In this document: piece by piece, positions 1-64,000 of the stretch
Numbering within the stretch: position 1 is the first letter of the stretch
Layout: each line of letters opens with the position of its first letter
NCBI GenBank assembly: GCA_016207885.1
Contig: JACQZE010000027.1
Coordinates: forward strand, 11,944-75,943
Reading direction: 5' to 3'
Source: Nitrospirota bacterium
Lineage (GTDB): Bacteria; Nitrospirota; Thermodesulfovibrionia; UBA6902
DNA length: 64,000 nucleotides
Program-made: the position numbers and the translations under genes
Notes under the pieces: model-generated
The model's input: only the letters and a program-made list of their open reading frames with translations
The model's database searches: none
What the model was told of the DNA's origin: nothing

Positions 1-3000
1 CTGATAATCAATCCCCGTCCGCAATACAGGCATGGATAGATGCTGATGACAGCGGCACATACGAGCCGGACGAAAAATACGCCATGTCTGCAGTTAACGG
101 CTCTGACAGCACTTACAGTGACGGTAAGCTTTACAATAAGACACTTACCCTCTCTTATGTCGGCGACGGGGTCTACAATTACCGTTTTTACGCGAGTGAC
201 GGGAGCGCGGACGCAACAGGCAGCCCGGCGTCAAACAGCACTGTAACCGTACTCTCATCGGCAAACAATCCTCCTGTTCTTGAATGGATTGCGGCATCAT
301 GCCTGACAGATGGCGTAAAACCTGCGACAGGCCCGAACAACGGGGATTTTGAATTTATAATTAAATACACTGATCCGGACAATCAGTGTCCTCCAGCTGC
401 GAGCGATATCCAGGCGTGGGTGGATATAAATGACAACAGTTCTTATGAGCCGGGCGAGAAGTATAATCTGACAGAGGCCGATGTTTCAGACACCATATGC
501 TCTGACGGCAAGCTCTATAACGTAACACGTACGCTTTCACTTGCAGGCGACAATGTGTTGAATTACCGGTTCTATGCTACCGATGGGACTGATACGGCTA
601 TCGGTGACCCGATATCAAACAGCGCTGTTACGGTTGTTGACGCGCTTAAGGTCAGAACATCAGGCGGCACAGGCTGGTACAGTTCCATACAATCGGCCAT
701 AGATGCTATTGACGGCGCCCATACGGTGCTGGTCTATGAAGGGACGTACAACGAGAATCTTATCTTCAACGGGGCGCTTGACGGCTCCACCACGGTCCGG
801 TCGGTCTGCGGCGCTGACAGCACAATTATCAGCTCCACAGGGAATGTTGTTCTTACCCAGAATAACACCGGCAATGTGATTGACGGATTCAGTATTACCG
901 GCGGGACGATCGGTTTATATATAAATGCGGCAACTGCTACTGTCACAAACAGCAAGATATACGGAAACATAAACAGTGCAGCCGCAGGCGGCGGTGTCTA
1001 TGTCACTAATGCGGCATCAACTCTTACCATATCTAATTCTGAGATTTATTCTAATTCTGCCGCGAGCGGCGGCGGTATCTTTTATAACAGCGGGACAAAT
1101 CATGTGATCAGCAATTCAATTATCCGGGACAACACCGCAACCGGAAGCGGCGGCGGCATTTATCCGCAGAATGCTACATTGACCATAACCAACTCAACGG
1201 TCAGGGATAACAGCGCTGTAAGTCATGGCGGAGGGTTCTACAATAATGCTTCAAGCGTTGACTTCTCCAAGTGTAAGATCACCGGCAATACATCATCTGC
1301 TCTGGGCGGAGCTATGTATCTGGCGAATGCCTCAGCATCAGCGGATCTCGAAAACTGTATTGTAACAAGTAATCAGGGGACTCAGGGCGGCATGATCTAC
1401 ACTAATGGCGGCACGGCAAACATCATTAACTCTACCGTTGCAGCCAATCAGGCAACTACCGGCAGCGGCGGCGCTTTCCGCACATCAACGACAAGCGCCA
1501 TAACAGTAAGAAACAGCATACTCTGGAACAATATGGCTGCTACCGACGGACACCTCGCCTACTTCAACGGCGGCACATTAAATATAAATGATTCCGTTAT
1601 CGCAAGCGGCGGAGACGGTGTCTATACTGATGCTCCTTATATGGAAGGCACAATGACGCTGAATATCAGCGGTTATACGTCTGAACATGATCCTTTATTT
1701 GCGGATGCGTCAAACGGTGATTACCATGTTCAGGCTTCTTCGGACGCCATAGACAATGCCAATGCGACGTATGCTCCTGCTGATGACATTGACGGCGAGA
1801 GCAGGCCCCAGGGCAGCGCTGACGACATTGGCGCTGATGAATATACTTCTGACTGGAGCGCTCCGGTGCTGTCGTGGACAGGCGAGACGAATTACGCAAG
1901 TGACGGGGTAAATCCGAATAACGCGGCAAGCGGGAGCAGTTTTGAATTCCGGGTCAATTATACTGACGCAGACAATGAAGCTCCGTCAGCGATACAGGTA
2001 TGGGTAGATGAAGACGACAGCGGCACATATGAGTCAGATGAAAAATACAATATGACGGCAGTTGGCATTGATAATATATACAATGACGGTAAGCTGTATA
2101 CAAAGACACTTACACTCAGTCATGCCGGAGACGATGCCTTTAATTATCGTTTCTACGCATCTGACGGTGCGGCAGACGCAACAGGTTCTCCGACGTCAAA
2201 CGGCGTGGTTTCGGTAACAAATAATTATCCTGTATTGTCATGGACCGGCGAGGCTGATTACGCAAGTGACGGCGTGGATCCGAACATTAATGTGACCAGC
2301 GGCAGTTACGAGTTCAGGATCGATTATACCGACGAGGAAAATACAGCTCCTTCATTTATGGAAGTATGGGTGGATGAAGACGACAGCGGCACATATGAGC
2401 CCGGTGAAAAATACGTAATGACCGCAACTGACGGCGGAGATATTGATTACACTGACGGCAAGCGTTATGCGAAAACCTTGTCAATCAGTTACACGGGAGA
2501 CGGCATACTCAATTACCGTTTCTATGCCTCAGACGGGACTGATGACGCAACCGGCGCTCCTGCGTCCAATAGCACTCTCACTGTCGCAAACGTCCCGCTG
2601 CTTTCATGGACCGGCGAGGCAAATTATATAAGCGACGGCGTAAATCCGAACAGCGCTGTAAGCGGCAGCAGCTTTGAATTCCGTGTGAGTTACACTGACG
2701 CGGAAAATGACGCGCCTACGTCAATCCAAGCATGGGTGGACGAGGACGATAGCGGCACATATACGGCAGGTGAAAAATATGACATGACCGCTGTGGATGG
2801 CGGAGATACAGATTACACCGACGGCAAACTCTATACAAAGACATTGCCAATAACCAAGGCCGGAGATAATACGTTGAATTACAGGTTCTACGCGGCTGAC
2901 GGATCAGGAGAGGCTGCGGGCGATCCAACATCAAATAACACTTTAACTGTTACCAATAATATCCCCGCGCTTTCATGGACAGGGGAAACTAATTATGTGA

Positions 3001-5078
3001 CAGACGGAGTTGATCCGAACAGCGGAGGAAACGGCGCTGATTATATCTTCAGGGCAAAATACACCGATGCTGATGATGAAGCTCCAGGCCCGATTGAGGT
3101 ATGGGTTGATGAAGACGACAGCGGCACATATACAGCAGGTGAAAAATATTCAATGACGGTTTCCGGCGGGAACGGCGATTATACTGACGGTGAAGTATAT
3201 ACAAAGACGCTCGCGCTCTCTTACGCCGGAGACGGCGTTCTCAATTACAGGTTCTACGCCTCAGACGGGACAGACGCGGCAACAGGCGATCCGGTCTCTG
3301 ATAATACAGTTACAGTGTCCTTATCAGCTAACAGCGCGCCTGCTCTTGAATGGTATGCCGGGTCATGCCGGACTGAGGGAGTGAGGCCGTCCACAGGGGC
3401 AGGCGGCGCGGACTTTGAGTTCTGGGTTGAGTACACGGACGGTGAAAACGATTGTCCGCCGACCGCAAACGACATACAGGTCTGGATAGATGAGAATGAT
3501 AATACTTCATATGACGCTGGTGAGAAATATGATCTTACAGAGGATGATGCCGGTGATACGAACTGCGCGGACGGCAAGATATATAAAGTGACACGGGCGA
3601 TATCATTTGCAGGAGACGGATCTCTTAATCACAGATTTTATGCCTCTGACGGGACAGACCCTGCAACAGGCACGCCGACTTCTGACAGCACAGTAAACGT
3701 TGTGAATACGGCCTATAAAGTCAGGCCGTCAGGCGGCACAGGATGGTACAGCACGATAGCGAATGCCCTTACAGCTTCTCCTGCTTCAAGCACGGTACTG
3801 GTTTACCCGAATGCAGATTTTACGGCAGCCACCTATGCCGGCGGCCTCTCCAATATTAATAAGACAAACCGTACTCTTCAGTCTGTCTGCGGCGCGGATC
3901 TGACGGTCATTTCCGGCGGAGGCACTGTTTATAACCTCCAGGGCAATGACGGCGCGGTCATTGACGGGTTCACAATAACCGGCGGGACTACATACGGCAT
4001 TTACTCAAACAGCGATTCATTGACCGTCAAAAACAGCAAGATACATACGAATCCTACCGGCATACATCTGAACAATGGCTGTAATCCGGCAACTATACAG
4101 AACACATCCATTTACAGCAATACATCCTATGGCATAAATTCGCCAAGTGCTCTCAACCTCGTCAGCGTTACAAACAGCAATATATACAACAACGGCGGCG
4201 GCATCACCAACGGCCCGGGCATTAATCTGAATGGCGGTGCAGGAACACATATTATTACCAACGTATCGTTAACAGGCAATACGACTACCGGAAACGGCGG
4301 CGCGATTTACTGCGTCAACTGTGTTGTAACAATTGATAACAGCACCATAAATGACAACACAGCAGGCTCAGGCGGCGCACTCTACTTCCTGAATCCCAGC
4401 GTTAATGCAACCATTACTGATACCTTTATTCAGGGAAATGAAGCGACAGGCACGCTCGGCGGTGCGATCTACATGGGCAATGGCGCTGAGAGTCTGACAA
4501 ACGTCATGTTAACAGGCAACAAGGCCAACACTAACGGCGGCGCCATATATATTAATGGCGGGACGTCCAATTGTCTGTTCTGTACCCTTAGCGGCAACTA
4601 TGCCGGAGGTTACGGCGGCGCTCTTTATCAAAACAGCTCCACGCAGACTAATATCTGGAATAGTATCGTCTATAACAACGACGCTCTCAATGGGGGCAAC
4701 TATAAACAGATTTTTGCGACCAGCCCCAGGTACACATATGTTGATGTCTATAACACATTGATCGATCAGATACCGGGCGCTAATATCAGCGGCCCGCCTG
4801 ATCAGAGATCCAGCTATGAGAATATGGGCGGCAACCTGCATGAAGGAACAGACACTAATGAATTGCCGTATTTTGTGAACGGCCTGAATCCGGCTTCCGC
4901 ACCTGCCACCGGCGGCGACTACCGCATCTGCGGAGGAGTTGACGATCCGGCAGGCTGCACCGCCGCCTCATATTGCATAGACGCAGGCAGTGGAAGTTAT
5001 ACGTCTGACCATGACATCTACGGCAGCTCAAGGCCTCTTGGAGCAGGATATGACATGGGAGCGCATGAGAAAGAGTAA
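1..5078 (+). CDS. Giant secreted repeat protein, 5'-truncated at the window edge; two right-handed parallel beta-helix (pectin-lyase-fold) modules plus tandem ~120-aa repeat domains
   Basis: The reading frame is open from nt 3, so the listed ORF 84..5078 is only the C-terminal 1664 aa. Translation of nt 3-83 (…APSAIQAWIDADDSGTYEPDEKY) matches the internal repeat consensus. There are at least 8 copies of a ~120-aa unit (SWTGExNYxSDGVxPN…FEFRxxYTDxxNxAPSxIQVWVDEDDSGTYExGEKYxMT…DGKxYTKTL…NYRFYASDGxDxATGxP), and they are also near-identical at the DNA level. Two regions have NSxIxxN / GGGIY parallel beta-helix repeats, each ending in a DIDGxxRP…DIGAxEY-type motif. The protein ends …GAGYDMGAHEKE with no C-terminal TM segment. 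Confidence 0.8.
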   Translation, partial: DNQSPSAIQAWIDADDSGTYEPDEKYAMSAVNGSDSTYSDGKLYNKTLTLSYVGDGVYNYRFYASDGSADATGSPASNSTVTVLSSANNPPVLEWIAASCLTDGVKPATGPNNGDFEFIIKYTDPDNQCPPAASDIQAWVDINDNSSYEPGEKYNLTEADVSDTICSDGKLYNVTRTLSLAGDNVLNYRFYATDGTDTAIGDPISNSAVTVVDALKVRTSGGTGWYSSIQSAIDAIDGAHTVLVYEGTYNENLIFNGALDGSTTVRSVCGADSTIISSTGNVVLTQNNTGNVIDGFSITGGTIGLYINAATATVTNSKIYGNINSAAAGGGVYVTNAASTLTISNSEIYSNSAASGGGIFYNSGTNHVISNSIIRDNTATGSGGGIYPQNATLTITNSTVRDNSAVSHGGGFYNNASSVDFSKCKITGNTSSALGGAMYLANASASADLENCIVTSNQGTQGGMIYTNGGTANIINSTVAANQATTGSGGAFRTSTTSAITVRNSILWNNMAATDGHLAYFNGGTLNINDSVIASGGDGVYTDAPYMEGTMTLNISGYTSEHDPLFADASNGDYHVQASSDAIDNANATYAPADDIDGESRPQGSADDIGADEYTSDWSAPVLSWTGETNYASDGVNPNNAASGSSFEFRVNYTDADNEAPSAIQVWVDEDDSGTYESDEKYNMTAVGIDNIYNDGKLYTKTLTLSHAGDDAFNYRFYASDGAADATGSPTSNGVVSVTNNYPVLSWTGEADYASDGVDPNINVTSGSYEFRIDYTDEENTAPSFMEVWVDEDDSGTYEPGEKYVMTATDGGDIDYTDGKRYAKTLSISYTGDGILNYRFYASDGTDDATGAPASNSTLTVANVPLLSWTGEANYISDGVNPNSAVSGSSFEFRVSYTDAENDAPTSIQAWVDEDDSGTYTAGEKYDMTAVDGGDTDYTDGKLYTKTLPITKAGDNTLNYRFYAADGSGEAAGDPTSNNTLTVTNNIPALSWTGETNYVTDGVDPNSGGNGADYIFRAKYTDADDEAPGPIEVWVDEDDSGTYTAGEKYSMTVSGGNGDYTDGEVYTKTLALSYAGDGVLNYRFYASDGTDAATGDPVSDNTVTVSLSANSAPALEWYAGSCRTEGVRPSTGAGGADFEFWVEYTDGENDCPPTANDIQVWIDENDNTSYDAGEKYDLTEDDAGDTNCADGKIYKVTRAISFAGDGSLNHRFYASDGTDPATGTPTSDSTVNVVNTAYKVRPSGGTGWYSTIANALTASPASSTVLVYPNADFTAATYAGGLSNINKTNRTLQSVCGADLTVISGGGTVYNLQGNDGAVIDGFTITGGTTYGIYSNSDSLTVKNSKIHTNPTGIHLNNGCNPATIQNTSIYSNTSYGINSPSALNLVSVTNSNIYNNGGGITNGPGINLNGGAGTHIITNVSLTGNTTTGNGGAIYCVNCVVTIDNSTINDNTAGSGGALYFLNPSVNATITDTFIQGNEATGTLGGAIYMGNGAESLTNVMLTGNKANTNGGAIYINGGTSNCLFCTLSGNYAGGYGGALYQNSSTQTNIWNSIVYNNDALNGGNYKQIFATSPRYTYVDVYNTLIDQIPGANISGPPDQRSSYENMGGNLHEGTDTNELPYFVNGLNPASAPATGGDYRICGGVDDPAGCTAASYCIDAGSGSYTSDHDIYGSSRPLGAGYDMGAHEKE

Positions 5079-5306
5079 GATGTCAGTCTGCTGATTACAC
5101 AATAGAATAATTTAAGAATAAGTGAAGTTACCTTCCAGTGTCAGCACTGTTATTGCTACGCATTTTAACGTCCCGGTTAACTTTATAATTTTCCTGGTAA
5201 GCGATTTCCCTCATTAAATTGGGTCATATCAAATAGCTTTAATTGGCTAAGGCAATTACCCCCAGATAATCAGGTAATCACCTGATATGGTTTTTACCAT
5301 TATTTC

Positions 5307-5315
5307 TGCTATAAT
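5307..5315 (+). promoter_or_regulatory. Candidate extended -10 promoter element (TGcTATAAT) upstream of the multiheme cytochrome gene
   Basis: The exact TGnTATAAT motif tgcTATAAT lies at 5307-5315 in an AT-rich intergenic region, 124 nt upstream of the ATG at 5439. No good -35 is present, which fits an extended -10 promoter. Confidence 0.25.
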
Positions 5316-5408
5316 GTTGTAATTATTTTTATTATTATAACTTATTGTAATCTAAGGGAAAAGTGTATAAAAACACTCTTGAGTTTTGCAAATATGATGT
5401 ATACATTT

Positions 5409-5424
5409 TGGCAGAGTATTTGCT
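5409..5424 (+). promoter_or_regulatory. Candidate sigma-54 (-24/-12) promoter for the multiheme cytochrome gene
   Basis: The sequence tGGcag-agtat-tTGCt (5409-5424) fits TGGCAC-N5-TTGCW at all but one position. The predicted transcription start is about 5435-5437, only a few nt before the ATG at 5439, and no Shine-Dalgarno is visible, so the transcript would be near-leaderless. A sigma-54 activator gene is present in this window at 47067. Confidence 0.35.
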
Positions 5425-5438
5425 TGTAACATTATAAT

Positions 5439-8400
5439 ATGCGTAATTACAATAAGATAAAGCTCACCGTTATCGCATCAGGGTTACTACTGATGATTGC
5501 CATAACCGCTTATGCTCTTGATTATCCTCATTCTCCTGCGAATTATTATGATTGTACAACCTGTCATGATTTTTACAGCACTAATCCATATCTCATGACT
5601 GACTGGACAGGTGATTATGTTATGCAGGATGATGATGACACACCGGTAAACCATTTATGCCGGAGCTGCCATTACGGCGGCGGGCCTGCAGCAGCACATA
5701 ATGTTCACTCATATCTTGGAGTTGGATATGCAACATCTGCCTCCAGTCCTTATGGGGGGTGGCAGGTGCAATGTTCGACCTGTCACAACCCTCATTATCA
5801 GGAGCAGTTCAGCAAGTACCGGACAACAGCGGATCAGTACTGGGTAGTGAAGCTGCTTGTTGATACAGTGACGGTATCTGCCACATCCTCGACACTAAAG
5901 GCACAGGGAACGCCGAACTGGACAAATGACGCATATAAGGACATGAAGGTTTTCCCCAACATAAACGCGAAGTATCCTGTTGCGTATAAAATAACCGGAA
6001 ACACGTCAGACACATTGACAATAAAAGGCCAGGTTACAGGGGCTTCAAGCGGCAATACGTTTGCAATTATATACGGCAGGCTTATTCGCGGCCAGATATC
6101 TCTTGGCAGGATAATAAATCCTTTGAACGCAAAGAGCGGATTTAAGGCTGTCAAGTTCTTCAGAGACTCAGACAATAATTCCTTCTCGGACGGCAACGGT
6201 GTTTATGACGGAGTCTGCGAAGTATGCCACACAGAGACACAGCACTTTCAGAATGACGGAAGCTCCCCCAATCAGAATCATACAAATATAGGAGCGGTTG
6301 CGGGAACCGACTGTACCATGGCCTGTCATACGGCCGAAGCCGGGTTCAGGCCTTCATGTAATGTCTGCCACGGCTATCCGCCTGTTGTCAATACTGCAAC
6401 CGGTGCGCCGGACGGTTTGGCAAATAACCCGGCTGTCACCGGGTCAATCACCGCGGGCGCGCATAATAAACACGTAAACATAAAATCATTTTCATGCAAG
6501 GTCTGCCACAATGGAAGTGCCGGCAGCGGCTCGACACATGTTAATAATAATGTAACGATAGGATTTTCACTTTTTGACGGCGCATATCCAGGAGGTTCAT
6601 ATGATGGCCAGACAACAGTGGATTATGACAGCAGCTCTGTAAATACGTCGGTATCGAATTCCGGCAGTAAGACCTGCAGCAATATCTACTGTCATGGCAG
6701 GCTTCCTGATGGAACAATTTGGGGCGGAGGGGCCGGCACAACTCCGCAATGGGACGGTTCGGCAGCCTGCGCCTCCTGTCACGACACCGGCGGCTCCCAG
6801 AGCGCGCTAAGCGGCAAACACCGCAAACATACTGACGAATCCACGTATGCTTTTGCATGTGAAAAATGTCATTACGAGACTGCGTCTGGCAGCTCATCAA
6901 TAAGGAATGAGGCTTACCACGCCAACAATACAAAAGACCTTGTTTTTGCAAAGGGCGGTTCATTTGACAGCGGGATTAAATCGTGCACGAGCACATATTG
7001 TCACAGCAACGCAGGTGGAGGACCGCCAAATGTATCTGTTAAATGGACTGACGCCGCAAGCATGCAATGCGACTCATGCCATAACGGCAGGACGGGAGTA
7101 GAGACGCTTGAGATGATCTCTAACGGGCATGCGCGCCTTGTCAGCAGTCAATGGGTGAGACGATTTCCGTGTTATTACTGCCATGACAATACAGTTGACA
7201 CTTCAGACAATTTAAAAGACTACAGCAGGCATCTTAACGAAACCAAAGATATCGCCATCGCTTCAAACTGGAACATCACCGGAAAGCCTGCTCCAAGCTA
7301 CAATGCGGACACAAAGGTCTGCGACAATATTTACTGCCATAGCGACGGCACAACTGTTGATCCGCAGGTCAGGCCTTTCCCCTGGACTCAGGGGCATGCC
7401 AAATGCAACACATGTCACGGGCATGAACAGGGCACCTGCTCCACCTGCCACAATGACGGCAGAACCGGCTGGCCTGCGGGGCAGGAATGGAAATCCGCAA
7501 TGCCGATGTATACAAACACCGGGGCAGGCACTGAGAATGCTAACACGCACAAACGGCATCTGCTGACGGATTTTAATTGTGATAACTGCCATGCCAATAC
7601 TATCGCAAACGGCACCTGTACAACATGCCACAACGGCGGTACTCCCCAAGGCAGCATGGATGAGGTCAATCACATCAATCCGGCTTATCACGTAAATAAG
7701 GTCAAGGATGTCGTCTTCAAAAACGGAGGCACCTACAACCAGGTTAACAAGACATGTTCCAACACAGCCTGCCATACCGGTTCTGATCCACAGTGGGGCG
7801 ATTCGGTTAATAATCTTGTGCTTTGTTTTACTTGCCACGGCGTTTCAGGTGCGGACGTGGACGATTTCACCAAGTTCAACAGCACACGCGCCAAGATCAA
7901 TCTGACCGAATGGGAAACCACCGGACATGGACGGCCGTCATCCGCAGGCAATTACACTTCAGGAAATCCCCCGGCAAATTTCCCCGGGAATCCATGCTGG
8001 TACTGTCATGACAATAATGTGCTTCACAATGATTCTTCAAACCCGTTTCGGCTGAAGCAGCACCAGCAGTTTGCAAGCCGTTTTGAAAAAGAATGCATTT
8101 ACTGCCATATGGAAGGACAGGACGCTGAATGCCTGAACTGTCATAACGCGTCTAATTCCCTCGCCCCGCAGCTTTCGACCATTACAGATCCTCCTTTTTC
8201 ACAGGATCATTCGGAGTATACAAACGGGCAGACGTCTTGTGTCGCTGTTTGTCATGCAACCGACGAACAGAGGCATAAGACTGGAGCAGGCCTGTGGACT
8301 GCCGAACAGAAGGTGGACATAAAAAACCAGTACGTGATGATGGGCGTATGTCTTAAGTGCCATGATGACGACAGTAATGGGAAATGCAACCAGTGTCATA

Positions 8401-10724
8401 CAGGAGAGCAATATCAGCTCGGTTATGATCCGGGAACTGGCTTTATAAAGGCAAATGTTTCAAAGGCAACGTCAATACATTTCGGTTACAAACATTATGC
8501 CGCCTACCAGAATAACGGAGTGTGGAAAGGAGGCAAGTTCTGCTGGGACTGTCACGACCCGCACGGAGACAGCAATATATACATGATACAGAGCAAGGTT
8601 GCCACAGAGACGGACGGCACTTTCGGAATTCCCGTCACAAGGCGTGACGTCTCGTTCACAAGAAAACAGAGCGGCCTTGATTATGCAAAAACGTCTGCTC
8701 CGTACAACGGTATTTGCAATGTATGTCATTCAGAGACAGGGCAGCATTACCGCTTTGATTATGGAGACGGACATAATGCAGGCAGGATCTGTACGACGTG
8801 CCATGAACACAGGTTCACTGATAGCCATGCGTCAGGCAAAGCATGCAATACCTGTCATCTGAATAAACCGGTTCCAAGGCACACGGCTTTCGGCCTGCCA
8901 AGAGATTGCACAAAATGCCATAACGGTACTATCAGCGGCCGCATGGATATTATGGGGCAATTCAGGGCGAATTCGCATCATGTGCAGGGTGATAAAGTTA
9001 CTAACAAACATTGCTACGCCTGTCATTGGGAGGCTACGGAGCTTGGGCTTATAAACATGGATTATCATTCTGGCTATAATTATAAAACACATGAACGTGC
9101 TTCCGGCAGAGAGGTGAACCTCGTAATTTGGGGCTCTGGACAGAGGCCCACAACATACACTGAAGGAACTACTGCGGCAACATTCACGGCAAACAAGGTT
9201 GGTACGGTTGACGAGAGGGCGGAGGTGTCAAAGGTAACACAGGCTTGTCTGGGCTGTCACAGTGATCAGAACAAGACAATACAGCCCTTTAATATTGTGG
9301 ATCCTGACAACGGCGACTGCAAGACACCGATACAATATGCGTGGGACAGGCAGAGCATTGCTGCAAGATATTCTCAGACAGGCACAGCTACATGGGGCAA
9401 ATACACATCTATGGCAAATGCCGCAAAGAAAAACATAACCAAGGCATATTCCGCACACGGCAATGCGGTCAATAACCAGGGCGGATGGGATGCGGCAACA
9501 GGTCTGGACGATACGATCCCGAATACAAGGAATGGAAGCCAAAATGTCCAATGTTTTGACTGTCACAGTTCTCACGGCTCAAAGGTCTCGGGAGTTACAT
9601 CAAGTTACAAGACATTCAACGGCACTAATAACGGGGCAAACCTGAAAGAGACGCAGGCAGGCAAGGGCGGCTACAGCATGACCTATAAAGCTCAGGCAAA
9701 TACCTCGGGTGTGAACCCGTACAATGCAGGAGCAGGACAATGCTTTGACTGTCATGAGACGCAGACATCAGGCGCAAAACCCTGGGGCTACGGATCAACC
9801 TTCGGGGCAACCGCGCCTATTCTTGGATATAAGGATACGCCACGTTTCGGACAGGGCACAAAAGGTTCCACTGCAAGATATACATACAGAGCGAACAAGA
9901 CGACCATTGTAGGCGGACACTTTAAGGCGTCTTCTGAATTAACCAGCCCGGCGATGGGCACGATCAACGGGTTATGCACTCCATGCCATGACCCACACGG
10001 AGTAAGCCCGACCATAGGAACCAACCAGCAATACGCATTGCCCATGCTTAAAGGCACATGGCTTACATCGCCATACAGGGAAGACGTTACGCCGATGGAC
10101 AAGAACGGATATAGCGGCAAGAGCGGTTTCTATAATTACTACAATTCATGGAGCGGGTCTTATCCAAGGCCGTATGGTCAGCAATCCGATCCGCAGCCAC
10201 TCGGTTCATGGAATACCGACAGGAATACTTTCAATACTGTTGACTTGAGCAATAAGGGAAATGTCCCTGACAGTACATATGGCAGGATAAGCGAAGATGA
10301 AAGCAAGTTCGCCGGGCTGTGCCTGATATGCCATTCGAAATCCAATCTGACCGACGGTATTAACAAGAATACCGCGTTCAGGACCAAAGACAGGATACAC
10401 GAATCTGTCAAGGGATGGGGATCCAACGGCGAGCATTCGTATCCATGCTCAAAGTGTCACCAGCCGCACAGCTCCGGCCTGCCGAGACTGCTTCAGACGA
10501 ACTGTCTCGATTATAAGCACAGGGGCAGGGTAGCCTCCGGAGGGCTTCCTTATGCATACGATGTTTCATGGTCTTACGAAAACGAGTATGGCAGATTCCC
10601 TTACGGCTGGTGGGATGACGGATATAGCACATACAGTACAGCCATATGTCATGGCGCTGCAACCGCCAACGGTTCAGCCGGGTGGCCTGACAACCAGAAG
10701 TGGAACAATGTAACGCCATGGTGA
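5439..10724 (+). CDS. Giant multiheme c-type cytochrome (about 38 heme-binding motifs), secreted or outer-surface
   Basis: 1761 aa with an N-terminal signal/anchor (MRNYNKIKLTVIASGLLLMIAITAYA). I count about 32 CxxCH motifs (CTTCH, CRSCH, CSTCH, CEVCH, CNVCH, CKVCH, CASCH, CEKCH, CDSCH, CYYCH, CNTCH, CDNCH, CTTCH, CFTCH, CWYCH, CIYCH, CLNCH, CLKCH, CNQCH, CWDCH, CNVCH, CTTCH, CNTCH, CTKCH, CYACH, CLGCH, CFDCH x2, CTPCH, CLICH, CSKCH and others). There are two CxxxCH motifs (CTMACH, CVAVCH) and four CxxxxCH motifs, each followed about 25-30 aa later by a CxxCH (CSNIYCH…CASCH; CTSTYCH…CDSCH; CDNIYCH…CNTCH; CSNTACH…CFTCH). This is the Geobacter-type GSu_C4xC__C2xCH domain pattern. Confidence 0.92.
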   Translation: MRNYNKIKLTVIASGLLLMIAITAYALDYPHSPANYYDCTTCHDFYSTNPYLMTDWTGDYVMQDDDDTPVNHLCRSCHYGGGPAAAHNVHSYLGVGYATSASSPYGGWQVQCSTCHNPHYQEQFSKYRTTADQYWVVKLLVDTVTVSATSSTLKAQGTPNWTNDAYKDMKVFPNINAKYPVAYKITGNTSDTLTIKGQVTGASSGNTFAIIYGRLIRGQISLGRIINPLNAKSGFKAVKFFRDSDNNSFSDGNGVYDGVCEVCHTETQHFQNDGSSPNQNHTNIGAVAGTDCTMACHTAEAGFRPSCNVCHGYPPVVNTATGAPDGLANNPAVTGSITAGAHNKHVNIKSFSCKVCHNGSAGSGSTHVNNNVTIGFSLFDGAYPGGSYDGQTTVDYDSSSVNTSVSNSGSKTCSNIYCHGRLPDGTIWGGGAGTTPQWDGSAACASCHDTGGSQSALSGKHRKHTDESTYAFACEKCHYETASGSSSIRNEAYHANNTKDLVFAKGGSFDSGIKSCTSTYCHSNAGGGPPNVSVKWTDAASMQCDSCHNGRTGVETLEMISNGHARLVSSQWVRRFPCYYCHDNTVDTSDNLKDYSRHLNETKDIAIASNWNITGKPAPSYNADTKVCDNIYCHSDGTTVDPQVRPFPWTQGHAKCNTCHGHEQGTCSTCHNDGRTGWPAGQEWKSAMPMYTNTGAGTENANTHKRHLLTDFNCDNCHANTIANGTCTTCHNGGTPQGSMDEVNHINPAYHVNKVKDVVFKNGGTYNQVNKTCSNTACHTGSDPQWGDSVNNLVLCFTCHGVSGADVDDFTKFNSTRAKINLTEWETTGHGRPSSAGNYTSGNPPANFPGNPCWYCHDNNVLHNDSSNPFRLKQHQQFASRFEKECIYCHMEGQDAECLNCHNASNSLAPQLSTITDPPFSQDHSEYTNGQTSCVAVCHATDEQRHKTGAGLWTAEQKVDIKNQYVMMGVCLKCHDDDSNGKCNQCHTGEQYQLGYDPGTGFIKANVSKATSIHFGYKHYAAYQNNGVWKGGKFCWDCHDPHGDSNIYMIQSKVATETDGTFGIPVTRRDVSFTRKQSGLDYAKTSAPYNGICNVCHSETGQHYRFDYGDGHNAGRICTTCHEHRFTDSHASGKACNTCHLNKPVPRHTAFGLPRDCTKCHNGTISGRMDIMGQFRANSHHVQGDKVTNKHCYACHWEATELGLINMDYHSGYNYKTHERASGREVNLVIWGSGQRPTTYTEGTTAATFTANKVGTVDERAEVSKVTQACLGCHSDQNKTIQPFNIVDPDNGDCKTPIQYAWDRQSIAARYSQTGTATWGKYTSMANAAKKNITKAYSAHGNAVNNQGGWDAATGLDDTIPNTRNGSQNVQCFDCHSSHGSKVSGVTSSYKTFNGTNNGANLKETQAGKGGYSMTYKAQANTSGVNPYNAGAGQCFDCHETQTSGAKPWGYGSTFGATAPILGYKDTPRFGQGTKGSTARYTYRANKTTIVGGHFKASSELTSPAMGTINGLCTPCHDPHGVSPTIGTNQQYALPMLKGTWLTSPYREDVTPMDKNGYSGKSGFYNYYNSWSGSYPRPYGQQSDPQPLGSWNTDRNTFNTVDLSNKGNVPDSTYGRISEDESKFAGLCLICHSKSNLTDGINKNTAFRTKDRIHESVKGWGSNGEHSYPCSKCHQPHSSGLPRLLQTNCLDYKHRGRVASGGLPYAYDVSWSYENEYGRFPYGWWDDGYSTYSTAICHGAATANGSAGWPDNQKWNNVTPW

Positions 10725-10792
10725 TGAAAACAGGGGTTGGTGAAATGAAAAAAATCAGAGAAGAAGTGAAGAAGACATGGAGTGAGGGAGTG

Positions 10793-13700
10793 ATGAAATA
10801 CCGTCATTCCTGCAGTCTGTTGAGCGGGAATCCAGTAGCATCCTATCTTTTCACTTTAATTGTATTTGTGATCATTTCAACGCTTGTTCTGCCATATTAT
10901 GCCCACGCTGCAGGCGGAGACGTTATCTGGCAGTACGGGGATACGCCGCAGGCTGGGAAGCAGGAAGCCGGGGCGATGATAGTGGACTCAGCAGGCAACA
11001 CTATCATAACAGGGGCGTCGAATCAGTCGGGAAATGATGATTATTACACGGTAATGATCAAGGCTGACGGCACCGGAGTATTATGGAGCAAAGTATATGA
11101 CAAGGCATCCGGAGACGACCATGCTACTGCAATAACGGTTGATTCGGATAGCAACGTAATAGTGACAGGATATGTATGGAACGGGTCAAACTATGATTAT
11201 CACACTATCAAATACAAAGGCAGTGACGGCACAGTTTTGTGGCAGCACACGTTTAACGCGGCAGTAAACGGTAACGATTATGCGACATCGGTAACGGTGG
11301 ACAGCCTGAACAATGTCTATGTCGGCGGTAATTCTCAGGGAAGCAACGGGGCAGATAACTGCATGATAGTCAAATATGGCTCAGGCGGGCCCAATCCCGA
11401 CAGCACGCCGATATGGCAGAAGAGCTATAACGGTGCGGCAAACGGTCACGACCGAATCTCATCAATAGTTGCAGGGACAAACGGCATAGCAGTAACCGGA
11501 ACCTCCCAGAACAGTACGCTGGACTTTGACATACTGACGGTCAAATACGGATTTGACAGCACATTAACTTGGGAGAAGAGGAAATCCGTATCAGGAGATG
11601 ACAGGGGCGTTTCGGTGAGTATGGACAGTTTGGGCAATGTGATCATGACCGGTTATGTATACAATGGGGCGAACAAAGACATATACACGGCAAAATACAA
11701 TTCCTCCAATGGGAATATACTGTGGGAGACGACCTACAGCGGTGGGTATGATGAAGAGCCTGAGGACCTGTGGGTTGATTCTTCAGGCAATGCATACGTA
11801 GCGGGCAATACATTTACCATAGGAGGGACAAACGATATTTACACAGCAGGATATGCTTCAGGCGACGGCACACAGCTATGGGATGAAATTTTCAATTCCG
11901 ACAACAGCAACAGCGATAAGGCAGTATGCATATCAGGAGACAATGCCGGGAGCATATTTGTGACAGGTGACACTTATAATGAAGTCTCAGCCAATTATGA
12001 TTATCAGACACTAAAGTACACGGCCGGCGGCGGAACTCTCCTGTGGCAGAAGAGCTTTAATGGCACAGCTGACAAGAGCGACCGTGTAGCTGGCGTAGGG
12101 TTGACAGCGGCAGGAGCATCCATAGTCGGCGGCTGGACAGACAAGTGGACGAGCGGTGCTACGGACTATGACTATTACGCAATCAAATACGCCCCCGGGC
12201 TTATAAACCCGCCTACCGAAATGGCAGTGACAACTGTATCGAATTCAGAGATTGCCCTTGCATGGACTGACAACTCATCAAACGAGGACGGGTTCAAGAT
12301 AGAGCGGAAGATAGGAGAGTTGGGGACTTATTCACAGATAGCCACAGTAGGGGCAAGCGTTACGACATACAATAATACAGCCCTGACTGCAGATACGAAA
12401 TACTACTACAGGGTTAAGGCATACAATGCGGCCAATGGGGACTCACAGTACAGCAACGAAGATTACGCGGTAACAACGGTTTATTCGTACACCTATCCTG
12501 TCTGGAGTTACATATACAACGGGGCAGACAACGGCGACGATTTCATCAATGCAACGGCAGCCGGTTCTGACAACCACCCGGCAGTAACAGGATACAGTTA
12601 TTCAACTGCGGGGCAATTTGATTATTACACCGTAAAGCTCAACAGGCAGGACAATAGCCTGATATGGGATGTAAGGTATGACAGCGACCAGAACGATCTT
12701 GACGTGGCAAAAACGATTGCAGTGGATAACAATAACAATGTTATCGTATCGGGTTATTCATATCTTTACAGCGCGCAGTCTGGCGAAAACACCAATGATA
12801 TCTACACCATCAAATATCCGTCAACCGGCAGTCCTGAAGACTGGGCTGATCAATACAACGGCCCTGCCGGTGATGATGACCGATCAAGTGTGGTGGACGT
12901 ATCAACCGACGGGAATAATAATTATGCGGTAGTCGGGTACGGCAAGAACGCATCATCGAATGATGACATATATGTAATCAAATATCTTAACAACGGAACA
13001 CGCGCATGGGCGGCAGCCCCTTATGACGGAGGCGGCAATGACTATCCTTCTGCTGTTTCATTTGACTCAGCAGGCAATATATTCATGACCGGTTACAGAT
13101 TCAACGGTGCCAACTATGACTACTTTGCCGCGAAATACAACGGCAGCACTGGAACTATAATATGGTCGGATATATACAACGGGGCCGGGAATGGTAATGA
13201 CTTCACCCGTTCATTAGCGGTCGACTCATCAGGCAACTTCTATGTCACGGGTATTGCGGTAACTGGTTCCGGCAATGAAGATTTTGTAACCATCAAATAC
13301 AATGGAGCAACCGGTGAGCAAATGTGGGTACGCACAATGAACGGGCCTGCAAACGGTGTTGACGAGGCGATAAGCGTAAAGGTTGATCCTGTGAACGGTC
13401 AGGCAGCGGTAGCAGGAACAGTTCTTACCGCCACTGGCAATAACGACTTCCATATAATCAGGTACGACGCGGATGGCAACGTGTTCTGGGAGAGAACGGT
13501 TGACAGGCCGGCAAGCGATGATTTCGTGACAGCAGCGGCAATGGATCGTTCAGGCAATTTACATGTAACGGGCTATTCAAACAACGGGGCCAACACTGAC
13601 ATCCTCTCTGTTTGGTACAACACTGAAGGCGCATTCAACGGAGGCACGACATACAACGGAGCATCAAACGGAAACGATGAAGCGTCATCAATCGCAGTAA

Positions 13701-16700
13701 ACAACATGGGTGAACCCTTCATCGGTGGATATACGACAAATGCAGGCGGCAATGCAGATTATATAGTATTAAAAGTGACAGGCTATCAGCTGCAGCCGCC
13801 TGTGCCGCTTAACGCCGTGCCTTCATATACGACAGTTGACATCACATGGACTGACAACTCGCTTATTGAAGACGGCTATTATCTTGAGAGAAAGGTCGGG
13901 GGATGTGATTCAGAGAACCCGTGGGCGCTGATATATACTGCAGCCGCAAACGCCGTTTCATATTCCGATACGCTACTGAACACAGGCAGCCAGTACTGTT
14001 ACAGGGTGCAGGCGTACAGGAACAACGGGGAGTCATCAGTGTGGACAGAGAAGGCCACGACCACACTGACCCCTTCAGCGCCGGGCGGGCTTTCCGCAAC
14101 AGCGGTAAACTCCACGCAGATTGATCTTGCATGGACCGATAACACCAATGCAGAGGACGGTTTCAGGATAGAGAGGTGCAGCGGAGCAGGGTGCAGCAAT
14201 TTCATAGAACTGACTACGGTATCGGCAAACACCATAACATATCAGGACATTTCGGTATGCAAGGCAACTGCATACAGTTACCGGGTAGTTGCATACAAGA
14301 CAGGAGAGTGGGAAAGCGTATACAGCGGTACAGCATCAGCAACAACGGCAAATCCGTCAGCGCCCGGAAGCTTTGCGGCAATGAGGAATTCAGAGGTGCA
14401 GATCAACCTCTCATGGACTGACACAACATCCGATGAGACGGGCTTCAAAATAGACAGATGCACAGGGGCGGGATGTTCAGATTTTGCAGAGCTGACTTCT
14501 GTCGCAGCTGGCACGACGACCTATAACAACGCAGGACTTGATTATGGGACAACGTATACATACAGAGTCAGGGCATATAAGACAGCGGCATGCACATGGG
14601 AGACTACGAGCGGGACGGCTGCGGCAACGACAAGCATTTCAGCGCCGTCAGGCCTGACATCAAGCTCTCCAAACTCAACACAGATCAATCTGAACTGGAC
14701 GGACAACACTGCAAGCGAGACTGGTTTTAAGATCGAAAGATGTTCGGGAGCCGGATGCAGTGACTTTGTGGAGATAACAACTGTAGCAGCAGACACAGTT
14801 GCCTACCTGGACACAACAGTATGTGATTCGACGAGCTATAGTTACAGAGTGAGGGCGTACAAGACGAGTGAATGGGATTCAGGCTACAGCGGCACAATAT
14901 CAAGAGCAACCGGGACGCCTTCGGCTCCTGGCGGCCTTGGAACCTCCAGCGCGACAGAGGTAAAGCTGACTCTTGGATGGACAGATAACACTTCAGATGA
15001 GACCGGCTTCAGGATAGAACGTTGCACAGGGGCCGGATGCAGCGACTTTGCAGAGATTACCTCTGTTGCGGCAAACACTACAACATATAACAATACCGGA
15101 CTTGCTCCGTCAACGACATATAGTTACCGTATTAGAGCTTACAAAGACGCAACATGCAATGGCGGCTGGAATACGGCTTACAGCAGCACTGCCACGGGGA
15201 TCACAACAACTGTTCCGCCTCCAAGCGGATTGACTGCAACCGCAGCCAACACAACACAGGTGAATCTTGCATGGACTGACAACACAGGTTCAGAGACAGG
15301 ATTCAAGGTGGAAAAATGCACAGGCGCGGGATGCAGTGATTTTGCAGAGCTGGCAAAAACAGCCCAGAACACAGCCGCGTACTCTGACACATCTGCCTGC
15401 TCCGAAACTTCATACAGGTACAGAGTGAGGGCGATTAAAGAGCTGTTCACCAGTCCTGGCGGCAGTTGCTGGAGCAAGCGCGCCCCTATGACAATTACAA
15501 ACTTTCAGGCCGATTATCAGATACCAATCACAGTGACATATGACGCTGATATGCAGCCTGATTTTGACGACATACGCTTCTACGACGCGACTTCCTTTAC
15601 GGAGCTTCCTTACTGGATAGAAAGTAAGACAGACAGCGTGAACGCTACTGCCTGGATAAAGACCGGGGCCAATAACAACATCTATATGTACTACGGCAAT
15701 CCTAACGCTGCAAGCTCAAGCAACGGAAGCAATGTCTTTGAGTTCTTTGATAATTTTACAGGCTCGGTAATTGACACAAACAAGTGGGCCGAGATTGACC
15801 CGAACAATTCTATCTCACAGAACAACGACCTCATACTTAACGACGTGAGCGATGCATGGGACAAGGCGCTTATATCGAAACAGACCTTTGCCAGGGCTGC
15901 AACCAAAAAGATTTACGCAAAGCTTTATATACCGGTTGACACAGCGGGCAATAACCATTTCATGGTGGGATGGGAGTTGAATCAGACCTCTAACGCGAGC
16001 TACAACCAATTAGTGCATGGATTTTACTGGAATAATTATATGTTGAATACTTATGAGAAAGGCGGTCAAACCGGGCCGAATACACAGGCATATACGGCGA
16101 GTACGGAATATGAGATGAAAGTTGAACTCAAGGCAACCGGCGCCAAGTATTATATCAAAGGCGGGGCCTACGGCAGTTGGACGCTGGTGAAAGATACCTC
16201 GGCGTATTCGGATGCAACGCTGAGGATTGCCTTTACACAATATTCGCATCAGGCAAATATTCATTTCATCACAGTGCAGAAATATGCGGCGACTGATCCT
16301 TCATTATCCTTTGGCGCAGAGGAAGGCTCCGGCTGTTATGTGTTTGACAATACATGGGAGACTTTGCCGAGCAATGAAGCTGCGGTATCCACAGCCTCTG
16401 TCTCTGCCCCGGTGCTCTCAACAACAAGCGTGGGAGATGTATTTGTAAATCTCTCATGGACGGACACGACAACTGACGAGACAGGCTTTGTGCTTGAAAG
16501 ATGCGCCGGAGCAGGGTGCAGCGACTTTGCGCAGATTGCCGTGCCAGGCGCTGATGTAACTGTTTACAGCGATACTGGGCGGACTCTTGGCGAAACTTAC
16601 AGCTACCGCATTAAAGCATACAAGACGGCAACATGCGGCTGGGACACGGCATACAGCAACGTCAGAACAGAGACGACGATTGTTGTGCCTCCCTCAGGGC

Positions 16701-18118
16701 TGACGGCAACAACGGCAAGTACAACACAGTTAAACCTTGAATGGTCTGACAATACCGGCTCTGAGACAGGTTTTAAGGTGGAAAGATGCAGCGGCACGGG
16801 ATGCAGCGATTTTGCAGAGATAGCTTCTGTTGCGGCAAATACAGTTACATATCAGGACACCTCGGTGTGCAATACAACAAGCTACAGCTATAGGGTGAAG
16901 GCGTACAAGGCAGCCGCATGGGATTCAGGCTACAGCAGCACAGCGTCAGCCTCAACTTCTGTTCCCGGGGCTCCTGTGCTTTCAGCGGCACGGATATCCG
17001 AGACACAGATAAACCTTTCATGGACGGACAATACAGCCGATGAGACCGGCTTCAAGGTCGAAAAATGCGCAGGCTCAGGCTGCACTGACTTTGTGGAAAT
17101 AGCGTCTCTTGCCGCAAATGCAGTCACATATAACAACACAGGAATTAACCCTGCTACAACATATGTTTATCGTGTGAGTGCCTACAAGACAGCAGCGTGT
17201 TCATGGTCGGCTGCAAGCAATACGCCTTCTGCGACAACGAGTATCTCTGCGCCTTCAGGCCTGACAGCTTCTGCAGTAAATTCAACACAGGCAAATCTCG
17301 GGTGGACTGACAATACGGCAAGCGAAACAGGATTTAAAATAGAAAGATGCAGCGGCGCAGGCTGCTCTGACTTTACAGAGATAGCATCAGTTGCGGCAAA
17401 CGCAGTTGCATATCAGGACACATCCGTATGCAATTCAACGAACTACAGCTACAGGGTGAAGGCCTACAAGACAGGATTATGGGATTCGAGCTACAGCAGT
17501 TCCTCATCTGCGGCAACAGCAGCTATTGCCGCGCCGGGCAGCTTTGAGGCTGTAGCAGCCACTGATACAAGCGCAGGCCTGACGTGGGCTGATAACACAA
17601 CTGACGAGACAGGTTTCAGAATCGAAAGGTGCGAGGGCGCCGGGTGTGGCAGCTTTACTGAGATAACCACCGTAACCGTTAACACGACCTCCTACAGCGA
17701 TACAGGCCTGACGCCGTCAATGAACTATTGCTACCGTGTAAGCGCGTATAAGGCGGCAACATGCAGCTGGAATACGGCATACAGCAGTGAATCATGCGAT
17801 CTGACCTTCTCGGCAAAACCGACAAGCCTGACTGCGACAGCCCTTAATTCCATGAAGGTGAAATTGGACTGGGTTGACAACTCAGATGATGAAGACGGCT
17901 TTGAAGTGGAAGTAAAGATATGGAACGGCGTATTTGTAAATATCGCAATGCTTGCTCCCAATGTAATCACCTATACGGATAACAGGAGCATAGAACCCGA
18001 TAAATCATATACATTCAGGATAAGGGCCTACAGGGGCGAGGACAAGTCGTCTTACAGCAATGAGGCATCAGCAATAACCCCTGCATATCAGCAGGGAGAT
18101 GAGACGTGCAATGAATAA
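10793..18118 (+). CDS. Giant secreted multidomain surface protein: N-terminal SBBP beta-propeller repeats, about 13 FN3 domains, and a central DUF2341 plus LamG (concanavalin-A-like) module
   Basis: The ORF is open from 10700, with in-frame ATGs at 10724 (overlapping the cytochrome stop as TGATG), 10745 and 10793. The 10793 ATG (MKYRHS…YLFTLIVFVIISTLVLPYYAHA, signal-peptide-like) has a GGGAG Shine-Dalgarno. About 1000 aa of DxxGNxYVTGYxxxxxxxDYxTIKYxxxGxxxW repeats are typical of the SBBP beta-propeller repeat. FN3-like units of about 95 aa repeat (LxWTDNxxxExGFxIERCxGAGCSDFxEI…YxYRVxAYK). A central segment (…ADYQIPITVTYDADMQPDFDDIRFYD…ELPYWIE…ATAWIKTGANNNIYMYYGN) matches DUF2341 and is followed by a LamG-like region. 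The FN3 units are highly similar at the DNA level. Confidence 0.85.
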   Translation: MKYRHSCSLLSGNPVASYLFTLIVFVIISTLVLPYYAHAAGGDVIWQYGDTPQAGKQEAGAMIVDSAGNTIITGASNQSGNDDYYTVMIKADGTGVLWSKVYDKASGDDHATAITVDSDSNVIVTGYVWNGSNYDYHTIKYKGSDGTVLWQHTFNAAVNGNDYATSVTVDSLNNVYVGGNSQGSNGADNCMIVKYGSGGPNPDSTPIWQKSYNGAANGHDRISSIVAGTNGIAVTGTSQNSTLDFDILTVKYGFDSTLTWEKRKSVSGDDRGVSVSMDSLGNVIMTGYVYNGANKDIYTAKYNSSNGNILWETTYSGGYDEEPEDLWVDSSGNAYVAGNTFTIGGTNDIYTAGYASGDGTQLWDEIFNSDNSNSDKAVCISGDNAGSIFVTGDTYNEVSANYDYQTLKYTAGGGTLLWQKSFNGTADKSDRVAGVGLTAAGASIVGGWTDKWTSGATDYDYYAIKYAPGLINPPTEMAVTTVSNSEIALAWTDNSSNEDGFKIERKIGELGTYSQIATVGASVTTYNNTALTADTKYYYRVKAYNAANGDSQYSNEDYAVTTVYSYTYPVWSYIYNGADNGDDFINATAAGSDNHPAVTGYSYSTAGQFDYYTVKLNRQDNSLIWDVRYDSDQNDLDVAKTIAVDNNNNVIVSGYSYLYSAQSGENTNDIYTIKYPSTGSPEDWADQYNGPAGDDDRSSVVDVSTDGNNNYAVVGYGKNASSNDDIYVIKYLNNGTRAWAAAPYDGGGNDYPSAVSFDSAGNIFMTGYRFNGANYDYFAAKYNGSTGTIIWSDIYNGAGNGNDFTRSLAVDSSGNFYVTGIAVTGSGNEDFVTIKYNGATGEQMWVRTMNGPANGVDEAISVKVDPVNGQAAVAGTVLTATGNNDFHIIRYDADGNVFWERTVDRPASDDFVTAAAMDRSGNLHVTGYSNNGANTDILSVWYNTEGAFNGGTTYNGASNGNDEASSIAVNNMGEPFIGGYTTNAGGNADYIVLKVTGYQLQPPVPLNAVPSYTTVDITWTDNSLIEDGYYLERKVGGCDSENPWALIYTAAANAVSYSDTLLNTGSQYCYRVQAYRNNGESSVWTEKATTTLTPSAPGGLSATAVNSTQIDLAWTDNTNAEDGFRIERCSGAGCSNFIELTTVSANTITYQDISVCKATAYSYRVVAYKTGEWESVYSGTASATTANPSAPGSFAAMRNSEVQINLSWTDTTSDETGFKIDRCTGAGCSDFAELTSVAAGTTTYNNAGLDYGTTYTYRVRAYKTAACTWETTSGTAAATTSISAPSGLTSSSPNSTQINLNWTDNTASETGFKIERCSGAGCSDFVEITTVAADTVAYLDTTVCDSTSYSYRVRAYKTSEWDSGYSGTISRATGTPSAPGGLGTSSATEVKLTLGWTDNTSDETGFRIERCTGAGCSDFAEITSVAANTTTYNNTGLAPSTTYSYRIRAYKDATCNGGWNTAYSSTATGITTTVPPPSGLTATAANTTQVNLAWTDNTGSETGFKVEKCTGAGCSDFAELAKTAQNTAAYSDTSACSETSYRYRVRAIKELFTSPGGSCWSKRAPMTITNFQADYQIPITVTYDADMQPDFDDIRFYDATSFTELPYWIESKTDSVNATAWIKTGANNNIYMYYGNPNAASSSNGSNVFEFFDNFTGSVIDTNKWAEIDPNNSISQNNDLILNDVSDAWDKALISKQTFARAATKKIYAKLYIPVDTAGNNHFMVGWELNQTSNASYNQLVHGFYWNNYMLNTYEKGGQTGPNTQAYTASTEYEMKVELKATGAKYYIKGGAYGSWTLVKDTSAYSDATLRIAFTQYSHQANIHFITVQKYAATDPSLSFGAEEGSGCYVFDNTWETLPSNEAAVSTASVSAPVLSTTSVGDVFVNLSWTDTTTDETGFVLERCAGAGCSDFAQIAVPGADVTVYSDTGRTLGETYSYRIKAYKTATCGWDTAYSNVRTETTIVVPPSGLTATTASTTQLNLEWSDNTGSETGFKVERCSGTGCSDFAEIASVAANTVTYQDTSVCNTTSYSYRVKAYKAAAWDSGYSSTASASTSVPGAPVLSAARISETQINLSWTDNTADETGFKVEKCAGSGCTDFVEIASLAANAVTYNNTGINPATTYVYRVSAYKTAACSWSAASNTPSATTSISAPSGLTASAVNSTQANLGWTDNTASETGFKIERCSGAGCSDFTEIASVAANAVAYQDTSVCNSTNYSYRVKAYKTGLWDSSYSSSSSAATAAIAAPGSFEAVAATDTSAGLTWADNTTDETGFRIERCEGAGCGSFTEITTVTVNTTSYSDTGLTPSMNYCYRVSAYKAATCSWNTAYSSESCDLTFSAKPTSLTATALNSMKVKLDWVDNSDDEDGFEVEVKIWNGVFVNIAMLAPNVITYTDNRSIEPDKSYTFRIRAYRGEDKSSYSNEASAITPAYQQGDETCNE

Positions 18119-18164
18119 ATCTGGAATTTCTGATAATTCTTGATCAAATAAAAGGAGGTGTGAA

Positions 18165-18227
18165 ATGAAAAAAATAAAATATATCGCGCCGAAGATTGTC
18201 GGCAGTGCGGTTGTTCATCCCTGCTAA
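18165..18227 (+). CDS. Conserved 20-aa small ORF (peptide A: MKKIKYIAPKIVGSAVVHPC); novel small peptide or leader peptide
   Basis: A strong Shine-Dalgarno (aAAGGAGGtgtgaa) lies 6 nt before the ATG at 18165, and the ORF ends with TAA at 18225-18227. A paralogous copy at 21257 differs mostly at synonymous codon positions. A hairpin plus T-run follows at 18249-18289. Confidence 0.55.
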   Translation: MKKIKYIAPKIVGSAVVHPC

Positions 18228-18248
18228 AGGTGAAGCTGGGTATTGAGA

Positions 18249-18289
18249 CAGGATATCTTCAGCTCTTCATGGAGATATCCTGATTTTTT
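18249..18289 (+). terminator. Rho-independent terminator or attenuator hairpin immediately downstream of sORF A
   Basis: CAGGATATCTtc(agctcttcat)ggAGATATCCTG forms a stem of about 10-12 bp and is followed by ATTTTTT at 18283-18289. It ends only 8 nt before the ATG of the downstream gene at 18298 and abuts that gene's AGGA ribosome-binding site. Confidence 0.5.
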
Positions 18290-18297
18290 CAGGATAC

Positions 18298-20340
18298 ATG
18301 GTAAAATCTTTTGTGTTTATGAAACGTTTAATCCTATTAAACGCCTTTTTGATTCTAATTCTGGCGCCTCTGAAATCTTTCTCTGCTGTTATTGAAGGAG
18401 TTGTGCTTTTCGAAAACGGCCCTGTTGAAGACTCATGCGTATCTGCATACAGCAGCTTCAGGGATATTGAAAAGGGGACCCCGTCATTCGTCTCCGCTAC
18501 AGGAGAGAAAAAAGGATTCTACAAACTTGACCTGCCTCCGGGAACTTATTTCCTGATCGCATCCGGACAGTCTTATGGTAAAAAATATTTCTCCTATCAC
18601 GGCGCAAACCCGATCAAGATAGAGTACAAAAACCTGTGGATACCTTTTATGGCTGTTTCTGAAACAGCAGTGAGTTTGAAAGAATCATCTTCCACGAAGC
18701 TTTCAGGCAAAGTCCTCTTTAAAAACAACCCTGTCAAAAACGCACATGTGTCGATATATCCTCTGGCAGCGGGAAGTTTCAGGGGCATGGGCTTTCTTAC
18801 AAGCACAACTGATGACAACGGGATTTTCAGCATGGGCATTGAGCCCGGGGAATATGTTGTTATAGCGCGAAAGAGGACCGGCAACAGCGGTATGACGCCT
18901 CTCGAAAAAGGCGACCTCTTCTGCTATCCAGCAGCCAATCCAGTGAATATCGCGGAGTTGAAAGAAATACAGGTGGAGATCCCATGTTATCCTAAAGACG
19001 ACCTCAAGGCCTTTCTAAATGAGGATGCTTATCCGGCGCTTCTGGTAAAAAAATCTGACGTGAACAGTATGAGATTCAGAGAGAATACAATTAATGAGGC
19101 GCGGGATCTATTCAGGATAAAAGGAAGAGCAACTGACTTAATGGGTAATCCGGTGAAAGACCTCTACGTTATGGCTTACAAGGGAAAGCCTTCGGATATG
19201 TTTCAGATGCATTATGTCAGGACCATGCCGGATTATATGGTCAGGGCCGATGAGAAAGGGAATTACTCGATCGACGCGGCAGCAGGCGCATATTACCTTG
19301 TTGCCCGGCAGCTTGTCGGAGAGGCTCCGGTCAAAGGCGAGTACTATGGGCTTTATGAAGCTAACGCAAACCACCTGTTTATAATTAATGACAAATCGCA
19401 TGATGCTGTAAATATTTTTGTAAACAGGGTGATGGCGGAAGAACAGCAGAGGGATAAAAGCATAGATCCTGAATCCGTAATCCGCAATTATGAATACAAA
19501 GGGGATATTGTTATTGATAAAAATACGGAATGGAGTGGAAAGATAACAATCAATGGGATCATTCATGTAGCCCGCGGTGCCATACTGACCATTGATCCGG
19601 GAACGACTGTCAGATTTAAGAAAGTTGACCGGACAAGGGACGGAGTTGGAGACGCAATGATAAAAGTAAGCGGCAGGCTTGAGGCGCTGGGCTCTGCGAT
19701 AAGACCCATCAGATTTACTTCCGCTGAGACAACGCCGGATAAGGCAGACTGGTCTTACCTCCTGTTTTTTGTGTCAGGAGATGAGAGCATTATAAGCCAC
19801 TGTATATTTGAATATGCTTTTTCCGGTGTTCAGGCGCATTTCTCGAAAGTGGTAATTAAAGACTCAGTCTTCAGGGATAATTATGAAGGCATAAGGTTCG
19901 GCAGGGCTGATCTTCGCATTGACCATAATGACATTTTTGATAATACTTACGGCGTCAGGCATACAAGGGTTGAAGAGCCTGTCGAAATCACACACAACAA
20001 CATCAGAAATAACGGGGTCGGCATTTTCCTTGTGCCGTCGAATCAGAATATAGTGGATTTTTCAGACACATTCGACAAAAAGGACGCCATTGCACGCAAA
20101 CAGTTTATTGTCACTTACAATAATATTGCTTATAATACGGAATATAATTACAGAATGGGTGAAAGGCAGGGATATGATATTATGATTAAAGAAAATTGGT
20201 GGGGCATGGAGCAGGAAAAGCAGATAATTGATACCATATTTGATGAGAATGAGGACAGCTCTTTGGGAAGTGTAATTTATAAACCATATCTTGTTTCTCC
20301 TGCAAAAGACGCAGGCGCGATAAGGGGGGGAGTATTATGA
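18298..20340 (+). CDS. Secreted protein with three N-terminal carboxypeptidase-regulatory-like (CarbopepD_reg) domains fused to a C-terminal right-handed parallel beta-helix (NosD/CASH-like) domain
   Basis: Signal peptide (MKRLILLNAFLILILAPLKSFSA). There are three GxVxxxxxPVxxAxV…DxxGxYxxxxxxGxYxxxA units (…FYKLDLPPGTYFLIASG; …IFSMGIEPGEYVVIARK; …NYSIDAAAGAYYLVARQ). The C-terminal beta-helix repeats include FRDNYEGIRF, DNTYGVRH, IRNNGVGIFL, and the protein has a terminal NWWG motif (KENWWGMEQEK). Confidence 0.8.
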   Translation: MVKSFVFMKRLILLNAFLILILAPLKSFSAVIEGVVLFENGPVEDSCVSAYSSFRDIEKGTPSFVSATGEKKGFYKLDLPPGTYFLIASGQSYGKKYFSYHGANPIKIEYKNLWIPFMAVSETAVSLKESSSTKLSGKVLFKNNPVKNAHVSIYPLAAGSFRGMGFLTSTTDDNGIFSMGIEPGEYVVIARKRTGNSGMTPLEKGDLFCYPAANPVNIAELKEIQVEIPCYPKDDLKAFLNEDAYPALLVKKSDVNSMRFRENTINEARDLFRIKGRATDLMGNPVKDLYVMAYKGKPSDMFQMHYVRTMPDYMVRADEKGNYSIDAAAGAYYLVARQLVGEAPVKGEYYGLYEANANHLFIINDKSHDAVNIFVNRVMAEEQQRDKSIDPESVIRNYEYKGDIVIDKNTEWSGKITINGIIHVARGAILTIDPGTTVRFKKVDRTRDGVGDAMIKVSGRLEALGSAIRPIRFTSAETTPDKADWSYLLFFVSGDESIISHCIFEYAFSGVQAHFSKVVIKDSVFRDNYEGIRFGRADLRIDHNDIFDNTYGVRHTRVEEPVEITHNNIRNNGVGIFLVPSNQNIVDFSDTFDKKDAIARKQFIVTYNNIAYNTEYNYRMGERQGYDIMIKENWWGMEQEKQIIDTIFDENEDSSLGSVIYKPYLVSPAKDAGAIRGGVL

Positions 20341-21203
20341 TTAAAAAAGCCGCGTTACTTTTTGTTCTGATTCTAATGTTATCAGTAACTGTAATCCATG
20401 CGGAAATTGAGACAGGCTGGATATCGGGCCGGATAATGATCAAGGACAACGGGCCATTAGCTGATGCCATGATAGTTTTCTTTGATACTCAATCAGGGCC
20501 TCCTCCATCTATCGATAAATACTTCAGGGTTCCGGACGGAATTGACGAAGTTGATGCTGAAGGCGGGTTTCGCGTATCGCTTCCTGTCGGCAAGTATTAC
20601 ATCGGAGCGATTAAAAGGGTATCTGCCGAAAAAGCCGGTCCGCCCCTGGATGGTGATTATTTCTTTATCAGTGAAGATAAAGATGGCAAACCTATACAGC
20701 ACATTATTGAGAACGGTAAGGAAGTGAAGCTTGGCACTCTCACAGATGCTGTCCCTTTTAAACGTTCGCTCCCTGAAGGAGTCACAGGGATATCAGGCAC
20801 TATCCTCGATATGGCAGATATCCCTGTTGAAGGGGCAATATTATTTGCATACTATACTGAGACACTAACTGGGATTCCGACCTTTACTTCCTATAAAACC
20901 GGAAAGGATGGCAAATATATTATCACAGTAGACACTGGAGGAGTTTATTACTTAAGGGTAAGAGACGTGTACGGAGGCGGTCCGCCTGTCCCAGGGGCTA
21001 TCATGGGAGGTTACGGGGAAGAAAAGCCTACAGCGATAGTCGCTAAAACAGGCGAGATATCTGGCGGCGTAGATATAAAAGTGATAAGGCATCTTGAAAT
21101 GGGGCCCAAACATCAGCCGGATGCAACGAACGAGAATTTCATGGAAGAGCAAATGAGAAAAATTAAACAGGAAATGGAGAATACGATTGAAAAGAAGCAA
21201 TAG
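20337..21203 (+). CDS. Secreted protein with two carboxypeptidase-regulatory-like domains (paralog of the N-terminus of the 18298 gene)
   Basis: The start overlaps the upstream stop as ATGA. Signal peptide (MIKKAALLFVLILMLSVTVIHA). CarbopepD_reg-type units are present (GRIMIKDNGPLADAMIVFF…GFRVSLPVGKYYIGA; ISGTILDMADIPVEGAILFAYY…TGKDGKYIITVDTGGVYYLRV). Confidence 0.75.
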   Translation: MIKKAALLFVLILMLSVTVIHAEIETGWISGRIMIKDNGPLADAMIVFFDTQSGPPPSIDKYFRVPDGIDEVDAEGGFRVSLPVGKYYIGAIKRVSAEKAGPPLDGDYFFISEDKDGKPIQHIIENGKEVKLGTLTDAVPFKRSLPEGVTGISGTILDMADIPVEGAILFAYYTETLTGIPTFTSYKTGKDGKYIITVDTGGVYYLRVRDVYGGGPPVPGAIMGGYGEEKPTAIVAKTGEISGGVDIKVIRHLEMGPKHQPDATNENFMEEQMRKIKQEMENTIEKKQ

Positions 21204-21256
21204 CAGATCATCAAGCCTGCTATTATACTGCGTCACGGCGTGGAAGGAGGTATAGC

Positions 21257-21319
21257 GTGAAAAAGATCAAATATGTTCCGCCCGGAATAGTCGGGAGCGC
21301 AGCTGTTCACCCTTGCTGA
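21257..21319 (+). CDS. Conserved 20-aa small ORF (peptide B: (M/V)KKIKYVPPGIVGSAAVHPC), paralog of sORF A
   Basis: A GGAGG Shine-Dalgarno (tggAAGGAGGtatagc) lies 6 nt before the GTG at 21257, and the stop is TGA at 21317-21319. Of 20 codons, 16 encode the same amino acid as sORF A; there are 9 synonymous codon changes and 4 amino-acid replacements (I>V, A>P, K>G, V>A). The sORF sits in the same position, upstream of a beta-helix gene, as sORF A. Confidence 0.5.
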   Translation: MKKIKYVPPGIVGSAAVHPC

Positions 21320-21366
21320 AATGAATGAGATATGAATGACCGGGATTTGTTGTCTTAAAATAACTT

Positions 21367-23874
21367 ATGAAATTTCTTGAAACGACATTCCTGCTTCTCA
21401 TCATTTTTATTTTATTTCCTTTTTCAGCCTCCGGAATAACCATCACAAGAGATACCGTGTGGAAAGGCGAAATAACTCTTTCAGAAGATATTGTCGTACC
21501 TGAAGGCGTTACGCTCACTATTCTATCCGGCACAGTGGTAAACATCATTCCTTCCGACAGGACAAAGAGTGAAGCCGAATATCTTTTATTCATGACCGAG
21601 ATGACAATCCGGGGCAGGCTGGAGGTTGAGGGAACCGGGGAAGCGCCAGTTGTATTCCAGGTAAAAGAGGATAAGCCTTACAGATGGGCAGGAATAATTA
21701 TTGACGGGGGGGAGGCAAATATAAAAGCGTGCAGGATTTATGATGCTGAAACAGGCCTTCTTGTAATGAACGGTTCACTTGGATTAACAGACTCGGTCCT
21801 TGAGGATAACCGGTACGGCATTGTTGCGCAGGGCGCGCAGACTTTTGTGAATATGAAAAACACGTATGTCCAAAAAAATGATCACGGCGTTTTTTCATTT
21901 GCCGGCGCAAATGTTGATTTCAGGGACAGCGTTATTGAGCATAACATGAAAAATGATCTCTACATGCCTAAGCCCGATAGTGAGAGTTTGACTGTAAAAC
22001 GCCCGGTCTTGTGTAACAGGAATAGTTATGATTTTGCGAAGGAGTTTGAAGTTCATGGTAAAGAAACAAGCAGAGAATACGGCGATGAAGTTTTGCCTGG
22101 AGATACGGTCTGGCGGGGAAGGATAGCGATTAACGGGCTGCTTAGAGTTCCTGTGAATTTCAGATTGATAATTGCTCCCGGCACGGTTGTTGAATTTAAA
22201 AAGAAGGATACAAACGGTGACGGTATCGGAGAGAACGGAATCCTGATGCAGGGAGTTCTGATTGCGAAAGGCACAAAAGATGAGCCGATCATCTTCAGGT
22301 CTGCGGAGAAACAAAAAAGACCCGGAGACTGGGATGCGATCAACATTATGAACAGTGACGGAGCACAGAATCTTGTGGAGTTCTGTCAGATAGAAAATGC
22401 ATACAGAGGGCTGCATTTCCACTTCTCAAACGTTATGGTGAGTGAATCAATTCTGAGAAATAATTATATAGGCATACAGTTTCAGGAATCAGCAGCGGAA
22501 ATAAGAGGGAGCCACATATACGGCAATAAAAACGGGATCAAAGGCAGGGATTCAGACATGAACTTTACCGGCAATTATGTCTTTGATAACATTAACGGAG
22601 TGAATCTTTTTCGTGTGAGCATGAACGCAAATGATAATACTGTGTTATACAACATGAATGACGGATTTAAGATCAGGGAAGGCATAACCGCGTTAGAGAG
22701 GAATTTTGTCGGCTGCAATAGATCCGGGCTCATGGTGAATGATGCGTTTCATGGCAGGCTCAGCAATAATGCCATTGTGAACAACTATGAGTCAGGTATG
22801 TCGTTAAAGGGTGTTGATAATCTGGATATCAGCGGTAATTTCATCCAGGGCAATGGAGTTAACGGCATCAATCTGCAAAATGCAGGAGCCGTGATCAAGG
22901 GTAATTATATTTCTGAAAACGGCGAAAGAGGCATCGGCATTCAATCGTTTACAGGAACGATAACGGAAAACAACATTGCCGGGAACGGCCTTTATGCCGT
23001 TGAGAACGAAAGCGGCAGCGATATTTCCGCTCCATCGAACTGGTGGGGAAATAAAGATGCGGCCTCAGTAATTTACGATAATAAGGATAGACATGAAAGA
23101 GGGGAGGTCTTATATTCACCTGAAATAGAAACGCCTTTAGTATTTTCATGGCCGTTAAAAAGTATTTATGCGGATGTTACATGGCCCTCGGGTATTTATT
23201 TAAATGAGCCTGTAACTGTTTATGGTTCAACCCTTGAAATCGCTCCCGGTGCGAATATTATATTTTCAAAAGGCGCGGGTTTGAAGGTTTCAGGCGGAAA
23301 GATGCTTGCACCTGGAACAAGTGATAAAAGGATAGTATTTACTTCCTCTGATAAAAATGAAGCCAGCCTGTGGGATGAAATACTTTTTGAACATGCTGAT
23401 GGGAGCGAATTCTCTTTCTGTGATTTTGAATATGCAACATGGGCTATTCACAGCCATTTTACCAGTCTGAAAATCTCAAACAGCCGATTTTTACATAATG
23501 AGGGGGGCATAAGATTCAGGAGCGGGCCAGTTGAAATCAACCGTTCGTTATTTCGGGAGAATAAGGTCGGGATAAGGTCATACTTTGGGAATGCATTGAT
23601 AGAGGAAAATGTTATATTAAATAACGATGTTGGTATATTTGTGAGAGAAAAAGGGAGTGGCCTAACCATAAAGAGTAACAATATTTATTCAAACAAGGCT
23701 TACAATGTCAGGGTTGGGGATTTTAATACTGAAGACATTGACGCGCGGAAAAACTGGTGGGGAGTCGATGACCCCGCCGTGACGATCTTTGATGCAAGAT
23801 GTGAGCCAGGTATCGGGGAAGTCATTTATGAACCGTATTTGACAGAGCCGGTGAAGCTGAATGGCGTAAATTAA
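21367..23874 (+). CDS. Secreted right-handed parallel beta-helix repeat protein (NosD/CASH-like) with NWWG motifs
   Basis: 835 aa with signal peptide MKFLETTFLLLIIFILFPFSASG. It has many beta-helix repeats (NRYGIVA, NYIGIQF, NKNGIKG, NINGVNL, NRSGLMV, NESGMSL, NGVNGINL, GERGIGI…). The motifs SNWWGNKD and KNWWGVDD resemble the KENWWG of the 18298 gene, of whose C-terminal half this protein is a paralog. Confidence 0.8.
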   Translation: MKFLETTFLLLIIFILFPFSASGITITRDTVWKGEITLSEDIVVPEGVTLTILSGTVVNIIPSDRTKSEAEYLLFMTEMTIRGRLEVEGTGEAPVVFQVKEDKPYRWAGIIIDGGEANIKACRIYDAETGLLVMNGSLGLTDSVLEDNRYGIVAQGAQTFVNMKNTYVQKNDHGVFSFAGANVDFRDSVIEHNMKNDLYMPKPDSESLTVKRPVLCNRNSYDFAKEFEVHGKETSREYGDEVLPGDTVWRGRIAINGLLRVPVNFRLIIAPGTVVEFKKKDTNGDGIGENGILMQGVLIAKGTKDEPIIFRSAEKQKRPGDWDAINIMNSDGAQNLVEFCQIENAYRGLHFHFSNVMVSESILRNNYIGIQFQESAAEIRGSHIYGNKNGIKGRDSDMNFTGNYVFDNINGVNLFRVSMNANDNTVLYNMNDGFKIREGITALERNFVGCNRSGLMVNDAFHGRLSNNAIVNNYESGMSLKGVDNLDISGNFIQGNGVNGINLQNAGAVIKGNYISENGERGIGIQSFTGTITENNIAGNGLYAVENESGSDISAPSNWWGNKDAASVIYDNKDRHERGEVLYSPEIETPLVFSWPLKSIYADVTWPSGIYLNEPVTVYGSTLEIAPGANIIFSKGAGLKVSGGKMLAPGTSDKRIVFTSSDKNEASLWDEILFEHADGSEFSFCDFEYATWAIHSHFTSLKISNSRFLHNEGGIRFRSGPVEINRSLFRENKVGIRSYFGNALIEENVILNNDVGIFVREKGSGLTIKSNNIYSNKAYNVRVGDFNTEDIDARKNWWGVDDPAVTIFDARCEPGIGEVIYEPYLTEPVKLNGVN

Positions 23875-23919
23875 CTATGACAGTTTGACATCCAGAAGCA
23901 GCTGAATTTATACAGCATT

Positions 23920-24615
23920 ATGCTTGAAAATATATTTAAAATTGTCGCTATTCTAATTGTAATATCCCTGTTTTTTGGGATTGGTAAAGCCACTGCCGTT
24001 GAGACAACTATCTTCAAAGGACACGTTTTTGACGTGGAAGGCGACGTCGTTAAAGGGACGGAGATATTTATTTACAATTCTCCAGATACCAGGAGGCCTG
24101 CTGATTTCATATCAGGTCGCACGGAAGAGGATGGATATTTTAGTATTACGCTGCCGTTCGGGAAGTATTGGGCTGTGGCGAGATTGAGGAAAGACGACAA
24201 ATATGGCCCGCTTTTGATTGGAGATAAGCATTCAGGAGAACCTGTTGAGATAGAGGTTGAAGCCGGTAAAGAACTTGTTATGAATTTTACAGTAGTGGAT
24301 ATCAGGGACGCCGGGCGTCTATCAAAAAAGACGGGAGAAGATTATTTAAGGATTAGCGGGCGTATTATTGCTGCGGACGGAAAACCGGTCAAACAGGTTT
24401 ATGCTGTGGCAAACAGGACTAATCCGGCTCCTGATATACCCGACTTCTTGTCTGCATGGACGGATATGTATGGGCGATATACCCTTTATTTACCAAAAGG
24501 CAAATATTACATTGGATATGATGATGAATTCCCAATGCATAGTTATAGAGTTTACAAGGAATTGATTATGGAATCGGACAAGGATAATTTTGATATTGTA
24601 GTTGAAAGCAAGTGA
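23920..24615 (+). CDS. Secreted protein with two carboxypeptidase-regulatory-like domains (paralog of the 20337 gene)
   Basis: Signal/anchor MLENIFKIVAILIVISLFFGIGKATA. Units FKGHVFDVEGDVVKGTEIFIY…GYFSITLPFGKYWAVARL and ISGRIIAADGKPVKQVYAVANRT…GRYTLYLPKGKYYIGYD. Confidence 0.75.
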   Translation: MLENIFKIVAILIVISLFFGIGKATAVETTIFKGHVFDVEGDVVKGTEIFIYNSPDTRRPADFISGRTEEDGYFSITLPFGKYWAVARLRKDDKYGPLLIGDKHSGEPVEIEVEAGKELVMNFTVVDIRDAGRLSKKTGEDYLRISGRIIAADGKPVKQVYAVANRTNPAPDIPDFLSAWTDMYGRYTLYLPKGKYYIGYDDEFPMHSYRVYKELIMESDKDNFDIVVESK

Positions 24616-25202
24616 CGCACATGAAGAAAATATTATCTGGTCTTCTAGTAACAGTTTTGCTTTTCACCTCCGCCGCGGAAGCCTGTGTAGGCAAGATACT
24701 CAATATAGGCATCTTGAATTCGGTTGAAGAAAATCTTCTTGCCGAATTGATCTCGGTGATGGTAAATGAGAGAACAGGCACGACTGTTAATATCAAGGTT
24801 TACAAAGATTCAAAAGAGATTTACAACGCAGTGAAGAACGAGGAAATAAGTATAGTAATTGAAAACACTGAACGCGCATTAAAGATACTGGGTCTCTCTG
24901 GAAATGAGAGTGATGCAAAGGCATATGATGTTTCCAGGGATGAGTTCAGGAGCAGATTGAACCTCATATGGCTGAAACCATTTGGAATTGTGAACATGGA
25001 AGATGACGGAGGACAATATTATTATGCTCCTGTGATCACCGAAGATGTGCTGATCAATTTCCCGGCGCTTCCGAGGCTCATAAACAAGCTTTCGGATATT
25101 ACATTGGATAAGAATTATAGAGGTATGATTATCTCTATCAAGCGCGGAGAAAAAGCCAGGAAAGCGGCAAAAGAATTTTTGAAGAAAAAGAAACTGGTAT
25201 AA
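24612..25202 (+). CDS. Hypothetical secreted/periplasmic protein
   Basis: 196-aa ORF; the ATG at 24621 gives MKKILSGLLVTVLLFTSAAEAC, a signal peptide. There are no recognisable catalytic motifs. A lysine-rich C-terminus overlaps the downstream gene start. Confidence 0.5.
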   Translation: MTHMKKILSGLLVTVLLFTSAAEACVGKILNIGILNSVEENLLAELISVMVNERTGTTVNIKVYKDSKEIYNAVKNEEISIVIENTERALKILGLSGNESDAKAYDVSRDEFRSRLNLIWLKPFGIVNMEDDGGQYYYAPVITEDVLINFPALPRLINKLSDITLDKNYRGMIISIKRGEKARKAAKEFLKKKKLV

Positions 25203-25203
25203 C

Positions 25204-26121
25204 GTGCTGCGATTGCCGAAGAATAGAAATGGAAGGATTTACGGCTACCTTTCATCGAAAGAATTAACAATAATACTTTTTACGGTCATCTGTCCTATAT
25301 TGGCAGTTGCATCTTTTTCTGAATCAATATTTCCTTTTGTTTGGTATATGATCAAGGCGCTGCTTGCACTGATAATTCTAAACCTTTTTTTTTGCACGCT
25401 TCAAAGGATAAAAACACTTTCAAGACCTGTTCTGATCATTCACCTTGGTGTGATCATTGTTTTTATTGGAGGAGGGATCAGTTCTTTCGGTTATGTCGCT
25501 ACAGTCAATATATACGAAGGAAGCACCGTTGATAAGGTCTACAGGTGGGATGTGAAACAGGACGTTTCTCCGGGAATAGAAATTACCGTAACTAAGCTGC
25601 ACGAAGAATATTATCCGGCGCCTTTAAAAGTCGGAGTACTCAGAGGCGGCGATAAGTTCGGGCTTTTTACACTGACAATCGGCGAGAGCTTTAGAGCCGG
25701 GAATTACAGGATACAGGCAGACACCCTTGATGTAACATCGCAAAAACTGAGACTAAGCGTTTTTAACGCAGACAGCTACATTGGATATGCCGATACAACA
25801 GGTGTTATGGAATTGCCTGCCGATTTTCCTTTTGATTTTAAGCTCGTGGCATACATGAATCCTGTCATTAAAAAGACATGGGTGGACCTGGTTCTTTCAA
25901 GAAATGGTGAAGTAGTCGCTGAAGGCAGTACAGGAGTGAACAGTCCTTTTACATGGCAGGGGCTGAAATTCTTTCATACCGCGACAAATAGGGATCCGGA
26001 CAGAAATCCTTTTGTAGGCATTCAAATTACAAGAGATCCCGGGATCCCGATTGTTTATGCAGGATTCTGTATTGTATTTATCGGCGGGACAGCATATTTA
26101 TTAAGAAGGATATTTTTATGA
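25204..26121 (+). CDS. Short ResB/CcsB-like membrane protein (putative cytochrome c biogenesis accessory)
   Basis: GTG start. N-terminal TM helices include an in-membrane His (LIIHLGVIIVFIGGGISSFG), a roughly 200-aa soluble loop follows, and a C-terminal TM (IPIVYAGFCIVFIGGTAYLL) closes the protein. This topology resembles the short ResB-like proteins that accompany multiheme cytochromes in Desulfobacterota. Confidence 0.4.
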   Translation: MLRLPKNRNGRIYGYLSSKELTIILFTVICPILAVASFSESIFPFVWYMIKALLALIILNLFFCTLQRIKTLSRPVLIIHLGVIIVFIGGGISSFGYVATVNIYEGSTVDKVYRWDVKQDVSPGIEITVTKLHEEYYPAPLKVGVLRGGDKFGLFTLTIGESFRAGNYRIQADTLDVTSQKLRLSVFNADSYIGYADTTGVMELPADFPFDFKLVAYMNPVIKKTWVDLVLSRNGEVVAEGSTGVNSPFTWQGLKFFHTATNRDPDRNPFVGIQITRDPGIPIVYAGFCIVFIGGTAYLLRRIFL

Positions 26122-26139
26122 CAGAAAAGGGGAAAATAG

Positions 26140-27039
26140 ATGAGATTTATTAAACTGTTGCTCTTTATTAATCTGATTATTATTTTTGCCTCATGCAGGC
26201 AGTCACCTTCCGTTAAAAATGAAAAGGCCTACAGGATAGGCTACATGATCTGCAACAGTGAAGAAGAAACGCTTTACAGATTCAGGCCGCTGACAGCTTA
26301 TTTAGGTAAAAAACTCGGCGTAAAAACAGAGGCTGTGGCGATTGATACAACCAACTTTACAAAAGAGGTTGACAGCCTGGATTTTACTCATACGAATTCG
26401 CTTCTCTACATAATATTAAACCGCTATCACGGCGTCAGGGCATTGACAGCGGACAAACAGGGAGCGCTCGGATTTAGATCGAACGGGGCGATCGTCACAA
26501 GAAAGGACAGCGGGATAAATACGATAAAAGATTTGAAAGGGAAGAGCATGGCCTTCGGCCCCATGCTCGCGCCGACCGGATACTTACAGCAATACGACCT
26601 GATGATCCAAAGCGGTATAGATCCTGAAGATGACCTGTCGTTTTACACGATACCGGCAGGCACGTATAAACATGAAAAGGTGATCTACGGAGTTCTGTAC
26701 GGCATGTATGACGCCGGCGCGTTTCAGATGCTCGATTTTGAACGGATGGTTGAAGAGGGAAAGATCGACCGTGGTGATTTCAGGATAATCGCTGAGGGCG
26801 GATCGATCCCGTACTGCACCTTCGGCTCTGCGCAAAAGATCGACGAACCGCTCGCAAATGCCTTAAAGAAGGCATTGCTCGAATTAAAAAAGGAAGACAC
26901 GGTGGAAATAGACGGAGAGACTGTGAAGGTGCTTGCAAGGGCAAGGCTTGACGGTTTTCAGGATGTAAAAGATGAGGATTACGATGTTGTGAGAGACATC
27001 GCAAAGCGCACCAATATGCCGCCGTATCAAAAATATTAA
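26140..27039 (+). CDS. PhnD/SsuA-like periplasmic substrate-binding protein (phosphonate-binding family)
   Basis: Lipoprotein-like signal (…IIIFASC). The pattern YRIGYMI…ETLYRFRPLTAYLGKKLGVKTEAVAIDTTNFTKEVDSLDF…GAIVTRKDSGINTIKDLKGKSMAFGPMLAPTGYL…DAGAF is typical of the Phosphonate-bd (PhnD-like) fold. Confidence 0.65.
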   Translation: MRFIKLLLFINLIIIFASCRQSPSVKNEKAYRIGYMICNSEEETLYRFRPLTAYLGKKLGVKTEAVAIDTTNFTKEVDSLDFTHTNSLLYIILNRYHGVRALTADKQGALGFRSNGAIVTRKDSGINTIKDLKGKSMAFGPMLAPTGYLQQYDLMIQSGIDPEDDLSFYTIPAGTYKHEKVIYGVLYGMYDAGAFQMLDFERMVEEGKIDRGDFRIIAEGGSIPYCTFGSAQKIDEPLANALKKALLELKKEDTVEIDGETVKVLARARLDGFQDVKDEDYDVVRDIAKRTNMPPYQKY

Positions 27040-27109
27040 AATAGAAGCATGAGATCGTGACCTGTGTATGCCGTTTTTTACTATCGGCAATCGCAGGTGA
27101 AAAGACGAA

Positions 27110-27634
27110 ATGGATAAACTGGATAAAATCTCCATACTTTTTGCCCTTATATTTATCGCAGCTATTGCGGTTGTCAGCGCTGAATACCGCAGTGAATCAG
27201 GATTCCATATCAATCGTTCAGTTACTTACGCAGACAATACGGCGATCGCTGGCGGGATGGCCGCCGATCAGATCAAAACGATCAATAACCTGTTGGAGAG
27301 CGATAATTTTCTTAAGGCGGAAATGCTGCTTAATGAATTAATCAACAGGTATCCGTATGAAGGAGAGCTTCATATGCTGATGGGCGATATGATGATGAGG
27401 AAGCAGGATGCTGTCGGAGCGATCTTTAAGTACAGGGAAGCGGTTGACCTGAATCCCGATTATCTGGATAAGAAAGCGCCTCTCTTTCAGGGATATAAAA
27501 TTAAGGTTGCCGTTGAGGAGGCAAAGGTCAGGATTAATGAAACGCTCTCAAAACGGCATGATGATCAGGATGTGAAGGCGGCAAAAAAAAACATGTATTA
27601 TCTTTTAAAAAAACTGGCAGGATCCTGTGGGTAA
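27110..27634 (+). CDS. TPR-like repeat protein, secreted/anchored
   Basis: N-terminal hydrophobic segment (ISILFALIFIAAIAVVSA) followed by helical TPR-like repeats (FLKAEMLLNELINRYPYEGELHMLMGDMMMRKQDAVGAIFKYREAVDLNPDY). Confidence 0.55.
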   Translation: MDKLDKISILFALIFIAAIAVVSAEYRSESGFHINRSVTYADNTAIAGGMAADQIKTINNLLESDNFLKAEMLLNELINRYPYEGELHMLMGDMMMRKQDAVGAIFKYREAVDLNPDYLDKKAPLFQGYKIKVAVEEAKVRINETLSKRHDDQDVKAAKKNMYYLLKKLAGSCG

Positions 27635-28733
27635 GCTGAAATTCATATCAACAGGCATTTTACTCGGAGCCGGAGCGGTTCTGCTTTCTTATTTCGGCAA
27701 TCCGGCAAATACAGGCATATGCGTCTCCTGTTTTATGAGGAATATCGCAGGCGCCGTCGGAATGCACAACGATATAAGGATGCAGTATATCAGGCCGGAG
27801 ATCATAGCATTTGTTCTGGGCTCTTTTTTCGCGTCTCTTGCAGCGAGGGAATTCAAAGCGACTTCAGGAAGCTCGCCGCTTCTAAGGTTCTTTGTCGGCG
27901 TCTTTCTGATTTTCGGGTGTTCTGTATTCATCGGCTGTCCGATAAAACTGATCCTGCGCATATCTGCCGGAGATTTCACAGCTATTATCGGTGCAATTGG
28001 CCTTGCTGCAGGAGTCTGGACAGGTTTGCAATTTCTTGAAGGAGGTTTCAGGCTCGGAAGGCCTTCTGAGACACAGCGCGCGAACGGCTTTATCATTCCC
28101 GGCTTAATGCTGGCGCTTTTCATTCTCTTTATTGTTCAGGCGCCATTTATAAATTTCAGTACAAAGGGTTCTGCGGCACAACATGCGCCCGTGTGGGTAT
28201 CGTTGTTTTTCGGACTTCTTATCGGGGCCTTTGCTCAGATATCCGGCTTCTGCATTACCGGCGGCCTGGCAAGATTGTTTTTATGGGGGCCGAAAGAAGT
28301 CTACGGATGCCCGAAGTCAACAGGCCTTTTGATGGCAATAGGAGCATTCTTCCTGACCGCGCTGTCTGCAAATTTGCTCACTGGACAATTCTCTCCTGAT
28401 CTAACGACGCAGGCTGTAGTATCTGATACTTATTTGTGGGACGCGCTCGGTATGGGGCTTGTGGGATTTGGTTCTGTCCTGATTAAAGGATGCCCGTTCA
28501 GACAATTGATACTTTCAGGACAGGGCGATACCGATGCCGGAGTAACGGTAATGGGAATGCTTGTCGGCGGAGCGCTTGTGCAGAATTGGGGAATTGCTGC
28601 CGCCTCTACCGAGGTTCCGCTATGGGGAAAGATCGCTGTATTAGCCGGATTTGTTTTCCTGCTTATAATAGGCCTGCTCTATCGTGAAAGGGATAAAGGG
28701 CTTGCGCCTGAATACCAGACGGGATTGGATTGA
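27627..28733 (+). CDS. YeeE/YedE family sulfur-compound (thiosulfate-type) transporter, full-length two-repeat form
   Basis: 368-aa polytopic membrane protein with conserved cysteines in the hallmark positions (NTGICVSCF, IFGCSVFIGCPIKL, ISGFCITGG, IKGCPFRQL) of the Sulf_transp family. Confidence 0.75.
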   Translation: MGKLKFISTGILLGAGAVLLSYFGNPANTGICVSCFMRNIAGAVGMHNDIRMQYIRPEIIAFVLGSFFASLAAREFKATSGSSPLLRFFVGVFLIFGCSVFIGCPIKLILRISAGDFTAIIGAIGLAAGVWTGLQFLEGGFRLGRPSETQRANGFIIPGLMLALFILFIVQAPFINFSTKGSAAQHAPVWVSLFFGLLIGAFAQISGFCITGGLARLFLWGPKEVYGCPKSTGLLMAIGAFFLTALSANLLTGQFSPDLTTQAVVSDTYLWDALGMGLVGFGSVLIKGCPFRQLILSGQGDTDAGVTVMGMLVGGALVQNWGIAAASTEVPLWGKIAVLAGFVFLLIIGLLYRERDKGLAPEYQTGLD

Positions 28734-30664
28734 TCCAGGCGCTTAACAAAATCCTTAAAATGAAAAAACATAACAATAATGAATGCCGGATACACGGGAC
28801 ATCTCATAAGGGAGCTAACAGGACGCTCCTCTTCATGGTATTTGCATCTTTATTGCTTATTGTCTGGCATGTGTGGGTTTACGGCCCGACCGGCCACGCG
28901 GCAAGGCCTGAGTTATCACAAAAACCTTTTTTAGTGATCCTTGGGAATGAGATATGGGATATGCTCTTCAGCGGACACGGGATGCTTGCCGAGTTAAAAG
29001 ATATCTTCCCGTACTTTATCTTCGGGATACTTCTGGCCGGCCTCATACGCACATACAAGCTCACGATAAAACTTCGAAGCACTCTCAATCGTTACGGTTT
29101 CCTCAGTATTTTCTTGGCGTCGCTGATAGGGATATTAACACCTCTGTGCGCCTGCGGCACTCTTACGACTGCGGTCAGCCTGCTGTTTGCCGGGCTGCCG
29201 TTAGCTCCGGTTATGTCTCTTCTTGTGACTTCTCCGCTCATGAGCCCCTCAACTTACCTGCTCACGCTAAACGATCTGGGGCCGGAATGGACGGCCATCA
29301 GAACGATTGCCGCATTTCTGATGGGCATCTTTGCCGGGGTACTGACCCATCTCATCAGGAACAAAGGTTTTCATGCAGAGGCCATTTTCATTGAAGGCGC
29401 GATCCCAAGGGGTGATTTCCATGATGAGAATTATCCTGACGCCCGCCTGAGATGCAATTGCAAGGAGAAATTCGGAAACAGGGTAGCTGCCAGGACGAAT
29501 AATATGTTTATTGTCTTTCTTGCAAAGTCATCTGAGATGCTCTGGCTTGTCGGGAAATACGTTCTCATCGGAGTTGCAACAGGCAGCATCGTTCAGAGGT
29601 ATATGCCTTACGACTGGATCTATGAATTTTTCGGGCAGGAAGACAAGCTTAGCATAGTATGGATCACGCTCGGGTCGGTTCCGATATTTCTGCATCAGAT
29701 AAGCGCCTCAAGCATTCTATACCATATCAGGAGCACGCTTGACGGCACCATGAATGGAGGGGCGGGACTGGCTTTCCTTATCGGAGGGCCGGTAACGGCA
29801 ATTCCAACCATGGTAATGTTCTGGACGGTCTTTAAAAAGAGGGTGTTTTTCCTGTACCTGTTTGTCTGTGTTGCTGGAACAATTATGATCTCTTATGCTT
29901 TTCAATATTTCGTATTTACTCCATATGTTGACGCGGGCAATCCTGTTTTACGGGGCGTAAGTTCCATATCAGGAGGAAGTTCGGCAGTTATAACGAAAAT
30001 GCAAAATGGCAAACATGTGAGTATTGTCATGGATCCCGGCGGCAAAGGCATCATCGCTGCATTCAATAATTCAGCTGAAGGATACGGAGGCGTTGTCTTT
30101 GATTCCGGCGGCGAGAGATTCATGGAAGGTTCGGCAGATAAGTATGATAACCGGAGATATATAGAAAATATCGCGGCATGGCTGGAAGATAACAATGTAT
30201 CGGGAAACACGAGAAATATATTAATTTATAATACAGCCAGCGGATCAGGAACGGATAAGAATGCCTTCAGCCGAAGCGTAGTTGAGGGCCTTGAAAAAAA
30301 GGACGGATTTGAAATAAAGCTAACGGACAGAGAAGAGACTCCTCAAATAACCCGGGCATCGCTTGAAGAATACAGCCAGCTCTGGATAATTTTTGGAGAA
30401 GCAGATCCGGCATGTTGTTTCTCAGGCGCTGAGCTAAATACAATTACCGGATTTTCGCAAGATGGGAAAGGCCTGCTGATTGTTGACGGAAAACATCATG
30501 AAGGAACTGAAGGCCCGGCTGTCAACAGGCTGGCTTCCATTTTTGGCGTCGCCTTCTCCGGCTCTGTTGAAAATACGGAAGAGATCCGGGTAGCTAAGTC
30601 ATTCTATTTTTTCAACAGCATGTCTGAGATACTTGAAAGGTTTTACAAAAGGATGAGATACTGA
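28730..30664 (+). CDS. Permease of the DUF318/ArsP_1 family (TPLCxC motif) fused to a roughly 250-aa C-terminal soluble domain of unknown function
   Basis: The N-terminal half has about 8 TM helices and the ILTPLCACGT motif characteristic of ArsP_1/UPF0718 permeases. The C-terminal half (GGSSAVITKMQNGKHVSIVMDPGG…) has no recognisable motif. The start codon is uncertain: TTG at 28730 overlaps the upstream stop, and ATG at 28760 gives MKKHNNNE. Confidence 0.6.
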   Translation: MIQALNKILKMKKHNNNECRIHGTSHKGANRTLLFMVFASLLLIVWHVWVYGPTGHAARPELSQKPFLVILGNEIWDMLFSGHGMLAELKDIFPYFIFGILLAGLIRTYKLTIKLRSTLNRYGFLSIFLASLIGILTPLCACGTLTTAVSLLFAGLPLAPVMSLLVTSPLMSPSTYLLTLNDLGPEWTAIRTIAAFLMGIFAGVLTHLIRNKGFHAEAIFIEGAIPRGDFHDENYPDARLRCNCKEKFGNRVAARTNNMFIVFLAKSSEMLWLVGKYVLIGVATGSIVQRYMPYDWIYEFFGQEDKLSIVWITLGSVPIFLHQISASSILYHIRSTLDGTMNGGAGLAFLIGGPVTAIPTMVMFWTVFKKRVFFLYLFVCVAGTIMISYAFQYFVFTPYVDAGNPVLRGVSSISGGSSAVITKMQNGKHVSIVMDPGGKGIIAAFNNSAEGYGGVVFDSGGERFMEGSADKYDNRRYIENIAAWLEDNNVSGNTRNILIYNTASGSGTDKNAFSRSVVEGLEKKDGFEIKLTDREETPQITRASLEEYSQLWIIFGEADPACCFSGAELNTITGFSQDGKGLLIVDGKHHEGTEGPAVNRLASIFGVAFSGSVENTEEIRVAKSFYFFNSMSEILERFYKRMRY

Positions 30665-30734
30665 TTCAGGTGTAGCTTTTGCAGAGAGGGCTTATATTTT
30701 TGAATTGCTGTAAATAACATTTCCGGAGGGAATT

Positions 30735-31061
30735 ATGAAGAACAAGAGTGTTGTGCTGGACATCGCGAAGCTTAAAAAATTCAGTGAAGAAAAGAGGCAC
30801 CATGAAACAATATGGTCGGACAAACATTCAAAGATAAACCTCATATGCATGAAACCCGGGCAGGAAATTATAACCCATACGCATCATGGAAACCATATCT
30901 GGGTAGTTATGGAGGGCAAGGGGGAATTTATGACAGCAGGCGAGACACAGGCCATTGATATCGGCAAGATAGTGATCGTACCCGCTCTTGTAGACCACGG
31001 GATTCGCAATGCTTCAGATGAAGATCTTGTTATTGCGTCCCTGACGGCTCAGGGTGACTGA
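30735..31061 (+). CDS. Cupin domain protein
   Basis: 108 aa with …GQEIITHTHHGNHIWVVMEGKGEFMTAGE…IVIVPALVDHGIRN, the two-His cupin motifs. The stop overlaps the next start as ATGA. Confidence 0.75.
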   Translation: MKNKSVVLDIAKLKKFSEEKRHHETIWSDKHSKINLICMKPGQEIITHTHHGNHIWVVMEGKGEFMTAGETQAIDIGKIVIVPALVDHGIRNASDEDLVIASLTAQGD

Positions 31062-31386
31062 TAAGGCGGAATGGAAAATGAAAATATTCAGGAATGCTGA
31101 CGTAATGTGGCGGGAAGAGGACGAATACAGGGCGCAGGCTTATGAAAGGCTTGAAAAAGGAGAAGATGCCGAAAGGATCGGCACATCCGTTTTATTCCAC
31201 AATGGAATGATGCTGTCGCTTAACCTGCTTGGGACAGAGATATGGAAAAGGTGCGAGGGCGGGACGATCGATGAAATAGTATCTGAACTTACCGGGATAT
31301 TTGATGTTGAGCCTGAAGTCCTGAAAAAGGATGCGGAGGCATTTATCTCCGAGCTGAAAGAAAAGGGGTATCTCAGATATGAATGA
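31054..31386 (+). CDS. PqqD-family protein (RiPP recognition element-like chaperone)
   Basis: 110 aa; …VLFHNGMMLSLNLLGTEIWKRCEGGTIDEIVSELTGIFDVEPEVLKKDAEAFISELKEKGYL fits the PqqD/RRE pattern. It is translationally coupled to the downstream radical SAM gene. Confidence 0.7.
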   Translation: MTDKAEWKMKIFRNADVMWREEDEYRAQAYERLEKGEDAERIGTSVLFHNGMMLSLNLLGTEIWKRCEGGTIDEIVSELTGIFDVEPEVLKKDAEAFISELKEKGYLRYE

Positions 31387-32383
31387 CTTTCTTCCGGGCT
31401 CGCCGCTGACGATCAACTGGGCTGTTACGAACAAATGCAATTTTAAATGCAGCCACTGCTACAGCCGGAATGACCCCTCCGGTGAACTTGATATGAACCT
31501 GCTTTTTCAATGCGTTGAGAGAGTCGCAAAGGCAGGCGTACTTTCGATCAACTTTGGAGGCGGGGAGCCTCTGTTAAGGAGCGGCCTGATGGAAATAGCA
31601 CGGTTTGCTTCACAAAACGGCCTGCGGGTTTCCATGAACAGCAACGGTTTTTTAATAGACAACCGGAAGGCGGTTGACCTGAAAGTCAGCGGATTTTCAA
31701 AAGTCGGGATAAGCATTGACAGCCACCTGTCTGAGATCCACGATGAGTTCAGAGGCGCAATTGGCAGTCATGAAAGGGCGGTGAGGGCGCTTGACTGCCT
31801 GAATAAAGCAGGGATTGAGACATCCATATCAACCGTGATCTGCAGGATCAATCACAAGGATATTGACGCATTGGTTGAGTTTGCGGCCCGGAACAAAGTG
31901 AAACATCTCAATTTTCACAACTTCAAATGCTCAGGACTCGGATATTCAAATAAGGACAAGCTGGATCTATGCGGTGATGAATGGAAGGAATTTTATATCA
32001 AGGCGCTTGACGCAAAAAATAAAACTAAAGACCTGGATATATCGCTTGATGATCCTGTGATAGCTCTGCTGGGGGCTAATAAAAATGGATCGATGGTCAG
32101 GGGAAGCATCTGCGGGAAGCTTTCATTGAATATTAAATCAAACGGGGATATAACCCCATGCGGATTTATCCCGATCGTGATAGGCAATATCACAAAAGAC
32201 GATTTAAAAGACATATGGAAAAACTCTCCGGCGCTGATCAGGATGAGAAACAAAACACCAAAAGGCAAGTGCGTAACATGCGGCCATTATGCGGATTGTC
32301 TCGGCGGCTGTACAGCGCGCGCCATCGCGCTGACAGGCGACATGAACAACCCTGATCCGCATTGCTGGTATCATGAATCCTGA
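31379..32383 (+). CDS. Radical SAM enzyme with C-terminal SPASM domain
   Basis: The motif CNFKCSHCYS (Cx3Cx2C) lies at residues about 20-30, followed by GGGEPLL. The C-terminal auxiliary-cluster motifs are CGKLSLNIKSNGDITPCG…CVTCGHYADCLGGCTARA, i.e. a SPASM domain. Confidence 0.85.
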   Translation: MNDFLPGSPLTINWAVTNKCNFKCSHCYSRNDPSGELDMNLLFQCVERVAKAGVLSINFGGGEPLLRSGLMEIARFASQNGLRVSMNSNGFLIDNRKAVDLKVSGFSKVGISIDSHLSEIHDEFRGAIGSHERAVRALDCLNKAGIETSISTVICRINHKDIDALVEFAARNKVKHLNFHNFKCSGLGYSNKDKLDLCGDEWKEFYIKALDAKNKTKDLDISLDDPVIALLGANKNGSMVRGSICGKLSLNIKSNGDITPCGFIPIVIGNITKDDLKDIWKNSPALIRMRNKTPKGKCVTCGHYADCLGGCTARAIALTGDMNNPDPHCWYHES

Positions 32384-33239
32384 TAACTTGATAGATCCGT
32401 TCATCGTTTACTGGGACCTGAGGCCGTCGGGATACAGTGAAGAGACGATCTTAAATGTTTGCGATGAACTGATAAAGAGCAAAATATTTGTCCTTAATCT
32501 AAGAGATATTTCACATCCTCTAAGCGCCGCCTCGATCGGTATTCTCGAAAAACTGGGTGAAACGAATATTAAGATCAGGCTGACTGTGAAGCACGATGCC
32601 GTTGAACGGCCGATGATGGAGATATTACAGAAACGCAGGGTCTCTATTTTCACAGAGACGGATTCCATAGTAAAACTCCGATCCACTGATGCTGCCGTTA
32701 CGGGCAGTGTTTCATTTTTATTAAACAAAAATAACTTCCATGATATTCCTGACGTTATTTGCTTCTGCTTAAAGAGCCAGGTAACTGAACTTGAATTTCC
32801 GATACAGAGGGCTGAAGACAAAGATATATTTTATCCTGACTTCGAAAATATTGGCCGGCTTCATGATGAACTGAAATCAATGTCATTTGAAAAGCTGAAG
32901 GTAACGGTTCATGATCCTTTTCTCTGGAAGGCCTTTCATGACAAAGAACAGCATGAAGGAACGGGCTGTAACGGCGCAAACACGATGATCTATATCTCGC
33001 CGGATCTTGACGTTACTCCATGCCCTTTACTGCCTTTAAATATGGGGCATCTTGGCACTGATACTTTAAATGAAATCTTTTCTTCAGCCAAAAGACGGCA
33101 AATAAGAAAAACGCTTCTTGCTCCGCCTTATGAATGCCGGAAATGCGCCATGGTTGATAATTGCATAGGCGGCTGCAGGGGAAGGGCCTATGTTTTAGAT
33201 GATACCTTTGATAAGAAAGACCCGGCATGCCGGTTTTAG
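32373..33239 (+). CDS. SPASM-domain protein lacking the radical SAM Cx3Cx2C motif (degenerate radical-SAM-like partner)
   Basis: 288 aa with no Cx3Cx2C. The C-terminus (GCNGANTMIYISPDLDVTPCPLLP…YECRKCAMVDNCIGGCRGRA) is SPASM/twitch-like. The gene overlaps the upstream radical SAM gene by 11 nt. Confidence 0.6.
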   Translation: MNPDNLIDPFIVYWDLRPSGYSEETILNVCDELIKSKIFVLNLRDISHPLSAASIGILEKLGETNIKIRLTVKHDAVERPMMEILQKRRVSIFTETDSIVKLRSTDAAVTGSVSFLLNKNNFHDIPDVICFCLKSQVTELEFPIQRAEDKDIFYPDFENIGRLHDELKSMSFEKLKVTVHDPFLWKAFHDKEQHEGTGCNGANTMIYISPDLDVTPCPLLPLNMGHLGTDTLNEIFSSAKRRQIRKTLLAPPYECRKCAMVDNCIGGCRGRAYVLDDTFDKKDPACRF

Positions 33240-33330
33240 TGGTTTTGCATTCTGTTAAGGCTGCGGCTTTTGCAAAATACCATTTTCTGTTAGCCAAATT
33301 CATCATAAATATGTACAATAATGTACTATT

Positions 33331-33885
33331 GTGAACAGGAGATATGAAATGAAAAATTTGAAGTCAATGGTCTTTACAATTTTAGTTATTGTTTTTTTCG
33401 GGCTGACCGTTTTTTGCGGTCATTCAAATGCCGAAGATATGATGCCGTGGAAGCTTGACAGGGTGATAGGTTCACAGGCAACTGATTTTAAAATAAAGGA
33501 CCTGAAGGGCAATGATGTCACGCTCTCGTCTTTTAAAGGCAAGCCTGTACTGCTGAACATCTGGGCCACATGGTGCCCTTACTGCAGGAAAGAGAGGGCT
33601 GAGCTGAATGAACTGTATAAAGTGTATAACGCTAAAGGGCTGGTAATAATCTCGGTAGCTAATGACAGAGATATTGAAAAGGTAAAGCAGTATATCAAAA
33701 GCAATCCTGCCAGCTACATGGTTCTTTCAGATGAGGACGGCATTGTAACAGATGCCTACAGTGTTTACGGCTTGCCGACCAACTTCCTTATTGACCGCAA
33801 TGGTGTAATAAAAAACAAGTTCACGGGTTTTCGAAGCTGGACAGACCCTGAGTCAATAAAGATCCTGGACGACTTTATCAAGTAG
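33331..33885 (+). CDS. TlpA/ResA-family thiol:disulfide oxidoreductase (thioredoxin fold), membrane-anchored
   Basis: The WATWCPYC active site sits in the typical TlpA context (KGKPVLLNIWATWCPYCRKE), behind an N-terminal anchor (MVFTILVIVFFGLTVFCG). The more likely start is the ATG at 33349 (MKNLK…), which has an AGGAGA ribosome-binding site. Confidence 0.8.
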   Translation: MNRRYEMKNLKSMVFTILVIVFFGLTVFCGHSNAEDMMPWKLDRVIGSQATDFKIKDLKGNDVTLSSFKGKPVLLNIWATWCPYCRKERAELNELYKVYNAKGLVIISVANDRDIEKVKQYIKSNPASYMVLSDEDGIVTDAYSVYGLPTNFLIDRNGVIKNKFTGFRSWTDPESIKILDDFIK

Positions 33886-33895
33886 ATTTTATTTC

Positions 33896-33925
33896 TTGAC
33901 AAATAAAATCTCCAATGATTAGAAT
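33896..33925 (+). promoter_or_regulatory. Candidate sigma-70 promoter for gcvH-lpd (TTGACA-18 nt-TAGAAT)
   Basis: TTGACA (33896-33901), an 18-nt spacer, then TAGAAT (33920-33925). gcvH has a strong AAGGAGG ribosome-binding site at 33976-33982. Confidence 0.4.
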
Positions 33926-33989
33926 TTCTCTCATATCCAATGTTATATAGTTTTAATATTTAATAAACAATTTAATAAGGAGGAATATT

Positions 33990-34382
33990 ATGAATCCCGA
34001 AGACGTTAAATATCACAAGGAGCACACCTGGGTAAAAGTTGAGGACAAGAAGGCTACGGTCGGCATCACTGACTATGCCCAGGAATCCCTTGGAGACATC
34101 GTTTATATTGATGCTCCTGAACTTGACGGGGAAGTAGATGCGGGGACAGAGCTCACTCAGATCGAGTCTACCAAGGCCACTTCTTCCGTGATAAGCCCCG
34201 TGACAGGTACCATTGTAAAGATAAACGAGGACCTTTCCGACTCTCCTGAGATCATCAATGAGGATCCCTACGGCAAGGGCTGGATAGCTGTCCTTGATAT
34301 TGATGACGAGGGCCAGCTTAACGGCCTTATGGATCTGGAGGCTTATGAGAAATATCTTGAGGAAGAGGTGAAGCTTAAATAA
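33990..34382 (+). CDS. gcvH: Glycine cleavage system H protein (lipoyl carrier)
   Basis: 130 aa; the ESTKA lipoyl-lysine motif lies in a typical GcvH context (GTELTQIESTKATSSVISPVTG). Confidence 0.9.
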   Translation: MNPEDVKYHKEHTWVKVEDKKATVGITDYAQESLGDIVYIDAPELDGEVDAGTELTQIESTKATSSVISPVTGTIVKINEDLSDSPEIINEDPYGKGWIAVLDIDDEGQLNGLMDLEAYEKYLEEEVKLK

Positions 34383-35767
34383 TGAAGATAACGATTCTTG
34401 GCGCGGGCCCCGGCGGGTATGTAGCAGCATTAAGGGCGGCACAACTGGGAGCTGATGTAACGGTTATTGAAGACGGAGAGGTAGGCGGCACATGCCTTAA
34501 CTGGGGATGTATTCCTACAAAGACACTTATCGCGTCTGCCGAAGTTCTTCACAAGGCGAGAAACGCAAAGGATTACGGGCTGGATTTTGAAGGCTCCATA
34601 TCTCCCAATATAGCGAAGATAGTTGAGCGAAAGAACAAGGTGGTTGTCACACAGGTCAAGGGCATACGCGGGCTCTTCAAGTCGTGGGGGGTCAACCTGA
34701 TAGAAGGCAGGGGCATTATTGCCGGGCCGAAAAAAATAAAGGTCACGCTGAAGGACGGTTCTGTTTCAGATATTGATACTGACAAAATAATTATCGCCAC
34801 AGGTTCAAGGCCTGCGCAGATCCCGGTATTTCCTTTTGACGGGAAGCGGATACTCTCAAGCGACCACGCGATAAATCCGGATTCCATTCCCAAAAGCCTC
34901 CTCATTGTAGGGGCGGGCGTCATAGGGTGCGAGTTTGCATTTATATACAAGGAATTTGGTTCTGAAGTGACTATGGTCGAGATGATGCCTAATGCTGTTT
35001 CAACAGAGGATGAGGAGATTTCTCAGATACTTGAGAGAGAGCTTAAGAAGAACAAGATAAAGCTTCTGACCAATACTGGCGTTAATAAGGTTGACGTAAG
35101 AGATGACGGCATAACCGCAACACTCACCGATGGAAAGACGATTGAGGCAGAGAAGGTGCTCGTATCAATCGGAAGGGCTGTCAACAGTGCGAATATCGGG
35201 CTTGAGGGTTTAAGTATAGCGCAGGGTAAACGCGGAGAGATAATAGTTGACAGCAGCCTGCAGACCAATATTGAAGGCATCTACGCCATCGGTGATGTCA
35301 CAGGTGGGATAATGCTTGCGCACCTCGCATCAAAAGAAGGTATTGTCGCCGCTGAGAATGCCATGGGCGGCAGCAGTAAAGTTAACTATGACGTTATTCC
35401 TGCCGCGATATTTACAAGCCCGGAGATAGGATCAGTAGGCCTCAGGGAGAAGCAGGCTGTTGCAGCCGGGATCAAATACAAGGTAGGAAGGTTCCAGTTC
35501 AGGGCGCTCGGCAAGGCGCATGCGATGGGAGAGATCTCAGGCATGTTTAAGATGATAACTGAAGATGCGACAGACAGGATAATCGGCGCGCACATTATCG
35601 GCGCTCATGCTTCTGACCTGATACATGAGGTTGCTCTTGCAATGGAGAAGGGCCTGACCGCAAAAGATATTGCAGATACGATCCACGCCCATCCGACACT
35701 TGCCGAGGGTATTATGGAGTGTTCTGAGGATGTCCATGACAGGGCGATACATTCACCGAAGAAGTAG
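34382..35767 (+). CDS. lpdA: Dihydrolipoyl dehydrogenase (E3 / L-protein)
   Basis: GAGPGGY FAD-binding motif, redox-active disulfide GGTCLNWGCIPTK, NAD-binding VGAGVIGCEFA, and a C-terminal HAHPTLAEG dimerisation motif. The start overlaps the gcvH stop as TAATG. Confidence 0.9.
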   Translation: MKITILGAGPGGYVAALRAAQLGADVTVIEDGEVGGTCLNWGCIPTKTLIASAEVLHKARNAKDYGLDFEGSISPNIAKIVERKNKVVVTQVKGIRGLFKSWGVNLIEGRGIIAGPKKIKVTLKDGSVSDIDTDKIIIATGSRPAQIPVFPFDGKRILSSDHAINPDSIPKSLLIVGAGVIGCEFAFIYKEFGSEVTMVEMMPNAVSTEDEEISQILERELKKNKIKLLTNTGVNKVDVRDDGITATLTDGKTIEAEKVLVSIGRAVNSANIGLEGLSIAQGKRGEIIVDSSLQTNIEGIYAIGDVTGGIMLAHLASKEGIVAAENAMGGSSKVNYDVIPAAIFTSPEIGSVGLREKQAVAAGIKYKVGRFQFRALGKAHAMGEISGMFKMITEDATDRIIGAHIIGAHASDLIHEVALAMEKGLTAKDIADTIHAHPTLAEGIMECSEDVHDRAIHSPKK

Positions 35768-35896
35768 ACAGGCTTTAAGTTTTAGCGGATAAAATACATC
35801 ATGTCTTGCCGGTTAACATATTGAAATTATTGCTATTAATCCAGGTTATGGTCAGGCTTTCTGCCTGGCCATATAATTTTTATCAGGTAAATATAA

Positions 35897-36724
35897 ATGA
35901 AGACCAATGAAGTAAAAATAGGAAATGTATCTATAGGAAAAGATAATCCACTTGCCTTTATCGCAGGCCCTTGCGTGATCGAGTCTGAAGCATCAACTCT
36001 TAAGGCTGCCGTCAGGCTTGCTGAAATCTCTCAGCGGCTGAATATACCGATCATTTTTAAGAGTTCATATGACAAGGCGAACAGAACATCTGTCACTTCT
36101 TTTAGGGGGCCTGGTATTGATGCCGGGCTAACTATTTTAGATAAGGCGAGAAAAGAGACAGGGCTTTCTATTATCTCTGATGTCCATTCAGTTGAAGAGG
36201 CAAAGAAGGCTGCTGAAGTGCTGGACTGCCTTCAGATACCCGCATTTTTATGCAGGCAGACCGACCTTATAATTGAAGCCTCTAAGACCGGCAAGCCTGT
36301 CAATGTAAAGAAGGGACAATTCCTTGCGCCGGGTGACGTAAAGAATATTATTAATAAAATGATTTCAACCGGAAATGAAAATATTCTGATCACAGAGCGC
36401 GGAGTTTCATTCGGCTACAATAATCTTGTTGTTGACATGCGCTCTATCCCGATAATTCAGGGCTTTGGTTATCCTGTGGTTTATGATGCCACTCACAGCG
36501 TGCAGCTTCCCGGCGGAATGGGGAGTTCATCAGGAGGCGAGAGGCAGTTCATATCGCCGCTTACGAGAGCCGCTGTTGCCGCAGGGTGTGATGCAGTATT
36601 CTTAGAGGTGCATGAATGCCCGGAAAAAGCTCTCTGTGACGGCCCCAATATGGTAGCGCTGGATTCGCTGCCGGAATTACTGCGGAAGCTGGTTCAGATA
36701 AATGAACTTATAAGGAAGATATAA
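35897..36724 (+). CDS. kdsA: 3-deoxy-8-phosphooctulonate (KDO-8-P) synthase
   Basis: 275 aa; the segment …FIAGPCVIESEASTLKAAVRLAEISQRLNIPIIFKSSYDKANRTS… and the overall length match KdsA. Confidence 0.85.
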   Translation: MKTNEVKIGNVSIGKDNPLAFIAGPCVIESEASTLKAAVRLAEISQRLNIPIIFKSSYDKANRTSVTSFRGPGIDAGLTILDKARKETGLSIISDVHSVEEAKKAAEVLDCLQIPAFLCRQTDLIIEASKTGKPVNVKKGQFLAPGDVKNIINKMISTGNENILITERGVSFGYNNLVVDMRSIPIIQGFGYPVVYDATHSVQLPGGMGSSSGGERQFISPLTRAAVAAGCDAVFLEVHECPEKALCDGPNMVALDSLPELLRKLVQINELIRKI

Positions 36725-36732
36725 AAGAAGTT

Positions 36733-37701
36733 ATGGACAAGTATATTGAACAGGCAAAAAAGGTTTTAAGGATCGAGGCGGATGCTATAGAGTCTCTGAT
36801 CGAAAGGGTCAATGAGACGATCATAGAGGCTATTGATATTCTGTATCAATGCAAAGGGAAGGTTGTGGTCACCGGGATGGGAAAGTCCGGGCTTATCGGC
36901 AAGAAGATAGCCGCGACACTTTCATCAACAGGAACCTCAGCATTCTATCTTAATCCTGCGGAAGGAAGCCACGGCGATATCGGCATGGTGACAAAAGATG
37001 ATGTTGTCATTGCAATATCGAACAGCGGCGAAACTGACGAGATAATTAATATCCTTCCGGTGCTTAAGAGGCTTGATGTAAAGATAATCGCCATGACAGG
37101 GAACCTTTCATCTTCACTTGCCAAAAAGTCTGATGTCGTGCTTGATATATCAGTTAAGGAAGAGGCATGTCCTATGGGGCTTGCTCCGACCGCCTCGACC
37201 ACAGCAACGCTTGCGATGGGCGATGTCCTTGCCGTAACATTATTAAGCAAAAAGGGCTTTACCGAAGAGGATTTCGCTTTCTGCCATCCCGGAGGCAATA
37301 TAGGCAGGAGGCTGCTTACAAATGTCGAAGACCTGATGCACAAAGGAAGCGATGTGCCTGTTGTCGGAGTTGATACAGACATGAAGGTTGCCATACTTGA
37401 GATATCATCCAAGCGGCTCGGCATAACAACGGTAGCTGACGCGGAAGGAATGTTCAAAGGCGTGATCTCTGACGGAGACCTCAGGAGAGGCCTTGAAAAA
37501 TGGGGCGAGGGCTTTATCAATCTTAAGGCAGGTGATGTCATGTCAGCAAATCCCAAGACTATAATGCGCGACGCTCTTGCGACAAAGGCTGTTTCCATAA
37601 TGGAAAAGAACTCAATCACCTCTCTTGTCGTTCTTGATCAGTCAGGGAAGGCCGAGGGCATAATTCATCTGCATGACCTGCTTAAGGCAGGGATAGTATG
37701 A
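36733..37701 (+). CDS. kdsD: Arabinose-5-phosphate isomerase (SIS plus tandem CBS domains)
   Basis: SIS-domain motifs (VVVTGMGKSGLIGKKIAATLSSTG; AISNSGETDEI) followed by two CBS domains, matching the KpsF/GutQ family. Confidence 0.85.
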   Translation: MDKYIEQAKKVLRIEADAIESLIERVNETIIEAIDILYQCKGKVVVTGMGKSGLIGKKIAATLSSTGTSAFYLNPAEGSHGDIGMVTKDDVVIAISNSGETDEIINILPVLKRLDVKIIAMTGNLSSSLAKKSDVVLDISVKEEACPMGLAPTASTTATLAMGDVLAVTLLSKKGFTEEDFAFCHPGGNIGRRLLTNVEDLMHKGSDVPVVGVDTDMKVAILEISSKRLGITTVADAEGMFKGVISDGDLRRGLEKWGEGFINLKAGDVMSANPKTIMRDALATKAVSIMEKNSITSLVVLDQSGKAEGIIHLHDLLKAGIV

Positions 37702-38264
37702 AAAAAAGCATTCAGCATTCAGCATTCAGCATTCAGAAGAAAAAGAATATAAAAGCACAAGCAAAAAAGATAAGGCTTCTTATACTGGATGTTGACGGCG
37801 TTATGACTGACGGCAGCATAATGCTTGATAATAACGGGAACGAATACAAGAGATTTCACGTCAGGGACGGCCATGGGATAAAGATGCTCGAGAAGGCCGG
37901 CATAAAGACAGCCATCATTACAGGAAGAAGGTCAAAGGTTGTGGACAGAAGGGCGCAAGAGCTCGGCATCACTGATGTTCATCAGGGTGTGTTTAAGAAG
38001 TCAGAGGTCTATGAAGGGCTTCTCAGTAAATACAGGCTCAAAGATGAGAATGTCGCATTTATGGGTGATGATACAGTTGATATCGAACTTTTTAAAAGGG
38101 CAGGCATGACCGCAGCCCCGGCAGATGCTGAGGATGAGGTACGAAAGATTGCCGGCTTCATATCAGGCAGAAACGGCGGAAGAGGGGCTGTAAGAGAATT
38201 TATCAACTTAATATTGAAGTCTTCCGGCCTCTGGGAAAATGTCTCAGGCGAGTCCATTGATTAA
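37698..38264 (+). CDS. kdsC: KDO-8-phosphate phosphatase (HAD superfamily, subfamily IIIA)
   Basis: LLILDVDGVMTDG…FHVRDGHGIKML…AFMGDDTVD motifs. The start overlaps the kdsD stop as ATGA. The N-terminal extension contains a heptanucleotide tandem repeat. Confidence 0.8.
   Translation: MKKSIQHSAFSIQKKKNIKAQAKKIRLLILDVDGVMTDGSIMLDNNGNEYKRFHVRDGHGIKMLEKAGIKTAIITGRRSKVVDRRAQELGITDVHQGVFKKSEVYEGLLSKYRLKDENVAFMGDDTVDIELFKRAGMTAAPADAEDEVRKIAGFISGRNGGRGAVREFINLILKSSGLWENVSGESID
37708..37735 (+). repeat. Heptanucleotide tandem repeat (GCATTCA x4) inside the 5' end of kdsC
   Basis: gcattca gcattca gcattca gcattca at 37708-37735 encodes SIQHSAFSIQ. The unit length is not a multiple of 3. Confidence 0.8.
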
Positions 38265-38805
38265 CATACCCACTCTCATCACATTAAGCAGAATCTTCGT
38301 GATCCCGCTCTTTGTCTTTATTGCGGCCAAAGACCCTTTTACCGGAGCCCTGATATTTTCACTTGCAGCTATTACGGATTTTTTCGACGGATATATTGCA
38401 CGAAGGTCAAAACAGGTAACCAAGCTCGGGATACTGCTTGACCCGATAGCGGATAAACTTCTTGTTATATCAGCGCTCATCGTTCTTGTGGACATGGCGC
38501 TTGTGCCCGCATGGATAGCCATAGTCATCGTTGCCAGGGAATTTCTCGTGACCGGGCTGAGGGTGGTTGCATTGACAAAAGACCTGGTGATACCTGCCGA
38601 GACCGGAGGAAAGATAAAGGTCGGCGCACAGATCGCTTCGATCATAATACTTCTGCTTGACAGGTCGTTGATCAGCTATGATTTTTTCGGGCCGATCGAG
38701 TTTCTCGTTGAATACAGCGTCGGTATCACGCTCCTTTGGGCAGCAATGATAATAGGCCTGGTCTCCGGAGTACAATATTTTCAGGCATTCTGGAAGAAGC
38801 TGTAA
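38239..38805 (+). CDS. pgsA: CDP-diacylglycerol--glycerol-3-phosphate 3-phosphatidyltransferase
   Basis: CDP-alcohol phosphatidyltransferase motif (AAITDFFDGYIARR…LGILLDPIADKLLV) in a 188-aa membrane protein. Confidence 0.8.
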   Translation: MSQASPLINIPTLITLSRIFVIPLFVFIAAKDPFTGALIFSLAAITDFFDGYIARRSKQVTKLGILLDPIADKLLVISALIVLVDMALVPAWIAIVIVAREFLVTGLRVVALTKDLVIPAETGGKIKVGAQIASIIILLLDRSLISYDFFGPIEFLVEYSVGITLLWAAMIIGLVSGVQYFQAFWKKL

Positions 38806-39425
38806 TGGATCCCGGAAGTTATCTTTACCTTCTTATACCGTTCTCTTACATTATCGGCTCCATTCCTTTCGGCGTTATCATAAGCAGGGCAAAAGGCATA
38901 GATATAAGGAGTACGGGCAGCGGCAATATAGGCGCGACCAATGTCCTGCGAGGCGTTGGAAAACTACCCGCGTTTCTTACGCTTGTATGTGACATTCTTA
39001 AGGGAGCAGCGCCTTTATTTTTGTTATATCTCATACTTGGCGAACGGGGTTCTTCTTCATTTGATCTATGGGGCGGGATGGCGGCTCTGGCAGTTGTGCT
39101 CGGGCATCTCTTTCCGGCCTTTCTTTCCTTTAAGGGTGGAAAGGGCGTTGCAACAGGGCTCGGGGTTATGCTTTTTTACAGTCCGGCGACCCTGGCAGTT
39201 ATGGTCATTATATGGCTGGTGACAGCTGCTTTTAGCAGATACTCATCTCTTTCTGCCATAAATGCATATATTGCCATGCCGATCATACTTGCGCTGTCTG
39301 GCGCTTCATATGTAAAGATCGCAATTGGTTTAATACTTGCTGTGATGATCGTCTTAAAACATGCTTCAAATATAAAGAGGCTTTGCAGCGGCACAGAAAC
39401 TAAAATAGGCGGCAGTAAGGGATGA
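38805..39425 (+). CDS. plsY: Glycerol-3-phosphate acyltransferase PlsY
   Basis: The ORF is open from 38736, but the PlsY-like sequence begins at the ATG at 38805, which overlaps the pgsA stop as TAATG ([28 protein letters not shown]…[12 protein letters not shown]). Confidence 0.8.
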
Positions 39426-40174
39426 GAGGGACAGGTAAAGGGAAACGGGCTGTAGTTCTTTTGAGCGGCGGCATTGATTCTACGACAACATTGTATATTG
39501 CAAAGGCCCTTGGGTTTGACCTTTATGCCATGACATTTGATTACGGCCAGCGGCACAGCATAGAACTTCGTATGGCCCGTTTATCCGCCGAGAAGCTGGA
39601 AGTCAAAAAACATCTTGTCCTTGATATCGACCTTAGGCAGATAGGCGGGTCAGCCCTTACGTCTGAAATGGAAGTGCCGAAGAGAGTTCAGGGTGAAGTC
39701 TTTAAAGAAGATTCGGGATCAAATTGCAAATTCCCAACTCCTGATTCCTCAAATATCCCTGTTACTTATGTTCCCGCAAGAAATACGATATTTTTATCAT
39801 TAGCGCTTGCCTGGGCCGAAGTTACAGGTTCCGCAGATATTTTTATAGGCGCCAATGCAATTGATTATAGCGGATATCCTGACTGCAGGCCGGAGTTTCT
39901 CCATGCTTTTGAGAAGATGGCAAACCTTGCTACCAAGGCTTCAGTTGAGGGAAATATGAAATTTAAAATTCATGCTCCGCTTATAGATATGACTAAAGCT
40001 GGGATCATAAGAAAAGGCGCTGAACTTGGCGTGGATCATTCTCTTGCATGGAGCTGTTATGACCCTGAAATAAAGAACGGTAAATATTTGCCGTGTTTGA
40101 GATGCGACAGCTGTGTCCTGAGAATTAAGGGTTTTAAAGATGCTGGAATAAGTGATCCTTTATCAGATGCCTGA
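39422..40174 (+). CDS. queC: 7-cyano-7-deazaguanine synthase
   Basis: [14 protein letters not shown]-loop motif and a C-terminal zinc-binding CxxC…CxxC pattern ([10 protein letters not shown]). Confidence 0.85.
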
Positions 40175-40179
40175 AGATC

Positions 40180-40473
40180 TTAAAAATCGCTGTTGAACTT
40201 GTAGCCGAATCCCGCTCTGCAGATCCCGTTGATATGTTCCGTCCATTGGGCAAGCCCGAATTTCGGAATATCGTCGTGACTTTCTGCTTTGATCGTGATT
40301 ACCTGGCCCTTTTCAAGAGGGTAATGGGTGACCAGGCTGAAGCCGAGATCTGAGATATCTACTATCTTTCCCCTTGAAAGGATCTTTGTGCTTTGCCTGA
40401 ACTGTATCTCAGTGACCTTGAACTCAATATCAATGTCGGTTGTTCTTCTGAATGACTTCCGTCTTTCTTTCAT
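40180..40473 (-). CDS. PilZ domain protein (c-di-GMP-binding)
   Basis: 97 aa with RRKSFRR (RxxxR) and DISDLG (DxSxxG) PilZ signatures. Confidence 0.7.
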   Translation of the reverse strand: MKERRKSFRRTTDIDIEFKVTEIQFRQSTKILSRGKIVDISDLGFSLVTHYPLEKGQVITIKAESHDDIPKFGLAQWTEHINGICRAGFGYKFNSDF

Positions 40474-40609
40474 TGTTTTAACCTTGCAGTGCTTCTAAGT
40501 AAATCTTATCAATTAGGATTAACTAAGTCAAGGAAGAGTTAATTATTCTCCTTTATCCTGAAGTAAGTTATATTTATATTTAGATTTAAATGAAGTAAAA
40601 TGAATAAGT

Positions 40610-41554
40610 ATGAAAGCGCTGGTCTATAATGAACATCTTGTTTTGAGAACGGACTACCCCCGGCCTGCAAGCGATGAAGCGCTGATCCGGGTCACTTACG
40701 CCGGCATCTGCAATACTGACATTGAGATCACTAAAGGTTATATGGGATTCAGCGGTGTGTTAGGCCATGAGTTTGCAGGGGTTGTCGAAGAGACAGATGA
40801 CAAAGAACTTATAAACAAAAGGGTGGTAGGCGAGATAAACCTTAACTGCGGACGATGTTCATATTGTTTGAACGGCATGCAGAGCCATTGCCCGAACCGC
40901 TCAGTGCTCGGCATACTCAACAGGGATGGTGTATTTGCCGGGTATGTAACATTACCGCTAAAGAACATACATGTTATCCCTGATAATGTGCCTGACGAAG
41001 AAGCGGTCTTTGTTGAGCCGCTTGCGGCAGCATTTGAAATAACCAGGCAGGTTAAGATCAGGCAGAGTGATAATGTATGTATTCTCGGTGACGGGAAGCT
41101 CGGGCTTCTTACGGCTCAGGTTATCTCTCTTTCAGGCTGCAACCTTACTGTTGTCGGAAAGCATGACAATAAACTTGCCATACTCGGCGGCATGGGGATA
41201 GAGACATTGATTTTGTCTGAATTTGATAAAAAGGGTTTTGATATAGTTATTGACGCCACCGGCTCTCCATCAGGCCTCAAGACAGCATTGGATATCGTCA
41301 GGCCAGGGGGTATGATTGTGTTGAAGACAACCACAGCTGAAGCATGCAGTTTAAATATTAACAGCATTGTGGTCAATGAGGTCACGCTTGTCGGGTCAAG
41401 GTGCGGGCCGTTTGATAAGGCGATCTGGGCGCTTGCTTCAAAAAAAATAAATGTCCTACCGCTCATCAGCAGGGTTTTTTCATTAGATGACGGCATTGAG
41501 GCTTTTGAGTATGCTTCAGGCAGGGATGCGCTAAAGGTGATACTTAAGATATGA
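40610..41554 (+). CDS. Zinc-dependent alcohol/threonine dehydrogenase family (MDR) oxidoreductase
   Basis: Catalytic Zn ligands (GHEFAGVVEE), a structural Zn cysteine cluster (CGRCSYCLNGMQSHC), and a Rossmann motif (ILGDGKLGLL). Confidence 0.8.
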   Translation: MKALVYNEHLVLRTDYPRPASDEALIRVTYAGICNTDIEITKGYMGFSGVLGHEFAGVVEETDDKELINKRVVGEINLNCGRCSYCLNGMQSHCPNRSVLGILNRDGVFAGYVTLPLKNIHVIPDNVPDEEAVFVEPLAAAFEITRQVKIRQSDNVCILGDGKLGLLTAQVISLSGCNLTVVGKHDNKLAILGGMGIETLILSEFDKKGFDIVIDATGSPSGLKTALDIVRPGGMIVLKTTTAEACSLNINSIVVNEVTLVGSRCGPFDKAIWALASKKINVLPLISRVFSLDDGIEAFEYASGRDALKVILKI

Positions 41555-42288
41555 ATGATAACGGCATAAATACAGCAGGTATTATCATTATCGGCAATGA
41601 GATACTCTCCGGCAAGGTGCAGGATGTAAATTCTTACTATCTTACCGCTGAACTCAGGGCCTTAGGCGTTGATGTCAGGCGCATATCAGTAATACCCGAT
41701 GAACTTGATGCCATAGGAAAGGAGGCAAGGGATTTCTCCGCTGCATTCGACTTTGTATTCACAACCGGCGGAGTCGGCCCCACGCATGACGATATCACAA
41801 TGGAAGGTATTGCGCAGGGTTTTGGTGTCAAGCTCGTGTGCAGCCCCTTGATCAGCAATATCTTATCATCGTTGTATGACTCCATGAACGATGCAGTGCT
41901 GAAGATGGCCTATATACCTGACGGCTCTGAGATCTTATTTAATGAGAAGATGAGGTTTCCCGTAGTTAATTTCAAGAACATATATATCTTTCCCGGGATC
42001 CCGGGCTATCTGAAAAACAAGTTTCCCCTTATCAAAGAGAGGTTCTCATCATCATCCATATACCTGAAAAAAATATTTTTAAAGACACGCGAGTCTGATG
42101 TCGCCGCAGTTTTGAGCGAATTCGATTCTCCGGTTAAGGGCATCAGCATAGGCTCTTACCCTATACTTGAACGCGATGATTTTAATCTTATTGTTACAGT
42201 CGAATCCAGGTCCATGGAATCACTGGAACGCACAATGAGAAAACTTATTGAAGGACTGCCTGCGATGAGCATTATAAGAATAGAATGA
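41551..42288 (+). CDS. CinA-like / MoCF-biosynthesis (MogA/MoaB-fold) domain protein
   Basis: AGIIIIGNEILSGKVQDVNSYYLTAELRALG…FVFTTGGVGPTHDDITMEGIA matches the molybdopterin-binding fold of the CinA N-terminal domain. Confidence 0.65.
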   Translation: MNDNGINTAGIIIIGNEILSGKVQDVNSYYLTAELRALGVDVRRISVIPDELDAIGKEARDFSAAFDFVFTTGGVGPTHDDITMEGIAQGFGVKLVCSPLISNILSSLYDSMNDAVLKMAYIPDGSEILFNEKMRFPVVNFKNIYIFPGIPGYLKNKFPLIKERFSSSSIYLKKIFLKTRESDVAAVLSEFDSPVKGISIGSYPILERDDFNLIVTVESRSMESLERTMRKLIEGLPAMSIIRIE

Positions 42289-42289
42289 T

Positions 42290-42904
42290 ATGGATGAGCT
42301 TTCAAAAGAATATGTGATCTCATTTTACTGCAACTCACTCCGGATGCACGGTGACACACCGGCAGCTGTAAAATGGACCGGCCCCGGCCAGCGCCTCCGT
42401 TTTGAATCCCTTCTCCATCTCAATGCTGATATATGCGGCAGAAAGATACTTGATTACGGGTGCGGCAAAGGAGACTTTTACCAATTTCTTAAGGAGAAGG
42501 GGATAGCTGTTGATTATGCCGGATTTGATATTAATGATGAGATGGTCTCTTTAGCCAGAAGAAAGTTTCCTCAATGCAGGTTCGAGGTTTTTGATATAGA
42601 GCGGGATTCACTGAATGAGGATTTTGATTATATTTTTCTGTGCGGTGTCTTTAACCTGAAGTTGGAAGGCATTTATGATACTGTAAAGAATGTGCTGTCA
42701 AAGCTTTTTAAACACTGCCGTCGCGCCCTGATCTTCAACGCGCTTTCTTCGCATGAACCGAGAAAGGACTTCGAGCTTCACTATATCTCGCCGGAGGATA
42801 TTTATGATTTTGCGGCAGTTAATATCTCGCCTCACGTCGCTCTCCGACATAATAAGGGCTTGTATGACTTTAACCTTTTTATCTATAAGCAGGATAAGCA
42901 TTAA
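42290..42904 (+). CDS. Class I SAM-dependent methyltransferase
   Basis: ILDYGCGKGDF motif I and a downstream acidic motif (YAGFDINDEM). Confidence 0.65.
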   Translation: MDELSKEYVISFYCNSLRMHGDTPAAVKWTGPGQRLRFESLLHLNADICGRKILDYGCGKGDFYQFLKEKGIAVDYAGFDINDEMVSLARRKFPQCRFEVFDIERDSLNEDFDYIFLCGVFNLKLEGIYDTVKNVLSKLFKHCRRALIFNALSSHEPRKDFELHYISPEDIYDFAAVNISPHVALRHNKGLYDFNLFIYKQDKH

Positions 42905-42996
42905 AGCGTAAGGCTGTTTTTTCTTGGTTTAAGCAATATGTATAATATATTTAACGGGTAATGTTCTGAATCCTTGCCTTAGCCTTCAATGACCAT

Positions 42997-45900
42997 ATGA
43001 GAGCCAATAAATTTCTTGTTTACATTATGTTGTTATCAATAGTGGCTGTAGTATCTTTGCCGATATTTACTGAACTTTACGTCTATCCTGCTTTTTCCAG
43101 ATATCAGATGAAGGAAACAGAGGAGCATGCGTTACACATCTCAAATCACATTGCAGGGATGTTCGGTATTGATAATTTGCCCATTGACTATGCTTCATCT
43201 GATTTTGTCAATGAGATAAATAATGCCAGGAAGAATTTCAACCTTTTTAAAATAAAAGTCTTTACCCCCGACGGCAGGCTTGTATACTCCACTGAAAATG
43301 GCGAGATAGGCGATATCAATGAACACCCATACTTTTACGATATCGTTCTTAAAGGCAATATTTATTCAAAAGAGGCGGAGAAAGACACAAAATCCCTTGA
43401 CGGCAATATCATACCTATCGATGTTTTTGAAACTTATATTCCTGTAATTAAAGATGGAAAGGTTGCGATCATTTTTGAGACCTATCTTGATAATTCCGCA
43501 AGCAAGGCAGCCTTTAACAAGATCATATCAGATATATCGAAAGCCATGTCAATTGTGTCATTGCTTCTTTTTGGCGCAGTAATGTTCAGTTCTTTCAAGG
43601 CAAGAAGGAGCATGAAAGAACGTGAGAGCGCGGTAAAAGAGCTTATGAAATACCGTGACAATCTTGAGATTGAGGTGAAAGAGCGAACAGCAAAGCTTGA
43701 GGATGAAAAGGCCAAGACAGAAGGTATTCTCGCCGGAATGGGTGAAGCTGTAAGCATGCAGAACCTTGATTTCAAGGTATTGTACCAGAACAAGGCGCAT
43801 ATTGATCTTGTCGGTTACCATTTCGGCGAATATTGTTACAAGGCATATCAGAAGAAGGATAAGGTCTGTGAAACCTGCCATCTCGCAATGGCTTTTAAGG
43901 ACGGCAGGATCCATACTGCGAAACAATCCAGAGTAACCGATAACGGTGAGATACACTATGAAATAGTGGCATCTCCATTGAAGGATTCATCCGGGAAAAT
44001 AATAGCAGGCATTGAGATGGTCAGAGAGGTCACTGAAAATGTTCAGAGAGAAAGGATGCTTTCAGAACAGGCCTCAATCGCGCTGTTGCGGGCGGATATC
44101 GGAATTGCCCTTACTTATGGAGGCACTCTTAAGGAGATTCTTCAGAGATGCTGCGAATCAGCAGCTACCCGCCTGGATGTGGCTTTTGCCAGGATATGGT
44201 CTCTTAACAGGGAGGATAATCTCCTTGAACTTCAGGCAAGCGCCGGGATGTACACACATCTTGACGGAGAACACAGCCGAATCCCTGTCGGTAAATTTAA
44301 GATCGGCATGATAGCTAAGGAGAAATTACCGCATATAACCAATAATGTTATCGGGGACTCCGGTCTCAATGACCAGAAATGGGCAAAGCGTGAGGGCATA
44401 AGAGCCTTTGCAGGCTATCCGCTTATTGTTGGTGAAGATGTGGTCGGGGTTCTGGGAGTTTTTTCGCGTAACATGATCTCTGACACCGTTGTTGAAGCGC
44501 TTGGATCCATATCAAGCAAGATAGCTTTAGGCATTGACCGCAAGCTGGCAGTTTTAGAATTGACCAGATCTGAAAATGATCTCAGAAACCTGTTTGAATC
44601 TGTCAATGACGCCGTCTTTGTACTTGATATGAATGGGAACTTCATTGATGCCAATACAGCCGCATATAAGCGGCTGGGTTATACCAAGGATGAGATGCTT
44701 TCGATGCATATCTCAGAACTTGACACGCCCGAGTTTGCCGCGAAGGTGCCGGAACGGTTTGAGCAGATCGCTAAACATGGCAAGGCCATATTTGAGTCTG
44801 CCCACCTGAGAAAGGACGGCACAGTTATGCCTGTTGAGGTGAATTCGGTACTGACCATTTTTAAAGGCAGAGAGGTATTGCTTAGCACTATCCGTGACAT
44901 AACTCAAAGAAAACAGATTGAGAATGAACTGTTTCGGTCAAGAGTGGAGTGGGAGGAGACTTTCAATAACATAACCGACATGATCACTATCCATGACCAT
45001 GATTTTAATATAATCCAGGCGAACAAGGCTGCGCTTGATATGCTGAATTTGCCGGATTCAGTACCGGGTAAACAGCTTAAATGTTATCAATATTATCATG
45101 GCACATCATTTCCGCCTGAAAAATGCGTGAGCTGTGAATGTCTCACTACCGGCAAACCTGCTACTTTTGAGATGTATGAGCCGGCTTTTGATAAGCATGT
45201 TGAGGTCAGGGCTATGCCCAGGTTTGACCTTAAAGGAGAGATTATCGGGGTTTCTCATATTGTCAGGGATATTTCTTACCGTAAGTCTGCCGAGAAAGCG
45301 CTTGAAAATGCGCATGATCTGCTGGAAGAGAGGGTCAGTGAAAGGACCAGGGCGCTTCAGAGAACCAACGAGCAGTTATTGAGCGAGATAAGCGAGCGCC
45401 TGCAGCTTCAGCGTAAACTTCAGGAGAGCGAAAGGCGCTACAGGAGGTTTTTTGAGGATTCACCGACATCTCTTTGGGAAATAGATTTTTCCGGAATAAA
45501 AACATATATTGAAAAATTAAAGGAGGCCGGTGTAACTGATTTCAGGAATTACTTTTACAACCGCCCCGATGAGGTCATGCGCTGCGCGGCGTTGATCAAG
45601 GTTACTGATGTAAACATAACAACGCTTGAAATTTATAAAGCAAGAAGCAAAAAAGACTTCCTGGCAAATCTGGACAAGGTTTTCTGTGAGGAAACATTTG
45701 ATCTTTTCAGGCATGAATTTATCGCTGTTGCTGAAGAGAACTTTGAACTTGAGACTGAAGGGATAACGCGGAATTTAAACGGCGAGAAGATCCATATATC
45801 GATTAAGTGGTCTGTGCAGTCAGGCGCTGAAAAGACGCTTTCCAAGATTCTCGTATCAGTTGTTGACATAACAGAAAGGAAAAAGGCTGAAGAGGCGCTT

Positions 45901-47070
45901 ATCGAGAATGAAAAACGGCTGCGCGCAATTACAGATTCAACAACAGACCTGATATGGGAAGGAGATACAAGATATAATGTATTGAACTGGTTCGGCAATA
46001 TCGATGCCATTCTGGGATATGACCCGGGAGAGTTTCCGCGCACTATTTCAGGACATATGGAGAGCATCCATCCAAAAGACCGCGACAAGGTTGCCGAATC
46101 AATTGAAACAGCAATAAGAACACAGAAAGACATTTTTGCCCAATACAGCATCAAATGCAAGGATGGGACTTATCGTGTCTGGGAAGAGAGAGGCAGGGCT
46201 GTTGGTTTTGAAGACGGCAAGGCTGTTAAATGGGTCGGTTCAATAACCGATATTACCGAAAAAGTCCGTATGGAAGAGCAGCAAAAATTTATGCAGGCGA
46301 AACTGCTTCATACCAACAAGATGACCGCGCTCGGCACGCTTGTTTCCGGAGTTGCTCATGAGATAAATAATCCTAACGCCTTTATAATGACAAATGCTGA
46401 ACTGCTGTCCATGATCTGGAAAGATGTCAACAGCCTGCTTTCTGTACATTATAAAAAAGACAAAGACCTCTCTCTTGGAGGCCTTCCTTATTCCGAGCTT
46501 CGAAATGCGATGCCTCAGCTGCTTAAAGGCATCAGTGAGGGATCCGGCAGGATAAAGTCGATAATTGACAACCTTAAAAACTTTTCAAGGCCTGATAAAA
46601 CAAATCTTGATGAAGATGTCGATATAAATGAGGCTATCAGAAACTCGTTATTGATACTCGGCCAGCAGATAACGAAATATACCATTCATTTCAGCACACA
46701 CTACATGAAAAATCTACCGTTGATAAAGGGCAACAGGCAGAATTTTGAACAGGTGATTATAAACCTTCTCTCCAACGCCCTCCAGGCTTTACCGGACAAG
46801 GAATGCGGTGTGCGCGTATCCACGCTTCATAATAAAAAGGATAATTTGATCGTCGTAACGATAAAGGACGAGGGCGCAGGCATACCGGCTGAAATAATGG
46901 ACCGTATCACTGAACCGTTCTTCACAACAAAGATCGACACCGGCGGCACCGGGCTCGGCCTGTATATTTCGTATGCTATTATTAATGATCATAAAGGAAG
47001 CATGAAGTTTGAATCCGTCGAAGGGAAGGGGACGACTGTCAGCATTTATCTCCCTACAAGCCACTTATGA
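42997..47070 (+). CDS. Large hybrid-architecture sensor histidine kinase: periplasmic sensor domain, multiple PAS domains, a GAF domain, HisKA and HATPase_c
   Basis: 1357 aa. TM1 (LVYIMLLSIVAVVSLPIF), a periplasmic region of about 160 aa, then TM2 (AMSIVSLLLFGAVMFSSF). There are at least 4 PAS-like blocks, a GAF-like block (…AFARIWSLNREDNLLELQASAGMY…) and coiled coils. The H-box is VAHEINNPNAFI and the G-boxes are DEGAGIP…GTGLGLYIS. Confidence 0.85.
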   Translation: MRANKFLVYIMLLSIVAVVSLPIFTELYVYPAFSRYQMKETEEHALHISNHIAGMFGIDNLPIDYASSDFVNEINNARKNFNLFKIKVFTPDGRLVYSTENGEIGDINEHPYFYDIVLKGNIYSKEAEKDTKSLDGNIIPIDVFETYIPVIKDGKVAIIFETYLDNSASKAAFNKIISDISKAMSIVSLLLFGAVMFSSFKARRSMKERESAVKELMKYRDNLEIEVKERTAKLEDEKAKTEGILAGMGEAVSMQNLDFKVLYQNKAHIDLVGYHFGEYCYKAYQKKDKVCETCHLAMAFKDGRIHTAKQSRVTDNGEIHYEIVASPLKDSSGKIIAGIEMVREVTENVQRERMLSEQASIALLRADIGIALTYGGTLKEILQRCCESAATRLDVAFARIWSLNREDNLLELQASAGMYTHLDGEHSRIPVGKFKIGMIAKEKLPHITNNVIGDSGLNDQKWAKREGIRAFAGYPLIVGEDVVGVLGVFSRNMISDTVVEALGSISSKIALGIDRKLAVLELTRSENDLRNLFESVNDAVFVLDMNGNFIDANTAAYKRLGYTKDEMLSMHISELDTPEFAAKVPERFEQIAKHGKAIFESAHLRKDGTVMPVEVNSVLTIFKGREVLLSTIRDITQRKQIENELFRSRVEWEETFNNITDMITIHDHDFNIIQANKAALDMLNLPDSVPGKQLKCYQYYHGTSFPPEKCVSCECLTTGKPATFEMYEPAFDKHVEVRAMPRFDLKGEIIGVSHIVRDISYRKSAEKALENAHDLLEERVSERTRALQRTNEQLLSEISERLQLQRKLQESERRYRRFFEDSPTSLWEIDFSGIKTYIEKLKEAGVTDFRNYFYNRPDEVMRCAALIKVTDVNITTLEIYKARSKKDFLANLDKVFCEETFDLFRHEFIAVAEENFELETEGITRNLNGEKIHISIKWSVQSGAEKTLSKILVSVVDITERKKAEEALIENEKRLRAITDSTTDLIWEGDTRYNVLNWFGNIDAILGYDPGEFPRTISGHMESIHPKDRDKVAESIETAIRTQKDIFAQYSIKCKDGTYRVWEERGRAVGFEDGKAVKWVGSITDITEKVRMEEQQKFMQAKLLHTNKMTALGTLVSGVAHEINNPNAFIMTNAELLSMIWKDVNSLLSVHYKKDKDLSLGGLPYSELRNAMPQLLKGISEGSGRIKSIIDNLKNFSRPDKTNLDEDVDINEAIRNSLLILGQQITKYTIHFSTHYMKNLPLIKGNRQNFEQVIINLLSNALQALPDKECGVRVSTLHNKKDNLIVVTIKDEGAGIPAEIMDRITEPFFTTKIDTGGTGLGLYISYAIINDHKGSMKFESVEGKGTTVSIYLPTSHL

Positions 47071-48479
47071 ATACAGAAAAACCTAAAGTACTTTTGGTGG
47101 ACGATGAGCCGCAGATACTTCTGAGCCACAGCCTTTTGCTGCGCACAGCCGGCATTGAAACTGTTACTCTCAAGGACAGCCGGGAGGTTATGCCCATGCT
47201 TGAAAAAGAGAAAATATCTGTTATAGTGCTCGACCTTTCGATGCCGCATTTATCCGGCACGGAGCTGCTGTCCAGGATCAGATATGATTTTCCTCATATC
47301 TCCGTTATCATTATGACCGCGACCAATGAGATTGAAAAGGCGGTTGAGTGTATACGATTAGGCGCGATGGATTATCTTGTGAAGCCTGTTGAAAAGAGCC
47401 GTTTCTTCTCGAGCATCAACAGGGCTGTTGAACTATACAATCTGCGCAATGAGATATCTTCTCTGAGCAAGCGCGTGCTGACGGATGAACTTGAAGATGA
47501 GGATGCTTTTTCCGGGATCATCACAAAGAACAAAAAAATGAGATCGATCTTTAATTACATTGAAGCCATTGCCAGATCCAGAAAAGCCGTATGTATAGCA
47601 GGTGAGACCGGAGTTGGAAAAGAACTGTTTGCAATGGCTGTACATAATGTCAGCAGGGTTAAAGGCCCTTTTATCGCAGTGAATGTCGCCGGGCTTGATG
47701 ATACGATGTTTTCCGATACGTTGTTCGGACACAAAAAAGGAGCATACACCGGCGCTGACAAAGAAAGAAAAGGGCTTATCGTCAAGGCCTCAGACGGGAC
47801 GATACTGCTTGATGAAATAGGCGATCTCAACGAACTGTCGCAGGTAAAGCTCCTGCGCCTTCTTGAAGAGGGTACATATTATCCTCTCGGTTCTGATATT
47901 CCCGAGAAAAGCAACGCGCGCATTATTGCATCTACAAACAAGGACATCGGACATGAAACCGTCAGCGGAAAGTTCCGCAAAGATCTTTATTACAGGCTAA
48001 GCGCTCACCTTATACATATCCCGCCGCTCCGTGAGCGCATTGAAGATATACCGATGCTGCTCGGCCATTTTTTAAGGGATGCCTCAGAATCTTTGCACAA
48101 GAAGGTGCCTTCAGTCCCGACAGAGCTTGTTTCTCTGCTGTCAAATTATTATTATCCCGGCAATATACGAGAGCTGCAGGCCATGGTCTTTGACGCTGTG
48201 TCGCAGCATGGGACCGGAAAACTCTTTATGGACAGTTTTAGGGATCACCTGAAGAACAATGCCGAGCTTTCAAGAAATGAATTATCTATCCCGTTAGACA
48301 TATCCAAATCCGCAATTGAAATATCCGGGCCTTTCCCGACCCTCCAGGATGTAAATGATTTTCTTGTCTCAGAGGCGCTGAAACGCTCAAGCGGGAATCA
48401 GGGAGTCGCCGCGTCTCTTCTGGGCATAACCCGTCAGGCACTTAATAAACGCCTTATCAGAAAGAAAAAGCCGTCATGA
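47067..48479 (+). CDS. Sigma-54-dependent response regulator (NtrC family: REC, AAA+ sigma-54 activator and HTH domains)
   Basis: REC domain (VLLVDDE…VLDLSMP). Sigma-54 interaction domain with Walker A (GETGVGKE), a GAFTGA-type loop (GAYTGA), and ESELFGH-like (DTLFGHKKGAYTGA). C-terminal Fis-type HTH. It is translationally coupled to the kinase (ATGA). Confidence 0.9.
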   Translation: MNTEKPKVLLVDDEPQILLSHSLLLRTAGIETVTLKDSREVMPMLEKEKISVIVLDLSMPHLSGTELLSRIRYDFPHISVIIMTATNEIEKAVECIRLGAMDYLVKPVEKSRFFSSINRAVELYNLRNEISSLSKRVLTDELEDEDAFSGIITKNKKMRSIFNYIEAIARSRKAVCIAGETGVGKELFAMAVHNVSRVKGPFIAVNVAGLDDTMFSDTLFGHKKGAYTGADKERKGLIVKASDGTILLDEIGDLNELSQVKLLRLLEEGTYYPLGSDIPEKSNARIIASTNKDIGHETVSGKFRKDLYYRLSAHLIHIPPLRERIEDIPMLLGHFLRDASESLHKKVPSVPTELVSLLSNYYYPGNIRELQAMVFDAVSQHGTGKLFMDSFRDHLKNNAELSRNELSIPLDISKSAIEISGPFPTLQDVNDFLVSEALKRSSGNQGVAASLLGITRQALNKRLIRKKKPS

Positions 48480-48665
48480 TAATGCTTGTAGACATTTTTT
48501 GCTCCTGATACATTATTTGCGATTAAAAGAATCTCTTTGTTTTCAATAAGATAACCCTCAATATTACAAATAAACCATTATCTGTATCAACTGCTGTCTC
48601 TTTCCGCGCTGTTAGATAACTATTCTAACTCATTGATATTTCAACATAAATCAATAATATTATGC

Positions 48666-48681
48666 GGGCACCCTTCTTGCT
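48666..48681 (+). promoter_or_regulatory. Sigma-54 (-24/-12) promoter: GGGCAC-N5-TTGCT
   Basis: GGGCAC ccttc TTGCT (48666-48681) is a near-consensus match to TGGCAC-N5-TTGCW. It sits about 95 nt upstream of the ATG at 48777 and about 190 nt downstream of the sigma-54 activator gene. Confidence 0.6.
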
Positions 48682-48776
48682 TATATATAGTATTCTGATT
48701 CGAACTAATTGAATTCTGAAGAATATTTCAAACCTGTTGTTCCTTATCAGATGCAATAGGTTCAGAGGAGGGGCAG

Positions 48777-49016
48777 ATGCAGATCAAAGTCAGTGAGGAT
48801 GTCTTGAAAGATACAAGCAATTGTAAAATGGGTTTTTCATGTTTATCAGGCAAAGGTGATTGCCTTTGTGAGGTTGAGGATAGCGCTAACGGCATGGTTC
48901 TTTTTATTAAGCCTGCGTGCAAAGCAGGCTTCTGTTATTACAGGCTCTCATTCGGATGTTCCTATATATGTAACTGCCCTGTCAGAAAAGAGATATTTAA
49001 CCGTTATAACACATAA
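48777..49016 (+). CDS. Small cysteine-rich protein (79 aa, 9 Cys), function unknown; candidate sigma-54-dependent gene
   Basis: Strong ribosome-binding site GAGGAGGGG 7 nt before the ATG. Protein sequence MQIKVSEDVLKDTSNCKMGFSCLSGKGDCLCEVEDSANGMVLFIKPACKAGFCYYRLSFGCSYICNCPVRKEIFNRYNT. There is no signal peptide and there are no CxxC pairs (the spacing is Cx4C…CxC…Cx4C…Cx3CxC). Confidence 0.55.
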   Translation: MQIKVSEDVLKDTSNCKMGFSCLSGKGDCLCEVEDSANGMVLFIKPACKAGFCYYRLSFGCSYICNCPVRKEIFNRYNT

Positions 49017-49053
49017 TTTAAAAATATAATTATTTATTTCAGGAGGATTGATC

Positions 49054-50562
49054 ATGGGAAATCAGTTTGGGGAACTCGATGTTATTGAGGGTGAGTATGA
49101 TGATGTCGTTGAGAACGATAATGACGCGGATCTCTTTTTTGAAGAACCTAAAGAGATCATAACCAGGGATGAACAGACAACAGACAATCCGATCGAGATA
49201 TACCTTAAAGAGATGGGCGCTTTCCCTTTACTTACAAGGAAGGGTGAGGTTGATGTTGCAAAGAGAGCTGAGGCCGGAAAGGAGAAGATATTTAAGGTGA
49301 TATTCGCAACACCCTTTGCGGCCGGAAGGGTCTTGGCCTCTGCCAAGGAACTCAAAAAGAACGATATATTGATCACTGATATACTTGCCGGCTGTGAAGA
49401 CCTCCCGAAGTCAAAAGAGAAGATGGCTGTCGAACTTTTCCTTAAAAATGTAAGGTCTATCGAAAGGCTTAACAGCAGAAGAATTATTCTTTTCAATGAA
49501 CTTCATAATAAAAAGACTAAATCGGTTGAGACCAGATTAATAAGATCTAAACTTGACGAGTCAAAAAACACAATAATAAGAAAATTGTCAGAGCTGAACT
49601 TTAATAATACCTTTACTGAAAAGATAGTTCAGGATTTCAGGGCATTTGCAGAGAGGTATAATGAGATATCCGGCAAGGAGAAGGCTGATAAAGATGATAA
49701 GAAAAAGCTTCTTGAAATCGAGTTCAGTCTTGGAATGAATAAGGCCGGGATCATGAACGCCCTTATTTCCATAGACGAGGGGGAGGCTGAGGTCAGTAAG
49801 GCAAACAACATTCTGGTTGAGGCAAATTTGAGGCTTGTTGTAAGCATAGCCAAAAAATATATCTGTAAGGGGCTCAATCTTTCCGACCTGATGCAGGAAG
49901 GGAACATTGGACTGATGAAGGCTGTAACCAGGTTCGACTATAAGAGAGGCTATAAGTTCAGCACATATGCCACCTGGTGGATCAGGCAGGCTATAACAAG
50001 GGCGCTCGCTGATCAGTCAAGGACTATCAGAATCCCCGTACATATGATAGAGTCCATGAACAAACTCTCAAGGGTTTCAAAAAACCTTGTGCAGGAACTC
50101 GGCAGGGAGCCGCATGCTGAAGAGCTTGCCAAGGCAATGGACCTTCCTCTGGGCAAAATAAGGACGATATTAAAGATCTGCAAGGAACCTGTTTCACTTG
50201 AAACGCCGATGGGCAAGGAAGAAGACAGCCTTTTAGGTGATTTTATAGAAGATAAGGCATCCCACTCACCTCTGGAGCTGGTGCTTAATGATGAGTTGAA
50301 AGTTCAGATGAGAAAGGCCCTTAATACACTTTCCTTCAGAGAGGCAGAGATACTCAAGAAGCGTTTCGGATTGGAAAGCGATGGTTCATTAACCCTTGAG
50401 GAAGTTGGAGAGGCATTTAATGTTACACGGGAACGGATAAGACAGATCGAGGTATCAGCCTTGAAAAAGCTCAGGCATCCTGGCAGAAACAAATATCTCA
50501 GCGGTTTTATCAATGAGGTATTCACTGAAAGATTCAATCAAATGGAAGGAAGCATGATATAG
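49054..50562 (+). CDS. rpoD: RNA polymerase primary-type sigma factor (sigma-70 family)
   Basis: AGGAGG lies 7 nt before the ATG at 49054; the ORF is open from TTG 49048. Acidic N-terminal region 1.1 ([20 protein letters not shown]). Region 1.2 ([31 protein letters not shown]). Region 2 ([60 protein letters not shown]). Region 3 ([16 protein letters not shown]). Region 4 (…[26 protein letters not shown]). Confidence 0.85.
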
Positions 50563-50591
50563 GCATTAAAATATATACTGATTCATTGTAA

Positions 50592-50628
50592 GGGCCGGGT
50601 AATATAGAAATTATCCGGCCCTTTTTTT
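50592..50628. terminator. Bidirectional rho-independent terminator between convergent rpoD and the ABC-2 permease gene
   Basis: GGGCCGG (50592-98), a loop, then CCGGCCC (50615-21), followed by TTTTTTT (50622-28). An A-rich tract lies on the other side, so it can serve the minus strand. Confidence 0.6.
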
Positions 50629-50658
50629 GTATGAAATATCCACCCTCAACGAAAAATC

Positions 50659-51414
50659 TTATTTAATTATCCTCTTGCGCAAAAGCCTGAAAGGGTAGGG
50701 CAGAAGTATCAATGCAAGGGCAGTAAGCCACGCCATATCAAGAATGGCCGGAGATATCTCGCCTGATGAAAAAGATCGGCATATGTTTACCAGATGATAT
50801 AACGGCGAAAAGAATGCAACCTTCGAGACAAATGCAGGCATGTTGTCTATGGGGAAGAATATCCCTGAGAAGAGAAACATCGGCGTCATAAACAGAGTGT
50901 TGAAATAATTGAATGAATCTATGCCCGGCACGATAGATGTAACTATTATAGCTATCTCCGCGAATATCAGGCTGCTGATAAAGATGGCCGGAATAGTTGT
51001 TACTATCAATGCTGAGCCGAGCAGGCCCATGAAAGAGAGTACAGTCATTATGATGATGCCGTAGAATGTTCCTTTTGCAGCTCCCCATAAGAGTTCGCCC
51101 AGGACAAGGTCAGCGATATTTACAGGCGTCACAAGTATGGCGTCAAATGTTTTTTGAAAGGTCATCCTGATATATGTGCCGTATGTGCATTCGAATGTAG
51201 CGGCGAACATTGATGACGATGCTATCAGGCCGGGGGCAAGGTAGTTTATATAGGGGACTCCCTTTATCTCATTGACATAAGCGCCAAGCCCTAATCCCAG
51301 TGCCGCAAGATAGATGATGGGCTCAAAGAAATTAAGCACTAGGCTGGATTTGTACCGCTTTGTATAGACAGTGAAGTTCCTCTGAAATACCCTGTATGCC
51401 CTTTTTATATTCAT
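50659..51414 (-). CDS. ABC-2 type transporter permease
   Basis: 251 aa with 6 predicted TM helices and ABC-2 family topology. It is translationally coupled (ATGA) to the upstream ATPase gene. Confidence 0.75.
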   Translation of the reverse strand: MNIKRAYRVFQRNFTVYTKRYKSSLVLNFFEPIIYLAALGLGLGAYVNEIKGVPYINYLAPGLIASSSMFAATFECTYGTYIRMTFQKTFDAILVTPVNIADLVLGELLWGAAKGTFYGIIIMTVLSFMGLLGSALIVTTIPAIFISSLIFAEIAIIVTSIVPGIDSFNYFNTLFMTPMFLFSGIFFPIDNMPAFVSKVAFFSPLYHLVNICRSFSSGEISPAILDMAWLTALALILLPYPFRLLRKRIIK

Positions 51415-52151
51415 GTGACCTGATCTTTTAGATGTTTCCCGGTCAGTTGCAGATACGCATTTTCCAGATTTCCGCCGTGGATATTCATAAGGCTGGAAGG
51501 CGTATCGATCGTGATTATCTTTCCTTCATCCATGATGGCAACCCTGTCGCAGAGGCTCTCAGCCTCTTCCATATAGTGTGTCGTCAGTATCAGTGTAGTA
51601 TCCTTTGACTTCATGTGCCTTAGCTTGTCCCAGACATAATGCCTTGTATGCGGATCAAGCCCGGTGGTGGGTTCATCGAGTATCAGCATTTCAGGGGTAT
51701 TTATCAGAGACCTTGCCAAAACAAGCTTGCGCTTCATTCCGCCTGAAAGGTTCCTGATATTAACATCTGCCTTCTCCTTCAGCTCCATAAAATCAAGAAG
51801 CTCCCACGCAAGCCTTGATGCCTCTTTCCTGATGATATCGAAATACCTTGCATAGACGATCAGATTTTCATACACCGAAAGCTCAAGGTCGAGGTTGTCT
51901 TCCTGCGGCATCACGCCTATCTTTGATTTGATCAGGCTGGGGTCTTTAGTTGTGTTGACACCAAAGACCTCAAGTTCGCCGGATGTCGGCGGCATGAAGC
52001 AGCATATCATGCTCATGGCGGTCGTCTTGCCTGCGCCGTTAGGCCCGAGAAATCCGAAGCACTCTCCCTTGCTGATAGTGAAGTCTATATTATCCACCGC
52101 TCTCAGAGAGTTGTAATCCTTTGTGAGCCCTTTAGCAGTTACAATGTTCAT
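51411..52151 (-). CDS. ABC transporter ATP-binding protein
   Basis: Walker A (GPNGAGKTT), signature (LSGGMKRKL), Walker B (ILDEPTTGLD) and H-loop. Confidence 0.9.
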   Translation of the reverse strand: MNIVTAKGLTKDYNSLRAVDNIDFTISKGECFGFLGPNGAGKTTAMSMICCFMPPTSGELEVFGVNTTKDPSLIKSKIGVMPQEDNLDLELSVYENLIVYARYFDIIRKEASRLAWELLDFMELKEKADVNIRNLSGGMKRKLVLARSLINTPEMLILDEPTTGLDPHTRHYVWDKLRHMKSKDTTLILTTHYMEEAESLCDRVAIMDEGKIITIDTPSSLMNIHGGNLENAYLQLTGKHLKDQVT

Positions 52152-52233
52152 GGGAATTATTATAGCATCATCAAATCAGAAGGGGCAGTCTGCCGTGGTT
52201 CCTCCTCTTAGTTTAAGGGGAGGGCAGGAGGGG

Positions 52234-52626
52234 TTATAATCTGTTTATATAAATAACACCGGATGAGACCTTCTTATCGATCATCCGTCTTGCTATCTTC
52301 TTTATCAGGTTTCTTGAAAATGGTATGACCATCAGCAGTCCTATCGTATCAGTAAAAAATCCCGGGACAATAAACAGCACACCGGCAATCAATAACATCA
52401 TCCCGTTGACCATCTCCTCTGCCGGGGATACGCCTTCATTCATATTCTGCTGCATCCTGCGCATCACCCCAAGCCCCACCAGCTTTACCATGTAAATGCC
52501 GATAAGAGCAGTCAGCAATAAGACAACTATCGTATTTGCAGTTCCAATTCTTGAGCCTACCTCGATCAAGAGAGAGATCTCAATGATCGGTACGATTATG
52601 AATATAAAAAATAGTGGAAAGAACAT
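52234..52626 (-). CDS. fxsA: FxsA family cytoplasmic membrane protein
   Basis: 130 aa; MFFPLFFIFIIVPIIEISLLIEVGSRIG…LLIAGVLFIVPGFFTDTIGLLMVIPFSR matches the FxsA topology and motifs. Confidence 0.7.
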   Translation of the reverse strand: MFFPLFFIFIIVPIIEISLLIEVGSRIGTANTIVVLLLTALIGIYMVKLVGLGVMRRMQQNMNEGVSPAEEMVNGMMLLIAGVLFIVPGFFTDTIGLLMVIPFSRNLIKKIARRMIDKKVSSGVIYINRL

Positions 52627-52747
52627 GCAGGAATTATATCTGAATTAAGGATGATTTTTCCAAACATCACTGTGCTCCTGATTGTTTTGACAGAAGGGTA
52701 GGTATATGGTAAATTAAGCTAAGATTCAAAAAGGAGGCAGCGCAATA

Positions 52748-52987
52748 ATGTCTAAGGTAATAGATGCTGTTTTCGAAAACGGTGTTTTTAAGCCCCTTGA
52801 AGCAGTAGAGGTAAAGGAGCACGAAAAGGTCTCAATAAAGATAGTCTCGCTTGACGAATGGCAGAATCGCTTTAATAGGATCATCGATAAAATACACAAA
52901 AAAGCCTCTCAATACACTTCTGAAGAAATTGAAAATGATATTTCCCTGACCGTAAAAGAGATAAGAGAAGAAAAGCGTGCCAGTTAA
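52748..52987 (+). CDS. DUF104/AF2212-like antitoxin (partner of a PIN-domain toxin)
   Basis: 79 aa; MSKVIDAVFENGVFKPLEAVEVKEHEKVSIKIV is the characteristic N-terminus of this antitoxin family. It overlaps the downstream PIN gene start by 11 nt. Confidence 0.65.
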   Translation: MSKVIDAVFENGVFKPLEAVEVKEHEKVSIKIVSLDEWQNRFNRIIDKIHKKASQYTSEEIENDISLTVKEIREEKRAS

Positions 52988-53420
52988 AGCTGTCATTGAT
53001 ACCAATATCTGGGTATCCTCTTTGCTCAATCCATTCGGCTTTCCTGCCAAATTACGTAACGCCTTTGAAAAAGGCACATTCCATGTCCTTATATCATAAC
53101 CCATGCTTGCAGAACTTGCCGATGTCCTCAGCCGTCCGAGAATAAAGGACAAGTACGGCATAACTGATGCCGACATTGAAGAACTTTTGACCCTGATAGA
53201 GGAACGGGCAGAGCATGTCATGGTTTTAGATGATGTTGCCGTTTGCAGAGACCCTGACGATAACCTCGTTATTGAAACAGCGATCAAGGGCAAGGCAGCG
53301 TATCTTGTAACAAGAGATGATGATATCAAGTTTGACAAGGATGTTTCAGTATTCCTGTTGCAATATGGCGTCGCTGTCGTTTCCATCGCAAAATTCTTAG
53401 CGCTCATAAATAAGTCTTAA
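52977..53420 (+). pseudogene. PIN-domain (VapC-like) toxin gene interrupted by an in-frame TAA stop
   Basis: From the GTG at 52977, VPVKAVIDTNIWVSSLLNPFGFPAKLRNAFEKGTFHVLIS is followed by TAA (53097-99). It continues in the same frame as PMLAELADVLSRPRIKDKYG…DDNLVIETAIKGKAAYLVTRDDD (ORF 53103..53420). The two pieces together make a complete PIN-domain protein. Confidence 0.6.
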
Positions 53421-53522
53421 GTTTTTTCAATGCCTTCAGATAACCTTAAGCTGTAACAAATTTATATTATTATGTCCCGCCAAAATGATTGTGCCTGAAA
53501 ATAACTGCATATAAATAATCTT

Positions 53523-54338
53523 CTATTTATCAATCACACCTTTAAACACACTTTTAACTTCCTTCAACAATTCCTTATGAACAGCAGGAGGCCCGGCGAC
53601 TATGTTTCCGGTTGTAAGATAATCTAAACCTCCGCTGAAATCTGTGACAATACCTCCGGCCTCTTTTATCAGCAGCGTGCCTGCCGCGATGTCCCACGGG
53701 CTCAGGCCTATCTCGAAAAAGCCGTCGCATCTTCCTGCGGCAAGATATGAGAGGTCGATTGCTGCTGAACCGGCTCTTCTTATGTCGCTTACTTTACTGA
53801 TGATATTTTTAAATAACTTCAGATAATTATCCATATGCTCTCTTTGTTTAAAAGGAAAGCCTGTTGAGATAAGTGAGCGGCTCAAATCAGTTGTCTCCAA
53901 CTGCTTGAGCGGCGTGCAGTTCAGATAAGCGCCATAACCTTTTAACGCAGTGAAACTCTCTTTTCTCAATGGGTCATAAACCACGCCTGCGATCATCTCT
54001 CCTTTATGCTCAAGGGCTATTGAGACGGAAAAGACAGGGAATCCGTGAATGAAATTTGTCGTGCCGTCAAGAGGGTCGATGATCCAGCGGTATTCTGAAG
54101 ATGAAGTTTCATTGATGGATTCTTCAGCAAGAATTCCATGGTTAGGATAGCTTTGCTTAATGATCTTTATAATTAAATCTTCAGACTTTTTATCAACATA
54201 GGTAACAAAGTCAGATCTTTGCTTGGTATCTATGTCACCTGCGGAAAGCTTCCCGATATTCTGCAATATAAATACACCTGCGATCCTGGATGCCTTTACC
54301 GCTGTCTCAAGATAATCGCTGTCATTATAAATATTCAT
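53523..54338 (-). CDS. Inositol monophosphatase family protein (SuhB-like)
   Basis: WIIDPLDGTTNFIHG and HRRAGSAAIDLSYLAAGRCD-type (…IRRAGSAAIDLSYLAAGR…) motifs of the IMPase family. Confidence 0.85.
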   Translation of the reverse strand: MNIYNDSDYLETAVKASRIAGVFILQNIGKLSAGDIDTKQRSDFVTYVDKKSEDLIIKIIKQSYPNHGILAEESINETSSSEYRWIIDPLDGTTNFIHGFPVFSVSIALEHKGEMIAGVVYDPLRKESFTALKGYGAYLNCTPLKQLETTDLSRSLISTGFPFKQREHMDNYLKLFKNIISKVSDIRRAGSAAIDLSYLAAGRCDGFFEIGLSPWDIAAGTLLIKEAGGIVTDFSGGLDYLTTGNIVAGPPAVHKELLKEVKSVFKGVIDK

Positions 54339-54432
54339 GAGAGATAATATAACATTTCATCAAGGTACAGTATAATAATATCATCAAATCAGAGCCAGGC
54401 AATAAACTTAACTATAGTAAAAGAGGAGAATC

Positions 54433-54723
54433 ATGAAAAGATTTTTAATTGCATTGTTCGCAGTCTTTATCCTTGCCTTAGGAACAGGTATTGCCTTCAG
54501 CAATGAAAACAAGAGTAAACATAATGAAAATTCTAATAACAAGGTAAGCCAGGAGCTTTCAGCAAAGCATCCTGATAACTGGGTTGATGAAGAACTTCAT
54601 GGTGAATACGTTGAAGAGTATGGCGATTCCAAATGTCAGGAGTGTCACGGTGCAGATTTGAAAGGCGGCAAGGATGCCCCGTCATGCAAAGAATGCCACG
54701 ATAAGCATGAAGAAAATGACTGA
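54433..54723 (+). CDS. Small secreted diheme c-type cytochrome
   Basis: Signal peptide (MKRFLIALFAVFILALGTGIAFS) plus two CxxCH motifs (CQECHG, CKECHD) within 96 aa. Confidence 0.65.
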   Translation: MKRFLIALFAVFILALGTGIAFSNENKSKHNENSNNKVSQELSAKHPDNWVDEELHGEYVEEYGDSKCQECHGADLKGGKDAPSCKECHDKHEEND

Positions 54724-54734
54724 CGGTATTTTTT

Positions 54735-55460
54735 TTAAATCCTTCCCCAAATAATTACATGGCGGTCTGAAACGGTCTCAACTGTAAGCGCATCTAAGCC
54801 GTTCTGTTTTAACTGGCTCTTTATCTCATCAGGTGTATACGCGGCAAGGAGAGAATTAAAAAAATCCTTCTGCAGTATCGGTGAGGCCTCTGCCGCGTGC
54901 TGTCTTACGAGTGATTCAGCAATCTCAGCAGAGGCGGGACGGAAGAGGTCCATAATAAATACAGGCGCGTTCTTTTTTGCGCACTCTCTTACCGTCTCCC
55001 ACAATACATGAGGATCGGCAAGATGGTGCAGTATGCTGTTTGATATGACAGCATCGAATTTGTACTTGAACAGGGTAGGGTCAGGCAGCAGGCAGTTTGA
55101 CAGTTTGATACGTTCTGTATAGCCGCACTTATGAATTTCACGCCGGGCTATTTCAAGCATCTCTCCCGCACCGTCAACACCGTTTATCTGTATGTCAGGC
55201 AATGCCTTTGCAAACCTGATGATCACATCGCCTGTGCCGCAGCCGATATCCAGCACTTTACCTGATGTGAAGTCCGGAAAACGTTCTTTAAAGTAGGAGA
55301 CAAAGGCTTCATGAGGTTCAGAGAAATCTGTTTCAGCATATGCCCTTGCCTGTTCTGCGTCATTCATCAACTCTTTTTCAGGAATGCGTTCCATACTTTT
55401 TGTCATTCTGGCTTGTCCGGAATCTATTTGTAATCTTATTATTCCTCTTTCCACTGGCAT
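54735..55460 (-). CDS. Class I SAM-dependent methyltransferase
   Basis: VLDIGCGTGDVII motif I. The true start may be the downstream ATG at 55406 or 55394 (MERIPEKEL…), which would leave the repeat at 55401-55424 intergenic. Confidence 0.7.
   Translation of the reverse strand: MPVERGIIRLQIDSGQARMTKSMERIPEKELMNDAEQARAYAETDFSEPHEAFVSYFKERFPDFTSGKVLDIGCGTGDVIIRFAKALPDIQINGVDGAGEMLEIARREIHKCGYTERIKLSNCLLPDPTLFKYKFDAVISNSILHHLADPHVLWETVRECAKKNAPVFIMDLFRPASAEIAESLVRQHAAEASPILQKDFFNSLLAAYTPDEIKSQLKQNGLDALTVETVSDRHVIIWGRI
55401..55424. repeat. REP-like palindromic unit (TGTCATTCtGGCTTGTCCGGAATC), third copy of the 56490-56551 element
   Basis: 23 of 24 positions match the arms of the palindrome at 56490-56551. 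There is an internal inverted repeat ATTCyGG…CCGGAAT. A T-run precedes it, as in the other copies. Confidence 0.6.
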
Positions 55461-56470
55461 TGAATGTCATATGTGCCGTGCGGCCTGAACTTTCTCTTGA
55501 GAAGGTCAAGGCTGTCGCCGAGAAGTCCGTCCAATGAGTAGTCACCCATATTCTCTTTCTGAAGATAATAAAGGTAGCCTATATCCTCTGGTTCAAAACC
55601 TATCAAACGCGCTCCGATGCCGTCTGCCTTTAAAGCGTCGGCTGATGCTATCGCTGTCATCATCTTCACAGCAGTTCCGTCAACAGGGCCGTCGCCTTCC
55701 ATACATACATATCCGTCAAGCACAACGAGGTCAGGCCATACCTTCTTTGCCATCTCAGCGATGTTGTGATGTATCATCTTTACGCTCTTGCGGTAACCGG
55801 GATAACTTGAGAAGAGAAAATTGATCAGCCAGTTGGGCAGGGTCCTTCGTGCCTTTGATACGGTGCCGGCAGGAAGCTTGTCAAGAAAGGTCTTGGGAGC
55901 GTCAACTTCTACGCCCCCCTTCATGCCGTGCAGCATCGCCATGTCCTGCCTCATGACGAGACCTGCCATATTCTTTATGCCGAATGTCCCTATGGCGAAG
56001 TTATGCGTCTTGGGGATGGCAAGGGATATCTTGTAATCATAATCATCTGCCCGTTTTGTTATCCTTAAGTGTGTGTCGCCTACAATGGAATGGATAGTGC
56101 TGTGGATGAATTCTTTGTCATTGTCAAAATCAGTAAGAATTATATTTTTGTATTTATCCGGCAGTCGATTGTAATCAAAATCTTTAAACACCTCTTTAGT
56201 CGGGATGCCGTTGTAGAAAGCAGAGGCAGATGCCTCGCCTACAGTGATGGGTGTCTCAGGAACGATCTCTCTTATAAACTCTATAACAGCCTCTATCGTC
56301 TCGACATGTGTGTTTGCAAAATCAGGTTTGAGCGCGACAAGGTTGGGCTTGATAAGAATATTCCTGGCTTCACTTATGGGCATCAGGTCTTCATGGATCA
56401 ATGTCAGGCATCTTTTGATATTCTCTTTCCTGTTCTCACCCTTGATGATCGCTGCTTTTTTCCCTGCCAT
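55439..56470 (-). CDS. DUF362 domain protein
   Basis: 343 aa; …ILIKPNLVALKPDFANTHVETIEAVIEFI… and the overall length fit DUF362. No catalytic motif is assignable. Confidence 0.5.
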   Translation of the reverse strand: MAGKKAAIIKGENRKENIKRCLTLIHEDLMPISEARNILIKPNLVALKPDFANTHVETIEAVIEFIREIVPETPITVGEASASAFYNGIPTKEVFKDFDYNRLPDKYKNIILTDFDNDKEFIHSTIHSIVGDTHLRITKRADDYDYKISLAIPKTHNFAIGTFGIKNMAGLVMRQDMAMLHGMKGGVEVDAPKTFLDKLPAGTVSKARRTLPNWLINFLFSSYPGYRKSVKMIHHNIAEMAKKVWPDLVVLDGYVCMEGDGPVDGTAVKMMTAIASADALKADGIGARLIGFEPEDIGYLYYLQKENMGDYSLDGLLGDSLDLLKRKFRPHGTYDIQCQWKEE

Positions 56471-56489
56471 AACACCCCCAGTTGTTTTT

Positions 56490-56551
56490 TGTCATTCCGG
56501 CTTGTCCGGAATCCTTTTATGAGTAACGATTCCGGACAAGCCGGAATGACA
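56490..56551. repeat. Perfect 24-bp-arm palindrome (two inverted REP-like units) in an intergenic region
   Basis: TGTCATTCCGGCTTGTCCGGAATC at 56490-56513 and its exact reverse complement GATTCCGGACAAGCCGGAATGACA at 56528-56551 are separated by 14 nt. No T-run follows on either strand, so this is not a canonical terminator. Confidence 0.75.
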
Positions 56552-56587
56552 CATAATAGAGTAATTGCAATATATTTGAAATGGATA

Positions 56588-59500
56588 TTAAAAGCTCGAT
56601 ATATTCATCAGATGCTCAAATGATCCGTCATTCATCCACCTGTCCAGGTCTGAAGGCTCTTTAAGCTGCTGGCCGCGGTATCTTGAAACCGCGACATATG
56701 AAGCGCTTAACCCATTCATGCCTGTTATATCTCCCCAGAGTTTTTCAAATTGAGCAACAGGATAGACATCTTCCTGCCCATTTCCCCAGAGATATTTTAC
56801 ATTTTTGATAGTTACATAAGCAGGCGTTCTCATCTCAACATCATGGATCGCTTCTATGACCTGATCATATTTAGTCTTGTCATTTTCTGATCGCAGTATT
56901 ATCTCTCTGTCAAGCCCGAAGAACGCCAGAAGTGAATCTATCGTTATCCAGTTTGTGAGCGTACTGTAATAACTGAGGCTGAACTCATCATCCTCTCCCG
57001 GCAGGGCAAGCCCCTCGATCAGCTGTATCCTGCCGTTCACCTTGGCGAGCCCGCCGCCCTTATCCTCAATATATCTGGGTATTACCTCAAATGTGACGCA
57101 GGCTTTATTTGAGATATGAAGCCCTAATAATTCCGGTGAAGCATTAACCCCTAACGTATCGATATTAGAGGATAAAATATATTTTAAGGCTGGGCGCTCC
57201 TTCAATATGGCAGCCATTGTGCCGTTCTTTAACATGTTGGGTATCTCATACCAGTGCCCGGGCGGGTTGAACCTTAAAATGGGTTTATTCTCTGAGTAGT
57301 CTTTTCCTTCACCTTTAGACTTAGTCCATTCAATGAGGGCTGTATGCTGCGCATGTCCGGCCTTAAGGTTTTCATCATCCGTGCTTTGCCCGTGCTTTTT
57401 CTCCCAAATGAACTGAAGGTCTCTCACCATTGGATAGACCCTCCTTGCTATGCTTTTCCCGGGAGAGAGATAAATATCTTTTTCGCAGCCGAAATGATCG
57501 AACCTCTTTAAATATTTCTCTATTGCGTCATGGGTCAAATAACTTGTTGTAAATATATGAGGGATATTCTTTCCAAACAACTCAGCTGTCTTCCTGCTTT
57601 TTGCCAGGTGCGCCTCAATAAAGGTTCTGTACCTGTCTCCTGCTTTAAGAAAAGGGTTTATTGGTTTTGCCACTGCCGCGCCATGGCTCCAGCGGCTGCC
57701 CATACCTGCGGCAAAGGTCACAACCGCAACCTCACCGTTGCTCAATGATTTAGTGCCGATATCATAAAATGACTTATTCTTTAACGCATCTTCTTCATGG
57801 AATAATTCATCACGGCCCACATCTTCAACAATTGTTGTTATTGGAAGCCTGTTCTTTTCGAGGCTGATATCACCCCTTATAAGGAGGGAGCGGATATGTT
57901 CATGCGATGTTTTATCAAAACCGTATCTATCCATGATCTCAGCTTCTCCAGGCTTCTGATCATCAGATGAATCCATATCATCATTTGTCCGCTTCGGTAT
58001 CTCCGGTATCTTTGCATCTTTGCCCTGCAGGAGTTTCGCTATTATGCCTTTATGATTGAAATTGAAATCATAGACTATAGGGTCAATGACAAATGGATAT
58101 GATGAACTGTATATATCTTTGAGTTCACGCATAATGACTTTTATCCTTTTCTTGAATTGCGAATTGATCTCAGGGTTCACAATAAAAGCCATGCCGCCGC
58201 CTGACATTCCTCCAAGCATGAGAAATCCCCAGTAGTCATCTTTGAACTCTTCTTTCATTCGTTTGATCAGGTCATCGGTAAATGCGTTGTTAACGCCGGG
58301 AATGATCGGTTGTATCGCCTCTTCCCAATCCAGGGACGTAAGCCTTCCAAGCTCTTTCATGTTGCCTGACCGCAAGGCATCCGTTATCCTGTCAAAGAGC
58401 ATAATTCCTTTTTCACGTGCAGCCCGCTCTTCGTCATGTTTAAGCAGATACTTTTCAGTGACCATCTCAAGGATCGAACCTACATCCTGTGATATCCCGC
58501 CGTGAACAAGTACCATGGACTTTAATATCCTGTCTTCCACATCCGTGGATATCTCCTCCTTTGTAAAGAGCGTATAGTCAGGAAGCAGGCAGCCTCTGCT
58601 GATTCCAAATTCAGCGCTTCCAGACTCAGCAAGCCTTCCTGTAATCACCTTTATTCCCGGCCATAATCCTCCTGAATCCTGCCAGCCTCCGCCGGAACCT
58701 CCCAGCCATTCGCCAAGTATAGCCCTTGAAGCAACTATCCGTCTGTCCTCATCAGAGAGAGGGCCTGTAAGGTTTTTTATCTGGCCGCTGAACCTCATGA
58801 GCTGTGTTATGATCGCTGCAAGCAGGGTAGTGCTGACAGCAAGGCGGGAACCTTTAGGGATGTTGTTAACGCTTGTTACAATTTCTATTCCGCCATCCTT
58901 GCCGAGAAGCTTTGCAAGAATATCCGGAAGAGATATTTCACTCTTCTCAAAACACGGCGGCACAATGCCTGATGCGACAACACCGGCTTTTAGCAGTGAG
59001 AGGTAATCATTGCTGAAATTAAAAAGCTCCTTCAGGGTTGAGATATCTTTTGTTTCTCTCAGGTCGATCGATGAAAGGCGTATGGCCGGCTTTTCGATAT
59101 AACGGCAATAACACTCACATGGCGGCAGGATCGGACTATTGCTACCATGAACCCTAAGGTCAACTGAGATATTAACTACTCTGGCGCCTTCTGGAAAGTC
59201 CATGCCGAGAAAGAATATATCTGACCACCCGCTGTGTGAAGGGTCGATCCTTACAGGAGATGCGTCGACGCCTACGGGATAATTATCTGTAATAGTATCA
59301 GACAACGTAAGCACAGGCGGGACAAGGTATGGATAATCATCCAAACCGTTAATATTATAAAGGTGGTAATTTTCACTGCATCGGCTTATCGAAAGCTTGA
59401 CCTGGCCAAAGAGATATTGAAATGATAATTTGTGATATGACTCCGCGATCGCGCTGTAAAGGTTTACGTTACGGCCGCCTGCCTTGCCGGCTTCCTCCAG

Positions 59501-59800
59501 AAAAACACTTATTGCTCTCTCAAAATCTTTTTTACCAGCAGCCTTTATCCCGTCAAGAGGGGCCTTCCCGCTGTGTGAGAGATCAGGGTCTGCAAGGAGA
59601 CGGAACCTGTATATGAAGAACAGAAACAGTGAAGCCCTGACTTTATGGTAAAGGTTATCAGAGCTTTTTCTGAATGACTCAAGCTCCATTGCAAGCTTAA
59701 ACAGTCTCTCCATGCTGTGGCCCTGCAATATGGAATCGATCGAGCGGTTGCGCACAGAAGGTGTATCGCTCAATATTGCTTGAATTAGAAAATTAGTCAT
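56588..59800 (-). CDS. Large two-domain protein: C-terminal UDPGP-family sugar-1-phosphate nucleotidylyltransferase-like domain with an N-terminal glycine-rich domain of unknown function (possible sugar kinase)
   Basis: 1070 aa. The C-terminal half has GEVAVVTFAAGMGSRWS…KP (the nucleotide-binding loop of UDP-sugar pyrophosphorylases, cf. LxGGxGTRLG) and …SSNIDTLG… (cf. the NIDNLG motif). The N-terminal half has a Gly-rich loop LGGSGGGWQDSGGLWPG, and I cannot place it in a known family. Confidence 0.45.
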   Translation of the reverse strand: MTNFLIQAILSDTPSVRNRSIDSILQGHSMERLFKLAMELESFRKSSDNLYHKVRASLFLFFIYRFRLLADPDLSHSGKAPLDGIKAAGKKDFERAISVFLEEAGKAGGRNVNLYSAIAESYHKLSFQYLFGQVKLSISRCSENYHLYNINGLDDYPYLVPPVLTLSDTITDNYPVGVDASPVRIDPSHSGWSDIFFLGMDFPEGARVVNISVDLRVHGSNSPILPPCECYCRYIEKPAIRLSSIDLRETKDISTLKELFNFSNDYLSLLKAGVVASGIVPPCFEKSEISLPDILAKLLGKDGGIEIVTSVNNIPKGSRLAVSTTLLAAIITQLMRFSGQIKNLTGPLSDEDRRIVASRAILGEWLGGSGGGWQDSGGLWPGIKVITGRLAESGSAEFGISRGCLLPDYTLFTKEEISTDVEDRILKSMVLVHGGISQDVGSILEMVTEKYLLKHDEERAAREKGIMLFDRITDALRSGNMKELGRLTSLDWEEAIQPIIPGVNNAFTDDLIKRMKEEFKDDYWGFLMLGGMSGGGMAFIVNPEINSQFKKRIKVIMRELKDIYSSSYPFVIDPIVYDFNFNHKGIIAKLLQGKDAKIPEIPKRTNDDMDSSDDQKPGEAEIMDRYGFDKTSHEHIRSLLIRGDISLEKNRLPITTIVEDVGRDELFHEEDALKNKSFYDIGTKSLSNGEVAVVTFAAGMGSRWSHGAAVAKPINPFLKAGDRYRTFIEAHLAKSRKTAELFGKNIPHIFTTSYLTHDAIEKYLKRFDHFGCEKDIYLSPGKSIARRVYPMVRDLQFIWEKKHGQSTDDENLKAGHAQHTALIEWTKSKGEGKDYSENKPILRFNPPGHWYEIPNMLKNGTMAAILKERPALKYILSSNIDTLGVNASPELLGLHISNKACVTFEVIPRYIEDKGGGLAKVNGRIQLIEGLALPGEDDEFSLSYYSTLTNWITIDSLLAFFGLDREIILRSENDKTKYDQVIEAIHDVEMRTPAYVTIKNVKYLWGNGQEDVYPVAQFEKLWGDITGMNGLSASYVAVSRYRGQQLKEPSDLDRWMNDGSFEHLMNISSF

Positions 59801-59900
59801 ATCAGAGAGATTATTTTAACATACTCATATTAAAGGCCATTTCTTTATTACATATAATAAAGGTGATATAATAAAAAATGCATTTAAAGGAGGTGTCTTA

Positions 59901-60419
59901 ATGAAAACAGAAGATAAGGGATGGAGCCCATATTTGGCAGGTGTGTTGAGCGGGCTGGTGATCATCGCTTCTGCATGGATCGCAAACAATTTTTTCGGGG
60001 CTTCAACATGTTTTGTCAGGACAGCAGGGTTAATTGAGAGGCTTTTTGATCCTGAACGCGTTCTTACAATGGATTACTTTGTCAGGTATATACCTGAAGT
60101 GGATTGGCAGATGATGATGGTTATCGGCATATTATTAGGGGCTTTTATCTCATCAGTCACCTCAGGCAGCTTTAAGATAAAAGCTGTGCCTGATATGTGG
60201 GAAAAACATTTTGGCCCAAGCAGGCTGAAGAGAGGCCTTACTGCTTTTGCCGGCGGTGTGATACTTATGTTCGGCGCCAGGCTTGCAGGCGGATGCCCGA
60301 GCGGTTATGGCCTGGGAGCTCTTGTACAACTTGCGGTTAGCGGCCTCGTGGTTATAATGTGTTTCTTTATCGGAGGCATTGTTGTAGCCCAGCTTTTGTA
60401 TCATGGGGGTGACAAATGA
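59901..60419 (+). CDS. YeeE/YedE family (DUF395) sulfur-transport membrane protein, half-size subunit 1
   Basis: 172 aa with 4 TM helices and the conserved GGCPSGYG motif. Confidence 0.7.
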   Translation: MKTEDKGWSPYLAGVLSGLVIIASAWIANNFFGASTCFVRTAGLIERLFDPERVLTMDYFVRYIPEVDWQMMMVIGILLGAFISSVTSGSFKIKAVPDMWEKHFGPSRLKRGLTAFAGGVILMFGARLAGGCPSGYGLGALVQLAVSGLVVIMCFFIGGIVVAQLLYHGGDK

Positions 60420-60943
60420 GTACTCTTATTAATGGATTGATAACAGGCATATTATTCGGTTTCTTTCTTCAAAAGGGAAGGGTGCTCCGCTATGACAGGC
60501 AGATAGGCGCTCTCCGGCTCACTGATATGACGATCGTGAAGTTCATGTTTTCAGCGATCCTGACAGGCATGATAGGCGTCCACATACTTTTCATGCTCGG
60601 GTTTGCCAAGCCGCTTATACTGCCGACAAACCTTGTGTCCAATATCCTCGGCGGCCTTATCTTTGGTTTTGGCTGGGGGCTGCTCGGATATTGTCCAGGG
60701 ACATCTCTTGGCGCGCTTGGCGAAGGAAGGGTGGACGCTTTCTGGGGGATGCTCGGGATGCTGGCCGGCGCCGGAATATTTGCTGAACTATATCCGGTTA
60801 TAAGCGATACGATCCTTAGCTGGGGAAGTGAGGGATTTATCACCCTCTCCTCAATTATCGGCGTAAACGATTGGGTCGTTATTGCAGTCTTCGTAGTTGG
60901 AGGGTTGTTTCTCTTCAGATGGCTGGAAAAGGCCGGGCTGTAA
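60416..60943 (+). CDS. YeeE/YedE family (DUF395) sulfur-transport membrane protein, half-size subunit 2
   Basis: 175 aa with the conserved GYCPGTSLG motif. It is translationally coupled to subunit 1 (ATGA). Together the two genes reconstitute the two-repeat YeeE fold. Confidence 0.7.
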   Translation: MSTLINGLITGILFGFFLQKGRVLRYDRQIGALRLTDMTIVKFMFSAILTGMIGVHILFMLGFAKPLILPTNLVSNILGGLIFGFGWGLLGYCPGTSLGALGEGRVDAFWGMLGMLAGAGIFAELYPVISDTILSWGSEGFITLSSIIGVNDWVVIAVFVVGGLFLFRWLEKAGL

Positions 60944-60977
60944 CAAGAAGAGCCTATTTATTTTTCCTGGAGGCTAA

Positions 60978-61709
60978 TTGGCAAAAAATTCAATGTATCT
61001 TTACGGCAAGAATTCTGTGCTTGAACGGCTGCGGTACAACCCTTCAAGCATTAAGCGGATCTACCTTCAGGACAATTTCAGATCAAAAGATATAATAGAT
61101 GCCATAGCTGCCGGGCAGATACCTGTCAGTCGTGTATCAGAGAAAGAACTTTTACGAATAAAGAATGCTGACCGGATCCAGGGTATTGTCGCAGAGGCTG
61201 AAAAATTCAGATACATAGAATTCAAGGAGCTTCTTCGCCCCCGAAATGGGAAAACACTGTCGCTTGTTTTTCTGGACAACTTAAGCGACCCGCATAACCT
61301 CGGCAGTATCATCCGCATAGCCGCATGTTTTGATGGTTTTGCCATTGTTATTCCCGAACGTAATTCCTGTGATATTAATGAGACCGTTCTTCATGTTGCA
61401 TCCGGAGGGGAGAATTATGTGCCGGTGTCAATGATCGGCAATATGTCACAGGCTTTGACAGAGGCGAAAGAAGCAGGCTACTGGGCTGTCGGGACTGTTG
61501 TGGAAGACGGGGCTGACATAAATAAGGTCTCTCTGCCTTTTCCTCTTTGTCTTGTGCTGGGGTCGGAAGGAAAGGGCATAAGGCACGGTATCGATAAACA
61601 TCTTGACATGAAGGTCACTCTTCCGATGAAAGGCGCTCAGCTTTCTTTTAATGTTGCCATGTCATATGCGATATTTGCCCATGAGATAGCAAAACAGCGA
61701 AAGACATGA
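60978..61709 (+). CDS. rlmB: SpoU/TrmH-family RNA 2'-O-methyltransferase (RlmB-like)
   Basis: An N-terminal substrate-binding domain (LYGKNSVLERL) plus a C-terminal SPOUT motif (LVLGSEGKGIRHGI…TLPMKGAQLSFNVAMSYAIF). Confidence 0.65.
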   Translation: MAKNSMYLYGKNSVLERLRYNPSSIKRIYLQDNFRSKDIIDAIAAGQIPVSRVSEKELLRIKNADRIQGIVAEAEKFRYIEFKELLRPRNGKTLSLVFLDNLSDPHNLGSIIRIAACFDGFAIVIPERNSCDINETVLHVASGGENYVPVSMIGNMSQALTEAKEAGYWAVGTVVEDGADINKVSLPFPLCLVLGSEGKGIRHGIDKHLDMKVTLPMKGAQLSFNVAMSYAIFAHEIAKQRKT

Positions 61710-61722
61710 TATATTTCTAACT

Positions 61723-62172
61723 ATGGAGGGTAAAATGATAATTATTATTGTTGATCTGGGACACTTCAAAGCATACAGGGTGGTCAAAAACACACTTGAG
61801 AGCACAAAGATAGAACCGCTCAAAGCATATGATAATGTTGATGCCCATGGAAAACTCAGTGACAAGGTGAGTGATGGTTCCGGGAAGTTTGCACTAAACG
61901 GCGGCAAGCAGGGCAGGAAAGGTACAGGCGAGGCGCATAATGTTGAGTCTGAGAAAAAGAGAAGGGTAATTAAATTGATCACCGGGGACATTGAAGCGCT
62001 AATAAAAAAAGAAGGATCTAAAAAATGGTTTTTGGCCGCGGAAAAAAGCATTAATAACCAGATACTGGAAAATCTTTCTTCCGATGCGATTAACAAGATG
62101 GAAAAAAACATTATTGCGGATCTTACCGGAACAGACAAGGCAAAACTTCTTGACAGATTCGGTATTTCATAA
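61723..62172 (+). CDS. Hypothetical protein (weak resemblance to the host-attachment / baeRF-like family)
   Basis: 149 aa, soluble, with no clear motif. The N-terminus (IIIVDLGHFKAYRV) resembles the start of Host_attach family proteins. Confidence 0.3.
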   Translation: MEGKMIIIIVDLGHFKAYRVVKNTLESTKIEPLKAYDNVDAHGKLSDKVSDGSGKFALNGGKQGRKGTGEAHNVESEKKRRVIKLITGDIEALIKKEGSKKWFLAAEKSINNQILENLSSDAINKMEKNIIADLTGTDKAKLLDRFGIS

Positions 62173-62232
62173 TATTTATATTATCCTTGCGAGGTCATTC
62201 ATTATTATATTTTCTATTCGAATAATGCTGCC

Positions 62233-62916
62233 ATGCCGAACGAAAAGATACTCATTATAGAAGATGATGCTGATATTGTAGAGATGATCACATACAACCT
62301 TGAAAAGGAAGGTTTTAAGGTTGTATCTTCATCAAACGGAGAAGACGCGCTTGAACTGTTAAAAACAGAACATCTGAACCTGGTTATTCTTGACCTGATG
62401 CTGCCCGGACTGGATGGTTTTGAGGTTTGCAGCTCCATCAGGAATAATGAGGACACTTCTCATCTGCCTATTATCATGCTTACTGCAAAATCGCAGGAGG
62501 CAGATAAGATAGTCGGTTTTGAAATTGGCGCTGACGATTATGTTACTAAACCATTCAGCCCTAAGGAACTTATTGCAAGGATAAGGGCTGTGCTCAGAAG
62601 GTTGAAATCTCCCATGCTTAAGAAAATTAAAACCCGGGATATAGCTATTGACACCTTGAAACACAAGGCAACTGTTTTGGGCAATCCGGTACATCTGACC
62701 TATACAGAATTTAAACTTCTTGCTTATATGACACAAAGGCCCGGCGTCGTATTAACCAGAGACAAAATAGTTGCTGATGTTTTTAATTACAGTTCAGACA
62801 GCTATGACAGGTCGGTCGACAACCATATAAAGACCTTAAGAAAAAAACTCGGGACAGCCAGAGATTATATTGAAACCGTACGAGGTTTGGGATACAGCTT
62901 TAAGGATAATTTATAG
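62233..62916 (+). CDS. OmpR/PhoB-family response regulator (REC plus winged-helix)
   Basis: ILIIEDDADIVEM…ILDLMLPGLDGFEV…LTAKSQEADKIVGFEIGADDYVTKPF, then a C-terminal winged helix (LTYTEFKLLAYM…GYSF). Confidence 0.9.
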   Translation: MPNEKILIIEDDADIVEMITYNLEKEGFKVVSSSNGEDALELLKTEHLNLVILDLMLPGLDGFEVCSSIRNNEDTSHLPIIMLTAKSQEADKIVGFEIGADDYVTKPFSPKELIARIRAVLRRLKSPMLKKIKTRDIAIDTLKHKATVLGNPVHLTYTEFKLLAYMTQRPGVVLTRDKIVADVFNYSSDSYDRSVDNHIKTLRKKLGTARDYIETVRGLGYSFKDNL

Positions 62917-62989
62917 TTTTTGGCATGTTATTTATAGATAAAACCTTACATCTCTCCAATTTTGCCTTAGAAACCTGCGTTAACCGGTA

Positions 62990-63781
62990 ATGAGCACTAA
63001 AAAAAAATCTTCTGAAGAAGAGCTTAAGAAGGCTCATGATGCATTAAATATTCTTGCACAGGAACTCGAAGCCAAAGTGTCGTATCTGAGCAAGATGGAT
63101 AAAATTAAATCTGATTTTATTGCAAATGTATCCCATGAGATCAAGACACCCCTGACATCAATACTTGGGTTTGTCGAAACCCTGCAGAACGGAGCTCTTA
63201 AAGACCCTGAAAAAGCCGATAGGTTTCTTTCTATCATCAAGAAGAACGCGGAGAGCTTATCTAACCTTACCAATGATCTCCTTAACCTTTCCGAACTGGA
63301 ACTCGGAACCAAGAAGATCGAGAAGAGCGAATTTGACTTGAAAGAACTTGCTGCTGAGGTTATAGCAGGCTTTACTGTGGCTTTTTCTGAGAAAGGAGGC
63401 ACCATAGAGCTTCATACAAAGGGGGAAGACTTCAGGATAAATGCTGACAGGTTCAAAATCAAGGTGGTTTTGCAGAACCTGCTGGATAATTCTATTAAGT
63501 ATGGCAAGAAAAATGGAACAGCCATACTCTTCCTTATTGAAAAAGAAAAAGAGATCATTATTGATATTGAGGATGACGGGATCGGCATATCGGAGGAATG
63601 TCTCTGGAGAGTTTTTGAGAGATTTTATATGGCTGATAAATCACGTTCCAGAAAAATCGGAGGCACCGGGCTCGGGCTGTCTATAGTCAAACAGATAGTT
63701 CTGCTGCACGGCGGTTATATAAGCATCAAGAGCAGGCTGAATGAAGACACAAAGATCGTTGTCTCACTTCCCAGGTCATAA
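62990..63781 (+). CDS. Cytoplasmic histidine kinase (HisKA plus HATPase_c), cognate of the 62233 regulator
   Basis: N-terminal coiled coil with no TM. H-box (SHEIKTPLTSILGF). N, D and G boxes (LLDNSIKYG, DDGIGI, GGTGLGLSIV). Confidence 0.85.
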   Translation: MSTKKKSSEEELKKAHDALNILAQELEAKVSYLSKMDKIKSDFIANVSHEIKTPLTSILGFVETLQNGALKDPEKADRFLSIIKKNAESLSNLTNDLLNLSELELGTKKIEKSEFDLKELAAEVIAGFTVAFSEKGGTIELHTKGEDFRINADRFKIKVVLQNLLDNSIKYGKKNGTAILFLIEKEKEIIIDIEDDGIGISEECLWRVFERFYMADKSRSRKIGGTGLGLSIVKQIVLLHGGYISIKSRLNEDTKIVVSLPRS

Positions 63782-63808
63782 ACTGTATCCGTCCTTCTTA
63801 ATTCAAAC

Positions 63809-64000
63809 ATGAATAGAAAGATAAAAAGAAAAAGCAGTTTTCATGTATATATCGTCACGTGTAAAAATGGCACTTATTATACCGGCTACACAAATAATTT
63901 GGAAAACCGGATCAAATTACATAACAAAGGTGACGGAGCAAAATATTTAAAAGGCAAATCACCTGTTACATTGGTTTATTCAAAAGAATATGTATATTTT
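63809..64000 (+). CDS. GIY-YIG nuclease family protein (UPF0213-like), 3'-truncated at the window end
   Basis: HVYIVTCKNGTYYTGYTNNLENRIKLHNKGDGAKY matches the GIY-YIG motif. The ORF runs off the window. Confidence 0.6.
   Translation, partial: MNRKIKRKSSFHVYIVTCKNGTYYTGYTNNLENRIKLHNKGDGAKYLKGKSPVTLVYSKEYVYF

Follow-up and report, generated by a model that had tools for sequence, protein, structure and literature searches.

The GeoRSP family of radical-SAM systems is named in NCBIfam and has no reported function, substrate or literature. It includes a PqqD-family protein, and discrete PqqD-type recognition domains (RREs) bind the leader motif [Y/W]xxPx[L/V/I/F/A] (PMC13381572). The solved structures closest to the radical-SAM enzyme considered here are those of PqqE, SkfB and SuiB, all of which are peptide-modifying SPASM enzymes. 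We analyzed a 64,000-nt stretch of a Nitrospirota bacterium contig (the window; JACQZE010000027.1, positions 11,944 to 75,943); the genes of the cluster and of the array upstream of it all lie on its plus strand. In a profile search, the three GeoRSP-system models of NCBIfam matched a PqqD-family peptide chaperone (31054..31386; TIGR04302, 139.7 bits against a cut-off of 100; also PF05402), a radical SAM/SPASM enzyme with a CNFKCSHC motif (31379..32383; TIGR04303, 568.9 bits against a cut-off of 400), and a SPASM-only, pseudo-radical-SAM partner (32373..33239), whose best match, TIGR04304, was full length at 211 bits, under the cut-off of 300. The cluster is a member of the catalogued GeoRSP system and not an orphan; the window adds a member to this uncharacterized family, which is now directly testable.

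An earlier note on this DNA had described a translationally coupled string of seven genes at 27627-33885 with no visible precursor. All seven open reading frames (ORFs) are present. The start/stop overlaps at 31379 and 32373 were confirmed, and the 8-nt overlap of the PqqD and radical-SAM genes is seen again in distant relatives; the overlaps at 28730 and 31054 hinge on which start codon is chosen, the permease start in the public annotation being Met11 (634 aa) and the TIGR04302 match starting at residue 10 of the PqqD ORF. The second SPASM-type protein indeed lacks the SAM-binding motif CX3CX2C, and its SPASM cysteines (7/7) are kept across 82 homologues. Across Nitrospirota, Geobacterales and Desulfuromonadales, the radical-SAM enzyme is 60 to 86% identical. 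PqqD is present in 80/81 loci and also gave weak matches to lasso-type PqqD models.

The boundary of the string did not hold when we compared 88 related loci. The TlpA/ResA-like thiol:disulfide oxidoreductase (33331..33885) adjoins the conserved system and lies outside it, with no homologue beside related clusters at E ≤ 1e-5 (0/80 loci). Two further genes form an accessory, replaceable module. One encodes an ArsP_1/UPF0718 permease (28730..30664; PF03773, 120 bits; weak matches to Cu/Zn-efflux models, well below cut-off) with a C-terminal extension of ~250 aa; this GATase1-like (GIFT/S51-peptidase-like) domain lacks a conserved catalytic triad, and a search of the system for a conserved peptidase found none. 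The other encodes a small cupin (Cupin_2; 30735..31061), which was found in 63 loci and is missing wherever ArsP is missing. In some clusters, a NicO/DsbD_2-like permease can take the place of the ArsP_1 permease.

What the three lineages share is a larger system of ~10 components: the three GeoRSP proteins, YedE, PhnD-like, TPR-like, OpuAC-like, NosD-like beta-helix and CarboxypepD_reg proteins, and a peptide gene. The YedE-family transporter (27627..28733; TIGR04112, 388 bits against a cut-off of 200), putatively for selenium or thiosulfate-type sulfur uptake, is kept in all three lineages. Its conserved partners lie upstream, at 18165-27634. Always immediately upstream is a membrane-anchored TPR-like protein (27110..27634) ending in LAGSCG, a C-terminal [LI]AG[GS]C[EGS] being found in 56/68 family members. 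It is preceded by a PhnD-like periplasmic oxyanion-binding lipoprotein (26140..27039; Phosphonate-bd, 154 bits; weaker matches to selenate-binding and TtrS-type models), also kept in all three lineages, and by a short accessory ResB-like membrane protein (25204..26121), present in 61 Nitrospirota and Geobacterales loci and missing from the Desulfuromonadales clusters examined. An OpuAC-like periplasmic protein (24612..25202; 64 loci, with a homologue in Desulfuromonadales) carries AC-V-G-[KR] after the signal peptide in 63/64. Farther upstream are a 231-aa CarboxypepD_reg-type protein with a signal peptide (23920..24615; 64 loci) and a secreted 835-aa NosD-like right-handed beta-helix protein (21367..23874; Beta_helix 115 bits, NosD 84.5 bits), which is kept in 63/81 loci and encoded by two split genes in Desulfuromonadales. 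Still farther upstream is a secreted 680-aa protein (18298..20340) with a signal-like N-terminal segment and, according to Pfam, CarboxypepD_reg/DUF4198 and NosD-like beta-helix domains, followed by a 288-aa CarboxypepD_reg-type beta-sandwich protein (20337..21203).

The window contains no plus-strand small ORF (sORF) wholly inside 30665-30734, and the sole ORF in the 33240-33330 gap is hydrophobic, 35 aa long (33227-33334) and unconserved; the seven genes therefore have no adjoining precursor here, as the earlier note had stated. Among the substrates it proposed elsewhere in the window, a 79-aa Cys-rich ORF (48777) is surrounded by regulatory and housekeeping genes, matched no family and gave no sign of a link to the system. 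Its other candidates, two sORFs ending in His-Pro-Cys (HPC), gained strong support from comparative genomics. Both sit 10 to 13 kb upstream of the cluster, within the same conserved gene array, have strong Shine-Dalgarno sequences and had never been annotated. Copy 1 (18165..18227) is a 20-aa ORF, MKKIKYIAPKIVGSAVVHPC, with AAAGGAGG located 7 nt before its ATG and, directly 3′, a terminator-like hairpin and T-run (18249..18292; a 13-bp stem, then ATTTTTTCAG). Copy 2 (21257..21319), also of 20 aa, starts with GTG, is preceded by GGAAGGAGG, and fits the family pattern (VKKIKYVPPGIVGSAAVHPC). A degenerate DNA pattern for the peptide gave 2 matches in the window versus 0 expected from 100 shuffles.

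Neighborhood comparison, named in advance as a way to find a conserved precursor, revealed that orthologous clusters do carry an adjacent putative one, of the HPC sequence family. A peptide gene was found within ±10 kb in 23/80 GeoRSP loci, mostly at a site that precedes the NosD-like gene and is syntenic; in Nitrospirota-type loci and in the window itself, this site lies just past 10 kb. In 7/8 Desulfuromonadales loci, the gene is located between the radical-SAM and SPASM-only genes; isolates with this arrangement include Desulfuromonas versatilis, D. carbonis and Geoalkalibacter ferrihydriticus. The corresponding gap in Geothermobacter contains no HPC gene, and of the Geobacter-type loci whose upstream side is fully covered, over half have none within ±10 kb. 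The family was also found on 120 metagenome contigs, among them one with the gene order of the window from the peptide gene to ArsP (L191), one on which the cluster spans the peptide gene through the SPASM-only gene (L122), and one on which the peptide gene follows the radical-SAM gene and precedes the SPASM-only gene (L108). Homologues of the 20337..21203 protein flank the peptide gene on 46/120 contigs, and CarboxypepD_reg is its commonest neighboring family (35/123).

The peptide gene exists and is under purifying selection. All metagenome pattern matches (126/126) were 18- to 21-aa ORFs that start with M[KR]K and have a Shine-Dalgarno sequence ahead. Variability is near saturation at codon position 3 (1.60 bits) and amounts to 0.53 bits at positions 1 and 2, in a set gathered with a pattern in which many of positions 1 and 2 are fixed. 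No matches to the HPC pattern were found in 2.9 million viral contigs. Members are about 18 to 20 aa long, with the consensus MKKxxYxxP[KR][IV]VGSAxVHPC, and are conserved along their whole length; the absence of a variable core is uncommon among antibiotic-type RiPPs and typical of PqqA and MftA. YxxPx[IV], which is invariant, agrees with the leader motif of PqqD-type recognition domains, and the Tyr stands three residues ahead of the Pro in 27/27 matches, though it was outside the scoring. The missing GeoRSP substrate is most likely this 20-residue peptide ending in His-Pro-Cys.

Whole-length conservation is also seen in arrest peptides, and HPC genes precede many different genes and sub-operons, including unrelated genes for multiheme cytochromes, ankyrin and Sel1 proteins and PMT-type glycosyltransferases; some lie on 12- to 15-kb contigs without any cluster gene. 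Within 70 nt after the 138 unique peptide genes, a significantly stable hairpin follows in 75% and a hairpin with a T-run in 47 (34%), and in Desulfuromonadales the mid-operon sORF has a terminator before the SPASM-only and desulfurase genes. The sORFs could accordingly be regulatory leader or arrest peptides of regulon operons that control the next hairpin or terminator, the GeoRSP substrate being something else. We consider this unlikely. Most hairpins in the listed hairpin-plus-T-run cases begin 15 to 35 nt past the stop codon, presumably beyond a terminating ribosome; no alternative antiterminator pairing is evident, and the DNA flanking the gene, including that past the stop codon, is unconserved. 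RiPP operons classically have a leaky terminator after the precursor gene, YxxPx[IV] is a specific binding motif of PqqD-type RREs (PMC13381572), and a purely regulatory role would leave a PqqD and radical-SAM system without a substrate in all 88 loci.

Maturation of the HPC peptide by the GeoRSP proteins is, in our judgment, the probable function of the unit; we infer binding, modification, chemistry and role alike. PqqD, the radical SAM/SPASM enzyme and the catalytically degenerate SPASM-only partner would form a cytoplasmic maturation unit, in which PqqD would bind the peptide at Y-x-x-P-[KR]-[IV], invariant near the N-terminus, and offer the C-terminal V-H-P-Cys-COOH, also invariant, to the active site of the radical-SAM enzyme. 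The modification may be Cys-centered: a thioether or His-Cys cross-link could form, the terminal Cys could undergo MftC-like oxidative decarboxylation, or S/Se could be inserted. The part of the SPASM-only protein may be to contribute auxiliary Fe-S clusters or to bind the peptide at a second site. The modified peptide would work with, or go to, the co-conserved envelope module (YedE, PhnD-like, TPR-like, OpuAC-like, NosD-like beta-helix and CarboxypepD_reg proteins and lineage-specific metal-type permeases), possibly as a small cofactor, carrier or metallophore of the thiol (or selenol) type in the trafficking of sulfur/selenium or thiophilic metals.

Next to the enzymes are several conserved secreted proteins whose terminal Cys motifs are invariant, and the radical-SAM enzyme is distantly similar to anSME. 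GeoRSP might therefore mature a protein, as anSME and QhpD do, with the NosD-like, CarboxypepD_reg, OpuAC-like and TPR-like proteins as candidate targets and the HPC peptide as an unrelated small secreted or structural product. This is quite improbable: the anSME score, 91.6 bits, fails the curated cut-off of 349, the sequences suggest signal peptides on the targets and a cytoplasmic location of the enzymes, stand-alone RREs of the PqqD type normally dock a short leader, and the peptide gene lies within the operon in 8 loci. Action of the enzyme pair on a tetrapyrrole or other small molecule, in a specialized heme- or cofactor-handling pathway, is highly improbable: AhbD (187 bits) and NirJ2 (186 bits) are the best NCBIfam matches beyond the enzyme's own family, and some clusters contain or adjoin genes for ResB-like, DsbD_2-like, TPR (CcmH-like) and TlpA-type proteins, but both scores are far under the cut-off of 500, the ResB-like, DsbD_2-like and TlpA proteins are lineage-specific or missing, a dedicated PqqD chaperone is kept in 80/81 loci, and the solved structures nearest in sequence are those of peptide modifiers.

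The proposed link of a peptide-maturation type cluster to YedE-type sulfur/selenium transport is supported, and the family names point to a role in sulfur/selenium or thiophilic-metal handling. Terminal cysteines are kept on the TPR-like and OpuAC-like proteins. In Desulfuromonadales, the SPASM-only gene is followed by a gene of the TIGR01977 cysteine-desulfurase family, whose product has the selenocysteine lyase SclA as its second-best match.

By their sequences, the radical SAM genes of the window can be firmly assigned to GeoRSP, a system defined in NCBIfam by three proteins whose order and overlaps are the same as here. The PqqD-family chaperone (positions 31054 to 31386) matched TIGR04302 with 139.7 bits (cutoff, 100), and the radical SAM/SPASM enzyme (31379 to 32383) matched TIGR04303 with 568.9 bits (cutoff, 400). 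The CNFKCSHC motif of the enzyme and its residues C245, C261, C298, C301, C307, C311, and C329 are invariant. TIGR04304 was the best match of the SPASM-only protein (32373 to 33239) over residues 6 to 287 of 288; since the score of 211.3 bits is below the cutoff of 300, this protein appears to be a divergent Nitrospirota version of the family. All seven SPASM cysteines are kept in it, the CX3CX2C motif is missing, and synteny agrees with the assignment. A protein identical to the enzyme, from a Nitrospirae metagenome-assembled genome, carries the public name “GeoRSP system radical SAM/SPASM protein.” One search returned 824 GeoRSP homologues at E ≤ 1e-60, and 112 stretches match GeoRSP among the one-genome-per-species GTDB representatives. 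Genome pipelines annotate the system routinely. In the literature searched, no paper mentions GeoRSP or TIGR04302, TIGR04303, or TIGR04304, and together with the model matches this places the window in a catalogued, functionally blank family.

An earlier note had drawn the cluster as seven co-directional open reading frames (ORFs) between 27627 and 33885. All seven are present, and their identities were borne out by Pfam and NCBIfam: besides the trio, they encode a YedE-family transporter (TIGR04112, 387.8 bits; cutoff, 200), an ArsP_1/UPF0718 permease with an extension of ~250 amino acids (aa; Pfam), a small cupin, and a TlpA/ResA-like thioredoxin (33331 to 33885). Of the start/stop overlaps listed there, those between the PqqD and radical SAM genes and between the radical SAM and SPASM-only genes were confirmed and are also seen in distant relatives, while those at 28730 and 31054 hinge on the choice of start codon. 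The two intergenic gaps lack a precursor ORF, as had been stated: none was found fully inside 30665–30734, and the sole ORF in 33240–33330 encodes an unconserved, hydrophobic 35-mer.

The neighborhood was compared by tblastn and ORF clustering in 80 related loci from one-genome-per-species representatives (81 with the window). The PqqD, radical SAM, and SPASM-only genes are adjacent, co-directional, and identically ordered in 80 of 80 loci. Conservation reaches far beyond this trio and coincides only in part with the seven genes, whose proposed boundary is therefore not supported. Each of the following families is kept in 53 to 64 of the 81 loci: a NosD-like beta-helix protein (21367 to 23874), CarboxypepD_reg proteins (23920 to 24615), an OpuAC-like protein (24612 to 25202), a ResB-like protein (25204 to 26121), a PhnD-like binding protein (26140 to 27039), a TPR-like protein (27110 to 27634), and the YedE transporter, ArsP fusion, and cupin. 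The order of these genes differs between Nitrospirota and Geobacterales, with the set retained. We regard conservation of the array as firmly established; compared to the three-protein definition of GeoRSP, it and a small peptide gene described below come in addition. Some Geobacter loci lack the ArsP fusion and cupin and carry three other genes in their place. At 7202–9683 of locus L023, these encode a NicO/DsbD_2-like permease (314 aa), a TPR protein (184 aa), and a short NosD-like protein (329 aa); the replacement is likewise present in L004, L005, L024, L025, L027, L032, L033, L041, L073, and L077.

The TlpA/ResA-like protein, which had been counted as a component, has a homologue in none of the 80 loci. 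Its gene lies between the SPASM-only gene and gcvH, and in an 81%-identical relative (L002) the SPASM-only gene is followed in the direction of gcvH without a TlpA match, which suggests a lineage-specific insertion in the window. Conservation of GcvH and Lpd beside GeoRSP was not found in the 80 loci. Downstream of the array, positions 33990–40174 hold housekeeping genes for PgsA-like, PlsY, QueC, and HAD hydrolase proteins (Pfam) and for GcvH, dihydrolipoyl dehydrogenase, KdsA, and KdsD (read from translations); these set the right-hand limit of the system.

Two of the three candidate substrates proposed earlier, short ORFs ending in His-Pro-Cys (HPC peptides), proved to be well chosen. Both copies in the window encode 20 aa behind a strong ribosome-binding site (MKKIKYIAPKIVGSAVVHPC at 18165–18227 and VKKIKYVPPGIVGSAAVHPC at 21257–21319), and both lie directly upstream of a NosD-like gene. 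The same peptide, with the consensus MKKxxYxxP[KR][IV][VL][GA][SN]AxV[HYQ]PC-stop, is encoded in 23 of the 80 GeoRSP loci, mostly at the syntenic position; the search did not require the Tyr seen in these matches. In Nitrospirota-type loci, this position is just beyond the 10-kb flank, as in the window, and within ±10 kb the majority of Geobacter-type loci showed no HPC gene. The third candidate, a 79-aa ORF with 10 cysteines (48777 to 49016), has no Pfam or other family match and lies in housekeeping surroundings, between a PAS/GAF histidine kinase and sigma-54 activator pair (42997 to 48479) and an RpoD-like sigma factor gene (49048 to 50562); it was dropped as a substrate.

A degenerate DNA pattern for the peptide matched twice in the window (0 expected), in at least 120 metagenome contigs, and in no viral contigs. 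Some columns were fixed beforehand by the pattern, which specified neither the Met-Lys-Lys start nor the ribosome-binding site; all 126 metagenome matches listed are ORFs of 18 to 21 aa that start with M[KR]K. Among these matches, codon position 3 is near saturation and positions 1 and 2 are fixed, and conservation in the DNA on either side is limited to the ribosome-binding site. The peptide matched no NCBIfam model, ten of its sequences are absent from a collection of 15 billion proteins, and a literature search for the sequence strings returned nothing. Most directly, the HPC gene lies between the radical SAM and SPASM-only genes in metagenome contig L108 and in seven of eight Desulfuromonadales loci, including those of Desulfuromonas versatilis, D. 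carbonis, and Geoalkalibacter ferrihydriticus; across this in-operon group, the peptide reads MK[KA]Y[ML]KPRVVGSSNVHPC and variants. This location inside the operon is the strongest link of the peptide to GeoRSP. We regard both the existence of the gene and its linkage to the array as firm. What is new here is this unannotated, almost invariant small peptide, the probable precursor, together with the extended system around a known trio.

Two ideas about expression and decoding of the HPC gene were rejected. Selenocysteine recoding at its stop codon is contradicted by the use of TGA, TAA, and TAG and by the lack of anything conserved past the stop, and a sigma-54 promoter was matched upstream of only 1 of 138 genes (matches listed). 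No Rfam family exceeded its threshold anywhere in the window.

The surroundings of the HPC genes bear on whether the peptide is a substrate at all. Among 138 unique genes in the matches listed, 75% have a hairpin with z < −2 within 70 nt downstream, and 47 are followed by a classical hairpin and T-run (in the window, at 18249–18292), as are most of the in-operon genes. The commonest neighbors among the matches listed encode CarboxypepD_reg (35 of 123), DUF4198 (13 of 123), and beta-helix proteins; others are multihaem cytochromes, ankyrin and Sel1 proteins, and PMT-type glycosyltransferases. Some contigs of 12 to 15 kb carry an HPC gene and none of the cluster genes. The peptide could be read as a leader or arrest peptide at the head of a regulon, or as the product of a stand-alone precursor gene that is multicopy, highly expressed, and equipped with a leaky terminator. 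Of the two, we consider the leader less likely and favor the precursor because the peptide bears a motif for an RRE, its gene is in-operon in Desulfuromonadales, the listed hairpins start mostly 15 to 35 nt beyond the stop codon, and no alternative GeoRSP substrate was found in any of 88 loci.

Discrete PqqD-type RREs bind leaders with the motif [Y/W]xxPx[L/V/I/F/A] (PMC13381572). In the HPC peptide, the invariant Y-x-x-P-[KR]-[IV] matches this motif, and we consider the peptide quite probably the substrate of GeoRSP. Since the V-H-P-Cys end is invariant and Cys is always the last residue, its free C-terminal Cys would be the reactive site, by analogy with the terminal Tyr of the mycofactocin precursor MftA. 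Modification might consist of a thioether or His-Cys cross-link, decarboxylation, or insertion of sulfur or selenium. The tie between peptide and trio opens the way to four-gene coexpression with a mass spectrometric readout, making the system experimentally approachable.

Among characterized pathways, mycofactocin (MftA/MftB/MftC) and PQQ (PqqA/PqqD/PqqE) resemble the proposed GeoRSP pathway in having a short (~20 to 30 aa), fully conserved precursor with the reactive residue at or near the C terminus, a stand-alone PqqD-type chaperone, a radical SAM/SPASM enzyme, and chaperone and enzyme genes whose translation is tightly coupled. The closest solved relatives of the GeoRSP enzyme are PqqE, which is the best match, SkfB, and SuiB. 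Nevertheless, membership in either pathway was rejected: MftC (TIGR03962, 155.6 bits; cutoff, 265) and PqqE (TIGR02109, 116.8 bits; cutoff, 381) are among the better secondary matches of the enzyme, yet they fall below their cutoffs, and the peptide ends in V-H-P-C instead of the G-V-Y (Val-Tyr) of mycofactocin or the E...Y of PQQ. The GeoRSP array also departs from them in what it adds, a pseudo-radical SAM partner and a module of conserved envelope and transport proteins, and it lacks MftD/E/F and PqqB/C/F homologues (no PqqB, PqqC, or PqqF family was among the Pfam and NCBIfam matches of its ORFs).

A further likeness is proposed to sactipeptide and ranthipeptide maturases and to the thio(seleno)oxazole maturase SbtM, whose SPASM radical SAM chemistry centers on Cys or Sec sulfur; GeoRSP has selenium-associated neighbors (YedE and an SclA-like desulfurase). 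The enzyme matches StsB, PapB, SCIFF, and SbtM models weakly, all far under the cutoff, and identity as a sactipeptide or ranthipeptide maturase was rejected on these model scores. Unlike those precursors, the HPC peptide has a single, always final Cys, no Cys-rich core, and a conserved rather than variable sequence. The PqqD-type RRE B1 of lasso peptides is comparable in its mode of recognition, chemistry being excluded from the comparison: the GeoRSP chaperone matches lasso PqqD models weakly, below the cutoff, and the array has no lasso cyclase or B2 protease. Other identities for the enzyme were far from their cutoffs (AhbD, 187 versus 500 bits; NirJ2, 186 versus 500; NirJ, 152 versus 515; AhbC, 138 versus 650; and anSME, 91.6 versus 349 for TIGR03942).

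Desulfuromonadales, a third lineage that was reached via a divergent homologue, is represented by eight loci (L201 to L208). By homology, they retain the OpuAC-like, NosD-like (split in two), PhnD-like, TPR-like, YedE, PqqD, radical SAM, and SPASM-only proteins. In all eight, the SPASM-only gene is followed by an Aminotran_5 gene and then by a gene for ~92 aa, whose product in D. versatilis (L201) looks like a lipoprotein. The D. versatilis Aminotran_5 protein belongs to the cysteine desulfurase family TIGR01977 (459 bits), with selenocysteine lyase SclA as the second-best model. An upstream sigma-54 response regulator is present in seven of eight loci. The five that reach upstream past a Fer4_5 gene (L202 and L205 to L208) encode a CarboxypepD_reg protein, and these also carry EB_dh-domain, HEAT-repeat, and Fer4_5 membrane proteins; the accessory regions lie at about 500–5300 and 12100–13700 of the eight loci.

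In the array, radical SAM peptide chemistry is joined to a YedE-type sulfur or selenium transporter as well as to beta-helix and binding proteins that are secreted. The YedE family is modeled as a putative selenium transporter, with selenium or thiosulfate-type sulfur as candidate cargo. In L001 to L080, the OpuAC-like protein has AC-V-G-[KR] right after the signal peptide in 63 of 64 homologues, and the C terminus of the TPR-like protein is [LI]AG[GS]C[EGS] in 56 of 68. Along with the terminal Cys of the HPC peptide, these conserved cysteines hint at a possible thiol relay in the envelope. The C-terminal domain of the ArsP fusion has a GATase1/GIFT/S51-like fold and resembles S51, GIFT, and ThuA proteins; a protease role was rejected, since the S51 Ser-His-Glu catalytic residues are not conserved and no Ser, His, or Cys is invariant across 30 homologues.

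As context only, methanobactin-type chalkophore and peptide metallophore loci and Nos gene sets share with the array a small ribosomal peptide, an exporter-like permease, periplasmic binding proteins, and NosD-like beta-helix proteins, as well as the Fer4_5 membrane protein of Desulfuromonadales, a domain that we take to be linked to NapH/NosR. In contrast to those systems, general Pfam and NCBIfam matches revealed no MbnB/MbnC, TonB receptor, NosZ, NosF, NosY, or NosL in the array. The NosD-like proteins of the window have only Pfam Beta_helix and NosD repeat matches and no NCBIfam match; that of D. versatilis, the sole protein scored, reached 22 bits with TIGR04247 (cutoff, 300). Neither the array ORFs nor the genes called in the Desulfuromonadales loci include a match to a NosF-type ABC_tran protein. 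With the cutoff missed and this neighbor not found, membership in NosD (N2O reductase maturation) was rejected.

We suggest, tentatively, that the product might serve sulfur/selenium or thiophilic-metal handling across the envelope. The suggestion draws on the YedE transporter, the SclA-like desulfurase, the PhnD-like oxyanion-binding protein, the permeases of ArsP_1 and NicO/DsbD_2-like type that replace one another, and the domains of NosD-like and DUF4198 type. A broader proposal, which we hold to be on the doubtful side, is that GeoRSP, the HPC peptide, and the envelope module form an undescribed, widespread pathway that would convert an 18- to 20-residue peptide into a thiol/selenol cofactor or metallophore for periplasmic sulfur, selenium, or thiophilic-metal trafficking. 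Its products could be His-Cys cross-linked or thio/seleno-histidine-type species or carry a decarboxylated terminal Cys, and its users would be metal- and sulfur-cycling anaerobes (Geobacterales, Desulfuromonadales, and Thermodesulfovibrionia-type Nitrospirota). The hosts of the array are central to iron, sulfur, and metal cycling; a cofactor or metallophore, if this is what is made, would be a new element of anaerobe physiology, and the pathway would be a third peptide-derived cofactor-like system next to PQQ and mycofactocin. Even otherwise, the cluster boundaries are corrected, and the TlpA and Cys-rich ORFs need no longer be considered.

Several features near HPC genes are recorded here in their own right. 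On metagenome contigs L099 (about 1663–3630, together with a 1523-aa ORF) and L160 (4256–5734), large multihaem c-type cytochromes are encoded immediately downstream of HPC genes, and L099 holds three HPC copies within 10.6 kb. On contig L188 (11178–12461), an HPC gene lies ~70 nt upstream of a gene for a 387-aa radical SAM/SPASM protein with only 28% identity to the GeoRSP enzyme. This pairing could be a coincidence or reflect a second enzyme class using the peptide; since the protein looks AhbC/NirJ1-like by its N-terminal sequence, we treat the adjacency as coincidental. In the window, three giant plus-strand ORFs (1664, 1761, and 2472 aa; 84–18118) lie directly upstream of the first HPC copy. 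The 2472-aa product, probably located at the cell surface, has beta-propeller-like repeats and many tandem, fibronectin-III-like “WTDNT..ETGF.IERC.GAGCSDF” modules with one Cys pair apiece.

Follow-up and report, generated by a model that had tools for sequence, protein, structure and literature searches.

Sigma-54 promoters are strictly activator-dependent, and a few model systems, among them the Borrelia RpoN-RpoS pathway and the flagellar RpoN-FliA pathway, are known to have cascades in which sigma-54 stands above a sigma-70-family factor. In the flagellar hierarchies of Vibrio, Pseudomonas and Legionella, FlrA or FleQ together with RpoN leads to FliA (sigma-28). The kinase and sigma-54 activator ZraS/ZraR control an adjoining small gene, acting on its -24/-12 promoter from activator sites close by; its product, ZraP, is a small zinc-binding protein under ZraSR and sigma-54 control. 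WhiB-like Fe-S proteins carry a C-Xn-C-X2-C-X5-C cluster motif and a G[VI]WGG turn. The references listed in PMC3162934 include one on the Legionella flagellar hierarchy. In the Rrp2-RpoN-RpoS cascade of Borrelia burgdorferi, an NtrC-type regulator activates the -24/-12 promoter of a sigma-70-family gene, and RpoS then runs a secondary programme (PMC3037356; PMC2940757). By analogy, this cascade is the closest counterpart of the locus described here, which lies in a 64-kb stretch of Nitrospirota DNA (the window) and which, in our estimation, fairly likely encodes a two-component, sigma-54-dependent sigma-factor relay.

Gene order and conservation of the locus

The window contains, in this order, genes for a sensor histidine kinase and an NtrC-type activator, the sequence GGGCAC-N5-TTGCT, an ORF for a 79-aa protein with nine cysteines, and a sigma-70 gene (Table 1). 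A previous sequence-only reading had proposed this arrangement, and all of its features were found where it had placed them, including the Cys-rich ORF (48777-49016) with its strong ribosome-binding site, AGGAGGGG.

Table 1. Genes and putative regulatory signals of the locus, in window coordinates.
Feature	Position	Strand	Basis or remark
Sensor histidine kinase, 1357 aa	42997..47070	+	ORF call and Pfam
NtrC-type sigma-54 enhancer-binding response regulator, 470 aa	47067..48479	+	PF00072, PF00158, PF25601, PF02954
Candidate enhancer (UAS), tandem repeat TAGACATTTTTTGC / GATACATTATTTGC, 18-bp period	48489..48520	+	Invariant island in 5-locus alignment
Candidate IHF-consensus-like site TATCAATGAGTTA	48626..48638	-	One of only 3 WATCAANNNNTTR matches in 64 kb
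Predicted sigma-54 (-24/-12) promoter GGGCACccttcTTGCT	48666..48681	+	One mismatch (first base) from TGGCAC-N5-TTGCW
Shine-Dalgarno sequence of the small ORF, AGGAGGGG	48766..48773	+	Read from sequence
79-aa Cys-rich protein, 9 Cys	48777..49016	+	ORF call, family alignment
RpoD-like sigma-70-family factor, 502 aa	49054..50562	+	Pfam PF00140, PF04542, PF04539, PF04545; alternative TTG start at 49048
Predicted intrinsic terminator, 14-bp stem (7 GC pairs) and T-run	50590..50633	+	Terminator prediction

The N-terminus of the kinase has two TM-like segments (residues 3-30 and 180-198) flanking an extracytoplasmic region of ~150 aa, and is followed by GAF, about four to five PAS, HisKA and HATPase_c domains (Pfam). 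Among orthologues, the length of the sensor region varied from 662 to 1272 aa. The last 4 nt of the kinase ORF are shared with the activator start (ATGA), an overlap by which the activator is evidently translationally coupled to the kinase. Its REC, sigma-54 AAA+ and C-terminal Fis-type HTH (HTH_8) domains, together with an acceptor Asp, are those of an NtrC-family response regulator. With Walker A (GETGVGKE), a GAFTGA-type motif (GAYTGA, residue 225) and the aspartate of the REC acceptor motif (VIVLDLSMP) all present, the protein is predicted to be competent for activation. The sigma-54 contact loop also reads GAYTGA in L006 and L008 and reads GAFTGA in L001, L002 and L009; F-to-Y variants of GAFTGA are functional. 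A search of the L003 activator with the pattern G[AS][FY]TGA gave no match. When the activator was compared with NCBIfam, ZraR and AtoC were among the best models, all of them below cut-off (best AtoC, 326 bits against a cut-off of 714); because no curated equivalog was reached, we place it in an unnamed subfamily. An ORF with an RpoN box was not found in the 64-kb window, and rpoN is assumed to be present in the genome because the activator is.

Kinase, activator, small gene and sigma gene occur in the same order and on the same strand at L001, L002, L003, L006/7, L008/18, L009/10, L024 and L026, and the module is partial at L020, L022, L027 and L028. The module-bearing loci form two divergent clades, with sigmas only 46% identical and with different flanking genes, and the module recurs in different genomic neighbourhoods. 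Two sister lineages, L011/12 and L019, share the flanking genes and retain the small gene but not the kinase, activator or sigma. These comparisons support the view that five elements (kinase gene, activator gene, sigma-54 promoter, Cys-rich small gene and sigma gene) make up a conserved module in a group of Nitrospirota.

Promoter and upstream signals

The GG and GC dinucleotides of GGGCACccttcTTGCT are exactly 10 bp apart, the distance demanded of a sigma-54 promoter, and the element predicts a transcription start near 48691-48693 and a leader of ~85 nt. On its own, the match is not significant: sequences with at most one mismatch occurred three times in the window, against 2.76 expected. 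The expectation for the + strand of the 297-nt gap between activator and small gene, derived from these window-wide counts, was about 0.006. Each of the 12 activator-linked loci had an aligned GG-N10-G(C/T) element 5′ of the small gene. When 450 bp of sequence preceding the small gene were searched with up to two mismatches allowed, a -24/-12 match was found at 10 of these 12 loci and at none of 23 small-gene loci without a detected activator (Fisher p about 4e-7, relatedness ignored); the remaining two linked loci had aligned variants of the element. The core GGCA-N6-TTG(C/T) could be aligned across the activator-linked loci, the second clade having TTGT or CTGC at -12 instead of TTGC. In an intergenic alignment of five loci with a mean identity of 63%, GGCA-N6-TTGC was one of only two invariant islands. 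Conservation of this kind goes far beyond chance, and it is because of the comparison across loci, not the motif alone, that the promoter is convincing. The putative sigma-54 promoter GGGCAC-N5-TTGCT, which had been proposed at 48666-48681 from the window itself, is present there, and its -24/-12 element is conserved at all activator-linked loci.

The other invariant island was a tandem repeat that begins 10 nt past the activator stop codon, ~160 bp 5′ of the -24 element, and is a candidate UAS; it falls within the interval (48480-48660) that had been suggested as the place to look for enhancer sites of the activator. The motif occurred only here in the window, apart from one match with a single mismatch at 32751, and the second clade has conserved ATGACATGTCAT palindromes of its own. 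Between the repeat and the promoter lies an IHF-like site whose core, TTGATA and TAA, is kept in three to four of five orthologous loci. Taken together, repeat, IHF-like site and promoter are a candidate for the classical enhancer-bend-promoter layout.

The sigma factor and the small Cys-rich protein

The sigma factor was 100% identical to MBI4827003.1, deposited as RpoD. Regions 1.2, 2, 3 and 4 are present, constituting an RpoD-type core (Pfam), with regions 1.2 and 2 set apart by a long insertion. Regions 2.4 and 4.2 look canonical when compared with E. coli sigma-70. Region 1.1 (PF03979) is absent, which does not discriminate because the dnaG-linked RpoDs of the class lack it as well. Scores were 355.1 on TIGR02393 (cut-off 354) and 503 on NF004208 (cut-off 555); the orthologous sigma of L006 reached 353.8 on TIGR02393, below the cut-off, and dnaG-linked relatives scored higher than the window sigma on both models (368-377 and 540-575, respectively). 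On TIGR02479 (FliA) the score was 117 bits against a cut-off of 190, and none of the curated group-2 sigma models was matched above cut-off.

The Thermodesulfovibrionia relatives L015, L016/17 and L052/53 possess a different RpoD, ~47% identical, in an rpsU-(yqeY)-dnaG-rpoD operon. The window sigma gene is not part of this conserved operon, and neither dnaG nor rpsU was found in the window. The identity of the sigma (88, 62 and 61%) was below that of the activator and the adjacent ABC transporter for the same genome pairs. Core-region identities were 62-72% to everything and are in themselves no mark of a paralogue, and in a neighbor-joining tree the two activator-linked sigma clades did not group together. 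Because relatives have a dnaG-linked RpoD, sister lineages are without the sigma, and it has diverged more than neighbouring proteins, the window sigma is probably a second, non-housekeeping RpoD paralogue (group-2-like) and not the primary sigma factor for which it had been taken in the sequence-only reading.

No match to the 79-aa protein was found in Pfam, NCBIfam, PDB sequences or PDB folds. Within its family, C16, C22, C53, Y55, C65, C67, P68 and R70 are invariant and C31 is nearly so, with the cysteines spaced C16-x5-C22-x8-C31...C53...C65-x-C67. Synonymous changes outnumbered non-synonymous ones in the ORF, and the AF2 model had a pLDDT of 84.5. The protein is probably metal-binding. 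Clustered at 50% identity, the family has 1094 representatives at E<=1e-3 and 380 at E<=1e-10, from bacteria and archaea. Because the domain is found fused C-terminal to REC, PilZ and MEDS, the family looks like a signalling output module; distant members often have kinases or regulators as neighbours, and the Methanoperedens copy adjoins a thermosome gene.

The small gene is present wherever the activator-linked sigma is, and most small-gene loci have no sigma gene nearby. Neither the ZAS motif HxxxCxxC nor the WhiB motif occurs in the 79-aa protein, which has no His, no CxxC, no C-X2-C-X5-C and no G[VI]WGG. To our knowledge, archaea have no sigma factors. A general function as a novel anti-sigma or sigma-binding protein, as once suggested for this ORF, is not supported, given the size of the family, its archaeal members, the missing ZAS and WhiB motifs and the mostly sigma-free loci. 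A lineage-specific partnership with the co-encoded sigma may nevertheless exist.

A putative sigma-factor relay and its relation to known systems

Several other explanations of the locus were weighed. It is very improbable that the -24/-12 match is fortuitous, with expression coming from read-through of the kinase and activator genes or from a sigma-70 promoter such as TTGATA-N16-TAATAT (48633-48660). The motif is as frequent in the window as chance predicts, and this sigma-70-like sequence, a 9-of-12 match, lies just upstream of the -24/-12 element; it does not, however, recur as a whole (L006 has a TTGATA-type match, none being reported at the equivalent position in L008 or L001), whereas the position and the GG and TTG(C/T) core of the -24/-12 element are kept in about 12 loci amid diverged surroundings, and the element is absent 5′ of family members without a detected activator. 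No terminator was predicted between the activator gene and the promoter, and therefore read-through transcription may contribute. We also find it rather unlikely that the promoter drives the small gene only, the sigma gene being served by a separate promoter inside or beyond the small ORF and adjacency reflecting shared regulation at most. The sigma gene follows the small gene on the same strand in all 10 activator-linked loci with enough downstream sequence. In the window the gap measures 31 nt, as had been noted before, if TTG 49048 is the start, and 37 nt with ATG 49054, which has a better-placed GGAGG and agrees with the deposited 502-aa protein; no terminator was predicted in it. In clade i the gaps are 24-54 nt, again with no convincing terminator, and in the second clade (clade iii) reading frames overlap up to the sigma start. 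The only strong terminator is the hairpin at 50590-50623, just 3′ of the sigma gene, with an equivalent kept in L006 and L008. No sigma-70-like site was predicted or conserved 5′ of the sigma gene in consensus scans, which weak internal promoters could escape, and what speaks for a separate sigma promoter is that the small gene stands alone in L011/12, L019 and the wider family and that weak hairpins occur inside the small ORF of L008. Since the gaps are short, terminators are lacking and the second clade has overlapping genes, the small gene and the sigma gene are most likely co-transcribed from the sigma-54 promoter.

The identity of the two products invites further readings. That the downstream gene is the housekeeping rpoD, partly under sigma-54 control, and the Cys-rich protein its anti-sigma or sigma-binding factor, seems quite improbable. 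The deposited annotation, the narrowly passed TIGR02393 cut-off, the canonical look of regions 2.4 and 4.2, the lack of region 1.1 shared with dnaG-linked RpoDs and the constant company of the small gene would all suit it. They are set against a different sigma in the rpsU-dnaG-rpoD operon across the class, the absence of this sigma from the same locus in sister lineages, its lower conservation and a strictly activator-dependent promoter, which suits a housekeeping gene poorly; its anti-sigma component is contradicted by the archaeal members of the small-protein family, by the mostly sigma-free loci of that family and by the lack of HxxxCxxC, CxxC and His. The earlier reading of a sigma-54-controlled cascade is supported by the conserved module and its -24/-12 element; the parts concerning the primary sigma factor and a general anti-sigma function are not supported. 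Unlikely, too, is a ZraP-like role in which the small protein is a regulated metal- or redox-handling product without a regulatory link to the sigma. Six to seven invariant cysteines, the resemblance of the activator to ZraR and AtoC among others and the thermosome neighbour in Methanoperedens, which hints at stress, agree with such a role. A compact, confidently predicted fold with invariant Y55, P68 and R70 is unlike a metal sponge, fusion proteins that repeatedly carry this domain after a receiver-type one (REC, PilZ or MEDS) suggest an effector, and coupling to the sigma is constant in two clades. A more specific idea, that the ~78-aa module is an unrecognised metal- or redox-dependent output domain which in these Nitrospirota binds the co-encoded sigma or RNA polymerase and gates the sigma-54-launched programme, is speculative and rather doubtful.

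In the sigma-factor relay that we favor, the membrane kinase, with its extracytoplasmic domain and cytoplasmic GAF/multi-PAS array, would phosphorylate the NtrC-type activator, which would assemble on the tandem GACATTTTTTGC repeat just 3′ of its own gene. DNA bending at the IHF-like site between repeat and promoter could aid contact between them, and the activator would open the sigma-54 holoenzyme complex at GGGCAC-N5-TTGCT, using ATP. The resulting two-gene transcript would end at the strong hairpin after the sigma gene. Its first cistron would supply the probably metal-binding Cys-rich protein, a member of an undescribed family behaving like a signalling output domain; the second would supply an RpoD-like sigma that appears to keep canonical -10/-35 recognition residues and is most likely an accessory, group-2-like paralogue of the housekeeping RpoD encoded beside dnaG in the class. 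Once induced, the sigma would steer core RNA polymerase towards promoters of the sigma-70 type, with the Cys-rich protein as a co-expressed partner or modulator.

Through such a relay, environmental signals could turn on an entire "second housekeeping" programme. New in this proposal are a conserved sigma-54 to sigma-70-family cascade in uncultured, sulfate-reducing-type Nitrospirota, an RpoD-like paralogue with primary-type promoter recognition as its target, and a large multi-input kinase feeding a sigma cascade. The analysis also brings to light a protein family of considerable size (about 1,100 representatives, bacterial and archaeal) that has neither a Pfam model nor a matching solved structure and that the REC, PilZ and MEDS fusions mark as a candidate new signalling output domain; the conserved promoter, enhancer repeat and two-gene operon offer a concrete, testable entry point to it.

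Like the WhiB-like and ZAS (e.g., RsrA) partners, the window protein is small, Cys-rich and genetically coupled to a principal-type sigma. The analogy is functional only: C-X2-C-X5-C, G[VI]WGG, HxxxCxxC and His are missing, and the family is also archaeal. If the small protein does gate the sigma, it would be an independently arisen functional analogue of these partners, and a sigma-54-launched housekeeping-type programme would have redox state or metal as a second, gating input. The locus shares with ZraS/ZraR-ZraP a kinase/sigma-54 activator pair beside a small target gene, but the small protein is unrelated to ZraP, cytoplasmic-looking, Cys-rich and without His, and the target operon also encodes a sigma. 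Group 2 sigmas (RpoS, cyanobacterial SigB-E, actinobacterial HrdA-D/SigB) resemble the window sigma in having regions 1.2-4 and primary-type promoter-recognition residues, in being encoded away from the dnaG-rpoD operon and in being less constrained than the primary sigma. In contrast to them, the window sigma matches no curated group-2 model above cut-off and retains the long region 1.2-2 insertion, and the sigma-54 dependence predicted for it is not typical of the group, Borrelia RpoS excepted. As in the flagellar hierarchies, sigma-54 and an enhancer-binding protein would stand above a sigma-70-family factor, although this one is RpoD-like, not FliA, and no flagellar genes are nearby. The Borrelia cascade likewise has an NtrC-type regulator and a -24/-12 promoter directly transcribing a sigma-70-family gene, the arrangement predicted for the window locus. 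Unlike that cascade, the window locus belongs to the Nitrospirota (Thermodesulfovibrionia), its target is RpoD-like, about 500 aa long and with the RpoD-type insertion, instead of RpoS, its first cistron is a Cys-rich small gene, and its activator has a dedicated adjacent multi-PAS/GAF kinase and a conserved upstream repeat.

Organization of the module and evidence for its promoter

The gene order and promoter coordinates proposed by the sequence-only reading proved accurate, and every part of the module was found as described on the + strand (see table). The last 4 nt of the kinase gene are shared with the start of the activator gene, and the gap of 297 nt between the activator gene and the small ORF carries the promoter element. 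For the sigma gene, ATG 49054 is a likelier start than the TTG at 49048 chosen earlier, since it has GGAGG 7 nt upstream and gives identity to a deposited 502-aa protein.

Features of the window and of related loci (L numbers) from Nitrospirota MAGs and metagenomes
Sequence	Feature	Position	Strand	Details
Window	1664-aa beta-helix protein	one of three ORFs in 84-18118	+	
Window	1761-aa multihaem cytochrome, MtrC/MtrF-like	5439-10724	+	cytochrome c7, Geobacter CxxxxCH motifs
Window	2472-aa fn3/SBBP/DUF2341 protein	one of three ORFs in 84-18118	+	
Window	-24/-12-like match	5409-5424		TGGCAGagtatTTGCT
Window	histidine kinase, 1357 aa	42997-47070	+	GAF, several PAS, HisKA, HATPase
Window	activator, 470 aa	47067-48479	+	REC, AAA+ (sigma-54 interaction), HTH_8
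Window	tandem repeat	48489-48520		TAGACATTTTTTGC-N4-GAGACATTTTTTGC; 10 nt past activator stop, ~160 bp upstream of -24
Window	IHF-consensus-like candidate site	48626-48638		partly conserved
Window	-24/-12 promoter element	48666-48681		GGGCACccttcTTGCT
Window	small ORF, 79 aa, nine Cys	48777-49016	+	preceded by AGGAGGGG
Window	sigma-70-family gene, 502 aa	49054 (ATG, likely start) to 50562	+	
Window	14-bp hairpin and T-run	50590-50623		just 3' of sigma gene
L008	-24/-12 element			TGGCACttttcTTGCT; perfect match
L006	-24/-12 element			GGGCATctttcTTGCT
L003	-24/-12 element			GGGCATtctttTTGCT
L001	-24/-12 element			GGGCATgtcaaTTGCA
L002	-24/-12 element			TGGCATgtttcTTGTT
L009	-24/-12 element			TGGCACatttcTTGTT
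L020	-24/-12 element			TGGCATgtttcTTGTA
L022	-24/-12 element			TGGCAAgcttcTTGTA
L026	-24/-12 element			GGGCACgcttcCTGCT
L024	-24/-12 element			GGGCATgcttcCTGCT
L027	-24/-12 element			AGGCATgcttcTTGTT
L002	extra small ORFs between Cys-rich gene and sigma	7786-9085		
L009	extra small ORFs between Cys-rich gene and sigma	6374-7170		
L011	MoCF/FLAD1_M gene directly followed by small Cys-rich gene	4295-5346		
L012	MoCF/FLAD1_M gene directly followed by small Cys-rich gene			
L019	MoCF/FLAD1_M gene directly followed by small Cys-rich gene	450-1654		

The sigma-54 consensus at ≤1 mismatch occurred three times in the window against 2.76 occurrences expected. As motif count alone was no better than chance, related loci were compared by phylogenetic footprinting. 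Starting from the small protein and the sigma factor, we found syntenic loci in other Nitrospirota MAGs and metagenomes. The sigma factors of clade i (L001, L003, L006/7 and L008/18, of which L003 holds a partial sigma gene only) are 61-88% identical to that of the window where complete, and those of a second clade (L002, L009/10, L020, L022, L024, L026, L027 and L028) are ~46% identical. Wherever an activator gene precedes the small gene, an aligned -24/-12 element was present. In the 450 bp before the small gene, with GG and TG fixed and ≤2 mismatches allowed, a match was scored by 10 of the 12 loci linked to an activator and by none of the 23 family loci in which no activator was detected (19 of which had the full 450 bp; Fisher p ~4e-7, relatedness ignored). 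The near-consensus promoter of the earlier reading was thus at chance level by frequency but conserved in all activator-linked loci.

Alignment of five clade-i loci (63% mean identity) left only two invariant islands, GGCA-N6-TTGC and the tandem repeat. A search for enhancer sites between activator and promoter, suggested earlier, yielded an invariant candidate; elsewhere in the window its motif had one match only, with 1 mismatch, at 32751. At the equivalent place, second-clade loci carry different conserved elements, ATGACATGTCAT palindromes, which fits the different activator encoded there, with its extra PAS domain. The IHF-like site between repeat and promoter is one of three consensus matches in the 64 kb. 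Enhancer, bend and -24/-12 element form a textbook arrangement, and the sigma-54 promoter is very likely real. A terminator-like call at 48664-48680, with a 5-bp stem over the promoter, was rejected, as its pairing is unconserved whereas GG and TTGC are conserved. A known riboswitch or sRNA was likewise rejected, the Rfam search of the leader and intergenic region having returned no match. No rpoN gene was found in the 64-kb window.

Only 15 nt separate the second -24/-12-like match from the ATG of the multihaem cytochrome gene downstream, which is too little for an ordinary leader with its RBS. This gene is one of three very large + strand ORFs (~50% GC vs. ~43% elsewhere) that together suggest a cluster serving extracellular electron transfer or the cell surface.

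In the activators, GAYTGA or GAFTGA occurs together with Walker A and receiver Asp motifs. In the window kinase, ~150 residues near the N-terminus lie between two hydrophobic segments. Across the window, L003, L001, L006 and L008, the kinases paired with the conserved activator vary greatly in PAS/GAF content and in length, with 662, 1178, 1203, 1272 and 1357 aa (the longest being that of the window), and the part of the window kinase that can be aligned is limited to 42-61%. The sensory input of the module evolves much faster than its output part.

Operon structure and identity of the sigma factor

Consistent with the earlier statement that no terminator separates the small ORF from the sigma gene, none was predicted there in the window; a terminator hairpin lies past the sigma gene, and L006 and L008 conserve it. 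Across clade i the two genes are 24-54 nt apart, with no convincing terminator predicted in the gap and no conserved sigma-70-like site found upstream of the sigma gene. Downstream of the second-clade promoter stand the family gene, an ORF of 68 aa that contains Cys, an ORF with weak similarity to STAS (E 0.003-0.03, below the Pfam cut-off), an ORF of 90 aa and sigma, with reading frames overlapping up to the sigma start, which the 90-aa ORF itself overlaps; in some of these loci, including L002, they are all preceded by a 72-aa ORF that likewise contains Cys. The STAS-like gene beside sigma hints at partner-switching control. Each of the 10 activator-linked loci that reach far enough has a sigma gene downstream in the same orientation, and the small gene and sigma gene are probably co-transcribed. 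Since no terminator was predicted after the activator gene, read-through from it may contribute some basal expression.

The sequence-only reading took the sigma gene to be rpoD, encoding the primary sigma factor. The protein has regions 1.2, 2, 3 and 4, and PF03979 had no match in it. Its RpoD box and region 4.2 motif TRERIRQIE are intact by comparison with E. coli sigma-70, and on that basis the protein should recognize standard -10 and -35 promoters. Its core is 62-72% identical to all sigma groups, which is not decisive for paralogue status. Several observations speak against a primary role. The canonical rpsU-yqeY-dnaG-rpoD operon exists in Thermodesulfovibrionia and encodes other sigma factors (P0025, P0029, P0019), ~47% identical to that of the window and likewise without region 1.1; neither dnaG nor rpsU was found in the window. 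With RpoD models, clade-i proteins scored below the dnaG-linked ones, near the cut-off. The sigma factor is also less conserved than its neighbors: identities between the window and L006, L008 and L001 were 88, 62 and 61% for sigma, 92, 74 and 69% for the activator, and 96-97, 78-80 and 80-81% for two ABC proteins.

Sister lineages provide a further argument. At loci L011/12 and L019 the small gene is retained, with the FAD-synthase-like MoCF/FLAD1_M gene upstream, and the longer L011/12 also keep the downstream flank (ABC-2, ABC ATPase, inositol phosphatase, DUF362 and UDPGP), yet kinase, activator and sigma are absent from the syntenic locus, and no -24/-12 element was found at L011, L012 or L019. 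The primary sigma of those organisms must therefore be encoded elsewhere, and the small gene, which the kinase-activator pair and sigma bracket in the window, is the older element, with genes gained or lost on both sides of it. Taken as a whole, we consider with good confidence that the window protein is an accessory RpoD paralogue rather than the primary factor. In an NJ tree the two activator-linked sigma clades were not united, the second nesting beside dnaG-linked proteins such as P0019, and this separate branching may reflect two independent duplications. The MZA anti-phage sigma (MzaA) was excluded as an identity (360 bits vs. a cut-off of 800).

The small Cys-rich protein and its family

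A word-index search returned only four matches to the small protein, as if it were an orphan; this was overturned by an exhaustive profile search, which gave 1094 cluster representatives at E≤1e-3 and 380 at E≤1e-10. The small ORF is evidently translated, because more of its codon changes are synonymous than non-synonymous (12:3, 24:14 and 35:17). Residues C16, C22, C53, Y55, C65, C67, P68 and R70 are invariant in the family, C31, L23 and E72 nearly so, and three of the nine Cys of the window protein (C29, C48, C61) are unconserved. Sequence searches of Pfam, NCBIfam and PDB gave no match. AF2 produced an unusable model from 5 sequences (pLDDT 45) and, from 35 sequences (pLDDT 84.5), a compact model with a helix, two beta-hairpins and a C-terminal helix, for which Foldseek found no match in PDB.

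Family members with a named source belong to Nitrospirota, Lentisphaeria, Candidatus Methanoperedens and other Euryarchaeota. Given these archaeal members, sigma binding cannot be the general function of the family, and the sigma-binding or anti-sigma-like role suggested earlier fails as a family-wide one; the small protein contains no ZAS motif, WhiB motif, His or CxxC. The Cys-rich domain also occurs C-terminally in fusions, behind REC (P0157), PilZ (P0208 and P0261, separate representatives), MEDS (P0232) and Sel1 repeats (P0191). Distant stand-alone members often adjoin kinases or regulators, among them LytS-type (L034), REC-PAS-HisKA_3 (L036), Reg_prop kinase (L041), PAS-GerE (L039) and GAF (L013) proteins. 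Placement behind receiver-type domains is the position of an output domain, and on this ground the family could, tentatively, be a signalling effector module, presumably a metal-binding one. In Candidatus Methanoperedens (L051, 5001-7005) a member lies directly upstream of a thermosome (Cpn60/TCP1) gene on the same strand, and in L031 an IS91-type transposase gene (4030-5277) precedes two tandem copies (6001-6483).

Linkage to activator and sigma is limited to the subfamily ≥50% identical to the window protein. There, activator, small gene and sigma stay together across different genomic neighborhoods, which argues for a functional link among them.

Proposed mechanism and comparison with known systems

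The anatomy of the module is conserved, and from it we infer the activities of all the parts. The extracytoplasmic domain and GAF and PAS array of the kinase would sense signals, leading to phosphorylation of the activator, which would oligomerize on the tandem repeat. DNA looping, possibly IHF-aided, would bring it to the promoter, where it would open the sigma-54 closed complex using ATP. A transcript from near 48692 would carry the small gene and the sigma gene and end at 50590-50633. The RpoD-like sigma would then compete for core polymerase, with the Cys-rich protein as a partner or modulator.

The limited literature covered yielded no account of this Cys-rich protein family, nor of an rpoD-type gene controlled by sigma-54 in Nitrospirota. 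The module is a real feature, a cascade of a known kind with new features, and includes what may be a new family of signalling domains. Its nearest counterpart is the Rrp2-RpoN-RpoS cascade of Borrelia (PMC3037356, PMC2940757), from which it differs in its RpoD-like target, its Cys-rich first cistron of an undescribed family, its adjacent giant multi-input kinase and its lineage. Flagellar RpoN-to-FliA hierarchies and ZraSR-ZraP type pairs are looser analogues.
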